Positions 1 through 64,000 are shown, numbered from the stretch's first letter. The stretch: DNA of 64,000 bases from an uncultured Gammaproteobacteria bacterium (GCA_964553245.1 CAZKJM010000001.1:145806-209805); one strand, 5' to 3'. The notes: generated by a model not told the origin, from the sequence alone. Made by a program: numbers and translations.

Positions 1-2170
1 CATTTACTTTTGCGTTCCATCCTGGAAAATATGTATCTGACATATAAAATAATGCTTGCTCATTTGTATTTACCTTAAATTTCTGCTGATTAATGTTATT
101 GTCAATCAAAAAAGCTGAGCCAGTTCCCTCTTTAAGCAAAATAGGAAGTTTTTCGCTTAATATTATCTTTTTATTAAAATTTAATAATGGTCTGGATAAT
201 TCACTTAATGACTTATTATCGCTTAAAACTTCGTAATCATAAACAAGATAAAATCTTTTAAGCGCATTTTTATTTTTATAAACTTTATATTTAGCATCTG
301 CGTAAATCTCGTCTAAATCTTTTTGATATTTCCCGGTCAGAAAATAATCAATTGATGGATTCCCGTCTTTTCCTCCGACTATCAACTCAACACCCAGAAT
401 ATCAAGAGTATTTTTTAATTTTTCCTGTTTATTTAAATAATACTTATTTGTGCTTGGGGGCTTTTCATCTTTTTTCCCTTGCAATGACTGCAAAAGAAGA
501 GCTGTTCTTTGAAGATACAAAGGATTATATGTTTCGGTTGAATAAATATTTAAATATGTTGAAATTTCAGGATCAGATATTCCATAATTTCTTACCAAAT
601 TGTTCTTTTGGTAATCTTTAATGTAATCTATAACCTTAGTCTCAGGATATAAAAATTTATTATTTGAGAATGTTAAGAATCTATACCCTAGAACAAATAA
701 ATCTGTAAAAGTTATTAATAAAATTAAAAATATAAAAATTACATTTGAGGTCTTTATTTTTTTAAAAACTAAATAAAATGATGTAACTACAAAAAAAAGA
801 AAAGTAAATGCTAGAGTGAATTTAACATTATGTATAAATTCATTAATTAAATCGTGACTTGATAAGCTAATAATTTTCCCAATAATAATAAAAGCAAATA
901 ATAAAACAAATAATAAAATACTTATAAACAGCTTCTTTCTGTTTTTATCCTTTATAAAATTGTCAAAACCAAACCCGGCAAGAACTGATCCCGAAAATAA
1001 ACTGAGCATAAAAAGTCTTGCACCTGAGCCATTGGTTATTAAAGGTATTTTTAAATAAAACAAAATATCTCCAATGTATTTAAATGAAAATAAAGCGCTT
1101 AAAATAAAAACAAAAGTAAAGAATTTAACAAAAATATTTTTGCGAGAAAAAATTGAGGCAAAAATTGCAAAAAATAATGGGATAATTCCAAAATAACCAC
1201 TTGTTTCAATATATCCAGATGTTAAATTATTAGTACTTGGACTACCAAAAAAATCAGGCGAGAATAAACGAAACAAGCGAATGGGCGTTAATAATTCACC
1301 AGCAAATGTATTAAATTTATCAGAAAATTCCCTATGTGAATTACTAAATAATTCAAATGCAGGAATAAGGGATATTGAAGTAACCAATGCTCCAAATGCT
1401 ATTGACAAAAACAGAAAAAGGTAATCTTTTTTTCTAAGTTTCTTTAGATAACCATAGAATAATATAAACGCAATAACTAAAAGTATGCCATATGCACTAA
1501 ATTGCAAATGACCTGCAAAGATTGAAAAAGCTATAGAAACACCAAGTAAGAATAAATATGCTCCTCTTTTGTTATCTGCATATCTTTTTGCAAAAAGCAA
1601 GAAAAGTGGAATCCACAGTATTACATGTCCCTCAGATCCGAACTGTAAAAAACCCATCATTAGGGAATTTAAAGCAAACGCAAAGCTTGAAAGAATACTT
1701 GAAAAATAGGAAAGCTTAAAATCCCTTGCTAATAAATAAAAGAAAAGTAATGATAAAAATATTTGTAAAAACAACAGCATATTCCAAGATGTTATTTCAC
1801 CAAAAACAAAAAAAATATTTGTTGGATAAAAAATTAAGGGCTTTAAAGAAGCTAAAAATGGAGTTCCCATGAATTGATAAGGGTTCCAGAAGGGAATTAT
1901 TCCATTGGTTAATGACTGAAAAACTAAATGTCTCCATGGATACATTTGAATAATTGCATCTTGTGTATAATTATTTTTTATTAATATTGTCCCTGGAGAA
2001 TACCACGGAAGATAATTACTAATTAACAGGTCTAATGGAAGCAAGATTAATCCTTGAAACATCGGAAAAAGATAAACTGACGTTAAAATTAAGAAAAAAG
2101 TTACTATAGATGAAATCTCTATAATTCGTCTATATTTATTAATGAAGCATTTAACATTATTAAAATTCAT
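1..2170 (-). CDS. YfhO-like GT-C membrane protein, C-terminus beyond window edge (partial)
   Basis: My own translation of the minus strand from ATG at 2170, which overlaps the TGA of the upstream gene as ATGA. The reading frame stays open to position 1. The product carries the same motifs as the three full-length YfhO-like paralogs: 'QMYPWRHL', 'IPFWNPYQFMGTP', 'SPDFFGSPST', 'GYFGIIPLFF'. It is absent from the ORF track because it runs off the window. Confidence 0.75.
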   Translation of the reverse strand, partial: MNFNNVKCFINKYRRIIEISSIVTFFLILTSVYLFPMFQGLILLPLDLLISNYLPWYSPGTILIKNNYTQDAIIQMYPWRHLVFQSLTNGIIPFWNPYQFMGTPFLASLKPLIFYPTNIFFVFGEITSWNMLLFLQIFLSLLFFYLLARDFKLSYFSSILSSFAFALNSLMMGFLQFGSEGHVILWIPLFLLFAKRYADNKRGAYLFLLGVSIAFSIFAGHLQFSAYGILLVIAFILFYGYLKKLRKKDYLFLFLSIAFGALVTSISLIPAFELFSNSHREFSDKFNTFAGELLTPIRLFRLFSPDFFGSPSTNNLTSGYIETSGYFGIIPLFFAIFASIFSRKNIFVKFFTFVFILSALFSFKYIGDILFYLKIPLITNGSGARLFMLSLFSGSVLAGFGFDNFIKDKNRKKLFISILLFVLLFAFIIIGKIISLSSHDLINEFIHNVKFTLAFTFLFFVVTSFYLVFKKIKTSNVIFIFLILLITFTDLFVLGYRFLTFSNNKFLYPETKVIDYIKDYQKNNLVRNYGISDPEISTYLNIYSTETYNPLYLQRTALLLQSLQGKKDEKPPSTNKYYLNKQEKLKNTLDILGVELIVGGKDGNPSIDYFLTGKYQKDLDEIYADAKYKVYKNKNALKRFYLVYDYEVLSDNKSLSELSRPLLNFNKKIILSEKLPILLKEGTGSAFLIDNNINQQKFKVNTNEQALFYMSDTYFPGWNAKVN

Positions 2171-3675
2171 TTTAGGTCAGTTCGTTTTTGAACAACAATA
2201 TCTCCATTTAATTTTTTAGAAGACACAACTCTCCCATCTCCCTCTCTTGCTTCAAGCCACCACCTAGGTCTATCTGGATATCCCGGATCAGCCTCAATAA
2301 TAAAATACATTATGTCTGCTTTTTTAACAGGTAAGTATCCATATTGCTTGTTTCCATACCATTTAAATAAGTATTGATAAGTATTATCAAAAACAGGAGG
2401 AGTATATAATTCATATTTAAAATTTTGAGTATTTGCGTCTTTATAAATATAATCTACCACCTTTAATTGATTTCTATAGACCGATGCATCTCCTTCCCAT
2501 AATGGTTTTTGAAAATTATTAATAATTGAAAATGAATTAACGTTTATTAAAAAAAACATAGCTAAAATTAAAAAAATTATTATTTTAATTTTTATTCTTT
2601 TGTATGCAATAAATAAACTTATGGATACAAGAAAAATATAAAGAATTGGAAGTCCTACGAAATAATGCGGCCATAAAGCATTGGTAAATATAATGCTGCC
2701 AATATAAAAAACCAAAAGTGTAATTACTGAAGTTAAAATGAAATTTTTAATTAAAACTGACGCTTTTTTATAAAATAAGATAATTACTACTATAGAAAAA
2801 ATTAATAAAAATATTTCTAAAATATTTCTTTGCGGAAAAAATACATTACTGAATTGATCTAGATGAGTATTAAATCTATTCTCTAAAAAATGATATAAAT
2901 CTAATTTATCTTCAAGCGTATCTTTTCCAAAAAACCTAAGAAAAGCCTTGCTCATTATAAAACTATGCCTTAATTCAAAAATTATTCTTGGAAGTAAAAT
3001 AATTATTCCGCCAACAAAAAAAAATATTATATGACCGATTCTTATTTTTCTACCCAGAATGACAAGAATTGAAAAAACGATTCCAATTAAAAATAATATT
3101 CCCCATAAAATTTCAACGTCAATATTTAAAAACAAAAGAAAACCAAGAAGAAAAAAATAAATAGATTTCGATTTTTTATTTAATACATATATTCTTTCCA
3201 AAATTATAAAAGTTAAAATCACTAATAAAGGTGCTATATTAGGGTTCCAAATTTGAGAAGATAAGGAAATAAGAATTGGGGAAAATGAAATTAAGAAAGC
3301 CAATACCAAGCCCAGGAAACTTCCACTTATCTTTTTACCAAAATAATAACTTAAAATAATTGTTAAAATTCCAAATACCGCCATTGAAAAAGCAATCCCC
3401 TGAGGGTTACCGTTAAAAATAACAAAAAACGGAGTTAATATAAGGTACCACCATGGACCATAAAAAACTCCCTCAATTCCAGTAGTTGGTCCAATTAAAC
3501 TAAGTTTATGGTCATAAACCATACTCCAAAGAGAAAGCATATCTCGTCCAACGTCATATGTAAACGCAAATGAGCCAGTAAAAACCCCCTCTAGTCTTAA
3601 CACAAGCCCCAGTATCAAAATTAGACACAGAAATAAATAATCTTTTTTAAAAATTTTTTTAAAATAAAGGTTCAT
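2167..3675 (-). CDS. Putative GT-C fold membrane glycosyltransferase, PMT_2-like (paralog of 60172..61758)
   Basis: 502 aa, multi-pass membrane protein. First-loop acidic motif 'YDVGRD' and 'LIGPTTGIEGVFYGPWWY' align with 'GDEGRD' and 'LLGPTASVGGFFLGPIYYY' of the 60172 gene. Both share 'SSQIWNPN'/'SRSSWNPN'. Confidence 0.65.
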   Translation of the reverse strand: MNLYFKKIFKKDYLFLCLILILGLVLRLEGVFTGSFAFTYDVGRDMLSLWSMVYDHKLSLIGPTTGIEGVFYGPWWYLILTPFFVIFNGNPQGIAFSMAVFGILTIILSYYFGKKISGSFLGLVLAFLISFSPILISLSSQIWNPNIAPLLVILTFIILERIYVLNKKSKSIYFFLLGFLLFLNIDVEILWGILFLIGIVFSILVILGRKIRIGHIIFFFVGGIIILLPRIIFELRHSFIMSKAFLRFFGKDTLEDKLDLYHFLENRFNTHLDQFSNVFFPQRNILEIFLLIFSIVVIILFYKKASVLIKNFILTSVITLLVFYIGSIIFTNALWPHYFVGLPILYIFLVSISLFIAYKRIKIKIIIFLILAMFFLINVNSFSIINNFQKPLWEGDASVYRNQLKVVDYIYKDANTQNFKYELYTPPVFDNTYQYLFKWYGNKQYGYLPVKKADIMYFIIEADPGYPDRPRWWLEAREGDGRVVSSKKLNGDIVVQKRTDLK

Positions 3676-3679
3676 TTCT

Positions 3680-5335
3680 TCAAGTTTTTGCTACTCTTAT
3701 TGCGGGCATGCCATCTAAATTATTTATCGTCTTAAAAGCCGCGGCAGCCGGTATCTCATCTGGATTCCCAATATACAACACATCTTTATGGTTTGCGTCT
3801 TTTGACCAATCAATTGGTCTAAATTCGTATTTGCCAAAAGATTGGTGCTCTGCAAATCCTCCCGAGCTACCCATTCCTATTTCTTGATAGTCTTTAGGGG
3901 AATATTTTAAATAGAAAAGGAAAAACATATATGACTTATCCATTGGTTGCTTATCTGAGACAACAATTTTCTGATAATTTTTTTCTATTGGCTTAATCTC
4001 ATCAATTACCTGCCTATATCCATATTGCCAATCCTGTGAATAATAATAATTCTGTTGCACAAAATACTGATTTAGAAAAAATGAAAAATTAAAAAGAAAA
4101 ATCGAAGCAAAAAATACATACGAAACATAGATTATTTTTTTAAATTTTTGAATAGCTAAAACTAATGCAATAAGCCCAATTGCTGAAAAAATATGCCAAG
4201 TTGGTAAAAAGTTTAATGTTCTAACTGCATGAGGAACTCCTGTTGTAACTGATGCTGGAATAGGAGCAATTAAAAACCAAAAAAATATAATAAGTTTTGA
4301 CTTTTTATCAAATTTACCAAAAATTAATGAATAGATTCCAATTAAGATTAAAGGTAATTCAAATAAGTACAAAAGACCGACACTTGGTGCATGATGACGG
4401 GAAATATCCCCTGTCATAAACAACCAATTTAAATCAAAATGCGAAATATATCCCGAAACAATTGTCTTTGCGTAAACAATTCTTCTGTTGTCTAAGAGAA
4501 AGCCAATCTTATTACCATCTTTAATATCCCTTTCAAGTTTTTGAGTATTTGTTTTTAAAAGCTCTGTTTTGTACGAAAAAATACTAGTTCCTTTTACCCT
4601 CAAAAGAGATGAGCTATCAGTCAAAACATAAATTACCATTGGTGTTAATACTACAAGCACTAAGACCACCGCTGATATTAAATATTTTTTACTGATCGAA
4701 AAAAGTTGTTTTCTATAAATTAAGATTAGAGCAATAACTAAAAGTGGAGTAAATACCCTAGTGCTTTGATAAATATATGGAGCAAGCCCTACGAAAATTG
4801 CTGAAACATATAAAAACCAAGGCTTTTTTAAGCCTTTTAGGAAAAACAAGACAATTAAAATATTAAAAGAAGAGCCAACGTTTGCCTCAAAACCAATTCT
4901 TGAAAACTGCAAAGACCAAGGAGATACTGCTAGAAAAAAACTTGTTAAAAGCGCAAGGCAATCTCTAAATTTATAACTTACAAATAAGTCTCTTATAAGA
5001 AAAAATACTGCTATAACTGAAGCAACTCCAAAAAAAGCAGAGGGAAATCTTACAGCAAATATATTTAATCCAAACGCTAAAATTGATGGAATAGAAAGAT
5101 ATGAATAAAGCGCTGGTTTATAATCATCAAAAGACCTAAGAACAACAGGTAAAAATTTTCCAAATTCATCTCTTCCTGTTTGAATAATTGAGTATGTATT
5201 GTAACCCAAGGCAACCTCATCCCAATCAGGCGAAGGGGGAACATTTCCAAGTTGATAAAATCTCAAAAATATTGCGATTAAAATAATAACTCCAAAAACA
5301 ATCCAAATTAATTTTTTAATCATAAGTATATGCAA
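3680..5335 (-). CDS. PMT/ArnT-family (GT39/GT83-like) GT-C glycosyltransferase, tandem paralog 1 of 5
   Basis: 551 aa. N-terminal 'RFYQLGNVPPSPDWDEV' with a DE motif in the first extracytoplasmic loop, then 'GRDEFGKFLPVV...DYKPALYSYL', about 11 TM segments and a roughly 150 aa C-terminal soluble domain. Confidence 0.8.
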   Translation of the reverse strand: MHILMIKKLIWIVFGVIILIAIFLRFYQLGNVPPSPDWDEVALGYNTYSIIQTGRDEFGKFLPVVLRSFDDYKPALYSYLSIPSILAFGLNIFAVRFPSAFFGVASVIAVFFLIRDLFVSYKFRDCLALLTSFFLAVSPWSLQFSRIGFEANVGSSFNILIVLFFLKGLKKPWFLYVSAIFVGLAPYIYQSTRVFTPLLVIALILIYRKQLFSISKKYLISAVVLVLVVLTPMVIYVLTDSSSLLRVKGTSIFSYKTELLKTNTQKLERDIKDGNKIGFLLDNRRIVYAKTIVSGYISHFDLNWLFMTGDISRHHAPSVGLLYLFELPLILIGIYSLIFGKFDKKSKLIIFFWFLIAPIPASVTTGVPHAVRTLNFLPTWHIFSAIGLIALVLAIQKFKKIIYVSYVFFASIFLFNFSFFLNQYFVQQNYYYSQDWQYGYRQVIDEIKPIEKNYQKIVVSDKQPMDKSYMFFLFYLKYSPKDYQEIGMGSSGGFAEHQSFGKYEFRPIDWSKDANHKDVLYIGNPDEIPAAAAFKTINNLDGMPAIRVAKT

Positions 5336-6956
5336 CTAATACTTCTTGCCCATTTAAACGATAAAATCTTTTTAATATATTTATATTTTCCGGCAAATTA
5401 TATGGCGTATTTATGTATAACACATCATTTTTTTTACTTAATTCATAATTATACTCATCTGGAAAAAGATACTTATCATAGCCTTTAATTGTTACAAATC
5501 CAAACGGATCCCTTTGAATACTTGCTGTTTCTCTAAAAAATTTAGGATTTGTTTCTGTATAAAATAAATAATAAACATATGGTCTTCCAAGTGCGCTTGT
5601 GATCTGAATATAGTCATAGTTTTTTTCAACAGATCTTACGTATTCAATAGATTCTTTATATCCATATTGCCACTCCCCAGAGTACTCATACGGATAATGA
5701 TTAATATAATTATGTAAAAAGTAAATAATGTTTAAAAACAGCAACAAAGAAATAATAGTAATTATTGTTGCCGACACCCATCTTTTATATTTTTTTATCC
5801 AAAAAAGGAACCTTACAAAACCATAAGCTGCTAAGATTTGAAACGTTGGGAGAGTAGTTTCAATTCTTAATGCATGAGGAGTTTCTCTTGCTGTTGCCGC
5901 CGGAATGATCCCAATCAATAACCAAGCTGGTATAATCCACCAATTATCTTCTCTCTTTCTTATTAAAAGAATTATCCCACCAACAAAAAAAGCAATATCC
6001 CAGATATACATTTGTCCAACATCTTGAATTGAAAACTTAGGATTACCATCCCCTCTTATAAATAGAAAATTTGGGGCTAAATTATCAAAATAATGTCTTA
6101 TGTATTCAAGCGAATAAAAAACTCTTCTATTATGAATTATATTTGACCAAAGAGTATTATTATTATTTTTAATTTGTTGATTTGCTGTTTTTACAACATT
6201 TATATCGGAAAAGATATTTACTTCTTTAAACCTTAAACTAGCTTGAGGAGATAGTAAAAATCCGACAATAGGAATAATTATTAATACACCTGCTATAATT
6301 GCTAATCCTATCTGTTTTTTTAAATTAAGAAGTTTTTTTCTAAAAGCAAATAAAAGAAGGAGTGCTAAAATAGGCACAACCACCCTTGATGTATTAAAAG
6401 TATATAGTGATATTGCAAATAAGATTGCAGAAATTACTAAATACCATTTTTTATCCTGAATCCCTGCTAAAAATGCCCAAATACCAGTTACAATAAAAAA
6501 ACTGGCAACATTTGCCTCAAACGCTGCTCTCGATAACATTATATGCCACGGAGATATAGCTAAAAACAGTGATGAAAATAATGCGTAATAATCTTTTTGT
6601 TTCGATCTATAAAAGATTCTCTGGGCTAAAAAGTAGGTCATAAATACTGTTAAAAATCCAAAAAAAGCTGATGGTAATCTAGTTGAAAATTCATTTAAAC
6701 CAAGAAGTTTAACAGGAATAATTGTTAAATATGCGTAAACAGGAGGTTTAAAATCTCCGAAGGATTCAAGATAATCATATGGAAGAAATCTTCCAAATTC
6801 ATCTTTTCCATCAATTCCTAATGAATATGCATTATATCCCCAAGATACCTCATCCCATGTAAGACTAGGGGGATTTTGTCCTAATTGATAGAATCTAATA
6901 ATAAACGAAAGTATTAAAACTAATACTAAAAAAATTTTAGCTTTATTTTTCCACAT
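5316..6956 (-). CDS. PMT/ArnT-family GT-C glycosyltransferase, tandem paralog 2
   Basis: 546 aa, 'RFYQLGQNPPSLTWDEV', 'GKDEFGRFLP', 'FGDFKPPVYAYL'. Overlaps the neighbouring gene by 20 nt. Confidence 0.8.
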   Translation of the reverse strand: MWKNKAKIFLVLVLILSFIIRFYQLGQNPPSLTWDEVSWGYNAYSLGIDGKDEFGRFLPYDYLESFGDFKPPVYAYLTIIPVKLLGLNEFSTRLPSAFFGFLTVFMTYFLAQRIFYRSKQKDYYALFSSLFLAISPWHIMLSRAAFEANVASFFIVTGIWAFLAGIQDKKWYLVISAILFAISLYTFNTSRVVVPILALLLLFAFRKKLLNLKKQIGLAIIAGVLIIIPIVGFLLSPQASLRFKEVNIFSDINVVKTANQQIKNNNNTLWSNIIHNRRVFYSLEYIRHYFDNLAPNFLFIRGDGNPKFSIQDVGQMYIWDIAFFVGGIILLIRKREDNWWIIPAWLLIGIIPAATARETPHALRIETTLPTFQILAAYGFVRFLFWIKKYKRWVSATIITIISLLLFLNIIYFLHNYINHYPYEYSGEWQYGYKESIEYVRSVEKNYDYIQITSALGRPYVYYLFYTETNPKFFRETASIQRDPFGFVTIKGYDKYLFPDEYNYELSKKNDVLYINTPYNLPENINILKRFYRLNGQEVLVAYTYD

Positions 6957-8598
6957 AATCTAAGTTTTCCGATTCAAAAAAGTAAACAACAATATTCACA
7001 CCATCTGGGCTTCTTAATAAATAAACAGGTGTATTTTCAGAAAGATCTTTTTTAAAACCAACATATAATACCTCTTTTCCAGTTCTGCTTAACTCAAGGT
7101 ATTCCTTTTCATCACTTGGAAAATTTCCAAAATAAAGATTATCAAACTTCATTGTTTCTGTTTTTGTTATATTAAGTTGATTCTTAAATGAATTCTGAAA
7201 TACCGATGGATCTATTTTGTTATAAAAAGCATAAAGAATTGGCCAGTCTTTTCCTCCGCTTACATAGACTTTATCATATTTATCCTTATTTTCAGTTATG
7301 TATTCTAAAGCTTTTTTTTGTGGCATTTGCCACCAATCTGAAGAATAAACAGGATAATCAAAAAAATATGTAAAAAGATAGCTTGAGACAAAAATTAAAC
7401 ACGATATTACAATAACTACTGTGCTTAAAATTTTAAATTTTTTCATTTTTCTAATAAATACATCATAAAAATATACTATCCCAACAGAAGAGAGGATTAC
7501 GGGGGCTGGAATTATTAACAAATCCCTATATGCATAATAACCTGTACTTGTTAATCCACCTGGAACAGCTGCAAAAATAATCCAAAGAAGTAAAAATACA
7601 AAAGTTTTTTTATCTTTTCTAAATAAATAATAAAGTCCAAGAAAGAAAAATGGCAGTTCAAAAAGATAATACTGACCATGATTTGATACTCCCTTGTCTA
7701 AATTGCTTTCTCCATTTAGAAACATATAGTTTATAGAAAAAAATCCTGTATATGTGGTTGTGAAAAGCCTAATATAATAAATTGGCTTGTTATGAAAAAT
7801 ATTTGATAACCATAAAGGAGCGTTGCTCAAATGTCTTTCGCTATTTACAACATTAGTTGCTTTTATAGAATCAAAAATAGAAGTATCTTTTATCTTAGAA
7901 ATTCCGTCAAATAAAGTTAACTTCCATGAAAAGATATATAAAAATCCAAAGAATATTAAAAATAATAACAAATATTTTTTACTAATCTTAAACAAATCTT
8001 TTTTATAATAAAAAATTACTGGTAAAAATATTGTCAGAAAAATTTTTGGTGCATGATAAGAAAATAAAGATAATCCTAAAATTAATCCAGCAATAGGTAA
8101 TAAATAAAGCTTTCTTTTATCGACATAAAACATTAAGGTTATTCCAAAAAGAACTAGGAATAAGCAAAGAGATTCCTCAAGTCCAGTTCTTGAAAGCTGA
8201 ATGCTCCATGGATTTACTGCTAAAAGTAACGTGGAAACAATTGAAACCTTTTTATTCTTGAAAAGCTTATCTACAAAAAAATAAAACGTGACTACGGTTA
8301 ACAAACCTAAAACCGCAAAAGGAATACGCTCAACAAATGCATTAAGTCCCCAAAAATTAACAAACGGAATCAATAAGTATATTGCTAAAGGCATTCTGTG
8401 ATTATCTTGAAATTGAAGTGGTAAATAGTTCCCGTATTGATCGTTTCCAGTTTGCAATATGCTATATGCACTATAAGCAGCTTCAGCTTCGTCAACATGC
8501 ATACTAGGCGGGTTAACCCCTAAGTTCCAAACTCTTAAAAATAATGCAACCAAAATTATTAGTATAAAAATAAAGTTTTTTTTGAAAAAGTTTCTCAT
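6943..8598 (-). CDS. PMT/ArnT-family GT-C glycosyltransferase, tandem paralog 3
   Basis: 551 aa, 'LRVWNLGVNPPSMHVDEAEAAYSAYS', 'GNDQYGNYLP'. Same architecture as paralogs 1 and 2. Confidence 0.8.
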   Translation of the reverse strand: MRNFFKKNFIFILIILVALFLRVWNLGVNPPSMHVDEAEAAYSAYSILQTGNDQYGNYLPLQFQDNHRMPLAIYLLIPFVNFWGLNAFVERIPFAVLGLLTVVTFYFFVDKLFKNKKVSIVSTLLLAVNPWSIQLSRTGLEESLCLFLVLFGITLMFYVDKRKLYLLPIAGLILGLSLFSYHAPKIFLTIFLPVIFYYKKDLFKISKKYLLLFLIFFGFLYIFSWKLTLFDGISKIKDTSIFDSIKATNVVNSERHLSNAPLWLSNIFHNKPIYYIRLFTTTYTGFFSINYMFLNGESNLDKGVSNHGQYYLFELPFFFLGLYYLFRKDKKTFVFLLLWIIFAAVPGGLTSTGYYAYRDLLIIPAPVILSSVGIVYFYDVFIRKMKKFKILSTVVIVISCLIFVSSYLFTYFFDYPVYSSDWWQMPQKKALEYITENKDKYDKVYVSGGKDWPILYAFYNKIDPSVFQNSFKNQLNITKTETMKFDNLYFGNFPSDEKEYLELSRTGKEVLYVGFKKDLSENTPVYLLRSPDGVNIVVYFFESENLDYVEK

Positions 8599-9197
8599 TT
8601 AACTATAGTAAACCACATATTCATTCCCAGCTCAAAGAACCCATTTTTAATACCTTCCTCTTTAAATCCATTGTTTTTTAAAATAGACTTTATCTTTACG
8701 TTATTATGATTATGCTTATGATCTTCTATTTCCTCTTTACTAATTAAGCCAATTTTTCCCATAAAATGAAGTAAAAAATCTACCCAAGGAGCTGGTGTTG
8801 TAATTATAAATACGCCATTCTTATTCAAAACTCTTGAAACTTCTTTTAGAACAAATGAAAGTTTGTCATTATTTATATGTTCAAAAACAGCAAGCATAGT
8901 TATTACATCAAAATGGTTATCTTTAAACGGAAGTTTTTGTTTTTCAATATTTAGCTTTTTTAGAATAACTGATTTATTCTTTACTAAGTTTAAATTAACA
9001 CTTGAATCTATTCCGTATTTTTCTTCTAAATCTGAATTAATTAAAAAATATGGATAGAAACCGCAACCAATATCTAACACTCTACCTTTTTTTCCAAAAC
9101 GAGAAATAAGCTTATTTGCCATTTGCCCTCTTTTTTTTGCTAGGAATTTTTCCAGCAAACCATAACCTCTAGTAGGATTCAAAGAATTATTCATCAC
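8595..9197 (-). CDS. Class I SAM-dependent methyltransferase
   Basis: 200 aa. Motif I 'VLDIGCGFYPYF', 'FDVITMLAVFEHI' and 'NGVFIITTP' are typical of Methyltransf_11/23. It is inserted between PMT-like paralogs 3 and 4 with 4 nt and 11 nt overlaps. Confidence 0.75.
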   Translation of the reverse strand: MMNNSLNPTRGYGLLEKFLAKKRGQMANKLISRFGKKGRVLDIGCGFYPYFLINSDLEEKYGIDSSVNLNLVKNKSVILKKLNIEKQKLPFKDNHFDVITMLAVFEHINNDKLSFVLKEVSRVLNKNGVFIITTPAPWVDFLLHFMGKIGLISKEEIEDHKHNHNNVKIKSILKNNGFKEEGIKNGFFELGMNMWFTIVK

Positions 9198-10869
9198 TAT
9201 TTATTTTAGCAGACACTGTAGCATAATATTCCATTATTCTAAAGGCTGTTGTTCCATCCTTCCATTTAATTTCCTTTAGTTCCAAACTTGCTTTTGTAGG
9301 CGTCTTACAATTTCCGGAATCAATAAAAAGCATTTTCGTAGGATCATAGTTTTTAATTCCATTTAAGGCACAGTCCATAGGCACAAAATAATATTTATCA
9401 AACCCGCTATAATCAAGATCTCTTGGTGATCCTAAGGCCTGATATTTTAAAGGATCATATTTATTGTTAAATAAAATATGAATATATGGACTTCCAACAG
9501 ATTTAGAGATTACAATTTTTTCATATTTTGGATAATACATATTTAATTCTTTAACTAATTCTTTATATGCATATTCTCGATGCCATGGTTGATGTTTTTC
9601 CTGATGTACATAATACTGATGCTGAAAATAGGCTAATTCATAGACTCCAACCAAAACAAGAATTAGTATTAGGATTTTTGCCATTTTTCCTCCTATCTGT
9701 TTATAATTGAAAAATTCATAAATACCCAAGGAAATTATTATTATTATTGCTGGAAGAATTACTAATGATCTATATAGATTGGGAATTTCATCATATGTAA
9801 TTGCAGCTGGGATTAATAATAAAAACCACCATCCTAAAATTAATAAGCTAGTTAAATTCTTTTTTCTTATTAAGAAGTAAACTCCCATTAATAAAAATGG
9901 TAATTGCCAAATATAAAAAAGCCCAGCTTGATAAACGCTTACTCTTAAAGGAAAGCCTCCCTTAAGAACTAAAAAATCAAGTGTAAGGTATTTTGCATAA
10001 TTATCAATTAAGGTTCTTGAATAACTAGCTATTTTATTATGAAAAGCTCTTGTTATTAAAACAGGCGTAAATTGGTCTTCTCTTATTTGCTCCTCCATTA
10101 TTAACTTTGTTTCTGGGCTTGAAAAAATTGACACTTGATTAAATCTGTCAATGGAACCAATAAAACTATAACCAATACCAATAATCATAAAAAATAGAAT
10201 TACAAAAATAGTGCTTTTACTAAAACTAATTTTCTTCTTAATTTTTTTTAATGAATGTATGAAAAACAATCCCGCTATTAAAACAATAAAAAATCTAGAA
10301 GCTGTATAGCTTAACACTGCAAAAATACCACTGATCAAAGATATAAATATCCACCTTTTGTTATATTTTTCATTTAGTGATAATAAACCATATGACATCA
10401 GTAAAATAAAAAATAAAGAAGCTACCACCTCACTCACAACTCTACTTAAAATTAAATGCCAGGGTGAAATCGCTAAAAGAAGAGAAGATATTAACGCAAT
10501 TTTCCTATCTTTAAACAATTTAAAGCTAAAAAAATAAATTAAAATTACTGTAGCTATTCCAAAAATAGCTGAGGGTAATCTTGTAGAAAAAGTATTTAAA
10601 TCAAAAAGATATACAAAGGGAATATCTAAGTATGAATATAGTGCTGGTTTAAAATCGCCAAAAGATTTAAGGACAATTGGAAAAGCTTTGCCATATTCAT
10701 CTTTTCCGGTTTCTAAGATGGAAAACGCGTTGTAACCAAAAGCTGCCTCATCGGCTGTAAATCCCGATGGCACATCACCAAGTTGATAAATTCTTAAAAA
10801 AGAAGAAAATACCAGGATTAAAAACAGCCAAAAATATATATTTTTTGTTAATTTTCGTAAATATTCCAT
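9187..10869 (-). CDS. PMT/ArnT-family GT-C glycosyltransferase, tandem paralog 4
   Basis: 560 aa, 'LRIYQLGDVPSGFTADEAAFGYNAFS', 'GKDEYGKAFP', 'FGDFKPALYSYL'. Confidence 0.8.
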   Translation of the reverse strand: MEYLRKLTKNIYFWLFLILVFSSFLRIYQLGDVPSGFTADEAAFGYNAFSILETGKDEYGKAFPIVLKSFGDFKPALYSYLDIPFVYLFDLNTFSTRLPSAIFGIATVILIYFFSFKLFKDRKIALISSLLLAISPWHLILSRVVSEVVASLFFILLMSYGLLSLNEKYNKRWIFISLISGIFAVLSYTASRFFIVLIAGLFFIHSLKKIKKKISFSKSTIFVILFFMIIGIGYSFIGSIDRFNQVSIFSSPETKLIMEEQIREDQFTPVLITRAFHNKIASYSRTLIDNYAKYLTLDFLVLKGGFPLRVSVYQAGLFYIWQLPFLLMGVYFLIRKKNLTSLLILGWWFLLLIPAAITYDEIPNLYRSLVILPAIIIIISLGIYEFFNYKQIGGKMAKILILILVLVGVYELAYFQHQYYVHQEKHQPWHREYAYKELVKELNMYYPKYEKIVISKSVGSPYIHILFNNKYDPLKYQALGSPRDLDYSGFDKYYFVPMDCALNGIKNYDPTKMLFIDSGNCKTPTKASLELKEIKWKDGTTAFRIMEYYATVSAKINSDE

Positions 10870-12479
10870 ATTATACGTAATGGCTCTCCCCTATCTACAA
10901 TTTTAGCAGATGGAGTACTTAAATAATGACAATCTACGAAAGATGAAATATACAAGGTATTCTTGGGTAGGAATTTTTCCGTATATCCAACTCCATTATT
11001 TATACAGTTTTGATAGATTCTTAAACTTCCTATTTGTGCTGGATTTTTGCCCCAAGCGCCCTGCAAAATCCTAGGATCTGTCTTTTCATATATTCCATAG
11101 ACTAAAAGAAAATCATATCCTTGCTTACTTAAGTAGATATTAGAATACTTATCCTTGTTTCGCATTATTAAGCTTGATAAATCCCGTGAATTTGAATTTA
11201 CACCCTCTGCTCCATAGATTGGCCATCTAAAATAATATTGATATAAATAGCTTGAAAAAAGAAAAAAGTATACTATTATTATTGTCAAAAATAATGTAAG
11301 TCTATAAAACTTTTTAAATTTTAATATTTTATCCAATGACATAGAAAGCCCATAGGCAACAATGATAATAAGTACTGGAAGCAACATAATATTTCTATTT
11401 ACAAAACTTTTATCAATGGTAAAAGTAGATGGAAGTGCTCCTATTATAAGCAATGTAAAAATAAATGTTTTTAGAAATCTATTTTTATTTTTAAGTAGTA
11501 AATATAAACCAATGAGCAAAAGGGGTAATTCAATAATATATAACTCTCCCCTTTGGGATATATTATTTGATCCAGACAATGGACCTGTATCGCCATATAA
11601 AAATAAAAACTCCAGAGAAAAAGGACCAAGAAAATTTTCTCTCATAGTTTTTAAATAATGCAAAGGTTTATTACTAAATATCTGACGAAAAATTATCGGT
11701 GCATTGCTATAGGTCCTTTCTAGATTAACTTGTTTTGCTGAATAAATGTTATTAAACAAATTTACATCAACTTGTCTTGTTACGCCCTGTGATTTAATAA
11801 CAAATAAAAATGAAATAAAGAAAAATGCACAAATTATCAAAAATAATGTAACGCTTTTTATATGTTTAAATAGTTTTGCGCGAAAGAAAAACAACAATAC
11901 TGGGATTAAAAATAAAAAGTATACTTTTGTTGCGTGATAACTATAAAAAGCCAAAGCAAATGGTATTAAAGACCATAAATATTTTTTCCCAGAGGCATTA
12001 GGAATGAATATATATAACCCCGATAATAAGAAAAACAACGAAAAATTTACATCCAAAAAGCTTCCTCTTGCTACTTGAAGTGCCCAAGGAGAAATAGAAA
12101 AAAGCAGTGAGCTTAATAATGCTACACGTTTGTTTTTAAACAAAAAATCAGATATTAAAAAAATTAAATAGACAGAACAAATTCCCATCAACGAAGAAAG
12201 AATCCTACCGGAAAAAGAACTAACCCCCAAAATCCCAACAAAAGGAGAAATTAAATATACAACTACTGGAGATGCGGAAGAATAAGCATTAAAAGAAAGA
12301 GGTAAAAAATTTCCTTGAACATCTCTTCCTGTATTCCAAATGCTATAGGCATTATAAATATAATTTGCTTCATCATCAATAACTCCATAAGGAATATTAC
12401 CTAATTGATATAATCTTAAAACAGAAGCTAAAAATATTATTAAAATTAATAATATTTTCCAATTAAAAAACCTAAGCAT
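10848..12479 (-). CDS. PMT/ArnT-family GT-C glycosyltransferase, tandem paralog 5
   Basis: 543 aa, 'LRLYQLGNIPYGVIDDEANYIYNAYS', 'GRDVQGNFLP'. Confidence 0.8.
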   Translation of the reverse strand: MLRFFNWKILLILIIFLASVLRLYQLGNIPYGVIDDEANYIYNAYSIWNTGRDVQGNFLPLSFNAYSSASPVVVYLISPFVGILGVSSFSGRILSSLMGICSVYLIFLISDFLFKNKRVALLSSLLFSISPWALQVARGSFLDVNFSLFFLLSGLYIFIPNASGKKYLWSLIPFALAFYSYHATKVYFLFLIPVLLFFFRAKLFKHIKSVTLFLIICAFFFISFLFVIKSQGVTRQVDVNLFNNIYSAKQVNLERTYSNAPIIFRQIFSNKPLHYLKTMRENFLGPFSLEFLFLYGDTGPLSGSNNISQRGELYIIELPLLLIGLYLLLKNKNRFLKTFIFTLLIIGALPSTFTIDKSFVNRNIMLLPVLIIIVAYGLSMSLDKILKFKKFYRLTLFLTIIIVYFFLFSSYLYQYYFRWPIYGAEGVNSNSRDLSSLIMRNKDKYSNIYLSKQGYDFLLVYGIYEKTDPRILQGAWGKNPAQIGSLRIYQNCINNGVGYTEKFLPKNTLYISSFVDCHYLSTPSAKIVDRGEPLRIIWNIYEN

Positions 12480-12493
12480 AAGTTTCTTTATAT

Positions 12494-13213
12494 TTAATTT
12501 ATAAATCTATATTTTATAAGACTCCAAAGGGCTATGCTTCCATCTCTTATGGTATTAATCTTTTTCCCTTCATTATATCCTCTGGGACTTGCTTTAATTG
12601 GGATTTCGAGAATCTTATATCCCTTTTTAAGTAACTTCGCTGTAACCTCTGGCTCTAATTCAAAACCTCTCGCATTTAATTTGATATTATTCATAGCCTT
12701 TTTAGGAAAAAGTTTATAACAAGTTTCCATATCTGTTATCCACTGTTTGTAAAGAATGCTTGTTATAAGACTTAAAAATCTATTTCCTAAATAATGAAGT
12801 AAGAACTGAGATGTTTTTTCCTCATCTTTTAAATTAGGAGCCCTTTTAATTCTCGTACCGTAAACTACTTTTGCTTTATTTTCTAAAATTGGCTTTACTA
12901 AATCTTTTATATATTTTGGATGATACTCTAAATCAGCATCTTGAATTAAAATGTAATCTCCGGTTGCTTTTTTAATACCTGTTTTTACAGCACTACCCTT
13001 GCCTGAGTTCTTATCATGTTTTAAAAGCTTTATGCTTTTGTTAGTTTTTATGTATTTCTGTAAAAGAGTAGGCGTACTATCAATTGAACCATCATCAACA
13101 ACTATAATTTCTTTTTTTATATTTGGGGTGTTTTCTTTTTTAAGACGATCCAATAATTTAATAACCGTATTTTCCTCGTTATAAACGGGAATTATTATGG
13201 AAAGTTTCATCAT
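12494..13213 (-). CDS. GT2 polyprenol-phosphate sugar synthase (DPM1/ArnC/GtrB-like)
   Basis: 239 aa, 'LSIIIPVYNEE', 'VVDDGSIDST', 'GKGSAV', 'DADLEYHP'. The DxD motif arrangement matches dolichol-P-mannose synthase-like GT2 enzymes. Confidence 0.75.
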   Translation of the reverse strand: MMKLSIIIPVYNEENTVIKLLDRLKKENTPNIKKEIIVVDDGSIDSTPTLLQKYIKTNKSIKLLKHDKNSGKGSAVKTGIKKATGDYILIQDADLEYHPKYIKDLVKPILENKAKVVYGTRIKRAPNLKDEEKTSQFLLHYLGNRFLSLITSILYKQWITDMETCYKLFPKKAMNNIKLNARGFELEPEVTAKLLKKGYKILEIPIKASPRGYNEGKKINTIRDGSIALWSLIKYRFIN

Positions 13214-14154
13214 TTAATAAATTCAGCAAAGATTTCTTTGTCCTTTTTAACAAATAATTTTTCAGCTTTAAATTTAGATTTTATAATTTCCGGAAGTAAA
13301 AATAAAGCCTTAAAAAAACCTAAAAAACAAGCTAAATCTAAACCAATAATTTGTTTTGCTAAATAATATGGTAAAAAGAGAATATGGTTTAAGATTAAAT
13401 CCTTATCAGTAATGTTTTTCCAAACAAAAATAAACTGATTCTTATAAGCAATCTTTTTTATATCAAAACTTGAATACCTACTTTTTATTGCTCCTTTTTC
13501 ATGTTCATGCAAAACTACGCTTTTATTTTCAAATAATATTTGATACCCAGATTTTAAAGCTCTATATGACAAATCAATATCCTCCCAATAAAATGGGTCA
13601 TATAATGAATCTAGTCCTTCAAGTTTTTCCCAAATTGATTTTCTAAACGCACCACTTCCTCCACTTACCCAAAGAGTGTTTGACGCATCAACCTTTCCTT
13701 TTGAATGAATTAAAAATCCTTTTTTAAATACTCCGACTCCTCTTCCTCTTAAAGTAATTTTTTCTCCATCTACGCTTTTATCCATACAACCTACTGCAAA
13801 AATATTTTTGTCTTTAAAATGATTAATTAAGGGCTTAAGAAAATCTTTTTCAGGAATAATATCTGTATTTAAAAGAATTAATATTTCCCCAGTAGATTTA
13901 CTAACTCCAATATTTACATTGGATGAAAAACCTTTATTTTTTTTATTTTCAATAATCTTAGATGAAAAATTATTATTATTTACTTTTCCTAAAACTTCTT
14001 TTGCAACTTCTAAAGAATTATCTTCGGATCCATCATCTGTTAAAATAAATTCTATTTCGTATCCTTTATCAATTACTGATTCAATAACCTTAGGCAGATT
14101 TTTTTTGAGTAAATTTTCTCCGTTATAATTTGGAATAACAATGCTTATTTTCAT
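13210..14154 (-). CDS. GT2 family glycosyltransferase
   Basis: 314 aa, 'ISIVIPNYNGENLL', 'TDDGSEDNS', 'DPFYWEDIDLSYRALKSGY'. Confidence 0.75.
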   Translation of the reverse strand: MKISIVIPNYNGENLLKKNLPKVIESVIDKGYEIEFILTDDGSEDNSLEVAKEVLGKVNNNNFSSKIIENKKNKGFSSNVNIGVSKSTGEILILLNTDIIPEKDFLKPLINHFKDKNIFAVGCMDKSVDGEKITLRGRGVGVFKKGFLIHSKGKVDASNTLWVSGGSGAFRKSIWEKLEGLDSLYDPFYWEDIDLSYRALKSGYQILFENKSVVLHEHEKGAIKSRYSSFDIKKIAYKNQFIFVWKNITDKDLILNHILFLPYYLAKQIIGLDLACFLGFFKALFLLPEIIKSKFKAEKLFVKKDKEIFAEFIK

Positions 14155-14157
14155 AAA

Positions 14158-16428
14158 TTAAAAAAGTGAATTTTTAAATTCAATTTTATGATTTCCTTTT
14201 GGAACAATTATACCTCTAAAACTGTAATCTGTTATATAGATTTCTGTATTTTTTCCATCTATTGTTGCGCTCCAAGTTGGATAATAACTATCAGTTAAAA
14301 CCAAAAATCCATCTCCTTGACATTGAGTGTTTAAAATAATTTTGTTTTCTTGATAACTTTTAATCTCTATTTTCCCAAGATCCCAATTAGATTTAAAAAA
14401 GCTTTTATCTTTAACCCCTTCTACAATTGCAGTTTTTTCAAGAGGATTATCTATATTAAACATCTCATTAATTGCCTCTTGTTTTGATTCAACTAATTTT
14501 GTATTTACTACAAAAAAAACTTTTGGGTATGCGTTATTATTTTCATAAACTATAATCTTTCCATTTCTATAAACTTCACTAAGCTTACTTTCAGTTAGTT
14601 CATTAAAGCTTAAAACATACTTAACACCTAATAAATCCATGATCCTTGATGAAACATTTTGAGGAGTTATTATTCGATTAAACCCAAAAGGAGGTAAGAT
14701 GTCTGGCTTTCCCCTTCCAACAGCTGCCATTAATTCTCCATATCTTTGAAGATATAAAGGATCATAACCATCAAGTGTTTGAATTTTATACATTATAGAA
14801 AAGTTTGGTGGAAAAATGCTTGGATCAGTTGACATAACTCTAAAATATCCATTTTGCTCTTTTAGAAATTCAGTTACTGCAGTATTTGGAAATAAATATT
14901 CTTTTTTAGAAAATGTTTCAAACTTTAAGCCAAATCTAAAAAGATCAAAAACCGTAATAGCTATTAAAACAATTAAAAAGTAGTTTAAAATCTTTTTATT
15001 TTTATAAAAAACTAATATTAAAAATAAAATTAAAGATGTTAGAAATATAATACATGGAAGTATTAAGTTTTGTCTTGCAACTGATAGATTTTCAAGAGAT
15101 ATTACTTGCCCATTTGAAAAAAGCACAAACCCCCAAAGAGAAATAAAGAATAATGAGATAACCAAAAGAATATATAAAATATTCTTTTTATTTTTTACTC
15201 TTATAAAATAATCTAATCCAAGCGCAGCTAAAATACTTAATGAAAAATCGGTTAAAAATAAAAGTCTTGTTGGCTGAGATGTTGAAATTAACGGAATTTC
15301 TAATTTATATGGAATCTTTGAAATAACGCTTGGGAAAGCAAATATTAAGGACACAAAGAAAAAGCTTCCAAAAAACATTGTTTTTTTATCTTTTCTAAAA
15401 AAGAGTGCAAGAAATGCGAGAACAAGTGGAATAATTCCAACATATCCAATAAACTCTGTATAATTCCAAATACCATAATAATTAAGCGTTGCAGGATTAC
15501 CGAAAAAATCTGGAGCTAAAAATTGAATCATGTTTTGCCAAGGAATGAACCACCCTTCAGCTTGCCAACCAATTACATCTAAACTTCTTGCAGACATTGA
15601 TATAAACTTTAAAGTTGGAAACCATTGAGGAATTGAAATAATAACAAAAAACGCAAAAAGAAATGTAAAAAAAGCTGTTTTTTTAACCTTCTCTTTTCTG
15701 CAAATTAATTTAGAAAGCATATAGAAAAATAGAAGTACTATTAAATAGAAAAAAGTTTGTAAATGTCCTGCAAAAAAGGAAAAAGCTAAAGAAAGTACAA
15801 AAACAATCGACCAAATAGAAATATTTTTATTTAATAAATTTTCTTTTTCAAAAAGAGTAAATAGTTTGTCTACTGACAATAAAGCCAGCGGTAACCAAAG
15901 AACAGTATTTAATATTGTTCCCCATTCAAGCCAAGCGATCGAGAAGCCTGAGAAAGAAAATGCAATAGCTCCTAACAAAGACGAGAACTTTTTTAATTTT
16001 AAATTGTTTAAATAAAAATAAAGAAAAAACCCAGCTAAAACAGGTTGCAGGAAAATAAAAAGACTCCAAGAAATTTCAAAAGGTGCAAGAAAAAATAAGA
16101 AATTAAGCGGATAAAAAACAGATGATTGAAAATTTGCAAGAAGCAAAGTGCCTGAAAAATTATATGGATTCCATGTTGGTAAAATATTATTTTTCTTTTG
16201 CTCTATTGATAAATACTTCCATGGATATTGCTGTCTAACAGGATCTGTAATTAAGAAATTTTTAAATGGAATTCCGTTTGGATTTGTTTTAGCATAAATA
16301 TCTCTAAATGGATAATATAACCCAACAATCGTATCGGATGGAATTGGAAGTAAACCTTTTAAAAAAAATTGCCAAAAGAAAATAACAACCAGCAAAAAAT
16401 ATATTATTGGTAAAAATAATTTCTTCAC
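14158..16428 (-). CDS. YfhO-like GT-C membrane protein
   Basis: 756 aa, many TM segments. Carries 'QQYPWKY', 'WNPYNFSGT', 'FLAPDFFGNP' and 'GYVGIIPLVLAF', the motifs of the bacterial YfhO family. Confidence 0.8.
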   Translation of the reverse strand: MKKLFLPIIYFLLVVIFFWQFFLKGLLPIPSDTIVGLYYPFRDIYAKTNPNGIPFKNFLITDPVRQQYPWKYLSIEQKKNNILPTWNPYNFSGTLLLANFQSSVFYPLNFLFFLAPFEISWSLFIFLQPVLAGFFLYFYLNNLKLKKFSSLLGAIAFSFSGFSIAWLEWGTILNTVLWLPLALLSVDKLFTLFEKENLLNKNISIWSIVFVLSLAFSFFAGHLQTFFYLIVLLFFYMLSKLICRKEKVKKTAFFTFLFAFFVIISIPQWFPTLKFISMSARSLDVIGWQAEGWFIPWQNMIQFLAPDFFGNPATLNYYGIWNYTEFIGYVGIIPLVLAFLALFFRKDKKTMFFGSFFFVSLIFAFPSVISKIPYKLEIPLISTSQPTRLLFLTDFSLSILAALGLDYFIRVKNKKNILYILLVISLFFISLWGFVLFSNGQVISLENLSVARQNLILPCIIFLTSLILFLILVFYKNKKILNYFLIVLIAITVFDLFRFGLKFETFSKKEYLFPNTAVTEFLKEQNGYFRVMSTDPSIFPPNFSIMYKIQTLDGYDPLYLQRYGELMAAVGRGKPDILPPFGFNRIITPQNVSSRIMDLLGVKYVLSFNELTESKLSEVYRNGKIIVYENNNAYPKVFFVVNTKLVESKQEAINEMFNIDNPLEKTAIVEGVKDKSFFKSNWDLGKIEIKSYQENKIILNTQCQGDGFLVLTDSYYPTWSATIDGKNTEIYITDYSFRGIIVPKGNHKIEFKNSLF

Positions 16429-17495
16429 TTTTTAAATATTTCTCTTATTTTTTTACAAAATTTTTCGTTACTAAAATTTATTGCCTTTTTATTTGCTTCT
16501 ATAGAAAGCTTTTTTCTTAAATTTTCATCATTAACTATTGATAAAGTTTTATCTATCAAGTCCTTCTCTGTTTCCCATAAAAATCCATTCTTGCCGACAT
16601 CTACAATTTCCTTTTGCCCACCTGCGTTAATAACGATCGGGACAACTTTTGCAGACATTGCTTCAACTGTTGATATACCAAAATGCTCAGCTCTTTCAGG
16701 ATTTTTCTTTAGATCTTCTCCAAAACCTGATGCGTGCCAATAAATTTTTGATTTAAGATAGATTTTTGACAAATCCTCCCAACTTGAATTTTCAACAAAT
16801 TCAATTGGGTATTTAAACGCTTGGCTTTTTAATCTATCTAGTTCTTCTTTATATTTTTCAATATAACTTATAACTATTACTAATTTCCAATCTTTAAAAC
16901 CTCCATCTACCATTTTTTTAAAAACCTTAATCATAAAATCTTGTTTTTTAAAATATCCGCCATCCGGAAGCAAACCAAATCTACCGACGGTTAAAATTAT
17001 ATTTTCTTTTGTTATTTTTGAGTTCTTAAAAAGGACACTTGATGGGGGATACAAAACAATGCTTTTTGTACCTAGCTTTTTGTCCACAAAGTCCTTTGTA
17101 AAAGTACTGTTGCAAATAACCTTGTGTATTCTTTTAAGTTTCGTATTTTGCCAAAAACCATTGGAATTTACCCATTCTATTGGAAACTGTAAATGAATAA
17201 ACAACTTGCAACTAATAAAGGGGATGCTTCCATCGCTTAAAAAGAGTATCGCATCAAATTTTTTTGATTGCAAAAATCTCTTACAGAAATTTTTGTGCTT
17301 AAAAATGTTTTCAAATAAGCTTACTTTTTTAAGATTAATCGAAAATCTTTTCTCCGCCTTTCTCAAAATATTTTTATCCTTATCCCATAAAACAAAAACC
17401 TGATGGTCCATAGCAAGACAAGAAGCGGCTGTAAGCATATATTTTTCTCCACCACCTAAGGTGTCTAAATATGGATCAAATATTCCTATCTTCAT
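16425..17495 (-). CDS. GT4 (group 1) glycosyltransferase
   Basis: 356 aa. N-terminal 'KIGIFDPYLDTLGGGEKY', and the C-terminal 'EHFGISTVEAMSAKVVPIV' matches the EX7E motif region of GT4 enzymes. Confidence 0.75.
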   Translation of the reverse strand: MKIGIFDPYLDTLGGGEKYMLTAASCLAMDHQVFVLWDKDKNILRKAEKRFSINLKKVSLFENIFKHKNFCKRFLQSKKFDAILFLSDGSIPFISCKLFIHLQFPIEWVNSNGFWQNTKLKRIHKVICNSTFTKDFVDKKLGTKSIVLYPPSSVLFKNSKITKENIILTVGRFGLLPDGGYFKKQDFMIKVFKKMVDGGFKDWKLVIVISYIEKYKEELDRLKSQAFKYPIEFVENSSWEDLSKIYLKSKIYWHASGFGEDLKKNPERAEHFGISTVEAMSAKVVPIVINAGGQKEIVDVGKNGFLWETEKDLIDKTLSIVNDENLRKKLSIEANKKAINFSNEKFCKKIREIFKK

Positions 17496-17565
17496 AATCT
17501 TATTTTATCAAGTTTATAAACCTATTGCATTCTCATAAAATAAAATAATATAATCTAGTAAGAAT

Positions 17566-17808
17566 ATGAACAGTTCATTTCCAGGTTTACCATTTCCTCA
17601 ATATTTAATATATATAATAATGGTTTGGTCTATAGCCTGGAAAGGTTTAGCATTATGGCATTCGGCAAGAAATAATCAAAAAAACTGGTTTTTAGTAATG
17701 CTCGTAATAAATACTATAGGGATTATGGAAATTGTTTATTTATTTGGTTTCTCAAAGAAAAAATTAGCCCTCAAAGATCTTGCGTTTTGGAAAACTAAAG
17801 AAAAATAA
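17566..17808 (+). CDS. Small two-TM membrane protein, PLDc_N-like (cardiolipin-synthase N-terminal domain family)
   Basis: 80 aa. 'WSIAWKGLALWHSARNNQKNWFLVMLVINTIGIMEIVYLFGF' fits the conserved W..LW.A.RN...W...NT.GI...YL pattern. It is the only plus-strand gene in the 34 kb array and has its own upstream TTGCAT-N18-TATAAT promoter. Its 3' end overlaps the 3' end of the convergent YfhO gene by 45 nt. Confidence 0.6.
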   Translation: MNSSFPGLPFPQYLIYIIMVWSIAWKGLALWHSARNNQKNWFLVMLVINTIGIMEIVYLFGFSKKKLALKDLAFWKTKEK

Positions 17809-20091
17809 CCCAAAAAACCCAAATAATAATGCGCCTATACCATAAATAAAACTATCTGGAATGTATTCAAATTCAACCAAATGGCGTCCCTTTTTAACTT
17901 GAACCGCTTTAAAAGCATAATCTGCTCTATAAATTTTTTGACCTTTTCCATCAATTTTTACTTTCCAACCAGAATGATAAGAGTCAGATAAAAATAAAAG
18001 CGAATCAGTATTTGCATTTACAATAAGCTCTATGTTGTTTGAATTATATTTTTGTATATTTACGGTTCCAGCGCTACCGCTTGATTGTCTTAATCCAATA
18101 TTTTCTTCTAAAATAACTTTTTTGGAAAAATCAAATTTATCAGAAAACAAAGTATCCAGGATTATTTTTTTGTCATTTATAACCTCATATTGATTAACTA
18201 AATAAGCGCGGGATAACACATTATTATTTTCGTAAATTTGATATTTATCATCCTCATAAATTAGACTAAAGCTTCCATTCTTATATTCCCAATATGGAAA
18301 AGCCCAGATTGCTTGACCATCTGCTTTTTTATGAATTATGTATTTTATCCCAAATAAATTAATCGCTTCTTTTGTAAATTCTCCTCTTTTTGAAAGCTTA
18401 ACTATTGATCTTTCAGGAGTTTTCAATCTTCCTTCATTTACATAACTTACTAACTCTCCATACCTTTTAATATAAACTGCATCATATCCTTCAATTGAAG
18501 GAAGGTTATAATAAACAAAAACCTCTCCCCCTAAATTACCATAATATCTATCTATTGAAGATAAGTTTTTAAGATAAGTTAAAGTTTTAGTTTGTTTAAA
18601 AACTAAACTTTTTGGATCAAAAGGCATCCACTTAGTTGAAAATCTTAAAAGATCAAAAGAAATAATAACCAAAAAGGCAATTGCTAAAACAATATATATT
18701 TTTTTATTTTTTCTAAGTAAAACTGTAATTAAGGTAGTAAATGAAAATACTATAAAAATTATTGATGGTAATATTAAATTTTGCCTTGCAATTATTGTTT
18801 TTTCCATAGGTAAAACTTCTAGAAGAACAATTAACCAAAGAATGATATAAATAATAAAAAAAGAAAATATTAAAAAAATTATTTTTCTAAGTTTTCCTTT
18901 TTTTAAATCTTCTAAAAGTTGATCGTAGCCAAAAGACGCAAAAAGAGAAAAAAGAAAGCTAAAGACTACAATAATTCTACTCGCTGCACTAGTTGATAAG
19001 ACTGGTACTTTTAAAGCTACGAAAAAACTCAATAATGGTGTATCAAAAGCTAAAAAAAGAACTAAAATACTAAATATGAACAAATAAAATACTTGTTTAT
19101 TTTTTTTATTCAAAATTGCATAAATACTGAGTATTAATGGGATTATACCAATGTATGCATTCCACTCCGCATAGTGACCAAACCAATCATTTCTAGTTAC
19201 GGGATTACCGAAAAAATCTGGAGCTAAAAAAGTTGGTAAGTAGTTAATTGGGATTGCTTCAATTTTCTGGAAAAGAACGCTCCTTAAAGAATCTGAATAA
19301 AGCTCAATTGAAGGTAAAATTTGAGGCATTGATATAAATAATCCCAGAATTACATAAATAATAGACCATAAGCTTTTCTTTTTATCTTTGGTTATTAAAT
19401 ACTTTATAAGAATATAGGTAAATACGGTAATTAAGAAATATAAGCTAATTTGAAAATGACCGCTAAAAAAAGACATTGGAACCGTTAGCGAGGAAAGGAC
19501 TAAGTATCTCTTTTTTTCTTTTTGAAAAAAATTTTCCAAACCATATATGCATAAAGGTAAAAAGAGAATCGCAAACCCTAGCGTTGCATATCCCATCCAT
19601 GTCACGATAAATCCACAGAACATAAAAGCGATTGACGAAATAAGCCCTGCAATTTCTGATCTATCTAAGCTTCTAGTTAATAAATACATAAATATTCCAG
19701 CAAGTAATGGTTGCAACAATACCAACAAGCTCCACGCATCAATAAAGGGAAAAATAAGGAATAAAAAATTAAACGGAGAAAGTACTGCTGATTGATAATT
19801 AGCTAAATGCGGTGTTCCTGAAAAACTATATGGATTCCAAAGGGGAATTTGACCCGATAGGTAAGTTTGTATTGTTAAATATTTCCAAGGATAAATTTGG
19901 CCAATAATATCAGGCATCGCATTATTTTTAACAGGACTTGCTAGTTCTGAATAAGTACTCCAAGGAGCAAAAAAATTTACCTGGTATGTAGATGGATAAG
20001 GCACATTCCCCTTTATTAAGTAAGGTGATGCAAAAATAAACCAAATTAAAAATATTAATAAATACGTCCAGTATTTTTTAATTATTTTCAT
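17764..20091 (-). CDS. YfhO-like GT-C membrane protein
   Basis: 775 aa, 'GQIYPWKY', 'WNPYSFSGTP', 'FLAPDFFGNP', 'GIIPLILSIYA'. Confidence 0.8.
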   Translation of the reverse strand: MKIIKKYWTYLLIFLIWFIFASPYLIKGNVPYPSTYQVNFFAPWSTYSELASPVKNNAMPDIIGQIYPWKYLTIQTYLSGQIPLWNPYSFSGTPHLANYQSAVLSPFNFLFLIFPFIDAWSLLVLLQPLLAGIFMYLLTRSLDRSEIAGLISSIAFMFCGFIVTWMGYATLGFAILFLPLCIYGLENFFQKEKKRYLVLSSLTVPMSFFSGHFQISLYFLITVFTYILIKYLITKDKKKSLWSIIYVILGLFISMPQILPSIELYSDSLRSVLFQKIEAIPINYLPTFLAPDFFGNPVTRNDWFGHYAEWNAYIGIIPLILSIYAILNKKNKQVFYLFIFSILVLFLAFDTPLLSFFVALKVPVLSTSAASRIIVVFSFLFSLFASFGYDQLLEDLKKGKLRKIIFLIFSFFIIYIILWLIVLLEVLPMEKTIIARQNLILPSIIFIVFSFTTLITVLLRKNKKIYIVLAIAFLVIISFDLLRFSTKWMPFDPKSLVFKQTKTLTYLKNLSSIDRYYGNLGGEVFVYYNLPSIEGYDAVYIKRYGELVSYVNEGRLKTPERSIVKLSKRGEFTKEAINLFGIKYIIHKKADGQAIWAFPYWEYKNGSFSLIYEDDKYQIYENNNVLSRAYLVNQYEVINDKKIILDTLFSDKFDFSKKVILEENIGLRQSSGSAGTVNIQKYNSNNIELIVNANTDSLLFLSDSYHSGWKVKIDGKGQKIYRADYAFKAVQVKKGRHLVEFEYIPDSFIYGIGALLFGFFGLFFFSFPKRKIFEG

Positions 20092-20854
20092 TATTTTCTA
20101 TTTCTTTATCATATCTATTTTGTAATTCCCAAAGCCTTGCGTAAGTAATAAAAATACTAAAGGCCTGATAAACACTTTCTACTATCCCAGCTGTTCCTGC
20201 TTTATAGCCCTTTTGCGTAATATATGAATTAAAAAAAGCTGTTAGCATTACTCTTGGAAATCTCCACCATGTCATCCTTGGATGATTTGTCTTATATCTT
20301 AAATTTGCCTCAATCTTTGACCACTCAATTGTTTTACTAAGCATAGATGAAAGATCTCTATGTGTATAATGCAATAGATAACCTTCGATGTCCCCAATTT
20401 TTCCTTCAATTAATGGACTTTCGTGAAGCTGTCCTATCCATTTTTTTAAGGCTCTTCTCCTAAACAACCGTTCAATTTTTTCAATATTCGGCCATTCTTC
20501 ATTGCCAAAATAAAAATTTTTTCTTTGTAATTTATAAGCTGAAAATTCATTTTCTTCTTTTAACAATAAATTTTTAATATTCTTCGCTAGTTCTTTCGAA
20601 ATTCTTTCGTCTACGTCAACATATAAAACCCACTCTGAAGTTGCCTTTAATAAACCAAAATTTCTAAGTTTTGCAAAATCTTTAGAATCATATTCAAAAA
20701 CTTTTGCACTCATTCTTTTAGCAATCTCTTCAGTTCTGTCTTTTGAATCGTTATCGATCACAATAATTTCGTCACAGAAAAAAAGCGAATCAATACAATC
20801 CGCAATTAAATCTTCTCCATCTTTTACAATAATTACTGCAGAAATTTTTGTCAT
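20078..20854 (-). CDS. GT2 family glycosyltransferase
   Basis: 258 aa, 'ISAVIIVKDGEDLIADCIDSL...DEIIVIDNDSKDRTEEIA', 'YVDVDERIS'. Confidence 0.7.
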   Translation of the reverse strand: MTKISAVIIVKDGEDLIADCIDSLFFCDEIIVIDNDSKDRTEEIAKRMSAKVFEYDSKDFAKLRNFGLLKATSEWVLYVDVDERISKELAKNIKNLLLKEENEFSAYKLQRKNFYFGNEEWPNIEKIERLFRRRALKKWIGQLHESPLIEGKIGDIEGYLLHYTHRDLSSMLSKTIEWSKIEANLRYKTNHPRMTWWRFPRVMLTAFFNSYITQKGYKAGTAGIVESVYQAFSIFITYARLWELQNRYDKEIENNENN

Positions 20855-21768
20855 GGATTAAAGCTTCCTTTTCCAAATTTTTTAATATAAAAGTCGATAA
20901 TCGCCTTTTTTTGCCAATTTCTTCCTTTTGTTAAAATTTTTGCGCTTTCTTTTATCAATGCAAATTTGGCTCTTAATGGAGCGTATTTTAGCCCAAACAT
21001 CATTCTGTTTCTGGTTATATAATAATCTTGAAGATTCGATCCCGAGCCACCCGAAGAAGAAGCATTATTATGGTAAACAATAGCATTTGGTTCATAAATA
21101 ATTTTATATCCGCATCTTTTTATTCTTAAGCTCAAATCGCCGTCTTCATAATAAAGAAAGTATTTTTCGTCAAATAAACCGGATTTTTTTAAAGCTTCTG
21201 TTTTTAACAACATACAACATCCGGTTGCATAATCTGTTTCTTCTCTTTTATTATATTGACCAATGTCTACCTCATCTACTCCCCTATGTAGTCCCACAAT
21301 ATTATTCCAATCGAATTTTCCACCCGCATACCAAAATACCCTACCGATTTCATCTCTTACGTATCTATCTTTATGATATTCAAAGCCAGGGGAAAAGTAA
21401 ATTTTAGGAACAACTATTCCGATATCACTATCTGATTTAATCGCCGAGACCATTTCTTTTAGAAAATTTATGTTTAGTTCAACATCATTATTTAATATTA
21501 AAATATAATCAAAGTTATTTTTAATTGCATACTTAAAGCTAATATTGTGACCACCTGCAAAGCCTAAATTAGAAATGTTTTCAATTAATTTAAGCGGAAT
21601 TGGATTAATAAAATCTTCTTTAATGGTTAGTTTTTCTTTAGATCCGTTATTAATTAACAAAACACTGATTTTAAAATTTTCGGTTTTTATTTTTTTAATT
21701 GAGTTTAAGCAATTAAAAGTTTCTTTTCTGCTATTAAAATTAAGTATGGAAATTAAAATATTTTTCAT
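20851..21768 (-). CDS. GT2 family glycosyltransferase
   Basis: 305 aa, 'ILISILNFNSRKETFNCLNSI', 'LLINNGS', 'YEDGDLSLRIKRCGYKIIYEP'. Confidence 0.7.
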   Translation of the reverse strand: MKNILISILNFNSRKETFNCLNSIKKIKTENFKISVLLINNGSKEKLTIKEDFINPIPLKLIENISNLGFAGGHNISFKYAIKNNFDYILILNNDVELNINFLKEMVSAIKSDSDIGIVVPKIYFSPGFEYHKDRYVRDEIGRVFWYAGGKFDWNNIVGLHRGVDEVDIGQYNKREETDYATGCCMLLKTEALKKSGLFDEKYFLYYEDGDLSLRIKRCGYKIIYEPNAIVYHNNASSSGGSGSNLQDYYITRNRMMFGLKYAPLRAKFALIKESAKILTKGRNWQKKAIIDFYIKKFGKGSFNP

Positions 21769-21770
21769 TT

Positions 21771-22469
21771 TTAATAAGTTGTTATATGTATTCTTGCTTG
21801 TTCTAAATTAGAAATATAACCCAAGCTGGTTTTCATTTGAACTTGATATAATTTATTTCCCTGGTCTAGGTTAATATTTTGAGAAAAAAGAAGCTTTTGC
21901 AATCCGCCATCCATTGAAACTTCCGAATACCATACTGGGTGTTTGTCGGTAGCATTATACAACCTTATCCAGACTGTTTGATTTCCGGTTGGAATAAAAA
22001 CAGATGGTTCAAAAACTACAGTTTTTATTTCTCCGTACATTGAGCTATCTACGTATGCCTGAGCACCCGATACGTCAGACCAGTCTTTTGAGGCACCGGC
22101 TCCGGATCCAAGCGGGATAAAAAACTCTTTTGTAGAATTAATTGATGAATTTTTTAAACCAGAAGAAGCTCCTGATGATTCTGAAGATAATTTTTTTAAA
22201 GAAACGGACTCATCAATTTTTTGCAAGCAACTTTTGGGACACTCTTCGCTTGTAGTTTTATTATCCTCAAACTGATTGCTTAAAATATCATTTTTACTAC
22301 TATCCTGAGATATTTTTAAAGCTGTTTCTTTTTTTATTGTGTCTTCTTTTGTAACATTACTTATTTTAATTAAATAGTAATCCAGAACGAATAAATTAAT
22401 TATTATTGCATAAAATACAATTAAAAAAAGATTCTTGTTAAATTTTTGTGTATTAAACCTGTCTCGCAT
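21771..22469 (-). CDS. Hypothetical membrane-anchored Ser-rich protein
   Basis: 232 aa. One N-terminal TM segment, a Ser/Thr-rich low-complexity linker ('SSESSGASSGLKNSSINSTKE', 'GSGAGASKDWSDVSGAQAY') and a C-terminal Tyr/Trp-containing domain. Tightly packed between two GT2 genes. Confidence 0.55.
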   Translation of the reverse strand: MRDRFNTQKFNKNLFLIVFYAIIINLFVLDYYLIKISNVTKEDTIKKETALKISQDSSKNDILSNQFEDNKTTSEECPKSCLQKIDESVSLKKLSSESSGASSGLKNSSINSTKEFFIPLGSGAGASKDWSDVSGAQAYVDSSMYGEIKTVVFEPSVFIPTGNQTVWIRLYNATDKHPVWYSEVSMDGGLQKLLFSQNINLDQGNKLYQVQMKTSLGYISNLEQARIHITTY

Positions 22470-22472
22470 AGA

Positions 22473-23378
22473 CTATAAAAATTTTCTCTTTAATTTTAGG
22501 AGCATCTTTTTTGAGTAGTTTTTAGTTGTTTTAATTTTTATACTTAAAAACCAATATGAAATATCTTTATAAACTTTTCCAAACTCAATCTTGATGTTTC
22601 GAATAAAATCTTCGCCTTCGACCTGAGCATAGTTATTTTCTTCCCAAATGTAGACAAAAATTAAAAAGTGATAAAAAGCCATAAGAAGAGAGAGTATTAA
22701 TCCGTAGAATCCATCCTTGTATCCTTCTCTTGCAAAAAATCTGTTTAAAAATTCGTTAAGTGGAAATCTTATCGCATCTGTGTATGAGAATTTATAACCT
22801 CTTTTAAGAAATTCATTTGCTTCGTTTGGTACATAAATTAACATTTTTTGAATGAATTGAGTAATGTTTTCATAATTTTTATGAAGAATGTGATTGCTTA
22901 AAACTCCCGTTTTCCCATCGATTTTTAGGTGCTCGTGAACATGTTCAGATTGATATTTTCCTTTTCCTTTCTTAAACAATCTTAACTGATTATCGGGATA
23001 CCAACCTGTATGTTCAATCCATTTACCAAAAATAATATTTTTTCTAGGAATCCAATAACCATTTACTTCTTCATTTTTATTAATGGTTTTTTTTATCTCT
23101 TCGGCCAGATCTCCATCTATCCTTTCGTCTGCGTCAAGGCTTAATATCCAATCACCAGTTGCTTTTCCAAATCCAAAGTTTTTTTGGATATCTATTTCTT
23201 TAGGATTATTTGAATGATTAAAAACTTTTTTTGTGTATTTTAAGGCGATTTCTTCTGTTTTATCTGTTGAAGAATTATTAACAACAATTATTTCTTCTGC
23301 AAAACTAACTGATTTTAAACATTCTTCAATCTTTTCTTGTTCATTATAAGCAGAAATTACTACTGATAATTTTTTCAT
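22473..23378 (-). CDS. GT2 family glycosyltransferase
   Basis: 301 aa, 'LSVVISAYNEQEKIEECLKSV', 'IIVVNNSSTDKTEEIA', 'SLDADERID'. Confidence 0.75.
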   Translation of the reverse strand: MKKLSVVISAYNEQEKIEECLKSVSFAEEIIVVNNSSTDKTEEIALKYTKKVFNHSNNPKEIDIQKNFGFGKATGDWILSLDADERIDGDLAEEIKKTINKNEEVNGYWIPRKNIIFGKWIEHTGWYPDNQLRLFKKGKGKYQSEHVHEHLKIDGKTGVLSNHILHKNYENITQFIQKMLIYVPNEANEFLKRGYKFSYTDAIRFPLNEFLNRFFAREGYKDGFYGLILSLLMAFYHFLIFVYIWEENNYAQVEGEDFIRNIKIEFGKVYKDISYWFLSIKIKTTKNYSKKMLLKLKRKFL

Positions 23379-23379
23379 A

Positions 23380-24834
23380 TTATTTTTTTAGATTGTTTAT
23401 TATAATTTTTAGGTTTGAGATCAGTTGTTCCTTGGATAAGGTTACCATTGATAAAAAGTATAACATAGCTGCTAATACCGCTGTAAACACTAAGCCAAAT
23501 ATGTTCACTACAGTTATCGAAGATATAAAATAAAGAAAAATACTCATTAGAATTGTAGAAAACAATGGATTTTTAATTGAACCAAAAACATCTACATTAA
23601 TCTGTCTTTTTACTATATAAACAACAATTAATCCGGATGGACCAATTATTGCTGACGCTAAAGCTGCTCCCGAAAACCCATAAACTGCTATTAGCAAAGG
23701 AGTCAATATCCACGTAGCAATTGTCCATCCAATCATTAAATATAACGTTATTTTTATTTTTCCGGTTGCGTTTAAAAAATTTGTTAATGGAGTTGAAACA
23801 GCAGCAAACATGGCATTTAAAGAAAATAATCCGAGTACTAAAAGCGCCGGCTCCCATTTCGTATATTTTGGAATAATATTAATTAAATAAGGCGCCAAAA
23901 TTACCATTCCGGCAAGACAAGGAAAAATAATAAAACAAGCTGCAAAAATTGATTTCTCTACTGCAATTTTTAAATGACCTCTGTCTTCCTGAAGTCTTGA
24001 GAATGAAGGAAAGGTAATCCTAATTACGTTATCCATAATTAGCCGTAACGGTAAAAATGCCCATTTTTGCGCAAAACCTAAATAGCCAACTTGAGCTATG
24101 GGCAAAGCTTTTCCTAAATATACTATTAATAAATCATCTTTTATTAATGCTAAGAGACTATTCAGTTGAAATGGCACGCCAAAAGACAAAAGCTTAGATG
24201 CTGACTTTTTTGAATATCCAAGTCTTATTTTCCACGGAGAAATAATATAAATTGTAATTAAACCCGACAATCCTCTTGCTAAAACCGCGTAAGTAAAAGA
24301 TGATACTCCGTAACCGTTAATCGCGAGAACTACCGCTATTATGTTAAAAAATAAAGTTTCAATAATTTGAGGTATTACCAGTTTTTCAAAATGAAGATTA
24401 CGTTCAAGTATTATTGATGGAATAGTTTTTAAAGATGAAAGGAAAAACGATATAACAAGCGCCTGTAGTAAGAAAAGGCTATCCGAATCAAGATTGTAAA
24501 AGCTTCCGATTTTAGGAGAGAAAATCAGCGCTAACAAAACTAACGTAATTACCAATGCTTGTTGGATCGTAAAGGTTGTTTTTAAATCATCTTCTTCTAT
24601 TTTTTCCTTTTTTTGTATTAAAGCGGCAGCAAGACCAATATCGGAAAAATAAGTAAGAAAAGCTATTATTGCGGAAACGACAAAATATACTCCGAATACT
24701 TGAGGGGATAGAAAAATAGTTAAAAGTAAGTTTGCAATAAAAGTTATTGCTTGCATTATAAAAGTTCTTGAAACCAATGCAAAAATTCCCCTTATTGATC
24801 TTTTTTTAACTGCGGCAATGTCAATTTCTTCCAC
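23380..24834 (-). CDS. Wzx-like oligosaccharide flippase (MOP/PST family)
   Basis: 484 aa, about 12 to 14 TM segments. N-terminal 'KKRSIRGIFALVSRTFIMQAITFIANLLLTIFLSPQVFGVYFVVSAIIAFLTYFSDIGLAAALIQ' is typical of polysaccharide biosynthesis protein/flippases. Confidence 0.75.
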   Translation of the reverse strand: MEEIDIAAVKKRSIRGIFALVSRTFIMQAITFIANLLLTIFLSPQVFGVYFVVSAIIAFLTYFSDIGLAAALIQKKEKIEEDDLKTTFTIQQALVITLVLLALIFSPKIGSFYNLDSDSLFLLQALVISFFLSSLKTIPSIILERNLHFEKLVIPQIIETLFFNIIAVVLAINGYGVSSFTYAVLARGLSGLITIYIISPWKIRLGYSKKSASKLLSFGVPFQLNSLLALIKDDLLIVYLGKALPIAQVGYLGFAQKWAFLPLRLIMDNVIRITFPSFSRLQEDRGHLKIAVEKSIFAACFIIFPCLAGMVILAPYLINIIPKYTKWEPALLVLGLFSLNAMFAAVSTPLTNFLNATGKIKITLYLMIGWTIATWILTPLLIAVYGFSGAALASAIIGPSGLIVVYIVKRQINVDVFGSIKNPLFSTILMSIFLYFISSITVVNIFGLVFTAVLAAMLYFLSMVTLSKEQLISNLKIIINNLKK

Positions 24835-25534
24835 AATTTAAATCCTTCCAAAGAGAAAAGCTTTCTTTTATAGCTCTTATTATTACTCGCAGATTTCCTC
24901 CGCTTTGATCACCATATTTTCTTGGGTAATGAGATACTTCTACTTGATCTATACTTAATCTTGCTTTCCTAGCTTTTGCTAAAATTTCCGTAGTAATCAT
25001 TGCTCCTTCTGATTTGAATGGCATAATTTTTTTTAATGCATCTTTTTTAAATAATTTAAATCCGCAGTCAATATCCTTATAATAAAATCCAAAGAAAAAT
25101 AAATCCCAAATTTTTAATAAAGTCATTAAAAGATGTCTAAAGGGATGATCGTTTCTTTTTTTTCTAAATCCAATAACTATATCAACCTTTCTTATTTTCT
25201 CCAAAAATTTCGGAAGTTCATTAAAATTAAATTGATTATCTCCATCAGTAAAAACAATCAATTTATATTTAGCATTATTAAAACCATCTTTTAAAGAAGC
25301 TCCATATCCTCTGTTTGGCATATGAGAAATTACCTTGAGATTATTGTTTTTACTAGCAAGTTCTTTGGCAATTTTTAAAGTATTATCAGATGATCCATCA
25401 TCTATCATTAAGATCTCCCATCTTTGAACAAATTTATCCGCTACTGGAATGGCATTGTTTACAACTTTTTCCAAATTTTTTTCTTCATTCCAAAAAGGAA
25501 AAAAGATTGATAATTCGGGTACTTTTTTAATCAT
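24821..25534 (-). CDS. GT2 polyprenol-phosphate sugar synthase (DPM1/ArnC-like)
   Basis: 237 aa, 'LSIFFPFWNEEKNL', 'LMIDDGSSDNT', 'NRGYGASLKDGF', 'TDGDNQF'. Confidence 0.75.
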   Translation of the reverse strand: MIKKVPELSIFFPFWNEEKNLEKVVNNAIPVADKFVQRWEILMIDDGSSDNTLKIAKELASKNNNLKVISHMPNRGYGASLKDGFNNAKYKLIVFTDGDNQFNFNELPKFLEKIRKVDIVIGFRKKRNDHPFRHLLMTLLKIWDLFFFGFYYKDIDCGFKLFKKDALKKIMPFKSEGAMITTEILAKARKARLSIDQVEVSHYPRKYGDQSGGNLRVIIRAIKESFSLWKDLNCGRN

Positions 25535-27033
25535 TTATTTTTTTTCTTTCTAGTAAAAATTATACCAAGAACAACTATTAATATACCAGCTAGGGAAATA
25601 CTATTTCCGATTTTTTCTATAGGAGTGTCTATAAACACAAAAATTGGTTTGTTTTTTAATGCTTCTTCTGCATTTTTAGGTTTCTTAACATTTTTAGGGA
25701 GGTATTCATCGGAAATTTTTGAAGTTGTCCACCTTAAACTATAGTCATTAATATAGTCATTCGCTGTTTTATTTAATATTTCTCGTGGATGAAAAAATTT
25801 AAAATTTACCAAAACAATCAAAAGAATTGTTATTAAAAATTCTACAAAAATTATATTTTTATTTTTTATAAATTGTCTCGAAAATACAATAATTGAACCC
25901 CCTAAGAATGCGCTAAAAAATCCAACCATATTTAAATAACGCCATGGGTATTGAAAATATTTCATTGGAGAAATTAACTCCCAAATAATTTTAGATTGAG
26001 AAAGCATCAGGAAAATGGAAAATATTAATCCAGAAAACAAAACTATACACAAATATTTTGTTTTTTTATCAATTTCTTTTCCGAGCATCAAACTAATTAT
26101 TAAAAAAATCATAGAGAAAACAACGATTAAAATGTTTAATTTTCCTAACATAAACGACAATCCATCGCTACATGTTTTTGTAGATCCACCAAAACCCCAA
26201 TAGCTATACCAAAGTTGATCTAAGCATACGAAATGATCTTTGAAATCAGCTCCGCCACCGATTGTTGAAGAAACATTCGTATTGCCCATTTCCAAAATAG
26301 CCGGAAGCCAGTAAAATGCAGAAATTAATATGCTAAGAAAAAATGCAGAAATTAAATAAAACGTATTCTTGTTCTTTTTATGCTTTAAATTTAAGATTCC
26401 TAAAATTATAAGTAAAACTATCAAAAAAGGAGTAATCATCATTGCTGTTAAATTATGAGAAAGAATTACCCCGGAAAATCCGATTACAGAAATAATCACG
26501 TAAATGTATTTATTATTTTTAAATAATTTATAAAATCCAAAAAATGCTAAAGGAATAAAAGCATATGCCCACAGCTCGGAAATTGCTCCTCTGACATAAA
26601 TATTTACAGCATGATATGGAAAAAACACATATAAAAGAGCTGATATTATCCCTCCTTTTTTACCCCAAAATTCCCTGGCCAATAAATACATTGAAAAACT
26701 CGATAATAAAACCCCAAATATAATCATAATTTTTGTTGAAACTAAAGCGTCAAACCCTAATAAAACAAACTTTGCACCAAAATAATATGCAAGCGGCGCA
26801 TAGAAGTTAAAAATTGGATAACCAAGCCCGTAACCAAGGTCAGCTACCCATCTAACTGGAAACATCCCCATTTTGAGCGATTTTGCCATTTCATAAACTC
26901 TTTGCACTTGTGTATCATCGTGCATTGGGAAAAAACCGGAGTGAAAAAAAGACAAAATGCTAAAAGATGATAATAAAATTACCAAAATATATGGAATTAA
27001 TTTTTTGAATAAAGCCATACCTGTATTATACAA
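25531..27033 (-). CDS. Unclassified polytopic membrane protein, GT-C-like (paralog of 27061..28581)
   Basis: 500 aa, about 12 TM segments. First-loop 'SGFFPMHDDTQ...MFPVRWVADLGYGLGYPIFNFYAPL' is paralogous to 'TGFFTTDDGNW...QFPVRFLPRLNNDFGYPVANFLYPL' of the next gene. I cannot place the family by eye. Confidence 0.55.
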   Translation of the reverse strand: MYNTGMALFKKLIPYILVILLSSFSILSFFHSGFFPMHDDTQVQRVYEMAKSLKMGMFPVRWVADLGYGLGYPIFNFYAPLAYYFGAKFVLLGFDALVSTKIMIIFGVLLSSFSMYLLAREFWGKKGGIISALLYVFFPYHAVNIYVRGAISELWAYAFIPLAFFGFYKLFKNNKYIYVIISVIGFSGVILSHNLTAMMITPFLIVLLIILGILNLKHKKNKNTFYLISAFFLSILISAFYWLPAILEMGNTNVSSTIGGGADFKDHFVCLDQLWYSYWGFGGSTKTCSDGLSFMLGKLNILIVVFSMIFLIISLMLGKEIDKKTKYLCIVLFSGLIFSIFLMLSQSKIIWELISPMKYFQYPWRYLNMVGFFSAFLGGSIIVFSRQFIKNKNIIFVEFLITILLIVLVNFKFFHPREILNKTANDYINDYSLRWTTSKISDEYLPKNVKKPKNAEEALKNKPIFVFIDTPIEKIGNSISLAGILIVVLGIIFTRKKKNK

Positions 27034-27060
27034 AGATCAGGTTTAAATTGAAAGAAATTA

Positions 27061-28581
27061 TTATTCGATTTTATATCTGAAAAAGCTAATTAAACATAAA
27101 ATTAGAAGAGAAATTAGCGAAAAAATATCTGCAAACAACCTAATTTGTGTCTCCGTGAAATAAACCTGGACAAAATGGCTTCCTGAATTTAGGTTAAATT
27201 GAATTAATCCACCTTCGTTGTTATGGTTAATCATAGCTTTTTCCCTATTAACCACAACCATCCATCCGGGGTAATAAATGGTATTGATAGAGATCAGTGA
27301 TTTTTCTTTTATATCTGCTGTAAAACTGATCTTGCTCCCTTTATTTATTAAATTTTTAATCTCTCCTTTTCCTTTGATAATTTGAACTTTTTCTAAAGAA
27401 TTAGATATGGGTAATTTATTGACCCAATTAGGAATATATTCATTTTTTACTGTAGTTGTATCTTGATTGGTCGAGTAAAAAGCATCGGGATAATTAGTAA
27501 ATTCTTTTGGATAAATAAAATCTTTTGCTCCAAAAACCAAAAAAACCAAATAAATTCCCAACAGAATTATTTTTTGCTTTCCTTTAATAAGAGATAGTTG
27601 ATAAGCTATCAAAAAAGTTGTAGTTAAAACCAAGATTGAAATAAACCTAAAAGGAAATTGAATATAAGACGAAATAACCTGCCAAATAAAATCGGAGATT
27701 GGAAAAAGTAAAAACAAAACAATTACCGAAGATGCAAAAAATAACCAATAACTTCTATCCTTTATCTTTTTTACAAAAACAAAAGTAAATAGAAATGAGA
27801 TCAAAAACACCAAACCAATTAAATTTAAATCATGGAAATTTATAAAATAATTAGAATAGTCAGAGACCAAAACTCTATCAAAAACCACAAATCTTCTTTC
27901 ATAAATTGCAGGAAACCAAAAAAAACAAGATATCCCTAATCCAAAAATTAAAGATGTTAATATTTTTTTAATTTTCTTTTGGGAGAAATAATAGTAAAAA
28001 ATAATTATTGGAAAAAATAATAATGCCAATGTGTTATGTGATAAAACTAAAGCTGCAATACCAATGGATACAAAAAATAAACTATTTCTTTCTATCTGCC
28101 AAAAAATAAACGGGATAATTGATAATGCCAAAACTTCCCCAACTGATCCTCTTTTATAAACATCCCATAAATGATATGGAAAATATAAATAAACCAAAGA
28201 CCCAATCATAGAGGATAGGTTGTCAAACTTTTTTCTAAGCCACATAAAGGAAAAAAATGCTGAAGAAATTAAGCTTAAGCCAAAAATTATTTTTATTGTA
28301 TTTACAAAACTAAAACCTAATAAGTGGATTGGCACACCGATATACATAAATAACGGATATAAAAAATTAGCAACCGGATAACCAAAGTCATTATTTAATC
28401 TTGGTAAAAATCTAACAGGAAACTGACCATTTTTTAAGGCTTCGTAGAAAGCAGAGAATCTTATTATCATCCAGTTGCCATCATCTGTTGTAAAAAATCC
28501 AGTTTTGAAAAGCGTAAAAAATGAAGGAATAGACAAAATTAAAATTATTATTAAATACTTTATTAATAATTTATCTTTCAT
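27061..28581 (-). CDS. Unclassified polytopic membrane protein, GT-C-like (paralog of 25531..27033)
   Basis: 506 aa. See the paralog entry. It has a C-terminal extracytoplasmic segment and a final TM anchor. Confidence 0.55.
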   Translation of the reverse strand: MKDKLLIKYLIIILILSIPSFFTLFKTGFFTTDDGNWMIIRFSAFYEALKNGQFPVRFLPRLNNDFGYPVANFLYPLFMYIGVPIHLLGFSFVNTIKIIFGLSLISSAFFSFMWLRKKFDNLSSMIGSLVYLYFPYHLWDVYKRGSVGEVLALSIIPFIFWQIERNSLFFVSIGIAALVLSHNTLALLFFPIIIFYYYFSQKKIKKILTSLIFGLGISCFFWFPAIYERRFVVFDRVLVSDYSNYFINFHDLNLIGLVFLISFLFTFVFVKKIKDRSYWLFFASSVIVLFLLFPISDFIWQVISSYIQFPFRFISILVLTTTFLIAYQLSLIKGKQKIILLGIYLVFLVFGAKDFIYPKEFTNYPDAFYSTNQDTTTVKNEYIPNWVNKLPISNSLEKVQIIKGKGEIKNLINKGSKISFTADIKEKSLISINTIYYPGWMVVVNREKAMINHNNEGGLIQFNLNSGSHFVQVYFTETQIRLFADIFSLISLLILCLISFFRYKIE

Positions 28582-30946
28582 AAATTCTTTTAAATAAAAT
28601 CAAGTAAATGATTAATAAGAATACTCCGATTATTGATATCTTAAGCCCCGTAATAAATGATTCTGGAAAATAATACATTTCTAGCCTATGCTCACCTTGT
28701 TTTATGGGAATCGCTCTAAAGCTGTAATTTGCTCTGTAAATTTCTTTTTCTTTTCCATCAATTAAAGCTTTCCATCCGGGAAAATAATTGTCTGATATAA
28801 AAAATAAACTGTCTGCATCTGTCTTTATTTTAAAATTTAATTTATTTGGTGTATAGTCAACTATTTCAATATTACTTTTGGAGATTTTTCCAAGGGTAAT
28901 TTTTGGATCTTTTTCTAAAATTAAGGTTTCCTGCAAGTTTACTTTATCGTCATATATTTTTGAAATTATCTTATCTTTTCCATTACTGATTTCATAATTA
29001 TCCGCTAAATAAAATCTTGGGAAAACATTTTTGTTTTCATAAATTTGCCAGGGATTTTTTTGCCAAATAAGTTTATATGAATCTTGCGGAAAGGTAACGT
29101 AATCCGGATTAAATGACCCAGACATTAATTCATCTTTATGTAAAACATATTTTATCCCTAACAGATTAAGGATTCTTTGCCTATATGGGTTACTTTTTAA
29201 ATCCATATTGCCAAAACCCGGAGCAATATTTGCATCCGGACGCGGTAAGATATTAGGTAATTCACCATATTTCGAAGAAGCTAATAACTCTCCATATGAA
29301 GAAATATGTAATGGGTCGTTTCCCTCCGGTGAATAAGTACCATCTACGCTTTGGTAATTCGATTGAATATAACCCGAGCCATATCCCCAGAAGCGATTGA
29401 TTCCGGCGTTTTCTTGCAAATAGTTCATAACCGGAGTATTGGGGTAAGTAAAACTGTATGGCGAAAAAGGTGTAATCTTATTAAAAAAATATAATAAATC
29501 AAAAATTATTAATAACAGCACAAAAACTAAACTTATGTTTTTAAATTTATTCTTTAGATAAAAAATAATTAACGTTGCCAGTGTTAAAAACGACGGCAAC
29601 AACATATTTCGAATGCTAATTTTAAAATTATTGTCCGTGATGTAACCTGCTTTATAAATTAAAAAAGCAGCTGAAGAAAACAAAAGTATTGCAAGAATAA
29701 AAAACAACGGGTATTTGCTTTTTAAATTTTTTTCTTCTATCCAATAATTAATCCCCATCGCACCAAGAACTATTATTGAAAAAATGAAAATGCATAATTC
29801 TCTGGTCGGAATTGTTGTTGAAATTACCGGAATCGGCAATAAGTAAAAATACTTAATAAACGGTATATTTGTCGCAATGATTAAAGACAACGCTGCAATA
29901 ATTCCAAAAAATTTTTTTTCCGGTTTTTTTACTTTTAAAATTGCATAAACTGCGAAGAAAAAAATAACAACTCCCGGATACATTACTCTTTCTATATATG
30001 TTCCGTCAATCCAGTAATTCCTTGATGCGGGATTGCCAAAAAAATCAGGAAAAATTATTGTTATCCAATAATAAATCGGGGATAAAGTTTTGGAAAATTG
30101 TTCCAGTGCATATGATCCACGTGTTGAATTTTTAAAAATCTCAAGAGTCGGTAAAAATTGAAAAGCGGATAAAATGAATGGAAAAAATAAAATACTTAAA
30201 AAAATTATTGTTTTTTTTATCTTAGCCTTAACTTTTTGCGAGAACAACAAAAATAAAAAATATAACAAACAAATACTGTAAGCATAAAAAACTCCCTGGA
30301 TATATCCCGCCAATAAACTTAACGTAAAAATAATAATTAACGATAAAACATTTTTATAATTTTGTTGTTCTGTAAGCTTATTTATCAAAAAAAGAGCAAG
30401 AGGCAGCCAAAGAAACGTAGAACCAATATTGCCGTATTCTATCCAAACTACCATATATGAAGAAAACGCAAAGGCAATTCCGCCTATAACCGAAACAGTT
30501 TTTTGAAGCCGTAATCCTTTGTTTAAATAAATAAACATAAAGATTGCGGCAAAAAACGGTTGAGACATGATAAATAATGTCCAAGCAAAATTAAAAGGTA
30601 AAAATAAATAAAAAAGATTTAACGGATAAAAAACTGCTGTTTGAAAATTTGCCATCTGAGGGTTTCCGGAAAAATTATGAGGATTCCAAAAAGGAATTTG
30701 CCCGTTTTTCAGCTGCTCTATGGAAAAATACTTCCAAGGATATATTTCGTTTATTACATCTGGACCTTGTGCTTTATCTGGATAACTTCCCGGAGAATAT
30801 CCCAAAAACGATTCGCTTCTGTAGGGATTTTGGTTAATCAATAAGTCTCCGGGGAAAGGAATTTGTCCGTTAAAAATCGGTTTAAAAAAAATAAGTACAA
30901 TAAAAAGAATCAACAGATACGGATAAGTCCTTTTTAAAATTTTCAT
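28571..30946 (-). CDS. YfhO-like GT-C membrane protein
   Basis: 791 aa, 'NEIYPWKY', 'WNPHNFSGNP', 'IFPDFFGNPASRNYW', 'YPGVVIFFFAVYA'. Confidence 0.8.
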   Translation of the reverse strand: MKILKRTYPYLLILFIVLIFFKPIFNGQIPFPGDLLINQNPYRSESFLGYSPGSYPDKAQGPDVINEIYPWKYFSIEQLKNGQIPFWNPHNFSGNPQMANFQTAVFYPLNLFYLFLPFNFAWTLFIMSQPFFAAIFMFIYLNKGLRLQKTVSVIGGIAFAFSSYMVVWIEYGNIGSTFLWLPLALFLINKLTEQQNYKNVLSLIIIFTLSLLAGYIQGVFYAYSICLLYFLFLLFSQKVKAKIKKTIIFLSILFFPFILSAFQFLPTLEIFKNSTRGSYALEQFSKTLSPIYYWITIIFPDFFGNPASRNYWIDGTYIERVMYPGVVIFFFAVYAILKVKKPEKKFFGIIAALSLIIATNIPFIKYFYLLPIPVISTTIPTRELCIFIFSIIVLGAMGINYWIEEKNLKSKYPLFFILAILLFSSAAFLIYKAGYITDNNFKISIRNMLLPSFLTLATLIIFYLKNKFKNISLVFVLLLIIFDLLYFFNKITPFSPYSFTYPNTPVMNYLQENAGINRFWGYGSGYIQSNYQSVDGTYSPEGNDPLHISSYGELLASSKYGELPNILPRPDANIAPGFGNMDLKSNPYRQRILNLLGIKYVLHKDELMSGSFNPDYVTFPQDSYKLIWQKNPWQIYENKNVFPRFYLADNYEISNGKDKIISKIYDDKVNLQETLILEKDPKITLGKISKSNIEIVDYTPNKLNFKIKTDADSLFFISDNYFPGWKALIDGKEKEIYRANYSFRAIPIKQGEHRLEMYYFPESFITGLKISIIGVFLLIIYLILFKRIYER

Positions 30947-32532
30947 TATTCTTTAGGCGGAATAATTTTATAAACCCTGTAAAAATAATCGCTGTTTCCT
31001 GACCTTACCTGAAAAACTAATTCAAGCGGGTAGTCTTGATTAATAATTTGATTATTAGGTTGATAAAATACAAAGTATGAAGGCATTTTCTTGGAGTATT
31101 CAATTGTTTCTTTAGCGAGGCTGTGCTCAACCGGCCAATAACCTTTTATCGTAATATTTTTGTTATTTATTAAATATAACTCTAGAGCTTCAGGCATTAA
31201 ACCAAATGTTCCTTCGGTTGCAATAAATATCTTCTTGTTTTTTGCTTCTTTTTTAAAAAATTCAACACTTTCATTAACTCCCCAACCAGCCGCCCAGCTG
31301 TTTACGTACTGTCTACTATCACTTCTTACAATTGGTGCATTAATCGGGTCACTGGCAACTTTAAAACTTACAAATCCTGGATAAGCAACGAAAATAACTG
31401 TTACTACAATATAAACAACAGTTGATAAAATATTTTTTTTCTTTTTATTAAGTCTTTTATCTACAAAACCAATAATTTCGTTTAACCCCCAACCGGCAAG
31501 AGGAAGCAAGAAACAACTCATAAAAAAAATAAATCTCGGAAAAATTACTTTTCCAAAAAGAGCAAGCGCCGTAAATGGCAAGAGAAAATAAATTATCAGT
31601 AATATTTTTTCTTTTGTAAATTTATTTATAAAAATTAAGGATAAAATAACTAATAACACATATGGTAATTTTAAATATTGAATTAACCAGTCAAAAAGAC
31701 CATATAGATTCCCCACGAAAAATGTAAAAGGGTGATTGACCCACTCGGAAAAAGGATAAACAAAAGTCGCATTTTTAGCTTGAACCATTTGAAATAAGGG
31801 AGAGAGTCTTAGGGTGTTGTAAATAATTTGCGCAATAAAAATTGATATTAAAGCAAAAACTACCCATTTTAAAAGTCTTCTTAGAGTGTTTTTCCTTGAA
31901 AAATCAAAAAGTAAAATCGTAAAAGGTAAAAGATACTGACTGAAAAAATTTGAACTTTTTGTTAAAGCTCCTAATCCCATAACTACGCCTAATGTGTAAA
32001 CAAAATCAAACCTTGTTTTCTTAATAAGTTTTATAGAAAAATAAAAAGCCCAAATAGAAAAAGTTGCAACCATACTGTCCATTAATGCCATTCTGTCATT
32101 TATTTGTGCGAACGGATAAAAAACATAAAGAATTGAACTTAAATAAGCAATTTTTTTATTTTTAAAAAGCTCAATAGTTAGAAACCAAACCCCAATCATT
32201 GTGAGAAATCCTGTGCTTACAGAGACTACTCTTCCGGCAATTAGCGGATCGCTTATGAATTTCATGAAAATCATCGCTGTCCAAACAAATAAAGGCTGTT
32301 TACCATCTGTTAGGGAAATATACCTCCAACTTGCATCATTCAAAGCAATTTGTGCCCACCTAACATAAATTGCTTCGTCGGTAAAAATAGGCATAGAATC
32401 CAAATATAAAAGCCTAAAGAAGAAATATAAAAAGCCTACAAAAATCGCAAAAATAATTTCAATTTTGTTTTTTTTCAAAAACATCATACTTTGATTATAC
32501 AGAACCAATACGCTTAAGGTAAATAAGTACAA
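30946..32532 (-). CDS. PMT/ArnT-family (GT39/GT83-like) GT-C glycosyltransferase
   Basis: 528 aa. DE motif at 'MPIFTDEAIYVRWAQ', then 'DGKQPLFVWTAMIFMKF', about 11 TM segments and a C-terminal soluble domain. Confidence 0.75.
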   Translation of the reverse strand: MYLFTLSVLVLYNQSMMFLKKNKIEIIFAIFVGFLYFFFRLLYLDSMPIFTDEAIYVRWAQIALNDASWRYISLTDGKQPLFVWTAMIFMKFISDPLIAGRVVSVSTGFLTMIGVWFLTIELFKNKKIAYLSSILYVFYPFAQINDRMALMDSMVATFSIWAFYFSIKLIKKTRFDFVYTLGVVMGLGALTKSSNFFSQYLLPFTILLFDFSRKNTLRRLLKWVVFALISIFIAQIIYNTLRLSPLFQMVQAKNATFVYPFSEWVNHPFTFFVGNLYGLFDWLIQYLKLPYVLLVILSLIFINKFTKEKILLIIYFLLPFTALALFGKVIFPRFIFFMSCFLLPLAGWGLNEIIGFVDKRLNKKKKNILSTVVYIVVTVIFVAYPGFVSFKVASDPINAPIVRSDSRQYVNSWAAGWGVNESVEFFKKEAKNKKIFIATEGTFGLMPEALELYLINNKNITIKGYWPVEHSLAKETIEYSKKMPSYFVFYQPNNQIINQDYPLELVFQVRSGNSDYFYRVYKIIPPKE

Positions 32533-33701
32533 TTTTTAAAAACTTTTTTGAGGATATATAAAAAGGTAAACAATAAAATAATTATCAAACCTGTAATTTC
32601 AATATTTAGAACTACAAAAGGATAACTTTTATCATAGTCGCTTAAATAAACATAGGGAATATAAATCGCTGTCCCGAAGAATGACAATATAAAACTGGAA
32701 ATAAATATATATTGCTTCTTAGAAACTAATGCCGCGAAGGGCAAAACATATAGTAAATACCAAGGCTGAAACGTTGTTCTAGTAGAGGCAATTATTACTG
32801 CAATTAAGGATAAAAAAATACTTAATGTAAATATTTTTTCCCAATTAATTTCTTTTTTTGTTTTCTTTAAATAAAAAACAACCGGAAAAACAGGCAGTAA
32901 AACAATATTGGCATATTTTATTCCTACCGAAAATAAATAAACAACAGCTGAAGAGATATTTCTATTTTTTATCAATAAATAAAATGAAAACAGTGTAAGG
33001 AAAATCATTGGAATATCATTATGGGAAGAAACTAATCCTTCTATTATTACCAAAGGATTTAATCCCCAAAATATTAAGTTAAAGATTAAATTTTTTGGAA
33101 AGACCGCTTCTGAAATTTTATAAATAAAATAGCTTGTTCCTAAAAAACAAGCTGCTATCAACAACTTAAATAAGACCATTGTAGGCAAAAAATAATTCAT
33201 TCCAATATAAGACAATGGAACAGTTAAAAAAAGCCAACTTGGACCATATGGATACAATCTGTGTGTCCAGCGCATAAAATTAAGCATTGGATCAGCTGGA
33301 AAATCAAGAGGTTTATACAAAAAAGGGTTTTTATTATAGAAGGTCAATATTTTTGCATCGAAAATATAATTAAAAAGATCGTAAGAAAAAGCATTGTAGG
33401 ACAAGGCAAGAATTATTACCGTTCCAAATATTAATATCAATGCTTGTTTTTTAGTTATTTTGTTTTTATTGGCAAAATAAAGAAAACGAGAATAAAATAA
33501 AAACATTAAAAATAAAATTATGGAAAAGACCAAAGCTGACGTTGGGCGCTGAAAAAAACCTAAATATTGAAAGTTTTTTTGAATAGACTGCCAAAAAGAT
33601 GCTCTTGATAAAGTCAAACTTAAATCAACTTGCGTAAAAGAATATAAGAAAAGACCAACTATTGTCGTAAAATAACCAAATGCAAGAATTTTAAATTTCA
33701 T
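32514..33701 (-). CDS. Polytopic membrane protein, possibly GT87/DUF2029-like mannosyltransferase
   Basis: 395 aa and highly hydrophobic. 'RLYPYGPSWLF' and 'IIEGLVSSHNDIPMIF' resemble DUF2029-type GT-C proteins. The assignment is tentative. Confidence 0.45.
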   Translation of the reverse strand: MKFKILAFGYFTTIVGLFLYSFTQVDLSLTLSRASFWQSIQKNFQYLGFFQRPTSALVFSIILFLMFLFYSRFLYFANKNKITKKQALILIFGTVIILALSYNAFSYDLFNYIFDAKILTFYNKNPFLYKPLDFPADPMLNFMRWTHRLYPYGPSWLFLTVPLSYIGMNYFLPTMVLFKLLIAACFLGTSYFIYKISEAVFPKNLIFNLIFWGLNPLVIIEGLVSSHNDIPMIFLTLFSFYLLIKNRNISSAVVYLFSVGIKYANIVLLPVFPVVFYLKKTKKEINWEKIFTLSIFLSLIAVIIASTRTTFQPWYLLYVLPFAALVSKKQYIFISSFILSFFGTAIYIPYVYLSDYDKSYPFVVLNIEITGLIIILLFTFLYILKKVFKNCTYLP

Positions 33702-33707
33702 TGAGGT

Positions 33708-34478
33708 TTATTTATACTTTCCCTTAACACTGTTAATCTTTATTAAAAACAAATCTATTAAACCATTAATGGAATCTTTTATAGGGTTTACTCTTCTTGT
33801 TTCCACATATAGCCATTTAATTGGAACTTCTTTAATTCTATAGCCCATTTTTTGAGCTATATGTAAAAGCTCTACATCAAACCCCGCTGTAACAGAAGAT
33901 CCTGATATTGTTTTAAATCCATTATGTAATTTTAATATTTTTGTAAAAAGTTTATTGGAAGAATCTTTCGTAAATGTTTTGAAACCACATTGAGTATCGC
34001 TTATCCCTCTTACGCCAACGATTAGAGTTCTTAACAATATCATTCCTTTTGCCATTACTGCTCTTGTCCAAGGAGCACCTTTTCTGGTTGAATTTCTACT
34101 TCCAATAATTATGTCGTAATTTTCTTTAAAATAAGGCAATAACTTATCTAACTCTTCTATGGGAGCAGCCTGATCCATATCTGTAAAAAGCTGATAATCA
34201 CCTTTTGCTGCTAACATTCCCGTTGTTACGGCACCGGCTTTTCCGGTATGTGAATTTTTAATCAATCTAAAATTATTGTGTAGTTTTACAAAATCTTCTA
34301 TAAAAGCAATTCCATCATCATCGGATCCATCGTCTACAATTAAAACTTCGTAATTAAACTTTTTTTTACTCAGGAAGCTTTCAATCTTATCAAGGACTCC
34401 TTTTTGAAGATTTGCCATTTCGTTATAACAAGGTATTACAACAGAGAGGAAAATTTTATTCATAAAAGAATTATACAA
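33708..34478 (-). CDS. GT2 polyprenol-phosphate sugar synthase (DPM1-like)
   Basis: 256 aa, 'LSVVIPCYNEMANL', 'LIVDDGSDDDGIAFI', 'GKAGAVTTGMLAAKGDY', 'TDMDQAAP'. First gene of the minus-strand array. Upstream on the minus strand lies TTGTTT-N17-TATAAT. Confidence 0.75.
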   Translation of the reverse strand: MYNSFMNKIFLSVVIPCYNEMANLQKGVLDKIESFLSKKKFNYEVLIVDDGSDDDGIAFIEDFVKLHNNFRLIKNSHTGKAGAVTTGMLAAKGDYQLFTDMDQAAPIEELDKLLPYFKENYDIIIGSRNSTRKGAPWTRAVMAKGMILLRTLIVGVRGISDTQCGFKTFTKDSSNKLFTKILKLHNGFKTISGSSVTAGFDVELLHIAQKMGYRIKEVPIKWLYVETRRVNPIKDSINGLIDLFLIKINSVKGKYK

Positions 34479-34543
34479 GAAAAAAAATAACTAAACAATT
34501 TTTGTTGTTTATGGGATAATTTTAAGGTAAAATACTAGCTAAT

Positions 34544-34617
34544 GCCGCGTTCGTCTAGTGGCCTAGGACGTCACGTTCTCAACGTGAAGATCAGGGGTTC
34601 GACTCCCCTACGCGGTA
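34544..34617 (+). tRNA. tRNA-Glu (anticodon CUC)
   Basis: Hand-folded cloverleaf. Acceptor GCCGCGT/ACGCGGT, D-arm 'TCGTCTAGTGGCCTAGGAC' (classic tRNA-Glu), anticodon stem TCACG/CGTGA with loop TTCTCAA, T-arm AGGGG-TTCGACT-CCCCT, discriminator A. CCA is not encoded. Confidence 0.85.
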
Positions 34618-34756
34618 CACAAAGCCATATTAATTATTACATTAGTCTAAGTATAGATCGACTAAAACCTGTCTTTGATTATCAATCTAAAACGACATTT
34701 TTAAAACAAAATAATTACTTGACAAGGGATTTAATATATTATTTAATGCAGACACT

Positions 34757-35110
34757 ATGTTTAAAAAAGTAATATTATCCCTATTGTTTACAATTTTCAT
34801 ATTATTTTTCGTTTTTGTATCTAAAAAGTCAGTTTTAGCTGGATCTTCTTATCTCTATAACCAAAAAAGTTCTTATGTTCCAACAAGCACATCCTGCGCT
34901 TCACCAAATTGTCCAATGAATTTATGGTATCCAAATGGTTCAAAAATTAATATGATGTGCTACTTGGATAGTCAATGGTATACGGGAAATTATAAAAGCA
35001 ATAGATGGTTTAAGGGATTAGCTTATAAATCCTGGAACTCTCCTGGAACTGTAACTTGGGTACACTCAAGTTATGTCTATTATCAAACATCTGTTCGAAG
35101 ATGTTGGTAA
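34757..35110 (+). CDS. Small secreted Cys/Trp/Tyr-rich protein (hypothetical)
   Basis: 117 aa. N-terminal signal-like segment 'ILSLLFTIFILFFVFVSKKSVLA|GS', then a mature region of about 85 aa with 4 Cys (C-x4-C...C...C) and many W/Y. TTGACA-N17-TTTAAT lies upstream, 9 nt before the ATG. Confidence 0.55.
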   Translation: MFKKVILSLLFTIFILFFVFVSKKSVLAGSSYLYNQKSSYVPTSTSCASPNCPMNLWYPNGSKINMMCYLDSQWYTGNYKSNRWFKGLAYKSWNSPGTVTWVHSSYVYYQTSVRRCW

Positions 35111-35162
35111 AAAAACACGACAACTAATTTATATAAAACCTATAATTAATTTTTGAGCTTAG

Positions 35163-35186
35163 CAGGTTCGGATCCTACTAGCGGTA
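35163..35186 (+). repeat. Degenerate direct repeat of the tRNA-Glu 3' end (T-arm/acceptor-like)
   Basis: 'CAGGTTCGGATCCTACTAGCGGTA' compared with the tRNA 3' segment 'CAGGGGTTCGACTCCCCTACGCGGTA'. Shared blocks are CAGG, TTCG, TCC, TAC and GCGGTA. The T-stem is shortened symmetrically by 2 bp. No 5' tRNA half lies upstream of it. Confidence 0.35.
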
Positions 35187-35198
35187 GCTAAACCAAAG

Positions 35199-36626
35199 TT
35201 AGTAGTTAATTTTATATATATAAGCATCATTAATATTTTTATACTTTATTATTTTCCCCTTTTCCTCCATGTTTTTAACTGCAGAATAAAAATTTTCATT
35301 TGATTCCAACAACTGAGTTGCCCATTGATTAGGACGTAAATCTACTATTAAATACTCTGGATTCCCTGCAAAATCAAGCCACCAGCATCCCTTACACACA
35401 GAGTCTTTTATCCTTGGGTAAATAAGATAAATTTCTTTTCTATGCGACAAATGAGGCACTAGATTTTGAGATGAGGCTATAGATGCATTCACTGGCACCT
35501 CTAAAAAAATCTTATTATTATCATCCATCCATGATTCATTTTGCCAGTAAATTACCTTTGATAATTTATTAAGAGGATAATGAAAAATAAACTGCTGAGT
35601 TAAAGAACTTATAACCATAATTATTGCTAAGATGCTTATGTTTATTTTTTTTCTTAAAAAGAATAAAACATCAAGTAATCCCAATAGAAGGAATGGAGCT
35701 AAGATAGCCCTATGATGAAGATAAGGCGTTACCATATGCCCAAATTCTTTTTGAGGAACAAAATATTGAGCAAGGTCTAGAAAAACAGCTAGAATAGCTC
35801 CTGGAGAAAAAATAGGAAGAAAAGAAAACCAGCCAAATGAATATAGCCAAACCAATATTTTTTCATTATTGTCAAAAAATTTATAAATTAAAGCAATTGG
35901 ATTTAAATCAAGTGACGGCCAGTATTGATACCCAACCGAAGACATTAAGCTAACAACCTTTACAAAAATTAAGCTTAACGCTAATCCACCAACAAAAAAC
36001 ATAATTCCTTGTTTTCTATATTGCTTTTTGAATAGATAAATTAATCCAACCCCCGCTAATGCAATTCCCATATTTTCTTGTGTTAAAAGCATTAAAACTA
36101 AAGTTATCCAAAACAATTTTTTCTTTTTCGCTTCAAAGAAATAGACAAACCATGATAGAAGAGCAACTCCAAGAACTATTGGATGAAAATCAAAATAAAC
36201 AGCAAATTGAATGCCAAAGAAAAGGCTATAAATAAAACCTAGGCATAAAGAAACAAAAGGAGAAAACCCTCTAATTTTTGCTAATTTATAAATTGGGATT
36301 GTAGAAAAAGCTATAAAGATAGCTTGAAAAATAAGTATTATTCTCACGTCTTCCCAAATCCAAAATAAGGGAGCAAGAAGAGGAAGCGTGAGAGTTAAAT
36401 GATCACCAAGAATAAATTTTTCTTTAATTGTGTTTATCGGAGATAAAAAATGAGCATATTGCCAAACTGTCTGATCAAATATTCCTAAATCAAATGCACC
36501 TGACTGAAAATGAACATGTCTTAGAACTGAGAGAAAAGAATAAAGTACGGAAAGTATAAATACCCATAGCAACATCAGCCAAAAACAATTCTTGTCTTTT
36601 ACTAATATTTCTTTAAAATATTTCAC
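35199..36626 (-). CDS. DUF2079-family polytopic membrane protein (putative GT-C-like)
   Basis: 475 aa. 'HFQSGAFDLGIFDQTVWQ' matches the DUF2079 signature. Many TM segments and a C-terminal soluble region. Confidence 0.65.
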   Translation of the reverse strand: MKYFKEILVKDKNCFWLMLLWVFILSVLYSFLSVLRHVHFQSGAFDLGIFDQTVWQYAHFLSPINTIKEKFILGDHLTLTLPLLAPLFWIWEDVRIILIFQAIFIAFSTIPIYKLAKIRGFSPFVSLCLGFIYSLFFGIQFAVYFDFHPIVLGVALLSWFVYFFEAKKKKLFWITLVLMLLTQENMGIALAGVGLIYLFKKQYRKQGIMFFVGGLALSLIFVKVVSLMSSVGYQYWPSLDLNPIALIYKFFDNNEKILVWLYSFGWFSFLPIFSPGAILAVFLDLAQYFVPQKEFGHMVTPYLHHRAILAPFLLLGLLDVLFFLRKKINISILAIIMVISSLTQQFIFHYPLNKLSKVIYWQNESWMDDNNKIFLEVPVNASIASSQNLVPHLSHRKEIYLIYPRIKDSVCKGCWWLDFAGNPEYLIVDLRPNQWATQLLESNENFYSAVKNMEEKGKIIKYKNINDAYIYKINY

Positions 36627-36680
36627 TTATGCACTAATTATAACAATTAATAATTTCAATAAAAAATTCAAGGCTTTAAA

Positions 36681-39056
36681 TTAATCAACCTTTTTTGGCG
36701 TTTGGGCATGAAGGATTTGAGGATGAAAAGCTTCAACTTTAGTTTTTGTTTTTGGTAGCTGTTTTGTTAATGCGATATCTAATACTTCATCCATATGGGT
36801 TACAAATTTAAAATTAAGATCTTTTAACACCTCTTTTGGTACATCTTCCAAGTCTTTTTTGTTTTCTTTTGGCAAAATTATGGTTTTAAGACCAGCTCTA
36901 TGAGCTGCGATTACTTTTTCCTTAACTCCGCCGATTTCCAAAACTCTTCCCCTTAAAGTTATTTCTCCTGTCATTCCAACCCTTCTATTTACCGGAATCC
37001 TGGTTAAAGCAGAAGATATTGCGGTTGTAATAGCTGTTCCGGCAGATGGACCGTCTTTTGGAACAGCGCCCTCGGGAACATGAACATGCACATCCAGTTT
37101 TTGATAGAACTTATCAGACAAGCCGAGTTTACCCGCGCGCGCTCTAATATAAGACATTGCTGCAGTGCAAGATTCTTTCATAACGTCTCCCAATTGTCCC
37201 GTTAAAATCAGATTTCCTTTTCCCGGCATCAATGCGACTTCTATAAACAATATATCTCCGCCTGCTTCTGTCCATGCAAGCCCTGTGGACATTCCAATTT
37301 CATCTTTTTTCTCTACCATTGTCGCATTGAACCTAACCGGACCTAAAAATTTTGGCACCACTTTTTCGTTAACAATAACTTTCTTCTTTTTGCCTTCTGC
37401 TATTAGTTTTGCTACTTTTCTAAAAATTGCAGATATCTGCCTTTCCAAACTTCTAACACCTGCTTCTCTTGTATAATGATGAATTATGAATTTAATTGCG
37501 CCATCTGTTAACTCAATCATTTTATCTGTTAAACCATGGTTTTCCATCTGTTTTTTAAACAAAAAGTCTTTCGTAATTCTAAATTTTTCATCGTGGGTAT
37601 AACCGGTAAATTGAATAATTTCAAGCCTGTCTCTTAACGCCGGGGGAATTGTTTCTAAAACATTTGCCGTTGTAATAAACATTACATCCGAAAGATCGAA
37701 AGAAACCTCTAGGTAATGATCGGAAAACATATAATTTTGCTCCGGATCTAGGGCTTCTAAAAGCGCAGACGAAGGATCGCCTCTAAAATCCGCACCGACT
37801 TTATCTATTTCATCTAGCATAAAAACCGGGTTTTTTGCTCCTGCATCTTTTATTCCTTGAATTATTCTCCCCGGCATTGCTCCTACATAAGTTCTTCTGT
37901 GGCCTCTAATTTCTGCCTCATCTCTTATTCCTCCTAAAGAAAGCTTTACAAATTTTCTACCCAAAGCCCTGGCGATAGATTTTCCAATTGAGGTTTTTCC
38001 AACTCCCGGTGGGCCAGCAAAACAAAGAATTGGTCCTTTCATTTTTCCGGCTAATTTATTTACAGCTAAATATTCTACTATTCTTTCTTTGACTTTTTTT
38101 AAACCGAAATGATCTTCATTTAACATCTTCTCCGCTTGTTTAATATTAACATTGCTTTTTGTTTCAACCGACCAGGGAAGACTTAACACCCAATCGAGAT
38201 AATTTCTAATATATCCTGCTTCCGGATTAAACTGATTCATTTGAGATAACTTTTTTATCTCTTTTTTTACCTTTGCCTCAATATCCTCAGGCATTTTTGC
38301 TTTCCTAAGTCTTTCCAATAATTCTCTAACCTCACTATCTTCTTCGCCCTCTCCTAATTCTTTTTCTATTGTTTTTAATCGCTCTCTAAGAAGAGCCTCT
38401 TTTGCACCTTTCTCAAATCTTTCCTGCGTTTTTGAAGCAATCTTTTTTTCTAACTCCAATACTTTTATTTCTTTTGATAAATAATCGTTTAATCTCTCTA
38501 GCTTTTTCTTAACGTCTGTTTCTTCCAAAAGAGCTTGTCTCTCCGAAGGCTTCAAATCCAAAACGGAAGATACTAAATTAGCTAGTTGAGAAGGGGTATT
38601 TTCTGACATTACATTCATAAAAACCAAAAAATCTACAAATTTACCAAGATTCATGGCTTTTCTAAATTCGTTTGTTAAATGATTACATAAGGCCTTGATT
38701 TCAGGAGAATCCTCTGAAACATCTGGGACTTCTATTACTTTTGCCAAAAGAAAAGGCGCTTTTTGATCGTAAGAAACTATTTTAATTCTGGAGATCCCTT
38801 TTACCTGTGCGTTTATTTCCTGATCTGTTTTTATCATTCTTTCTATTCGAGAAAGCGTTCCTATTTCGTAAAGGTCGGAGATATCCGGTTCATTTAGCTT
38901 TGGATTTTTCTGTGCAACAAATCCAACAATTCTTTCTTGTGAAAATGCAGCTTCTAAGGCAGCTAAGCTCTTGGGTCTACCAAATGTTAAAACTGAATCA
39001 GTATCGGGGAAAATTATGCCATCTCTTATTGGGATTATTGGGATTATTTTTTCCAT
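36681..39056 (-). CDS. lon: ATP-dependent Lon protease
   Basis: Walker A 'GPPGVGKTSIGKSIARAL', a LonA N-terminal domain, and proteolytic Ser in 'PKDGPSAGTAITTAI'. The ORF track extends to a TTG at 39104. I place the start at the ATG at 39056, giving 'MEKIIPIIPIRDGIIFP', the conserved Lon N-terminus. Confidence 0.9.
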   Translation of the reverse strand: MEKIIPIIPIRDGIIFPDTDSVLTFGRPKSLAALEAAFSQERIVGFVAQKNPKLNEPDISDLYEIGTLSRIERMIKTDQEINAQVKGISRIKIVSYDQKAPFLLAKVIEVPDVSEDSPEIKALCNHLTNEFRKAMNLGKFVDFLVFMNVMSENTPSQLANLVSSVLDLKPSERQALLEETDVKKKLERLNDYLSKEIKVLELEKKIASKTQERFEKGAKEALLRERLKTIEKELGEGEEDSEVRELLERLRKAKMPEDIEAKVKKEIKKLSQMNQFNPEAGYIRNYLDWVLSLPWSVETKSNVNIKQAEKMLNEDHFGLKKVKERIVEYLAVNKLAGKMKGPILCFAGPPGVGKTSIGKSIARALGRKFVKLSLGGIRDEAEIRGHRRTYVGAMPGRIIQGIKDAGAKNPVFMLDEIDKVGADFRGDPSSALLEALDPEQNYMFSDHYLEVSFDLSDVMFITTANVLETIPPALRDRLEIIQFTGYTHDEKFRITKDFLFKKQMENHGLTDKMIELTDGAIKFIIHHYTREAGVRSLERQISAIFRKVAKLIAEGKKKKVIVNEKVVPKFLGPVRFNATMVEKKDEIGMSTGLAWTEAGGDILFIEVALMPGKGNLILTGQLGDVMKESCTAAMSYIRARAGKLGLSDKFYQKLDVHVHVPEGAVPKDGPSAGTAITTAISSALTRIPVNRRVGMTGEITLRGRVLEIGGVKEKVIAAHRAGLKTIILPKENKKDLEDVPKEVLKDLNFKFVTHMDEVLDIALTKQLPKTKTKVEAFHPQILHAQTPKKVD

Positions 39057-39070
39057 ATTTAAGTTCGATA

Positions 39071-39097
39071 TTAGCACTCTATCATAATGTCTGCTAG
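39071..39097. promoter_or_regulatory. CIRCE-like imperfect inverted repeat (putative HrcA operator) in the lon leader
   Basis: 'TTAGCACTC' is a perfect CIRCE left half, followed by a 9 nt spacer, then 'GTCTGCTAG', which matches the 'GAGTGCTAA' consensus at 6 of 9 positions. It lies between a TTGACA at 39099..39104 (minus strand) and the lon ATG. Confidence 0.4.
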
Positions 39098-39180
39098 TTG
39101 TCAAGAAGTTTATTATAATTTATTGTCTCCGCAATGTTTTTAAGGGTTGACAAATATATTATGAGGTCTACAATTTAAAT

Positions 39181-39702
39181 ATGGAAGCTAAAAATCCTAA
39201 ATCAAAAATTGCCCACAAGGCTGCAAAACAAATAAAGGTATTAAAACAACTTCATTCTGTAGAGGGAAAAATTGCCGAAATACTATCTGATTTTGCAGGA
39301 AGTATGGGGTTTGTTTATTTTCACGCTGTCTGGTTTACTTTTTGGATTTTAGGCGGTCAAGGACTGCTTATGCCATATATTCAGCCCTTTGATCCCTTTC
39401 CTTACGGACTACTGACAATGATCGTCTCTTTAGAGGCGATTTTTCTTGCCACGTTTATTATGATAAACCAAAACAGACAAGCCTTGGTTGAAGAATACAA
39501 AGAATTAGAAGAAGAAAAAGAAGCAATCGAAGAAGAACAGGAACAACAAGAGTTAGAAGAAGAGGTCGAAGATATTCAAAAAGATCTTGATGATATTAAG
39601 CAGGCAATTTCATTTATTCAACAAAAAGTAACATTAGTGGAAAAAGCAAAGCAAGCAAATGGAAATGGTAACGGCAATCCACCTCAATCACCAATTAAAT
39701 AA
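39181..39702 (+). CDS. DUF1003-family membrane protein with acidic coiled-coil tail
   Basis: 173 aa. 'FAGSMGFVYFHAVWFTFWI...FDPFPYGLLTMIVSLEAIFLATFIMINQNRQ' matches DUF1003. The C-terminus is E/Q-rich and ends 'QANGNGNGNPPQSPIK'. TTGACA-N16-TACAAT lies upstream with an almost leaderless ATG. Confidence 0.7.
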   Translation: MEAKNPKSKIAHKAAKQIKVLKQLHSVEGKIAEILSDFAGSMGFVYFHAVWFTFWILGGQGLLMPYIQPFDPFPYGLLTMIVSLEAIFLATFIMINQNRQALVEEYKELEEEKEAIEEEQEQQELEEEVEDIQKDLDDIKQAISFIQQKVTLVEKAKQANGNGNGNPPQSPIK

Positions 39703-39729
39703 TAATCTAGTGATATAATCAAAAAAAAT

Positions 39730-40941
39730 TTATTGGTATGTGTTTATTGTGCTCGTTAGTAATTTATGAAAATTTGTAAATTGTTTTTTAGAAGAAAAAT
39801 TCTTCTGAACTGTTTTTATTCCCGCTTTTACAAATTTATCTCTTAGTGCTTCGTCGTTAATAAGTTTTTCTATTCGTTGAGCAAGAATACTCGCATCATC
39901 GGGCTGGACTAGATAGCCATTGTAAGAATCGCTTATTATTTCTGGTATTCCACCAACTTTTGTTCCTATGACCGGAATTCCGCAACTCATTGCCTCAATA
40001 AATACTTGTCCAAAAGTTTCATTTTCAGAAGGTAATACGAATAAATCAACTTCTTTATAAACACCAGACATTTCTTTAAGCTTAAAAGTTTTTACAATTG
40101 TTTGTTTTTCAATTCCATGAAGTTTTATATACCCCATAAGCATTTCATACGATCCTTCAAACTCCTTCTTTAAAATTTCAGGAGGAACACCTACTGCAAT
40201 CAATAAATATAAATTCGGGTATCTTGTATGGATTTTTGAGAATGTCCTAATTAAATTAACGACTCCTTTTTCGCAAAGTATATTTTTGGTACCTCTTATA
40301 ATTCTTGTTGCGGTCAAAATAATTTTAGAATTATCGGGTATTCCTATTTGTTTTCTTAGCTTGCGTTCAAAATTTAAGCTATTATTAAACTCATGCATAT
40401 TAACTCCTAAATAATGTGTGTCTAAAACATTTACGTCTGTTCCTTTTTGAAAACAATCGCCTGCAACGCTTTGACTAACACAGCTAACTCTACTCCACGT
40501 AAGTTGATTAATAAGCTCTACTTGAAGATCGGATATTGCAAAAGAATGAAGTCTTAGCACTAAAGGAATCTTGTGTGATGCTGCAATCATATTTAAAAAC
40601 AAACTATACACTGCAGGAGGTCCAAACATAATATTTTCCGCACAAATAACATTAATTTTTTGTTCTTTAATAATTTTTTCTACCAGCCCTGCGAATTTTT
40701 CAAATTTTTCGGACATCTCCGTTCGGTGATGAATAATATCGCGCGGTATTGAAAGACTATTGTCAAACAAAATGGTTATCCTTCCGATTTTTTTTGTTTT
40801 ATTTTTACCGATTGTTGGGATCAATAAAAAAATATCAGAATCTAATCGTTCCTTATAATAATTTATAAGATTTGTTATGTATCTTTCGATTCCCCCTACA
40901 CTTTCATACGGAGAATTAGGGCTAATAAATAAAATGTTCAT
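39730..40941 (-). CDS. GT4 (group 1) glycosyltransferase
   Basis: 403 aa, 'FVLPSENETFGQVFIEAMSCGIPVIGTKVGGIPEII' (EX7E region). Confidence 0.75.
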   Translation of the reverse strand: MNILFISPNSPYESVGGIERYITNLINYYKERLDSDIFLLIPTIGKNKTKKIGRITILFDNSLSIPRDIIHHRTEMSEKFEKFAGLVEKIIKEQKINVICAENIMFGPPAVYSLFLNMIAASHKIPLVLRLHSFAISDLQVELINQLTWSRVSCVSQSVAGDCFQKGTDVNVLDTHYLGVNMHEFNNSLNFERKLRKQIGIPDNSKIILTATRIIRGTKNILCEKGVVNLIRTFSKIHTRYPNLYLLIAVGVPPEILKKEFEGSYEMLMGYIKLHGIEKQTIVKTFKLKEMSGVYKEVDLFVLPSENETFGQVFIEAMSCGIPVIGTKVGGIPEIISDSYNGYLVQPDDASILAQRIEKLINDEALRDKFVKAGIKTVQKNFSSKKQFTNFHKLLTSTINTYQ

Positions 40942-40942
40942 G

Positions 40943-42136
40943 TTATTCTAAAAAGGTTAAGGCTACGCCTTTTTTTCCCGCTCTACCGGTTCTTCCAATC
41001 CTATGAATATAGTCATCGTAAGATTCCGGAGCGTCGTAATTTATTACATGAGTTACGTTTTCTATATCAAGGCCTCGTGAGGCAACATCCGTTGCTATCA
41101 ATATTTGTACCTCATTATTTTTAAACATCTGCAAAGCCCGCTGCCTTTGATTCTGTGTTTTATTACCGTGAATTGCAACAGCTCTAAAACCTCGTTCAAC
41201 TAAAGAATGAGATAACTTCTCCGCTCCCCATTTTGTTCTTCCAAAAATTAAAACCTTATTATAATTTGCTTGTGCTAAGAGATTATGTAAAACGTCTATT
41301 TTAGATTTTTTATTAGCTATCTTTATTACATCCTGTTCTATGTTGTCTGCGGTTTCCTGTTGTTTTACGCTAACAGTTACCGGATTTGAAACAAAGTTTT
41401 GTAAAATTTCTCTTGTTTTAACATCAACCGTTGCTGAAAAAAATAATGATTGCCTATTTTTTGGAAGGAGAGAAACTATATGCTTTATATCATGTATAAA
41501 TCCTATATCAACCATTCTGTCTACCTCATCTAGCACGATGTTTTGGAAAAGCATTAAGTTTAACGATCTTCTTTCTATTAAATCTTTAAGTCTTCCCGGA
41601 GTGCCAATAACAAAATGGGGATTATGTTTTAATCCGTATGTTTGTCTTTTTATATCTGTTCCACCAATCACTGCAACCGCTTCGAGATTCATTCCTTTTG
41701 CAAAAATTTTAAACTCATCTTTAATTTGAATTGCCAATTCTCTTGTCGGAACAATTATTAAAACTCTTTGATTTCGATCAAGATACGACTTATTGATAAG
41801 CGTAATAAGAAAAGCTGCTGTTTTTCCCGTACCTGTATTGGCAATACCTATAACATCTTTCCCTTCCAGTATTTGCGGTATTACTTTTTCTTGAATAGAA
41901 GTAGGATTTACATATCCATGATCTATAATGTTACGTTTTATTTTATCCACAACGTTATAGTCGGAAAATTTTATTCCTGATGACATTTTCTCTATCTGAG
42001 AGTTTTCCTTTTTTGCTTTCCTAATAAAAAAGCTTGGATCAATCTTTTTTATTCTTCTTCGAGGCCTTGAAGAAAAAGCATGATAATTCTTGCCATTTCT
42101 TCCATGGTTATAATTTTTACGTATTTGATTGTACAT
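40943..42136 (-). CDS. DEAD-box ATP-dependent RNA helicase
   Basis: Q-motif 'PTSIQ', motif I 'ANTGTGKTAAF', motif II 'VLDEVDRM', 'SAT', motif VI 'HRIGRTGRAG'. Basic N-terminal extension. The start lies 2 nt after the RRM gene stop. Confidence 0.9.
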   Translation of the reverse strand: MYNQIRKNYNHGRNGKNYHAFSSRPRRRIKKIDPSFFIRKAKKENSQIEKMSSGIKFSDYNVVDKIKRNIIDHGYVNPTSIQEKVIPQILEGKDVIGIANTGTGKTAAFLITLINKSYLDRNQRVLIIVPTRELAIQIKDEFKIFAKGMNLEAVAVIGGTDIKRQTYGLKHNPHFVIGTPGRLKDLIERRSLNLMLFQNIVLDEVDRMVDIGFIHDIKHIVSLLPKNRQSLFFSATVDVKTREILQNFVSNPVTVSVKQQETADNIEQDVIKIANKKSKIDVLHNLLAQANYNKVLIFGRTKWGAEKLSHSLVERGFRAVAIHGNKTQNQRQRALQMFKNNEVQILIATDVASRGLDIENVTHVINYDAPESYDDYIHRIGRTGRAGKKGVALTFLE

Positions 42137-42138
42137 AT

Positions 42139-42396
42139 TTACCTTTCTACTTGAGGTTTTGCCTCTTTTACCGCAATTGAACGACCATTAAGCTCTGAGT
42201 TATTTAATTTATCCATTGCTGTTTTAGCCTCTTGTGGTGTTGTCATTTCAACAAAACCAAAACCTTTTCCAACGCCGGTTGTCCTATCTATAATTACTTT
42301 TGCCGATAAAACTTTACCAATCTTAGAAAAATGTTCTTCAAGCTGCGCGTCTGTTGTTGTGTAATCAAGGCTTCCTATAAATAATTTATTTGTCAT
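42139..42396 (-). CDS. RRM-type RNA-binding protein
   Basis: 85 aa. RNP-2 'LFIGSL', RNP-1 'KGFGFVEM'. Strong Shine-Dalgarno sequence 'AAAGGAGGAAAAC' before the ATG. Confidence 0.9.
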   Translation of the reverse strand: MTNKLFIGSLDYTTTDAQLEEHFSKIGKVLSAKVIIDRTTGVGKGFGFVEMTTPQEAKTAMDKLNNSELNGRSIAVKEAKPQVER

Positions 42397-42582
42397 TTGA
42401 GTTTTCCTCCTTTCGTTAATTTATTAATGATACGAAAGTAACTCTGCTCAAATGTGAAGTGGTTTTAGGTTTAAGATAGATACGTGTGGAAATGTTGAAA
42501 TATCTTTATCTTTATTTAAAAACTAAATCAGTATATAAGCAGATGTACCTTCGTACGATCTGCAACCCTTTGTATTATACCA
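42397..42582 (-). promoter_or_regulatory. Extended -10 promoter (TGgTATAAT) plus a roughly 170 nt structured 5' leader of the RRM/helicase operon
   Basis: Minus-strand 'TGGTATAAT' at 42574..42582. The leader contains the hairpin 'GCAGATCGTACGAAGGTACATCTGC' (42539..42563) near the predicted 5' end. Confidence 0.5.
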
Positions 42583-42780
42583 CGAATATCCCAATTTACC
42601 TAATTATCCAAATCTCGTGCTAAGTATTCTTAATTATCTCTAAGCTTGCAAATGAAACTAAAAAACACTAAGTTTATCGAAGTTGCTGGCATTAGTTGAT
42701 GATTTCCGAACTTTTGAATGGAAATATCCCGAGTTGATTAATCAAAAAACAGAACAATACTTACATTTGTTTAATTAAAT

Positions 42781-43326
42781 TCATTGTCCTCTTAAGAAAA
42801 TTGTTCCTTTTGTATTTTCTGATACTTCATAATCTAAAATCTTCTTAATTTTTTCTATATATTCTTGTGGTTTATCAATGTTATTAAGATATATTTTGTC
42901 TTCCAAAGCAGGACTATATAGAGTTAAAGTGCCATAGTTAAAAATTCTACCTATAAATCCTTGGTCTAAGTCAATTGTTTGAATATGCTGACACGTATAA
43001 GTATTCTCTTTTCTAATAAGAATTCCTCTTTTATGAATTATTTGTCCAGGTGAAACCTCATAATACTCATTTACCCAAGTAAGAGTAATTATTAAAACAA
43101 CAAGAACTTCAAAGAAAATTAACAGTAAAACTATAATTGTGTTTATCGTATAAAGTTGTGTAAATAAATTTTGATTTAAATCTAAGTAAAGTAATGGAAA
43201 TCTTATGAGTATTCTGATTGTTGAAAAAATGAGTATACTAACCACTAGTTTTGATACAAAAGTAAAAACACTACCTCGCAGGAGGATTAGTAATTGTGGG
43301 TAAGATTTTTGTGGGTCCGTCTCCAT
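42781..43326 (-). CDS. Bacterial PH-domain (bPH_2/YdbS-like) membrane protein
   Basis: 181 aa. Two N-terminal TM segments, then 'EYYEVSPGQIIHKRGILIRKENTYTCQHIQTIDLDQGFIGRIFNYGTLTLY'. Upstream on the minus strand: TTGACA-N17-TGTATAAT followed by AGGAG. Confidence 0.7.
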   Translation of the reverse strand: METDPQKSYPQLLILLRGSVFTFVSKLVVSILIFSTIRILIRFPLLYLDLNQNLFTQLYTINTIIVLLLIFFEVLVVLIITLTWVNEYYEVSPGQIIHKRGILIRKENTYTCQHIQTIDLDQGFIGRIFNYGTLTLYSPALEDKIYLNNIDKPQEYIEKIKKILDYEVSENTKGTIFLRGQ

Positions 43327-43388
43327 ACATACTCCTTATCCATAATTATACATCGTAATTTATATTAATTGTCAATACGAAGCTGGCA

Positions 43389-43421
43389 ATAGTTGATTCC
43401 GATTAAATCGGAATTAACTAT
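43389..43421. terminator. Near-perfect 14 to 16 bp hairpin downstream of the GNAT gene
   Basis: 'ATAGTTGATTCCGATT'..'AATCGGAATTAACTAT' are reverse complements with one mismatch. The hairpin lies between the GNAT stop and the PH-domain gene promoter. Confidence 0.5.
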
Positions 43422-43432
43422 GTGGAAACTTT

Positions 43433-43915
43433 TTATAACAATTTCCTATACCAAACAACTTCAAATGAATTATTGCCACCCTCAATGTAATATTCTTTTT
43501 CTGTCTCCATTTTTTTATACCCATTTTTCTCATAAAAGCTCTGTGCCATTTTTTGTTGCGTAGATGTCTTTAGCCGCAGTTCCTTTATTTTGCTTTGTTT
43601 TGCTACTTCTTCTAATCTAGACATTATTTTTTGAGCGTAACCTTTTCTTCTATGATTAGGGTGAGTTCTCATTCTTCTTATCTGCCCTATGCCATCTGAT
43701 ATTTTTTTAAATCCTCCAATTGCTACAATTTCATCGTTTACTACTCCAACCAGAAACTCTCCTTCATTAAAATATGTTCCTTTTATGTCTTCAAAATCTT
43801 TTTCCCACGGTCCACTTCTATATCCTATCTCTGAATGGACAGATGCTAATTCATAGAGTTTCTTAACTCCCTCTTTGTCTGAAGTTTTGTATCTTCTTAT
43901 TGTAAAATCGCTCAC
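43433..43915 (-). CDS. GNAT family N-acetyltransferase
   Basis: 160 aa. Motif A 'IRRMRTHPNHRRKGYAQKIMSRLEE'. Confidence 0.8.
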   Translation of the reverse strand: MSDFTIRRYKTSDKEGVKKLYELASVHSEIGYRSGPWEKDFEDIKGTYFNEGEFLVGVVNDEIVAIGGFKKISDGIGQIRRMRTHPNHRRKGYAQKIMSRLEEVAKQSKIKELRLKTSTQQKMAQSFYEKNGYKKMETEKEYYIEGGNNSFEVVWYRKLL

Positions 43916-43950
43916 TGGTGAAATTATATCATTTTGAGGCTAATCCGAAG

Positions 43951-44021
43951 CTGCGGGACTTGGATTCGAACCAAGATAAACGGATTCAGAGTCCGTTGTA
44001 CTACCATTATACGATCCCGCA
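43951..44021 (-). tRNA. tRNA-Gln (anticodon CUG)
   Basis: Hand-folded from the reverse complement. Acceptor TGCGGGA/TCCCGCA with U1-A72 and discriminator G73 (tRNA-Gln identity elements). Anticodon stem ACGGA/TCCGT with loop CTCTGAA. T-arm CTTGG-TTCGAAT-CCAAG. Confidence 0.8.
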
Positions 44022-44057
44022 AAGTAAGCTAATTTTACTAAAATTGAAGATAAAAAG

Positions 44058-44426
44058 CTATCTAAACAGTTTTAAAATGTAAGGGGTAAAAATTAGAATC
44101 CCAACAACCACTGAACCGATTGCTGTTACCAAAACCATTCCTGCGGAAACATCTTTGGCAATTTTTGCTTCCAACCTATGTTCGTTTGTAATTAAGTTTG
44201 TCATTTCTTCTAATGCCGTATTTATCATTTCCGAAGAAATCACTAGAAGAATCATTACTCCTAGAATCCCCATTTCAAATGCGTTAACATGGAAATAAAT
44301 AGAAGTAATAATTACCAAAATTGCTGCTACGAAATGAATTCTTAAATTCTGATTACGTTTAAGTGCATAATATATACCTTCGAATGCAAATACAAATGAT
44401 TGAATTAATTTTCTGTTGTTAATCAT
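44058..44426 (-). CDS. dgkA: Diacylglycerol/undecaprenol kinase, DgkA family
   Basis: 122 aa, 3 TM segments. 'SSEMINTALEEMTNLIT' and 'AKDVSAGMVLVTAIG' match prokaryotic DgkA. Confidence 0.8.
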   Translation of the reverse strand: MINNRKLIQSFVFAFEGIYYALKRNQNLRIHFVAAILVIITSIYFHVNAFEMGILGVMILLVISSEMINTALEEMTNLITNEHRLEAKIAKDVSAGMVLVTAIGSVVVGILIFTPYILKLFR

Positions 44427-45034
44427 ATATACGTACCGTACTCTATTATTTTAGCTGCCATTAAAAAAGTTGCAAGCGTTACTAATGTCCCAAGAATGCT
44501 ACCAAAAACTAGTTCTTTTTTTGTATGTCTTTTAAGGCATAACCTTGACCAAGAAACTAAAGGAACTATCCAAAAAGTTAACCAAAAATAATTTATCCCA
44601 AATAAAATGGTTATCGTAACAATAAAAGCGCACAAAGATGCTAGATGAATACTTGCCTTAATATATTTATTTACAAATGTAAATATAATTATTGCCAAAA
44701 ATATTCCAAGACCAACAATTGAAAGATAGAAAAAAATACCCTTAAAAAACAAGGAAATGGTAAGATAAAAAAATGAAAGCACTAATGCAAAATAGTAGAA
44801 TTCTTCACGTTCTTTCTTTTGCGATAAATCACAATCTGAAAAAATCCCCCTTCTAATCCCTAAATAAATTATTAAAAGACCCACGATGACAAAAAATCCG
44901 GAAAAAAATTGCCACTTCAATGCATAAGAAATGTTTTCTGTTTGTTTATAAACGACAATAAATGGAAGAGAAAATAAAAAGATTACGGGGTTAAAAACAA
45001 GCGATACTATTTTTGCAAATAATTTTTTGTTCAT
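44423..45034 (-). CDS. Integral membrane protein, weak PAP2-superfamily-like (putative lipid phosphatase)
   Basis: 203 aa, 5 to 6 TM segments. 'KASIHLAS' and 'SWSRLCLKRHTKKE' loosely resemble PAP2 motifs 2 and 3. The assignment is tentative. Confidence 0.4.
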   Translation of the reverse strand: MNKKLFAKIVSLVFNPVIFLFSLPFIVVYKQTENISYALKWQFFSGFFVIVGLLIIYLGIRRGIFSDCDLSQKKEREEFYYFALVLSFFYLTISLFFKGIFFYLSIVGLGIFLAIIIFTFVNKYIKASIHLASLCAFIVTITILFGINYFWLTFWIVPLVSWSRLCLKRHTKKELVFGSILGTLVTLATFLMAAKIIEYGTYI

Positions 45035-46308
45035 TCTAGAGCGTTTTTTATTATCTCTAATGTTTTTTCTCTTCCCAATATCTCTATTGATTCATTTAAT
45101 GGCGGTGTTATTTTTTTACCAGAAACAGCAACTCTTAAAATCATAAAAAATTCGCTGTTTTTAATCCCTAAACTTTTGGCAAGATTCTGCATTTCTTCTC
45201 CAATAACATTCGCTTTCCATTCTTTAATTTTTTTAAGAGCATCAATGATGGACAAAAGTAGATTTTTATATTTTTCTAAATCAATTTCGTAATTTTTAGA
45301 ACTAGTAAAGAAAAATTCACAAATAGGATAATAATCGGAAAGTTTTTTAATCCTTTCTTGAATTAACGGCGTAGTTTTTTCAATAATTTCCTTATCTAAC
45401 TTGTTTTTATAAAATTCATTAATTCTTGCCGATAAATGAGAAACGTCCATTAATCTTATGTATTCCCCATTCATCCAATCAAGTTTTACTTGATCAAATT
45501 TTGGATTTGCAGTATTAATATCCTTTATTTCAAAAAACTTAATCATCTCTTCCAAAGAAATGATTTCTTTGTTATTTTCCGGTGTCCATCCTAAGGTTGC
45601 TATAAAATTAATAATTGCCTCTTTTAAATATCCCTCGGACTTATAATCCAGCGCTGATTTTGCACCATGTCTTTTGGAAAGTTTTCCTTTATCCGGTCCT
45701 AAAATCACCGGTTGATGCGCAAAATCGGGAATCTTCCAACCAAAACTCTGATAAAGAAAAATGTGTTTTGGGACAGAAGAAATCCATTCTTCCCCTCTTA
45801 TTACATTCGTTATTTCCATTAAATGATCGTCTACTACGTTTGCTAAATGGTAAGTTGGAAAACCATCCTGCTTTAGAATTACAAAGTCTTCTACATTTTC
45901 CCCACTAAATTCAATTTTTTTATTACCTACTAAATCTGTCCATATAAAAATTTTTTCGTCTGGAATTTTTACCCAAATAGCGCCATCTTTTTCATAAGCT
46001 ATTTTTTTATTTAGAAGTATTTGCACATGCTCTTTGTAAATTTCCAACCTTTCTGATTGATGAATAATTTCGCCAACCCAATCCAACCCAAGCCATTCAA
46101 GTGAATCTATAATTGCTTTCTCTGCGTCTTTAACCAGTCGCTTCTGATCTGTATCTTCAATTCTCAGCAAAAATTGACCGTTGTTGTGTTTCGCGAAAAG
46201 ATAATTATAAAGCGCTGTTCTTATCGAGCCGATATGCGGAATTCCAGTCGGGCTTGGCGCAAAACGTGTTTTTACCATATTAAATAGCTTTCTTGCATTG
46301 TACCCCAA
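45031..46308 (-). CDS. gltX: Glutamyl-tRNA synthetase (short form)
   Basis: HIGH motif 'PSPTGIPHIGSIRTALYNY', KMSKS motif 'KLSKRHG'. At 425 aa it is shorter than typical bacterial GluRS. Confidence 0.9.
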   Translation of the reverse strand: MGYNARKLFNMVKTRFAPSPTGIPHIGSIRTALYNYLFAKHNNGQFLLRIEDTDQKRLVKDAEKAIIDSLEWLGLDWVGEIIHQSERLEIYKEHVQILLNKKIAYEKDGAIWVKIPDEKIFIWTDLVGNKKIEFSGENVEDFVILKQDGFPTYHLANVVDDHLMEITNVIRGEEWISSVPKHIFLYQSFGWKIPDFAHQPVILGPDKGKLSKRHGAKSALDYKSEGYLKEAIINFIATLGWTPENNKEIISLEEMIKFFEIKDINTANPKFDQVKLDWMNGEYIRLMDVSHLSARINEFYKNKLDKEIIEKTTPLIQERIKKLSDYYPICEFFFTSSKNYEIDLEKYKNLLLSIIDALKKIKEWKANVIGEEMQNLAKSLGIKNSEFFMILRVAVSGKKITPPLNESIEILGREKTLEIIKNALE

Positions 46309-46332
46309 ATTTAATTTATACTCAATATAAAT

Positions 46333-47379
46333 ATGCCTACGCTAAGCCAAACAACAAAAGAAACGAAATTAATTGCAAGATGGGGAATTATAAGCTTAGT
46401 TTTAATTTTAATTTTATTCTTTGGTATAAAGATTGCCGGTTTTATTAAAGAAGCTTTGTTTCCCACTCCACCCGCTCCTCCAACTGTCAGTTTTGGAAAA
46501 CTAACTCCAATTACTTTCCCGGAAAATAAGAGTATTAAAAGTTTTAGTTATTCTGTAGACACTGTAACCGGAAAATTGCCAAATTTTCCAGACAGAGCAA
46601 AGGTTTTTAAAATGGTAAAGAAAAAATCCGATCTTTTAGCTTTTCAGAGAACAAAAGAAAAAGCCCAAAAATTAGGATTTACAAAAGATCCAATAATGCT
46701 TTCCGAAACAACTTATAAGTGGTCCGATGAAAGTAAACTTCAAAGAATTTTAAACTTAAATACTGTTTCTATGGAATTATCTTTAGATTCGAATTTTTAT
46801 AACGATGAGCAAATCTTATTAGGAAAAAATCTCCCAACGGAAGAAGAAGCAAGGAAAATTTCCGAAGATTTTTTAAATGAAGTTTCTATGCTTCCAGAGG
46901 ATATTGATTTAGAAAAAACAAAAACTACGCTTTTCACATTAAAAAATTATGCATTAATCCCGGCAACAAGTTACGCTGAATCAAGGGTTATTCAAGTGAA
47001 TTTTTTCCAAAAGAACATTGACGAAAAACCTGTTTTTTATAAAAGTCCATACACGCCAAATATTTCGGTTTATATTACGGGAGGAGAAAGAAATAAAGAA
47101 GTTGCAAAAGCCAACTATTTTTATCAGGAAATTTCTAATGAATCAGCAACTTATCCTATTAAAACGGCTAAAGAAGCCCTAGAAGAATTAAAAAATGGAA
47201 AAGGATATTTTGTACAAATTCCACTAGATAAACAAGAAATTAATATAAAAGAAGTTATACTAGGATACTATCTTGAAGATAAGAATCAAGATTATTTAAT
47301 GCCAATAATTATTTTTAAGGGAGATAATGAATTTTACGCGTACGTATCTGCCGTCAGGGACGAATGGCTAAATAATTAA
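46333..47379 (+). CDS. Hypothetical membrane-anchored protein
   Basis: 348 aa. N-terminal TM 'WGIISLVLILILFFGIKIAGFI', then Pro-rich 'PTPPAPPTV'. No motifs recognised. Its 3' end overlaps the convergent dacA-like gene. Confidence 0.5.
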   Translation: MPTLSQTTKETKLIARWGIISLVLILILFFGIKIAGFIKEALFPTPPAPPTVSFGKLTPITFPENKSIKSFSYSVDTVTGKLPNFPDRAKVFKMVKKKSDLLAFQRTKEKAQKLGFTKDPIMLSETTYKWSDESKLQRILNLNTVSMELSLDSNFYNDEQILLGKNLPTEEEARKISEDFLNEVSMLPEDIDLEKTKTTLFTLKNYALIPATSYAESRVIQVNFFQKNIDEKPVFYKSPYTPNISVYITGGERNKEVAKANYFYQEISNESATYPIKTAKEALEELKNGKGYFVQIPLDKQEINIKEVILGYYLEDKNQDYLMPIIIFKGDNEFYAYVSAVRDEWLNN

Positions 47380-48319
47380 CATTTCCCGAAATAAGATTTG
47401 CAATTCTTAATGTATCGTCAAACCTATCCTTGCTGTCCATAACTACCATTATAATTTTTTTTTGTTTTTCACCATTATAAGCAAAAACTGGTTCTAATTT
47501 TGAACTTACCAAAACCTGACCGGCACCGTTCGTAAAACCTGTTTTAACTCCGTTTATTCCATTTACTCCCAAAAGCTTGTTTAAATTATCTACATAATAG
47601 GCGTATTGCCCATCAATACTTGTAAATACTTTACTTTTAGTTGAAACAATCTTTGCTAAAATAGGATTATCCAAGGCAATTATTGCCAGCCTTGCCAATT
47701 CTTTTGGAGTTGTATAGTCACCTTCATCAATAAGTCCGGCAGGATCAACAAAATGAGTATTTTGTAAATTCCATTTTTGGGCATTTTTGTTCATTTTTTC
47801 AATAAATTTATCCTGACCTCCTTCGTAATTTTGCGCTATCGTTAATGCTGCATCGTTTCCCGAAGGAAGAAGCATTGCATACAAAAGACTCTCGAATGTA
47901 ATTTTCTCTCCGACAGTTAAACCTATTAGCGCTCCTTCATCCGTTGCTGTTTTCACAGTCAAAATATCGTTTAAATCGTAAATTTCAAGCGCGGTTAATG
48001 CAGTCATTATTTTTGCCGTGGATGCTGTGGAAAAACGAAGATTTGAATTTTTTTCATATAAAATTACTCCTGAATCGGCATCCATTACCAATGCTCCTCT
48101 TGCGCTAATACCTGGATCATAAAAATATTTAAATTCAGGATAAGAAGAAATATTTATCTTTCCTACTGGATTTTTAAAAGGTTTTATTTTGTGTATTTCA
48201 ATTGCTAAATAAGAATTAGTAATTAGTAACGCTAAAAAAACTGCTATTGAAACTGAAGTTAAAGTAATTTTAAAAACCTTAGGCGAAACTTTATTTTTTA
48301 AGTTTTGAAAACCTTTCAT
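47354..48319 (-). CDS. D-alanyl-D-alanine carboxypeptidase (S11 peptidase, PBP5-like)
   Basis: SxxK 'STASTAKIMT', SxN 'LPSGNDAA', KTG 'GVKTGFT'. N-terminal signal/TM segment. Confidence 0.85.
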   Translation of the reverse strand: MKGFQNLKNKVSPKVFKITLTSVSIAVFLALLITNSYLAIEIHKIKPFKNPVGKINISSYPEFKYFYDPGISARGALVMDADSGVILYEKNSNLRFSTASTAKIMTALTALEIYDLNDILTVKTATDEGALIGLTVGEKITFESLLYAMLLPSGNDAALTIAQNYEGGQDKFIEKMNKNAQKWNLQNTHFVDPAGLIDEGDYTTPKELARLAIIALDNPILAKIVSTKSKVFTSIDGQYAYYVDNLNKLLGVNGINGVKTGFTNGAGQVLVSSKLEPVFAYNGEKQKKIIMVVMDSKDRFDDTLRIANLISGNVNYLAIRP

Positions 48320-49649
48320 CTATTCTTTCCATATCTCTTGGGAAAAGACTTGCTTCCCTAACGTTTGATAAGCCAATAATATCCTTTGTAACTCTTTCTA
48401 GTCCGATTGCAAATCCTCCTTCTTTTGGCATTCCGTACTTAAAAGCCTGAAGGTAAAGTTCAAAATTTTCCTTTTTGTATCCCTTATCCTGAATTTTTTC
48501 TAAAAGCATTTTATAATCGTTAATTCTTTGACCTCCAGTTACCCATTCTTCACTAAAACCAAGTAAATCAAAACTTAATGTATATTCAGGATCGTCTGGA
48601 TCAGGCATTGTATAAAAAGGTCTTTTTTTTGTTGGATAATGTGTTATAAAAACAAAAGGCGCTCCTGTTTCTTCCTTCGCCCATTTACATAATTCTTTTT
48701 CATCAATCGGATCTAAATCGGATGCTTTTCTATGATCTTCTTTTGTTCTTTTAAAAGCAATTTCCTGAGCTTCTCTAAGCTTAATTCTTGGAAATGGTTT
48801 TGAAATATTAGGCAATTCTATTCCCAAAAGAGTTAACTCGTTTTTGTTTTTTTCATTAATTTCTTTAAGCATGTTTATTATAACCTTTTCTGCCATATCC
48901 ATTACCTCTGTCCATGATTCAATAAAACCCATTTCCGCATCCAAACTAATATACTCCGATAAATGCCTCGTAGTTATAGAAGGCTCTGCCCTGTAGGCAT
49001 GGGCTACTGTAAAAACACGCTCAAAAACCCCAACCATTATCTGCTTATAGAGCTGTGGAGACTGACCCAAATATGCCCTATGACTATAATAATCTATGGG
49101 GAAAACCTCTGCTCCTCCTTCGGTTGCCACAGGTACAATTGTAGGAGGAAATATTTCAATAAACTCTTCTTTAGATAAAGTATCTCTAAAAGACGATACT
49201 ATTGTTTTCTGAATTTTAAACAAAGCAGAAATCTTTGGACTACGTAAAGTCAGAGCTCTATGATCAAGTAAAGTTGGCAATTCAAGATTTAATTCATTCG
49301 AGCCCATATCAAAAGGTAGGGTTTCTGCTTTAGCTATAATCCTAATTTCTTTAGCTTCGAGCTCAAAGCCACCTGAAACTAACTGTTTATTTGCTGATCC
49401 AGAAGGTCTTTTATTGACTTTTCCGGCTATCTCTACAACATATTCCGGTTTTAACTCACAGGCGACATTGTACGCCGTTTCCGATACCTTCGGATTAACC
49501 ACGACCTGAATAATGCCACTTCTGTCCCTAATATCTAAAAAGATCAGCTTCCCATGGTCTCTTCTTAGCCTCACGAAACCCTGAAGACTTATTTGCTGGT
49601 TTACATATTCTGAAGCTAAAGACGCAAGAACTCTTTTTATATTATTCAT
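48291..49649 (-). CDS. aspS: Aspartyl-tRNA synthetase, archaeal/eukaryotic-type (class IIb, short form)
   Basis: 452 aa. N-terminal OB anticodon-binding domain, class II motif 2 'FRAEPSITTRHLSEYISLDAEM', motif 3 'GGFAIGLERV'. It lacks the bacterial-type insertion domain. Confidence 0.85.
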   Translation of the reverse strand: MNNIKRVLASLASEYVNQQISLQGFVRLRRDHGKLIFLDIRDRSGIIQVVVNPKVSETAYNVACELKPEYVVEIAGKVNKRPSGSANKQLVSGGFELEAKEIRIIAKAETLPFDMGSNELNLELPTLLDHRALTLRSPKISALFKIQKTIVSSFRDTLSKEEFIEIFPPTIVPVATEGGAEVFPIDYYSHRAYLGQSPQLYKQIMVGVFERVFTVAHAYRAEPSITTRHLSEYISLDAEMGFIESWTEVMDMAEKVIINMLKEINEKNKNELTLLGIELPNISKPFPRIKLREAQEIAFKRTKEDHRKASDLDPIDEKELCKWAKEETGAPFVFITHYPTKKRPFYTMPDPDDPEYTLSFDLLGFSEEWVTGGQRINDYKMLLEKIQDKGYKKENFELYLQAFKYGMPKEGGFAIGLERVTKDIIGLSNVREASLFPRDMERIDERFSKLKK

Positions 49650-49683
49650 ATTAATAAAGATATCATAGCGTAATTTTCCCTAC

Positions 49684-49712
49684 TTGACAAGCAATTTTAA
49701 TAGTGCTATATT
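49684..49712 (+). promoter_or_regulatory. Sigma70-like promoter TTGACA-N17-TATATT
   Basis: Consensus -35 hexamer at 49684..49689 and a -10 hexamer at 49707..49712, reading toward the 49804/49852 gene. Confidence 0.5.
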
Positions 49713-49803
49713 TAGCTTATATCCTATAATATGAAATTAGCTTTGAATTTATTTAATTTTTATTGGACACGGGCTTCCCTTATTTAAAGGGGGCGGATAC
49801 TTT

Positions 49804-50253
49804 TTGTATTGCGCCTTTTCCTTTAAAAACAGGAAGCTTTTTTTATTGAAAATGAGAGAATTTGAACATAAAATTGGCGGAAGAATTGATATTAATGACG
49901 TGGGCAGAAGTGCTACGGAAGTTGCTACACGCTTTAGAATTGAACCCTATAAGGATAATGATGTTTATACAGGAAGAATATTACCGTTGAATACAAGAGC
50001 AGAAAAACCAAAATCTTTTTTAGTAGATCAATCCTTAATCGATACTGTTAAAGAAGTGTATGGCGCAATTGGCGCTGAAGATACGGCAAAATGTATAATT
50101 AATGCACTATTTAGCCCAGATACAAGCCGAAAAGAAAGACAACGTTTAATTGAACATATCCAAGAGTTAAGATGTGATCCTTCATCTCCAGAGGATGCGC
50201 TAGCTAAGCTTATAAAAGAAACACAAAATGGCAATGGAAATGGTAAAAAATAA
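49804..50253 (+). CDS. Hypothetical protein (start is either TTG 49804 with an AAGGGGG SD, or ATG 49852)
   Basis: 149 aa from the TTG. No recognised domain. C-terminus 'KETQNGNGNGKK'. Coding-like composition and a dedicated promoter. Confidence 0.5.
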   Translation: MYCAFSFKNRKLFLLKMREFEHKIGGRIDINDVGRSATEVATRFRIEPYKDNDVYTGRILPLNTRAEKPKSFLVDQSLIDTVKEVYGAIGAEDTAKCIINALFSPDTSRKERQRLIEHIQELRCDPSSPEDALAKLIKETQNGNGNGKK

Positions 50254-50266
50254 ATTTTTATTTAAA

Positions 50267-51922
50267 TTAAGTAATTTTTACACTTTTAATTTTTAACTCT
50301 ATACTAGAATTTCCGTTCCATACATTCTCGCTCAAAATATACGCTACATCAACTTTATCTCCAACAACTAATTTTAAGTCATTACCGGGGTTAAACCATA
50401 TTCCATTGATTTGGAAACTCGATTCACTATCAACTGGCGAATAACCTTTAAACCTGAATTTAAGGTGCTTATTGCCATTTCCAACCCATCTTAAATCCTT
50501 AATTATTAATCCTTTACTTACAAACACGGGTTGAGGATTTCCCATACCGAAGGGCTCTAGTCTTTTGATTTCATTAAATAGCTCATTATTTAATAAACTA
50601 AATGGCAATTCACAATCGATTTTTAAGATCTTCGTAAGCCTTTCTTTGTCCAATAATTTTTCTGCTAATCCCTCTAGTTTTTCTTTTATTTTTTCCAAAT
50701 CTTCTGTTTTGACTGTAAAACCGGCAGCCATGGGATGACCACCTGCGTCAATTAAGAAATCGGAAGCCTGTCTTATAAATTCAATAATATTAAAACCGCT
50801 TATTGATCTCGCTGAAGCCTTAGTGTATTTTTCTCCCTTGGATAAAACAATTGCAGGAAGATAATATTCTTCTACTAATTTTCCTGCTACTAAACCAATA
50901 ACTCCTTGTTCATAAATTTCATCATAAATAAAAATCAATTTCTTTTTATCTTGAGTGGCCAATTTTGCTTTTGCATTAAGCAAAGATTCTTCTGTTATTT
51001 TTTGTCGTTTTTTATTGGTTCTACCAAGTTTTTCCGCTAGTAATCTTGCTGCATTTTTGTCTTTTGTACATAAAAGCCTTAATGAATCCATTGCTTTTTC
51101 TATTCTTCCGGAGGCATTTATTCTTGGAGAAATAATATAACTTATTTCATAAACTCCAATATTTTCCTTAGCCAACCCCGCTTCTTTAATAATTTCCAAA
51201 AGCCCCGTATTTTTTGTATTTTTAATTTCTTTAATCCCTTGTTTTACAATTGCCCTATTGATTCCAACTAACGGCATTAGGTCTGCAATTGTTGCTAACG
51301 CGACTAAAACTAACTGATCATCATTTGTTTTTTTATTTAATTCACTACACAATACCCAGGAAACCCCTGCTCCGCATACCTTAGTTGAATGAATAATAGA
51401 AAATGCCTTGGGGAGTTTTTCCGAAGGAACATGATGATCGGTAATAATTACATCTATTCCTTCTTTGTTAGCAAATTCGACTGCTTCATTAGCAATGATC
51501 CCATTATCTACGGTAATTATCAATTCAACTTTTGGTATTTTATTTTTGATATTTGATATTCCTGTAACCGAAAGACCATATCCTTCATCTACTCTGTGCG
51601 GTATATATGGTAGGACTTTAGCACCATGATTATTTAAAGTTTCCCATAAAATTGTCGTTGCGCAAATTCCATCTACATCGTAATCTCCAAATACCACAAT
51701 CTGTTCTTTATTTTTAATCGCTAATTTAATCCTATTTACAGCTTTTTTTAAATTGTTTTTATCAATACTTACTAATTGGGAAATATTTTTTTTTAACTTT
51801 GGATCTAAAAATTCCTCAATTTGTTGCCTAGTTTTTATTCCCCTGTTTTCCAAAAGTATTTTTATAACATCTTTTATTTTAAATTTTTGGTTTTTGGATT
51901 TATTGATTGTTTGCCATTTCAT
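50267..51922 (-). CDS. recJ: Single-stranded-DNA-specific exonuclease RecJ
   Basis: DHH motifs 'VVFGDYDVDGICAT' and 'ITDHH'. DHHA1 region 'GGHPMAAGF'. Confidence 0.9.
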   Translation of the reverse strand: MKWQTINKSKNQKFKIKDVIKILLENRGIKTRQQIEEFLDPKLKKNISQLVSIDKNNLKKAVNRIKLAIKNKEQIVVFGDYDVDGICATTILWETLNNHGAKVLPYIPHRVDEGYGLSVTGISNIKNKIPKVELIITVDNGIIANEAVEFANKEGIDVIITDHHVPSEKLPKAFSIIHSTKVCGAGVSWVLCSELNKKTNDDQLVLVALATIADLMPLVGINRAIVKQGIKEIKNTKNTGLLEIIKEAGLAKENIGVYEISYIISPRINASGRIEKAMDSLRLLCTKDKNAARLLAEKLGRTNKKRQKITEESLLNAKAKLATQDKKKLIFIYDEIYEQGVIGLVAGKLVEEYYLPAIVLSKGEKYTKASARSISGFNIIEFIRQASDFLIDAGGHPMAAGFTVKTEDLEKIKEKLEGLAEKLLDKERLTKILKIDCELPFSLLNNELFNEIKRLEPFGMGNPQPVFVSKGLIIKDLRWVGNGNKHLKFRFKGYSPVDSESSFQINGIWFNPGNDLKLVVGDKVDVAYILSENVWNGNSSIELKIKSVKIT

Positions 51923-52025
51923 TTTTATTTTTGCTTGTCCTTTGCAATTTTAACAAAGGAAAAAATTTTGATTTTTGAACTTCTGTTGCTATACTATAAC
52001 AAATTCCTTATCTATTTAACAATTT

Positions 52026-53399
52026 ATGCAAAATTTTATTCCAAAAGAGGTTTTAAAAATTTATAAAAAAATAGAAGATTCCGGTCGCAAGGTATATTTT
52101 GTTGGAGGATGCGTTAGAGATATTTTTCTACAAAGAGCTACAAAAGACTGGGATATGGCAACTTCGGCAACTCCTGAGGAAATTTTAAAGCTTTTTAAAG
52201 AAGGGTTTTACGACAATAAATTCGGCACTGTCGGAATACCGATTAAACCGAATAATCAATTAGCAGACAAGGAAAAAGAAATCATAGAGATAACTACCTT
52301 TCGGACAGAACACGGCTACGCTGATAAAAGACATCCGAAAATTGTTAAGTGGGGAAAAACTATAGAAGAAGATTTATCAAGAAGAGATTTTACAATAAAT
52401 GCAATTGCCGTAATGTTTGATAAAGAAAAGACTATTATTATTGATCCATTTGGAGGACAAAAGGATATTGATAAAAAAATTATCAGGGCAGTTGGAAATC
52501 CCAAGGAAAGATTCAAAGAAGACGCGCTAAGATTAATACGGGCCGTTAGACTTGCAACAGAGCTTTCTTTTAACGTAGAAGAAGATACTCTTAATGAAAT
52601 TAAAAACGACTCCAATCTTATTAAAGAAATTTCATTTGAAAGAATTAGGGATGAGTTAATAAAAATTTTAGCAAGCGATTCTTCTTACGAAGGAATTATG
52701 CTTCTTAAAGAATGCGGATTATTGGGTTATATTATTCCAGAAATCTTAGAGGGCGTTGATGTTTCGCAGGAAAGACCGGGCAGACATCATACAACAGATG
52801 TTTTCACCCATAATGTACTTTCTTTAAAATTTTGCCCATCAAAAGATCCAGTTGTTAAATTTGCTGCTTTAATCCACGATATTGGGAAACCACAAGTTGC
52901 TACAAAAGACGAAAAAGGATATGTTGTTTTTCATAATCACGAATTATCAGGGACAAAAATTGCATACGAAATATGTAAAAGACTCAGGTTTTCTAAAAAA
53001 GTTAGAGAAAGAATAATTAATTTAATAAGATGGCATATGTTTACTGTTGATGAAAAAATTACAGATGCGGCCATTAGAAGATTTATACGAAAAGTTGGAA
53101 TAGAAAACGTAAAGGACATTATTGACTTAAGAATTGGGGACAGGCTTGGAGGAGGAACTCAAACAGCCGAGAGTTGGAGACTAAAACTTTTTAAAAAAAG
53201 AATTGAGGAACAATTAAAACCAAAACCTTTTTCGATTGACGACATGGTAATTGATGGAAATGATGTAATGAAAATTTTAAAAATTGAACCGAGTAAAAAA
53301 GTTGGTGAAATTTTACAAAAATTGTTTGAGGAAGTAGATGAAGATTTATCAAAAAATAATAAGAAATATCTATTAAAAAGGGTACAAAAACTATCTTAA
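52026..53399 (+). CDS. cca: tRNA nucleotidyltransferase (CCA-adding/poly(A) polymerase family) with HD domain
   Basis: Head domain 'VYFVGGCVRDIFL...DWDMAT' and 'RRDFTINAIA'. HD domain 'ALIHDIGKP'. Shared upstream 'TGCTATACT' extended -10-like element. Confidence 0.85.
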   Translation: MQNFIPKEVLKIYKKIEDSGRKVYFVGGCVRDIFLQRATKDWDMATSATPEEILKLFKEGFYDNKFGTVGIPIKPNNQLADKEKEIIEITTFRTEHGYADKRHPKIVKWGKTIEEDLSRRDFTINAIAVMFDKEKTIIIDPFGGQKDIDKKIIRAVGNPKERFKEDALRLIRAVRLATELSFNVEEDTLNEIKNDSNLIKEISFERIRDELIKILASDSSYEGIMLLKECGLLGYIIPEILEGVDVSQERPGRHHTTDVFTHNVLSLKFCPSKDPVVKFAALIHDIGKPQVATKDEKGYVVFHNHELSGTKIAYEICKRLRFSKKVRERIINLIRWHMFTVDEKITDAAIRRFIRKVGIENVKDIIDLRIGDRLGGGTQTAESWRLKLFKKRIEEQLKPKPFSIDDMVIDGNDVMKILKIEPSKKVGEILQKLFEEVDEDLSKNNKKYLLKRVQKLS

Positions 53400-53435
53400 T
53401 TTTTTTTAAAATTTCTGCTATACTCTTATCTTGTC

Positions 53436-54587
53436 GTGAAAAAATATTTTACCTCCGAATCAGTCACCGAAGGACACCCGGATAAAATATGTGACCAAAT
53501 TGCAGATGCAGTTTTGGATGTTGTTTTAAAAGATGATCCAAATGCTGCTTGCTGCTGTGAAGTTTTTACAACAACAGGGATGGTTGTAATAGGTGGAGAA
53601 ATTACTACAAAAACCTATGTTGATGTTCAAAAGATCGCAAGAGAGGTTTTAAAAGATATTGGCTATACAAATGCCGACTACGGAATTGATTACAAATCCT
53701 GCTCGATAATAAACGTTATTCACGAACAAAGTTTGGATATTGCCCAAGGAGAAGATCCAAAAAAAGCGCTTCATAAAGCGCAAGGAGCAGGAGATCAAGG
53801 AATGATGGTTGGATACGCAAGTAATGAAACAAAAGAATTAATGCCTCTTCCAATTACGCTTGCACACGGTTTAACAAAACGTTTAGCAGAAGTCAGAAAA
53901 AAGAAAATAATTCCCTATCTTCGTCCGGACGGAAAAGCCCAGGTTACGATTGAATATGAAAACAACAAGCCAATCGGTATAGAAACCGTTGTTGTTGCTG
54001 CACAACACGATGACAAAATTCCTTATAAAAAAATTAGGGCAGATATTATTAATAAAGTTATTAAACCTGTTTGCAAAAAATTGTTAAACGGAAAAGCAAA
54101 AATTTATATTAACGAAACAGGAAAATTTGTAACAGGTGGTCCTCAAGGAGATACGGGGGTAACGGGAAGAAAAATAATTGTTGATACATATGGTGGAATG
54201 GCAAGACACGGCGGAGGAGCTTTTAGTGGTAAAGTGCCAAATAAACAAGACCGAAGTGGAGCTTATATGGCACGCTATATTGCAAAAAATGTCGTAGCAG
54301 CAGGCTTTGCAGATAAATGTGAAATTCAACTTGCTTATGCAATCGGATATCCTGAACCGGTTTCTGTCCATGTAGAAACATTCGAAACAGGTAAAATAGA
54401 CGAAGACAAAATTGAAAAAGCAATTAGGGAAGTGTTTGATATGAGCCCTTCGGGAATAATTAATACTCTTAATTTAAGAAGACCAATTTACCGAAAAACC
54501 GCAACTTATGGACACTTTGGCCGACCGGAATTCCCTTGGGAGAAAACCGATAAAGTGACAGCTCTTAGGAAATTTGCTAAACTTTAG
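53436..54587 (+). CDS. metK: S-adenosylmethionine synthetase
   Basis: GTG start giving '[23 protein letters not shown]'. 'GGGAFSGK' P-loop. Canonical MetK throughout. Confidence 0.9.
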
Positions 54588-54589
54588 TT

Positions 54590-55045
54590 ATGACAAAACA
54601 AGCTCTTCGCGATGAACTTAAAAATTCAATGCTTGCTAAGGACGAAATAAAAACTTCTGTCCTTCGAATGCTTCTTTCCGCAATTAATTATTACGAAATT
54701 CAAAAAGGCGGAGCTGGATACGAAGCGAGTGAAGAAGATGTTCTTTCTGTAATTCAAAAAGAAGTAAAACAACACAATGATTCAATTGAGCAATTTAAAA
54801 ATGCAGGAAGACAAGATTTAGTAGATAAAGAAACAAAAGAACTTGAAATATTAAAAAAATATATGCCGGAACAAATGAACGAAGAAGAAGTAAAAAAAAT
54901 TGTCATAGAAACAATAAATGAAATAAAACCAGCCGGAATACAAGATATGGGAAAGATTATGGGCGCATTAATGCCAAAATTCAAAGGCAAAGCTGACGGA
55001 AATTTAGTCAGCAAAATCGTTAAAGAATCTTTGTCTACCTCTTAA
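54590..55045 (+). CDS. GatB/YqeY domain protein
   Basis: 151 aa. 'LRDELKNSMLAKDEIKTSVLRMLLSAI' and 'MGKIMGALMPKFKGKADGNLVSKIVKE' are typical of YqeY. Confidence 0.8.
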   Translation: MTKQALRDELKNSMLAKDEIKTSVLRMLLSAINYYEIQKGGAGYEASEEDVLSVIQKEVKQHNDSIEQFKNAGRQDLVDKETKELEILKKYMPEQMNEEEVKKIVIETINEIKPAGIQDMGKIMGALMPKFKGKADGNLVSKIVKESLSTS

Positions 55046-55943
55046 GCTTTTTTCTTTTTTCCGACCATTCCTGCCACACCACTAATAGAGGCGCAGCGTT
55101 AAATATGGAAGAATATGTCCCACTAACAATACCTATTAACAAAGCGACAACAAACCAACGGATTGATTCTCCTCCAAACAAAAGAAGCGCCAGTAAAACC
55201 AACACTACCGTCAATGATGTATTTAATGACCTGTCTAATGTTTGTAATATTGAATCGTTAACGATTTTTTCAAAAGGAGAACCCATCATTCTTTTTAAGT
55301 TTTCTCTTACTCTATCAAATACAACAATTGTGTCATGAACGGAAAATCCGATTATAGTCAATACTGCTGTTACAAATAAACTATCAATTTCTACATCAAA
55401 AAAGCGTCCGAAGATTGCAAAAATCCCGACAATAACCAATACGTCATGAATTAATGCCAAAACCGCGCAAACTCCAAACCTAAAGCTACTTGCAGGTTTT
55501 GGAACTTGTCTAAAAGACCATGTTATATATAAAACGATCAGCAATGACGCTACTAATATTGCTTTAATAGCGTTTGAAGTTGTTTCTGAACCGATTGATG
55601 GTCCTATTGTTTCGAAATCTCCTTGTTTAATTCCGTTTATTTTATTACCAAGACTCCAAATTATTTTATTGTTTTTATTCTGATCAATGGCTTGAGTTCT
55701 TAACGAAACTGTTTTATCCGACAACTCTATCGTTGCAATTTTTATGTTATTTTCTTCAAAAACGGATTTAATTATTTTTACGTTTTTATTATTAGCCTTT
55801 TCCGGTAAAAAGAAAGTCATTCTAGATCCACCAGTAAAATCAATAGACAGGTTAAGCCCGTATAAAAACAGAGCAATTGTTCCGGGAATAATAATAATTA
55901 AAGAAATTAAAAAGTATAAATATTTTTTTCCGATTATATTCAT
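55035..55943 (-). CDS. secF: Protein translocase subunit SecF
   Basis: 302 aa. 'LSIDFTGGSRMTF' and six C-terminal TM segments. Lies 1 nt downstream of secD. Confidence 0.9.
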   Translation of the reverse strand: MNIIGKKYLYFLISLIIIIPGTIALFLYGLNLSIDFTGGSRMTFFLPEKANNKNVKIIKSVFEENNIKIATIELSDKTVSLRTQAIDQNKNNKIIWSLGNKINGIKQGDFETIGPSIGSETTSNAIKAILVASLLIVLYITWSFRQVPKPASSFRFGVCAVLALIHDVLVIVGIFAIFGRFFDVEIDSLFVTAVLTIIGFSVHDTIVVFDRVRENLKRMMGSPFEKIVNDSILQTLDRSLNTSLTVVLVLLALLLFGGESIRWFVVALLIGIVSGTYSSIFNAAPLLVVWQEWSEKRKKLKR

Positions 55944-55944
55944 A

Positions 55945-57285
55945 TTATTTATAAACTGATCTTAAAAAAGTTCTAGTTACAACAATTGCCGAAAACATAG
56001 ATGTTAAAACCCCAATCGCCAAAATTAAGGCAAATCCCTTAACCATTCCTGTACCAAAATTGTACAGAACCATACAGGTTATTAAGGTAGAAACATTTGA
56101 ATCTCTAATTGAAGTCCAGGCCCTAGAAAAACCAGTTTCTATAGCTGACTGTTCACTTTTGCCAAGGCGTTTTTCTTCTTTAGTTCTTTCAAAAATTAAA
56201 ATATTTGCATCAACTGCCATACCTATAGATAAAATGAAGCCAGCGATTCCGGAAAGAGTTAAGGTTATTCCATAGGGAGTTAAAGAACTAATTTTAAAAA
56301 TTGCTAAATTAAATAATGTGTAAAGAAGCAAAGCAATACTTGCTATAAAACCAAGTTTTCCATATAAAACAATCATAAAAATTATTATTATAAGAAGTCC
56401 TATTGCTCCTGCAAAAAAACTTTTCTGAAGCGACGAAATACCAAGAGTCGGGCTAATCATTTTTTCCGAAAGAGATGTTAATGGAACAGGCAAAGCACCT
56501 GCATTTAATTGCGTACTTAAATTATTGGCGGTTTCTATATTAAAGGATCCGTTTATTACAGCATTTCCTGTTAAGATTGGTTCATTAACCTTTGGCGCCT
56601 CTATTAAAATATTATCGAGAACTATTGCGAGCACTTTGTTTACATTTCTTTTTGTAATTTCTCCAAATTTATTACTTCCTTCGCTTGTAAAAACTAATTG
56701 CACTTGCGGTTTGCCGGTATTCTGGTCAAAGGTTACATTTGTATTCTGTAGGTCTTTCCCGGAGAGATTAGTTTTTCTAAAATTTGAGTTTAACCCCAAT
56801 GGATAACCGGAGGTAGTTGCTGTTTTTGCTGATTCTGTTGCAATTTCTTCCCAAAAAGTAAGTTCTGCCGTTGTGCCGATTATATTTCTTGCCTGAGCAA
56901 TGTCTATTCCAGGTAATTCAACTATTATCCTCGATTCGTTACTAACAATGGAGGTTTGAACAATGGGTTCGGAAACACCGAATAAATTTACTCGTCTTTC
57001 TATTATGTTTCTTGCTGCCTCCAATGCCGCGCTCTTCTGCGAAGAGGCAATATTTGACATATCTGCTTTATAAGCGATCTCCGTTCCGCCCTCCAGGTCC
57101 AAACCTTTCCTAAACTTAAGCTCTTTTTTTATACCTATGGAACTCAGTGTCTTATTGGTATCTATGTTAATTTTTTTATTGACCAGTGGTATATTTAAAT
57201 TTTCTATTTTGGGTAAAATAATAAAAACCGATGAGACAGTTAAAAAAATAATAAACCAAAAAAGAAAACGTGGATTTTTTCTCAT
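55945..57285 (-). CDS. secD: Protein translocase subunit SecD
   Basis: 446 aa. 'GLDLEGGTEIAYKADMS' and a C-terminal six-TM domain. Confidence 0.9.
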   Translation of the reverse strand: MRKNPRFLFWFIIFLTVSSVFIILPKIENLNIPLVNKKINIDTNKTLSSIGIKKELKFRKGLDLEGGTEIAYKADMSNIASSQKSAALEAARNIIERRVNLFGVSEPIVQTSIVSNESRIIVELPGIDIAQARNIIGTTAELTFWEEIATESAKTATTSGYPLGLNSNFRKTNLSGKDLQNTNVTFDQNTGKPQVQLVFTSEGSNKFGEITKRNVNKVLAIVLDNILIEAPKVNEPILTGNAVINGSFNIETANNLSTQLNAGALPVPLTSLSEKMISPTLGISSLQKSFFAGAIGLLIIIIFMIVLYGKLGFIASIALLLYTLFNLAIFKISSLTPYGITLTLSGIAGFILSIGMAVDANILIFERTKEEKRLGKSEQSAIETGFSRAWTSIRDSNVSTLITCMVLYNFGTGMVKGFALILAIGVLTSMFSAIVVTRTFLRSVYK

Positions 57286-57857
57286 GAAAGCATTGACTCC
57301 TCATCTCCAATTAACATTACCCTTGAAACCGATAAAATAGAAGTTATAAAGGGGTCTCTCTTTTTCCTTCTAAACTCAAATTCTTCTTCTGTCATAACAG
57401 TATAGTTTATTTCTGTATTTAGCCTTTTTTCTTCATTTCTAACCAAAAGAGCCAATTCCGGTAAAACTACTGTTCCTACCAAAAGTAAATCTACCTGATC
57501 CGGTTCGTCTTTTAGTTTTCTTACAAATTTACCGGAAAACATTGCGTATTTTATTTTTCCAAGTTTGACTCTATTTTTAAGAATATCTGCGCCCAATCCC
57601 ATACTTTTTGCTCCAATTTTTAATAGATCATAATAAAAAGGGTATGTCCTAGATAATGAATAATAAACTCTATTTGCCCTTGGTTCTTTATTTAATATTC
57701 CTTTTTTTTCTAAAAATGCTAATTCTCTTCTAACAGCATTAATTTCATCACCGGTTTTTCTAACCAATTCTCTAACATGATACATTTCCCCTGGTGAGGT
57801 TAAAAAAACATTGAGTAATTTTACTCTTGCCTTAGATGTTATTAAATCAAAAAACAT
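57282..57857 (-). CDS. Winged-helix transcriptional regulator with uncharacterized C-terminal domain
   Basis: 191 aa. N-terminal 'KARVKLLNVFLTSPGEMYHVRELVRKTGDEINAVRRELAFLEKKGIL' is ArsR/wHTH-like. The C-terminal half ('VDLLLVG') is unassigned. Confidence 0.55.
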   Translation of the reverse strand: MFFDLITSKARVKLLNVFLTSPGEMYHVRELVRKTGDEINAVRRELAFLEKKGILNKEPRANRVYYSLSRTYPFYYDLLKIGAKSMGLGADILKNRVKLGKIKYAMFSGKFVRKLKDEPDQVDLLLVGTVVLPELALLVRNEEKRLNTEINYTVMTEEEFEFRRKKRDPFITSILSVSRVMLIGDEESMLS

Positions 57858-57870
57858 AATCCTCGCCCTC

Positions 57871-59052
57871 CTACTTAATATTGGCTACTCCATCTGTGGG
57901 CAGGATCTCAAACCAAATATTTCCGCGGTTGAATTCAATCTTTTTTCCATTTGCATCAAAAAGCTGTGTCCTCCCAACGCGCTTATCCTTTTTCCATGTT
58001 CCGTTTGTCTTTTTTCCATCCATTAAAATCGTTGCCTTACCCGTTCCTTTAGTTTTGTACAGTAAATGTAAATTATTTTCATATCCGTCATTAGCGCTGC
58101 TTTCTTGCATAAATAAAATAGCAATGTTTTTTGCTGTTATCTGCTTATTTGTATTTCTGTCTATATGAGGTTGCCCTCCATTATTCCTTTTGTAAACATT
58201 TAGAGTCGAATCATATATCCAGTCTACATAATAATTTGCATTTCCGTCCCAAAATTCTAGATGTGCCGTTTGAGTACTACCTCTTTCGGAAGAAGAAGCA
58301 TCATCTTTAAAACTATATTCTACAAAATCCTCATCCCAGGATTTTCCGTCTTCGTTTACATTTGATAATTTTCTGTTTTCTTTTCCATATTTCCATAACT
58401 TTTCTGTTGTGGAGTACATTGTATGCTCGGTATCGGTATCATGTCCTAGTCTTCCATAATCTCTCCAAAAAACAGGAAAGCCTATTGAAAATTGGTTTAG
58501 GTCATTGTAGCCTGTCCAACCGTAATCAGATATTTGAGATATTGCATCTGCAGGACCGGGTTGATTGGCTCCTCCAACGTGAGCATAAAGCGGAAAATCA
58601 CCGTATTCTGATGCAAAATCAAGAAAGTAAGTCCTCGCAGACCTAATCGGTCCAACTTGTCCTGCATCCTGACAATAATATAATGCCAAAAATCTTGTTA
58701 TTCCACCTTCTGCTACTGCTTCATAAACAACATCTGCATAAGATAAACCTGACTGTGGTCTTGCATTTTCGTGATTTTCTATCATTACACCAAGGGGTCT
58801 GTGTTTTTCCCACCAGCTTTTTTGTTGTTTTGAATATTTTACGCCATTTAATGGACAAGCTTCTGTTTTAGGTAATTTATCATCAAAAACTGTTTGTCCA
58901 TCCGCATTTTTAGTTGGAGAAGCAGTTGTGATTAATTCATCACCCGCTACGCCTCTTGAGAATAATAAATAAGATACACCTGTAGATGCAATATAAACTA
59001 AAATTATTAAAATTAATGTTAAGGTTTTATTATTTCCCATTTTATTTTGCAA
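57871..59052 (-). CDS. DUF3048-family (YerB-like) secreted/anchored protein
   Basis: 393 aa. N-terminal TM segment. 'ENHENARPQSGLSYADVVYEAVAEGGITRFLALY' matches DUF3048. Confidence 0.7.
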   Translation of the reverse strand: MQNKMGNNKTLTLILIILVYIASTGVSYLLFSRGVAGDELITTASPTKNADGQTVFDDKLPKTEACPLNGVKYSKQQKSWWEKHRPLGVMIENHENARPQSGLSYADVVYEAVAEGGITRFLALYYCQDAGQVGPIRSARTYFLDFASEYGDFPLYAHVGGANQPGPADAISQISDYGWTGYNDLNQFSIGFPVFWRDYGRLGHDTDTEHTMYSTTEKLWKYGKENRKLSNVNEDGKSWDEDFVEYSFKDDASSSERGSTQTAHLEFWDGNANYYVDWIYDSTLNVYKRNNGGQPHIDRNTNKQITAKNIAILFMQESSANDGYENNLHLLYKTKGTGKATILMDGKKTNGTWKKDKRVGRTQLFDANGKKIEFNRGNIWFEILPTDGVANIK

Positions 59053-59506
59053 CTCTTGCTTCCTTTATTGATTTTTTTTCTTCTTCAGACAAATCATGAT
59101 CCAGTCCTTTTCCGTTTTCTACTTTTTTTGCATACCATCTTGTCCCTGATCTGGAATAAAGGCCAGATATTACTACTCCCGTATCGTTACTGTCTAATAA
59201 AGAAAGAATAAAGCTCTGATCTCCACCTGTGTCTTTAAATGGATTAAAACGAATTAATCCTAGTTTCTGAACATGTAATTTTCCCTCTTTATCAATTTTA
59301 GCTGTGTAATCCTTAAGATTCTTTATTTCATTTTCCTGGAATCTAACATCTTTTAATAAATTTTCCAGTACTGTTTTTAAACTTTTTTCACTTATGCCTT
59401 TTGTTAATTTATTATAGTGAGAAATCGATCTCCATGAAAAAAATGTTATTAACAAAAGCCAAATCAAAACAAAAACAAACAATCCCAAAATTAAATTGGA
59501 TACCAT
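59042..59506 (-). CDS. DUF4446-family protein
   Basis: 154 aa. N-terminal TM segment. 'LGLIRFNPFKDTGGDQSFILSLLDSNDTGVVISGLYSRSGTRWYAK' matches DUF4446. Confidence 0.7.
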   Translation of the reverse strand: MVSNLILGLFVFVLIWLLLITFFSWRSISHYNKLTKGISEKSLKTVLENLLKDVRFQENEIKNLKDYTAKIDKEGKLHVQKLGLIRFNPFKDTGGDQSFILSLLDSNDTGVVISGLYSRSGTRWYAKKVENGKGLDHDLSEEEKKSIKEARVAK

Positions 59507-59519
59507 AGATACTCATATT

Positions 59520-59559
59520 ATATTAGCCTCTTGACAGCCTCGTGTCAATAGTGTAATCT
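59520..59559. promoter_or_regulatory. Face-to-face divergent promoter pair built on a palindromic -35 pair (TTGACA-N6-TGTCAA)
   Basis: Plus strand: TTGACA(59531..59536)-N17-TAATCT(59554..59559), leading to the ATG at 59571. Minus strand: TTGACA (plus coordinates 59543..59548)-N17-TAATAT (59520..59525), leading to the ATG at 59506. Both have short, SD-less leaders. Confidence 0.45.
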
Positions 59560-59570
59560 AGGCTTCTAGC

Positions 59571-59879
59571 ATGGCTAAGAAGAAAAAAACTAGACAACAG
59601 AAAATAATTGCAGATTTAAGAAAACAATTATTAAAAGATAATCTTAGTAGCCAAAGGCTTCAAGAACAAAGCTTTGATAATTCATTTGAAAAAAAGCTGG
59701 ATAAAGACACCATAACCCTCAACGCTACCAAACAAAACAATCAGTTAGTTAATTTTAATTATTTAATCCATGACCTTAAAAAAACCGCAATCCTCACGTC
59801 ATCTGTTATTGTCTTGCAAATTATTCTGTACATACTTTTAACAAACCGTTTATTAATTTTGCCTGGATTAACTTATTGA
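59571..59879 (+). CDS. Hypothetical protein with C-terminal TM anchor
   Basis: 102 aa. Lys-rich N-terminus and C-terminal 'AILTSSVIVLQIILYILLTNRLLIL'. Confidence 0.5.
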   Translation: MAKKKKTRQQKIIADLRKQLLKDNLSSQRLQEQSFDNSFEKKLDKDTITLNATKQNNQLVNFNYLIHDLKKTAILTSSVIVLQIILYILLTNRLLILPGLTY

Positions 59880-59899
59880 TTGAAAGGGGGTGATTTTAA

Positions 59900-60043
59900 A
59901 TGGCATCAATGTATTGTGTTAAATGTCGCGCAAAAAGAGAAGATCCTAATGCGGAAAAAGTAACCATGAAAAATGGCAAACCGGCACTTAAAGGAAAATG
60001 CCCAGTTTGTGGTACAGGAATGTACAAAATTGGCGCAGCCTAG
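59900..60043 (+). CDS. Small zinc-ribbon protein (DUF5679-like), missed by the ORF track
   Basis: 47 aa, 'MASMYCVKCRAKREDPNAEKVTMKNGKPALKGKCPVCGTGMYKIGAA'. Two CxxC pairs. Strong SD 'AAAGGGGGTGA' 7 nt upstream. Intrinsic terminator downstream. Confidence 0.75.
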   Translation: MASMYCVKCRAKREDPNAEKVTMKNGKPALKGKCPVCGTGMYKIGAA

Positions 60044-60097
60044 TCTCTTGAAGCTCCTATCGATAGGAAAATGATATCCTTCAAGAGCTAATAAAAA

Positions 60098-60126
60098 AAC
60101 CTCACTTAAAAAGTGGGGTTTTTTAT
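60098..60126. terminator. Bidirectional rho-independent terminator between convergent genes
   Basis: 'AAAAAAACCTCACTTAAAAAGTGGGGTTTTTTATTT': a GC-containing stem flanked by an A-run and a T-run. A larger nested palindrome precedes it (60044..60089). Confidence 0.7.
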
Positions 60127-60171
60127 TTCAAATAAATTTAAAGAATTATAATTTTGTGGAGGAATCGGTTA

Positions 60172-61758
60172 TTAATTTCCTTTATAATGGACTAATTTAT
60201 ATACCTTAACCACAGACACATCCCAACTGCCGGCAATCTCTGCTCTACCAAATCCCGCGATTTCCCAAAGAGAATTACCTAGGGGCTCACAGGGTACGCT
60301 TTCACAAACTATAAATAATTGCTCTGTAACTGTATTTCTTTGCGGATCATGAGCACTGTCTTGAATTATTACCGGAGGGTGATTCCAGATTGTAAAAAAA
60401 TATCTATAAGCATGGTCTGAATTACCTCCTGTAATTATGGCAAAATTAAATGGTTTTGCGTCTGTTTTAGTCATTATAAAATCGGCTATTGTCTTCATTT
60501 GATTTAATTGCCTGTTTGGCGGATGTCTAAATGGGATTCCATTTAAGTTTAATAGTATTAAAAATACTATTACTAAAGCTGTTATAAATTTAAATATCTT
60601 TTGCTTACTAAGAAAAAATTCTGCTGTAAAACCAATTAGGAAAAATGGCAAAGGAAATAAAAACTGAAAATAGTAGTCATAAATTGGTTTTTTATAAAAA
60701 CCGAAAAAGAATATGCCCAATATTAACCAGGTGTTAATTAAAAGATAGGGCATTAATTTTTCGTCTCTTTTTTTAATTGATTCATACATTCTAAATAAAA
60801 AATAACCAAAACTAATTAGTGATATTAAAAGAATAAATGCTGACCAACCAAATAATATGTTTTTACTGAATGATTCAATTCGCTCCGGAGGAGGAAATCC
60901 CATAACCAGCCTCGCAAAAAGTCTAAAAAAAACGTTACCGATAATTAAAAATAAATTTGAACCACCGCCTACTTCCGGAGAATTAAAAATAAATTTAATT
61001 AAGCTCGCTGTGTTTGGGAAACCATGTCTTGCTTCAAAGGCCAGATAAGGTGAAAAACCTACAAGAAAACCAAAAAAAATCATCAAATAAGGCTTTATTA
61101 CGCTTGAAAATATTTTTTTTTGCTTGTTTTTTAAAGCCCAAGAGATAAAAACATAGACAATAATTATTACTCCAACAAAAACCTCAATATAGTGAAGCTG
61201 CATTAAGATTCCATATAAAATCCCTGTGATAAAAAAGAATAAGGGCTTATTTTTATTAACCCCTTTATATAAAATATAAAGAGTAAGAAGAGTAAAGGGA
61301 GGCATTAGATTTGGATTCCAAGAAGAACGCGAATAAGCAACTACAATCGGAGAAATTGCATATAAAAAACTTGCAATTACGCCCGCTTTTCGACCAAAAA
61401 ATTCTGTTCCAATTTTATAAACTAACCAAACTGTAAATATTCCAAATAATGCAATCATTACTGCGGGACCGGCAGGATTGTAATTAAAAAACCATAAAAA
61501 CGGTGTTATGAAATAATAGTAAATCGGACCCAAAAAAAATCCTCCGACAGATGCTGTAGGACCAAGCAAAGTTAATTTACCATGAAGAATATCGTAAGCT
61601 ACTAAAACATCTCTTCCCTCGTCTCCTAAAAAAGTCATATAGTCAGAAATTCTATATAACCTTAAAAAAGCAGCAAGGGAAAGGATAAAAATAATTACCC
61701 AGTTCTTTAATATTGCGTCCGCCATCCGGCGGATAATTTTAAAAATTTGTTTCTTCAC
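60172..61758 (-). CDS. Putative GT-C fold membrane glycosyltransferase, PMT_2-like (paralog of 2167..3675)
   Basis: 528 aa. 'FLRLYRISDYMTFLGDEGRDVLVAYDILHGKLTLLGPTASVGGFFLGPIYYY'. 13 to 14 TM segments. Confidence 0.65.
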   Translation of the reverse strand: MKKQIFKIIRRMADAILKNWVIIFILSLAAFLRLYRISDYMTFLGDEGRDVLVAYDILHGKLTLLGPTASVGGFFLGPIYYYFITPFLWFFNYNPAGPAVMIALFGIFTVWLVYKIGTEFFGRKAGVIASFLYAISPIVVAYSRSSWNPNLMPPFTLLTLYILYKGVNKNKPLFFFITGILYGILMQLHYIEVFVGVIIIVYVFISWALKNKQKKIFSSVIKPYLMIFFGFLVGFSPYLAFEARHGFPNTASLIKFIFNSPEVGGGSNLFLIIGNVFFRLFARLVMGFPPPERIESFSKNILFGWSAFILLISLISFGYFLFRMYESIKKRDEKLMPYLLINTWLILGIFFFGFYKKPIYDYYFQFLFPLPFFLIGFTAEFFLSKQKIFKFITALVIVFLILLNLNGIPFRHPPNRQLNQMKTIADFIMTKTDAKPFNFAIITGGNSDHAYRYFFTIWNHPPVIIQDSAHDPQRNTVTEQLFIVCESVPCEPLGNSLWEIAGFGRAEIAGSWDVSVVKVYKLVHYKGN

Positions 61759-62894
61759 TTATGAGGTTTTTTTCGCCAGATTACAAATCTATACATAGAA
61801 AAGTTATAAATTAGAAGAACCGCTGTTGCTAATACAAAATAAACATATGGCAGTGGATATTCTCTGCCAAACATTATTTCACCAAGCTGAATTAACCCAG
61901 ACTGAATAATTATTACCCCAATATTAGAACTTGCAAAAAAACCCAACATTTTAATTAAATATGTTTTTCCGTCTTTCGTACCTTCATGTTTGAATGTCCA
62001 AATATTGTTTAAATTGTAATTGGAAAATATTGCGAGCTGAGCGGATAAAAGATTTACAACACCCAAAGGCAAAGTGGTTAAACCAATCAAAATCCTATAC
62101 GCTATTAGTTGAATTAAGAATCCAGTTCCTCCAACAACTAAAAATTTACCAAAAGTTCCATAAATTAATTCCTGTATCCTCACTTTTATTACAAAAATCA
62201 GGGTCTTAATAATAGTTTCTATACCCGGAATTTTAGACTTCCCAAGAGTACGATCCTTAGCATGAAATGGCACTTCGGAAACACTAAATCCATCTTTTAC
62301 AGCATTGTATAAAAATCCGACTTGGAATGTGTATCCTGTAAATTTACCAAGTTTATCCTTTTCTTTTATAAATACTTCCTTTTTAATAGCTCTATATCCC
62401 CCTGTCCAATCATTTATTCCCTTTCTTCCAAAAAGAATTCTTATAAACATATTTCCCCAAACAGATAAAAACTTTCTATGCATTCCCCAATCTTTTGGAA
62501 TTGATCCTCCTTTACTATAACGAGTTCCTATAACAAAATCGTTTCCTTTTACAATCTCTTCTATGAAATCTGAAATTTTTGTAGGATCATGAAAAAAATC
62601 AGCATCCATTTCAAACATAACATCTGCATTCAATTTTTCTATCGCATACGTCATTCCTCTAATATAAGCTGCTCCCAATCCCTCTTTTTTACCTACTATT
62701 AAATCTAAATTCTTGTATTTAGTCATTAATTCCCTAACTATATCTGCTGTTCCATCAGGAGATGTGTCATCTGCTACTAAAATTTTTAATTGATGATCTT
62801 TAATCTTAGGAAAAACGTTTTCTTCTAATATCGTTATTAATCTTTCTATATTTCCTTTTTCGTTATATGTAGGAATAATTATTACTGCATTCAT
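61755..62894 (-). CDS. GT2 polyprenol-phosphate sugar synthase fused to a GtrA-like four-TM domain
   Basis: 379 aa. 'VIIIPTYNEKGNI', 'LVADDTSPDGT', 'GLGAAYIRG', 'EMDADFFHDP'. The C-terminal 'GKFLVVGGTGFLIQLIAYRIL...' matches GtrA. Confidence 0.8.
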   Translation of the reverse strand: MNAVIIIPTYNEKGNIERLITILEENVFPKIKDHQLKILVADDTSPDGTADIVRELMTKYKNLDLIVGKKEGLGAAYIRGMTYAIEKLNADVMFEMDADFFHDPTKISDFIEEIVKGNDFVIGTRYSKGGSIPKDWGMHRKFLSVWGNMFIRILFGRKGINDWTGGYRAIKKEVFIKEKDKLGKFTGYTFQVGFLYNAVKDGFSVSEVPFHAKDRTLGKSKIPGIETIIKTLIFVIKVRIQELIYGTFGKFLVVGGTGFLIQLIAYRILIGLTTLPLGVVNLLSAQLAIFSNYNLNNIWTFKHEGTKDGKTYLIKMLGFFASSNIGVIIIQSGLIQLGEIMFGREYPLPYVYFVLATAVLLIYNFSMYRFVIWRKKPHK

Positions 62895-63859
62895 TAAACT
62901 AATTCTCCCTTAAAATATTCTACAGTCTTTTTGATTCCTTCTTCAATACTTATTTTCGGCTCCCAGTTTAATATTTTTTTTGCTCTTGAAATATCCGGTT
63001 TCCTTAAAAAAGGATCGTCTTCAGGCATATTTTCAAATATGATTTCAGAAGACGAATCGGTAATTTTTTTAACGATCTCTGCTAAGTCGAAAATGCTTCT
63101 CTCATCGGGATTACCTAAATTTATTACCTTACCTATGGCTTCTTTAGAAAATATTGCACTATTTAATCCATTAATCATATCGTCTATATAACAAAAACTT
63201 CTGGTTTGCTTTCCTTCTCCATATACAGTAATTGGTTCATTTCTAATTGCCTGATTAATGAAATTAGAAACAACTCTACCGTCGTCTTTTTGCATAAATG
63301 GACCGTAAGTATTAAATATTCTGATAATTCTTACTCTTAAATTAAATTTTCTGTAGTAGGTCATTACCATCGCCTCACCGAATCTTTTTCCCTCGTCGTA
63401 AACAGACCTTATTCCGTTTGGGTTAACATTTCCAAAATAATCTTCGTTCTGAGGACTAACTGTAGGATTTCCATAAACTTCCGATGTAGAAGTATAAAGA
63501 TATTCTGCATTCATTTTTTTTGCAATCTCTAATAAATTATATTGACCAAATGAATTAGCTAGCAGCGTTTCCATAGGGTAATTAATGTAGCTCTTTGGAC
63601 TTTTTTTATTTGGAGAGGCAGGCGAAGCAAGGTTAAAAATATGCGTAACATTTTTTATTTCTTTCTCTATTTCCCGAAGAGATTTTGAAACATCGTGCTT
63701 AATAAATTTAAAATTTGGATTATTAATTAACAACTTTATGTTTTTATCATCGCCTGTTATTAAATTATCCAAGCAAATAATTTTATTTTCTTTAATTAGT
63801 TCTTTACAGAGGTGGGAGCCAATAAAACCTGCTCCTCCGGCAACAAGAATGGTGTGCAT
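62894..63859 (-). CDS. UDP-glucuronate decarboxylase (UDP-xylose synthase)-like SDR, ArnA-decarboxylase-related
   Basis: 321 aa. Rossmann 'ILVAGGAGFIGSHLC', catalytic 'YDEGKRFGEAM' (the UXS-type YxxxK context), 'NTYGPFM'. Confidence 0.7.
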   Translation of the reverse strand: MHTILVAGGAGFIGSHLCKELIKENKIICLDNLITGDDKNIKLLINNPNFKFIKHDVSKSLREIEKEIKNVTHIFNLASPASPNKKSPKSYINYPMETLLANSFGQYNLLEIAKKMNAEYLYTSTSEVYGNPTVSPQNEDYFGNVNPNGIRSVYDEGKRFGEAMVMTYYRKFNLRVRIIRIFNTYGPFMQKDDGRVVSNFINQAIRNEPITVYGEGKQTRSFCYIDDMINGLNSAIFSKEAIGKVINLGNPDERSIFDLAEIVKKITDSSSEIIFENMPEDDPFLRKPDISRAKKILNWEPKISIEEGIKKTVEYFKGELV

Positions 63860-63866
63860 AAATAAA

Positions 63867-64000
63867 TTATTTGGTGTTTTTTTCGCGCTCTATGTCGGCT
63901 TTAACCATTATTTCTACTAATTGTTTAAAACTGGTTTTTGGTTTCCAATCTAAAACTTTTCTCGCTTTACTGGCATCTCCAATTAAATAATCTACTTCTG
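63867..64000 (-). CDS. gmd: GDP-mannose 4,6-dehydratase-like C-terminus (gene start beyond window edge)
   Basis: My translation of the minus strand gives '...[37 protein letters not shown]', resembling the GMD C-terminal 'GDxxKAxxxLGWKP...LVxxMVxxDLE'. The TAA stop is the reverse complement of 63867..63869. A dTDP-glucose dehydratase-like SDR cannot be excluded. Confidence 0.5.

Follow-up and report, generated by a model that had tools for sequence, protein, structure and literature searches.

The GT2 gene and the adjoining GT-C gene near the end of the window, i.e., the whole stretch of 64,000 nucleotides analysed here, could encode a polyprenyl-phosphate hexose synthase, probably with a GDP-sugar as donor, and a GT-C glycosyltransferase, working together as a two-protein system of extracytoplasmic glycosylation; we see about even chances for this reading. 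The pair would form the end of a conserved operon of ten genes for cell-envelope sugars in Candidatus Levybacteria (Patescibacteria). The open reading frames, domain calls and overlaps given in a preliminary description of this DNA were all recovered, the 4-nt overlap between GT2 and GT-C (GTGA) on condition that the latter starts with GTG. The features are:

63867..64000, minus strand: Gmd, 3' end (last 43 codons and stop), cut off at the window's end
62894..63859, minus strand: predicted UDP-glucuronate decarboxylase/UDP-xylose synthase (UXS), 321 aa; human UXS1 match
61755..62894, minus strand: polyprenyl-phosphate glycosyltransferase (GT2 and GtrA-like), 379 aa; PF00535 and PF04138
60172..61758, minus strand: GT-C fold membrane glycosyltransferase (PMT_2; GT39/GT83-like), 528 aa (GTG start) or 517 aa; Pfam match and AF2 model

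The fragment at the window's end, described before as GMD-like, is a true 3' end of Gmd, since its translation exactly matches the C-terminus of a parent-contig gene (L001:9022-9993), which is full-length there and whose protein reaches 441 bits on TIGR01472 (gmd; cutoff 415). On the parent contig, the tightly packed gene order is RmlA, Nudix, RmlB, RmlD, Ugd, Rmd, Gmd, UXS, GT2 and GT-C. The three genes formerly regarded as a compact three-step module do exist, but instead of a compact unit they form the tail of this 10-gene array, which extends beyond the window's end and of which UXS is gene 8. Seven sugar-nucleotide genes with intergenic gaps of at most 9 nt precede GT2, namely the dTDP-rhamnose set, Ugd, the GDP-D-rhamnose pair (Gmd and Rmd) and UXS, and the array has the capacity for four or more activated sugars. 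At its distal end, public gene callers place the start of GT-C at an ATG at 61725, 33 nt downstream of the GTG, which yields the 517-aa version; among orthologues of the pair, an overlap of –4 is the most frequent arrangement.

The 379-aa protein consists of an N-terminal GT2 (GT-A) domain (Glycos_transf_2, PF00535; residues 5–176, E 5e-25), two interface helices and a C-terminal four-helix membrane domain of the GtrA/DPMS type (GtrA_DPMS_TM, PF04138; residues 250–373, E 6e-14). The latter match reaches 52.6 bits (cutoff 26.1) and covers 117/117 profile positions; the domain belongs to the GtrA family and would be a putative flippase. In the AF2 model (pLDDT 87.6), the C-terminal helices span residues 247–272, 277–299, 309–342 and 348–372. 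Both domains occur in each of the best 120 of 7,723 homologues, so the fusion is genuine and not, as had been considered, a frameshift artefact, and fusions of GacI with GacJ are already on record (10.1101/180810). The former name “GtrB-GtrA fusion” is imprecise, the architecture being that of a type-III DPMS. GtrB sensu stricto was rejected, as there are four C-terminal GtrA-type helices instead of two and a loop K-E-G-L-G instead of R-N-F-G-K. None of the curated equivalog models was reached, the best NCBIfam model being AglJ with 59.7 bits (cutoff 325).

The protein belongs to the polyprenyl-phosphate glycosyltransferases of the GtrB/ArnC/DPMS group, of which it carries the predicted DXD motif and Arg/Arg/Ser ligands, and it is closer by far to Pyrococcus DPMS than to ArnC or GtrB in sequence, fold and nucleotide-base loop. 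The type-III DPMS of P. furiosus (PfDPMS; 5mlz, 5mm0, 5mm1, 9ep0), which likewise unites a GT-A domain, two interface helices and a four-helix GtrA-like domain in one chain, matches residues 3–326 with E 2e-32 (5mlz; identity about 28% in the structural alignment), compared to E 5e-7 for ArnC and E 2e-5 for GtrB, the last aligning to the N-terminal 146 residues only. Moreover, 5mlz is the best Foldseek match of the model (E 1e-20, TM 0.64/0.67) against TM values of 0.45–0.50 for ArnC and GtrB, and the leading fold matches comprise DPMS, ArnC and GtrB and no others. The residues that bind the lipid phosphate and the donor phosphate in PfDPMS are kept, and are conserved or invariant among orthologues: E12 is retained, D39 corresponds to D43, G68/L69 to G72/L73, D89/D91 to D97/D99 (D97-A-D99), H94 to H102, R117 to R125, R131 to R140, S135 to S144, R202 to R215 and K208 to K221. 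Shared features include the DAD motif, the R/R/S lipid-phosphate ligands, the R and K of the A-loop and the G-L base loop. In the polar pocket, N277 is kept as an invariant N292 and N248 is replaced by an invariant Q262, gating F338 lying beyond the reliable alignment. Two sugar/metal contacts differ, Q93 being replaced by F101 and K178 by Q191. Type-III DPMS have been defined by the motif DADxQHPP together with R117 in SRY, R131, S135 and K178 in KIL (PMC12992685). Here, the motif reads DADFFHDP instead of DADxQHPP (x = L, F or Y), with Q, S, F or M at the Gln position among orthologues, and R125 (in TRY), R140 and S144 are present, whereas Q191 stands in an F-Q-V context in place of K178. 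Strict type-III DPMS membership in the sense of PMC12992685 was therefore rejected on account of both the motif and K178.

With respect to the donor, guanine is read in PfDPMS by the backbone of G68 and stacking of L69, and N77 of ArnC (in R-N-Y-G-Q) serves UDP recognition. In a comparison covering three solved enzymes, the base loop K-E-G-L-G of the 379-aa protein resembles the K-G-L of PfDPMS and contains no Asn; N-x-G loops, as known from the UDP-dependent enzymes ArnC and GtrB, occur in the window's three short GT2 paralogues. GDP-mannose must be available in the cell given the neighbouring Gmd gene, and the residues suggest a GDP-sugar (mannose, possibly D-rhamnose) as the most likely donor. 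Use of another UDP-sugar (UDP-Glc, UDP-GlcA via Ugd, UDP-GalA or UDP-GlcNAc), with the GT-C decorating a rhamnose-rich wall polysaccharide, is a possible but less probable alternative, modelled on the donors of GtrB, RgtE, GacI and PpgS, the streptococcal GacI/J/L system and the Rml products. The occurrence of Ugd and Rml genes in every locus possessing the array, the weak NCBIfam similarities to AglJ, PgfS, PpgS and ArnC, the precedent of GacI/GacJ/GacL inside a rhamnan cluster and some activity of PfDPMS with GDP-Glc and UDP-Glc would be consistent with it. However, the base loop is devoid of the Asn of the UDP-dependent ArnC and GtrB, and the similarity to DPMS lies far above that to any UDP-dependent polyprenyl-phosphate glycosyltransferase.

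The 528-aa protein was assigned to the GT-C glycosyltransferases (GT39/GT83-like) based on Pfam PMT_2 (E 1e-15), with a predicted fold close to ArnT. Its AF2 model (pLDDT 85, pTM 0.85) matched AglB, STT3, ArnT (5f15, TM 0.59/0.58), ALG12, PglB and Pmt4 in Foldseek with a probability of 1.00, ArnT being the best size-matched neighbour, and the public names are “glycosyltransferase family 39 protein” and “ArnT-like.” The first extracytoplasmic loop features G-D46-E47-G-R-D50, with little or no variation of D46-E47 and D50 in an alignment of 56 orthologues, and the protein ends in a soluble domain of about 120 aa.

The gene upstream of GT2 encodes an SDR that falls into the Epimerase and GDP_Man_Dehyd families (E about 1e-44 in the profile search) and has human UXS1 (hUXS1) as its best PDB match (E 2e-91; 49% identity over 305 aligned residues), followed by the next enzyme class at 7e-42 and ArnA at 2e-26. 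All UXS signature residues are present in the motifs S-T125-S126-E127-VYG, Y154-DEG-K158 and R286-KPDI, where T125-S126-E127, Y154, K158 and R286 correspond to T118-S119-E120, Y147, K151 and R277 of hUXS1; E120 and R277 do not vary across UXS, and epimerases carry Ser and Thr at these sites (PMC3438964). Judged by these residues, it is a genuine UDP-xylose synthase of the UXS clade, i.e., a UXS-type decarboxylase, in line with the previous UXS/ArnA-decarboxylase-like assignment, and not an epimerase. An ArnA was rejected, as the 321-aa protein comprises only the SDR and no N-terminal formyltransferase domain, the ArnA model being matched over its C-terminal part 317–649 only (117 bits; cutoff 777). 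Neither an aminotransferase (ArnB) nor a deformylase (ArnD) was found in the 21-kb locus, so the gene content does not bear out the proposed match to ArnA/ArnC/ArnT. Common to the Arn pathway (ArnA/ArnB/ArnC/ArnD/ArnE-F/ArnT) is a UDP-GlcA decarboxylating SDR with a polyprenyl-P glycosyltransferase and a GT-C resembling ArnT encoded downstream of it, but here UXS is a stand-alone enzyme predicted to reduce to UDP-Xyl, the similarity to ArnC is weak and the host lacks lipid A.

A pentose donor had been predicted from UXS, which would imply an Arn-like route minus the amino-sugar steps: UXS provides UDP-xylose, the GT2 protein forms polyprenyl-phosphate xylopyranose, from which the GT-C attaches xylose to an envelope acceptor. 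We consider this unlikely. In its favour, the identity of UXS is firm, Ugd as source of its substrate UDP-GlcA is encoded in the same array, and the PfDPMS residue K178, which contacts the mannose O4, is replaced. The stop codon of UXS shares 1 base with the start codon of GT2 (TAATG) behind a Shine-Dalgarno-like run (AGGGAGA), from which the two genes are predicted to be translationally coupled, and UXS lies directly upstream of GT2 in 75/79 Levybacteria loci (95%) as well as in two of the 16 informative outgroup loci (L095, L097). This adjacency, however, does not single out UXS, because the entire 10-gene array is packed equally tightly. Using tblastn, UXS was missing at four Levybacteria loci from four separate clades (L018, L049, L055, L080), amounting to at least four independent losses within Levybacteria with GT2 and GT-C retained, and it is absent from the remaining 14/16 outgroup loci. 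Where GT-C directly follows GT2 in loci devoid of UXS (the four Levybacteria and the outgroup loci L088, L091 and L112), the gene abutting GT2 is Gmd or an Rmd-like SDR. Further evidence against xylose comes from the enzyme itself, which is DPMS-like rather than ArnC/GtrB-like with a guanine-type base loop. A literature search yielded no account of polyprenyl-P-xylopyranose formation from UDP-Xyl, and the known undecaprenyl-P-xylofuranose originates from PRPP (PMC11127046). With an array serving several sugars, the pentose inference from UXS is weak, and UXS is best seen not as dedicated donor supplier of the GT2/GT-C pair; it would rather be one more upstream sugar-nucleotide gene giving xylose to some envelope glycan.

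GT-C is located directly downstream of GT2 in all 79 informative Levybacteria loci, mostly overlapping it by 4 nt, and this order also occurs in four divergent outgroup loci (L088, L091, L097, L112). The two genes are genetically linked, as expected of a three-component extracytoplasmic glycosylation system, and the general logic proposed earlier, i.e., a lipid-sugar GT2 with a GtrA-like domain followed by a GT-C, fits this known scheme. That the genes are uncoupled, with the GT2 protein feeding several GT-C enzymes and the adjoining GT-C using another donor, would agree with the at least 12 other GT-C-type proteins in the window against about four candidate lipid-sugar synthases and with outgroup loci where no GT-C adjoins GT2 (L084, L090, L096, L099), but is improbable in view of this conserved adjacency.

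For the putatively GDP-sugar-dependent pair, we infer an order of reactions in which the DPMS homologue would transfer a monosaccharide from a nucleotide sugar, most likely GDP-mannose or possibly GDP-D-rhamnose from the adjacent Gmd/Rmd, to polyprenyl phosphate at the cytoplasmic face. The fused four-helix GtrA-like domain could present the lipid acceptor and/or aid the membrane crossing of the product, and the GT-C would finally hand the lipid-borne sugar over to an acceptor at the outer face, for instance a protein, a lipoglycan or a polysaccharide of the wall. The GtrA-like domain of PfDPMS may flip its product (PMC12992685), and GacJ stimulates GacI (10.1101/180810). In contrast to PfDPMS, which derives from a hyperthermophilic archaeon, the enzyme described here belongs to a bacterial and probably mesophilic host (Patescibacteria), its carrier is presumably undecaprenyl phosphate instead of dolichyl phosphate, and its sugar is putative.

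The same logic of a polyprenyl-P monosaccharide made by a GT2, a helper of the GtrA family and an extracellular transfer by a GT-C is known from GtrA/GtrB/Gtr, GacI/GacJ/GacK/GacL and CsbB/GtcA/YfhO, and the setting within a cluster holding rhamnose genes is shared with Gac. Unlike GtrB and GacI, the catalytic domain falls into the DPMS subfamily, without the R-N-F-G-K loop and the two-helix GtrB anchor, and the 10-gene array contains no separate Wzx or GacK-like flippase. A further system for comparison is that of actinobacterial Ppm1, a DPMS-family enzyme making polyprenyl-P-mannose, which is used extracytoplasmically by Pmt and other GT39/GT-C enzymes. Its catalytic domain, however, lacks a GtrA-type membrane domain, and its gene context is unlike that of the GT2/GT-C pair.

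Overall, the earlier description annotated a familiar system correctly but was too specific about the sugar. We regard it as a tentative option that the lipid-linked product is an undescribed polyprenyl-phosphate xylopyranose derived from UDP-Xyl, or polyprenyl-phosphate D-rhamnose derived from the GDP-D-rhamnose of the adjacent Gmd/Rmd, flipped by the fused GtrA-like domain. If the carried sugar is xylose or D-rhamnose, it would represent a new lipid-linked donor for bacterial glycobiology, and if the fused domain flips the product, the recent proposal for PfDPMS would extend to bacteria. This would define a family of self-flipping synthases with thousands of members in Patescibacteria, akin to the type-III DPMS recently called archaea-restricted. 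The lipid-sugar synthase and its GT-C, conserved as a single-copy pair that terminates a sugar-nucleotide operon throughout Levybacteria, are a reasonable first choice for heterologous biochemistry. The genome contains many gene sets of this kind; very little has been learned so far about the envelope chemistry of Patescibacteria (CPR), whose genomes devote a striking coding share to GT-C enzymes, with at least 13 GT-C-type genes in the window including 60172..61758.

The end of the cluster is formed by three complete open reading frames, which lie on the minus strand exactly where the preliminary description had placed them; Pfam likewise returned the SDR, GT2 with GtrA-type and PMT_2 domains that it had named:

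62894..63859, minus strand: UXS-type SDR, 321 aa (open reading frame and Pfam extended SDR)
61755..62894, minus strand: GT2-TM, 379 aa (Pfam Glycos_transf_2, residues 5-176, and GtrA_DPMS_TM, residues 250-373)
60172..61758, minus strand: GT-C, 528 aa from a GTG start (open reading frame and Pfam PMT_2)

The first two genes indeed overlap by a single common base (TAATG), which an AGGGAGA run shortly precedes. The proposed 4-nt overlap of GT2-TM and GT-C (GTGA) holds with the GTG start, but not with the ATG chosen by public gene callers, which is located 33 nt downstream and yields 517 aa; among orthologues, a 4-nt overlap is the commonest arrangement at this junction. Promoter and terminator scans used to delimit the operon gave fewer sites than shuffled sequence, and no terminator was detected after the GT-C gene.

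The reading of these genes as a compact three-step module is correct with regard to their contiguity, but they are the end of a ten-gene array running past the window. The 116.9-kb contig locus L001, which carries the identical UXS protein and extends beyond the window's end, encodes in gene orientation RmlA, a NudE-like Nudix hydrolase, RmlB, RmlD, Ugd, an Rmd-like SDR, Gmd, UXS, GT2-TM and GT-C, all 10 on the same strand and with overlaps or gaps of at most 9 nt. The Gmd-like fragment recognised at the window's end (134 nt) is the C-terminus of the Gmd that is complete in this parent contig, and the sixth gene product matches GDP-6-deoxy-D-lyxo-4-hexulose reductase (Rmd; PDB 2pk3, E 1e-65). 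UXS is thus one of seven sugar-nucleotide genes ahead of GT2-TM. This block has the means to make dTDP-rhamnose-type sugars, UDP-GlcA, GDP-D-rhamnose and UDP-xylose; it implies the availability of GDP-mannose, and the tight UXS/GT2 junction is nothing special inside it. In the rhamnose block (L001:3593-6752), RmlA, RmlB and RmlD are present without the dTDP-sugar isomerase RmlC, and the Nudix hydrolase sits between rmlA and rmlB; RmlC is encoded in the outgroup locus L083.

As had been assumed, the SDR is of decarboxylase and not of epimerase type. Its best solved relative is human UXS1 (E 2e-91, 49% identity over 305 aligned residues), followed at a distance by the next enzyme class (E 7e-42) and ArnA (E 2e-26). 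It retains the Tyr and Lys as well as Thr-Ser-Glu and the Arg that closes the loop. UXS enzymes invariably have this Glu and this Arg, where epimerases carry Ser and Thr instead (PMC3438964). By sequence, it is therefore assigned as a UDP-xylose synthase.

In 80 species-level loci from the genome collection, of which the properly named ones belong to Candidatus Levybacteria/Levyibacteriota (Microgenomates group), GT2 proteins are 49-84% identical to the window protein and the whole gene order is common. The GT-C gene directly follows GT2 in all 79 informative Levybacteria loci, and UXS directly precedes GT2 in 75 of the 79. At the remaining loci (L018, L049, L055 and L080), tblastn found no UXS, and GT2 and GT-C are kept. 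When the GT2 proteins were placed in a neighbour-joining tree, each of the four belonged to a different clade and stood beside UXS-bearing relatives, which indicates at least four independent losses of UXS from the locus. Full-length relatives of about 32–47% identity, collected from the representative library and a metagenome scan, served as outgroup; here, UXS occurs in only 2 of 16 informative loci (L095, L097). The gene abutting GT2 is Gmd in L088 and L112 and an Rmd-like SDR in L091, and in others it is trmD or an unrelated gene. Together, the losses and the rarity in outgroups show an old supercluster in which UXS is optional. Adjacency to such a gene cannot identify the donor, and the pentose donor predicted from UXS does not follow.

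Further features of these loci were noted. A divergent, opposite-strand Gmd replaces Gmd in L005-L009, L011, L012, L015, L033, L055 and L063 with the flanking order kept, a case of one gene being exchanged locally in an array that is rigid elsewhere. One Levybacteria locus (L081:12860-15045) contains a second, divergent Ugd-UXS pair directly downstream of GT-C. A DUF4446-DUF3048 pair (window 57871-59506, minus strand) is kept 0.4-6 kb downstream of GT-C in nearly all Levybacteria loci (L003-L082); next in the window come a 191-aa gene, for which no Pfam match is recorded, and then SecD/SecF. In the outgroup loci L083 (6886-9075) and L086 (5803-8022), a 729-739 aa GT2 + PMT_2 GT-C fusion protein is encoded near a GT2-TM homologue. 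Many close-orthologue records (L003, L004, L006-L008, L010, L013 and others) are titled 'uncultured Gammaproteobacteria bacterium' despite Levybacteria-type synteny, and these MAG records are probably mislabelled.

The GT2-GtrA fusion is real and no frameshift artefact, since both Pfam domains are found in all of the best 120 of 7,723 homologues (E 1e-20 or better); the AlphaFold model is confident as one chain (pLDDT 87.6). Sequence and fold both place GT2-TM closest to the dolichyl-phosphate mannose synthase of Pyrococcus furiosus (PfDPMS), which aligns to residues 3-326 and so extends into the membrane domain (E 2e-32; ArnC E 5e-7, GtrB E 2e-5) and is the best structural match (PDB 5mlz, E 1e-20, TM 0.64/0.67; ArnC and GtrB about 0.45-0.50). 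When the ligand contacts described for PfDPMS (PMC5526996) were mapped through the alignment, E12, D39, G68, L69, D89, D91, H94, R117, R131, S135, R202 and K208 were conserved and invariant among orthologues. Two contacts are changed, namely Q93 to F101 and K178 to Q191, the latter mapping relying on the F-Q / Y-K column pattern in a broader alignment. In the membrane-domain polar pocket, N292 preserves N277, and Q262 takes the place of N248. GT2-TM is like type-III DPMS in architecture but, as it reads DADFFHDP in place of DADxQHPP and K178 is not conserved, lies outside that family's strict motif definition (PMC12992685). In PfDPMS, GtrB and ArnC, the Gln of DAD-x-Q serves as metal/beta-phosphate ligand; the window protein has Phe instead (codon at 62592-62594), and Levybacteria orthologues (L003-L082) have Q, S, F or M at this position. 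These residues alternate whether UXS is present or not, which rules out the Q-to-F change as the mark of a UXS-linked donor change.

A sequence search of the GT-C protein against the PDB gave no match. Its confident model (pLDDT 85, pTM 0.85), in contrast, matched AglB, STT3, ArnT, ALG12, PglB and Pmt4 in a fold search, ArnT being the best size match (TM 0.59/0.58). GT-C enzymes place catalytic acids in the first extracytoplasmic loop, and here this loop carries an invariant G-D46-E47-G-R-D50 motif. The C-terminal soluble domain of ~120 aa contains the invariant Cys485 and Cys490 and matches no assigned family.

We propose that the DPMS-like enzyme would move a monosaccharide onto polyprenyl phosphate at the cytoplasmic face, that the fused GtrA-like domain could help to present the lipid, in the way that GacJ assists GacI, and/or act in translocation, a role put forward recently for PfDPMS (PMC12992685), and that GT-C would use the lipid-linked sugar at the outer face. 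This general scheme is very likely right. It is that of three-component extracytoplasmic glycosylation (Gtr, Gac, Csb/YfhO, Ppm1-Pmt), here with a DPMS-type synthase; the suggested match to the Arn pathway fails, as formyltransferase, aminotransferase and deformylase are missing and the SDR is UXS, not ArnA. Both the scheme and the fusion of a synthase with a small membrane partner (10.1101/180810) are already known, and the possible novelty would be a new lipid-linked sugar or a bacterial self-flipping synthase.

Among the available features, the nucleotide-base loop discriminates best between donors. In PfDPMS, the Gly68 backbone and Leu69 stacking recognise guanine (PMC5526996), ArnC has R-N-Y-G-Q, in which Asn77 serves UDP, and GT2-TM has K-E-G-L-G without Asn. 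The loop thus favours a GDP-sugar, an argument from three solved enzymes only that is suggestive, not decisive, and we give mannose or D-rhamnose an even chance of being the sugar. Another UDP-sugar is rather unlikely; the array can make UDP-GlcA, but the loop lacks the ArnC-type Asn. UDP-xylose itself, for which the frequent neighbourhood of UXS speaks, is more doubtful still given the repeated losses; our literature search found no report of polyprenyl- or undecaprenyl-phosphate xylose (lipid-linked xylopyranose) from UDP-Xyl, and the lipid-linked xylofuranose that is known derives from PRPP through unrelated enzymes (PMC11127046). Most plausibly, the xylose from UXS enters the same envelope glycan programme via some other glycosyltransferase.

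A very large glycan-assembly region also lies in the window (2167-36626, about 2.1-36.6 kb, minus strand), which in addition to the following genes holds many GT2/GT4 genes and a methyltransferase:

run 2167-12479 and 30946-32532, minus strand: at least seven further PMT_2 GT-C genes
14158-16428, 17764-20091, 25531-28581 and 28571-30946, minus strand: four or five YfhO-type genes
23380-24834, minus strand: Wzx-like flippase gene
35199-36626, minus strand: DUF2079 gene
12494-13213, 24821-25534 and 33708-34478, minus strand: three short GT2s (237-256 aa, no TM domain)

The GT-C density in this region is unusually high for a small genome. The three short GT2s, each beside GT-C genes and with weak matches to AglJ, ArnC, PgfS and PpgS, look like further polyprenyl-phosphate-sugar synthases. 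Their base loops (K-N-S-G-K-G, P-N-R-G-Y-G and N-S-H-T-G-K) are of the N-x-G kind, as in the UDP-dependent ArnC and GtrB. The short GT2 at 12494-13213 was considered as a better mannose synthase, which would free GT2-TM for another sugar, and was ruled out by its weaker match to DPMS (E 2.8e-18 vs. 2e-32) and its N-x-G loop.
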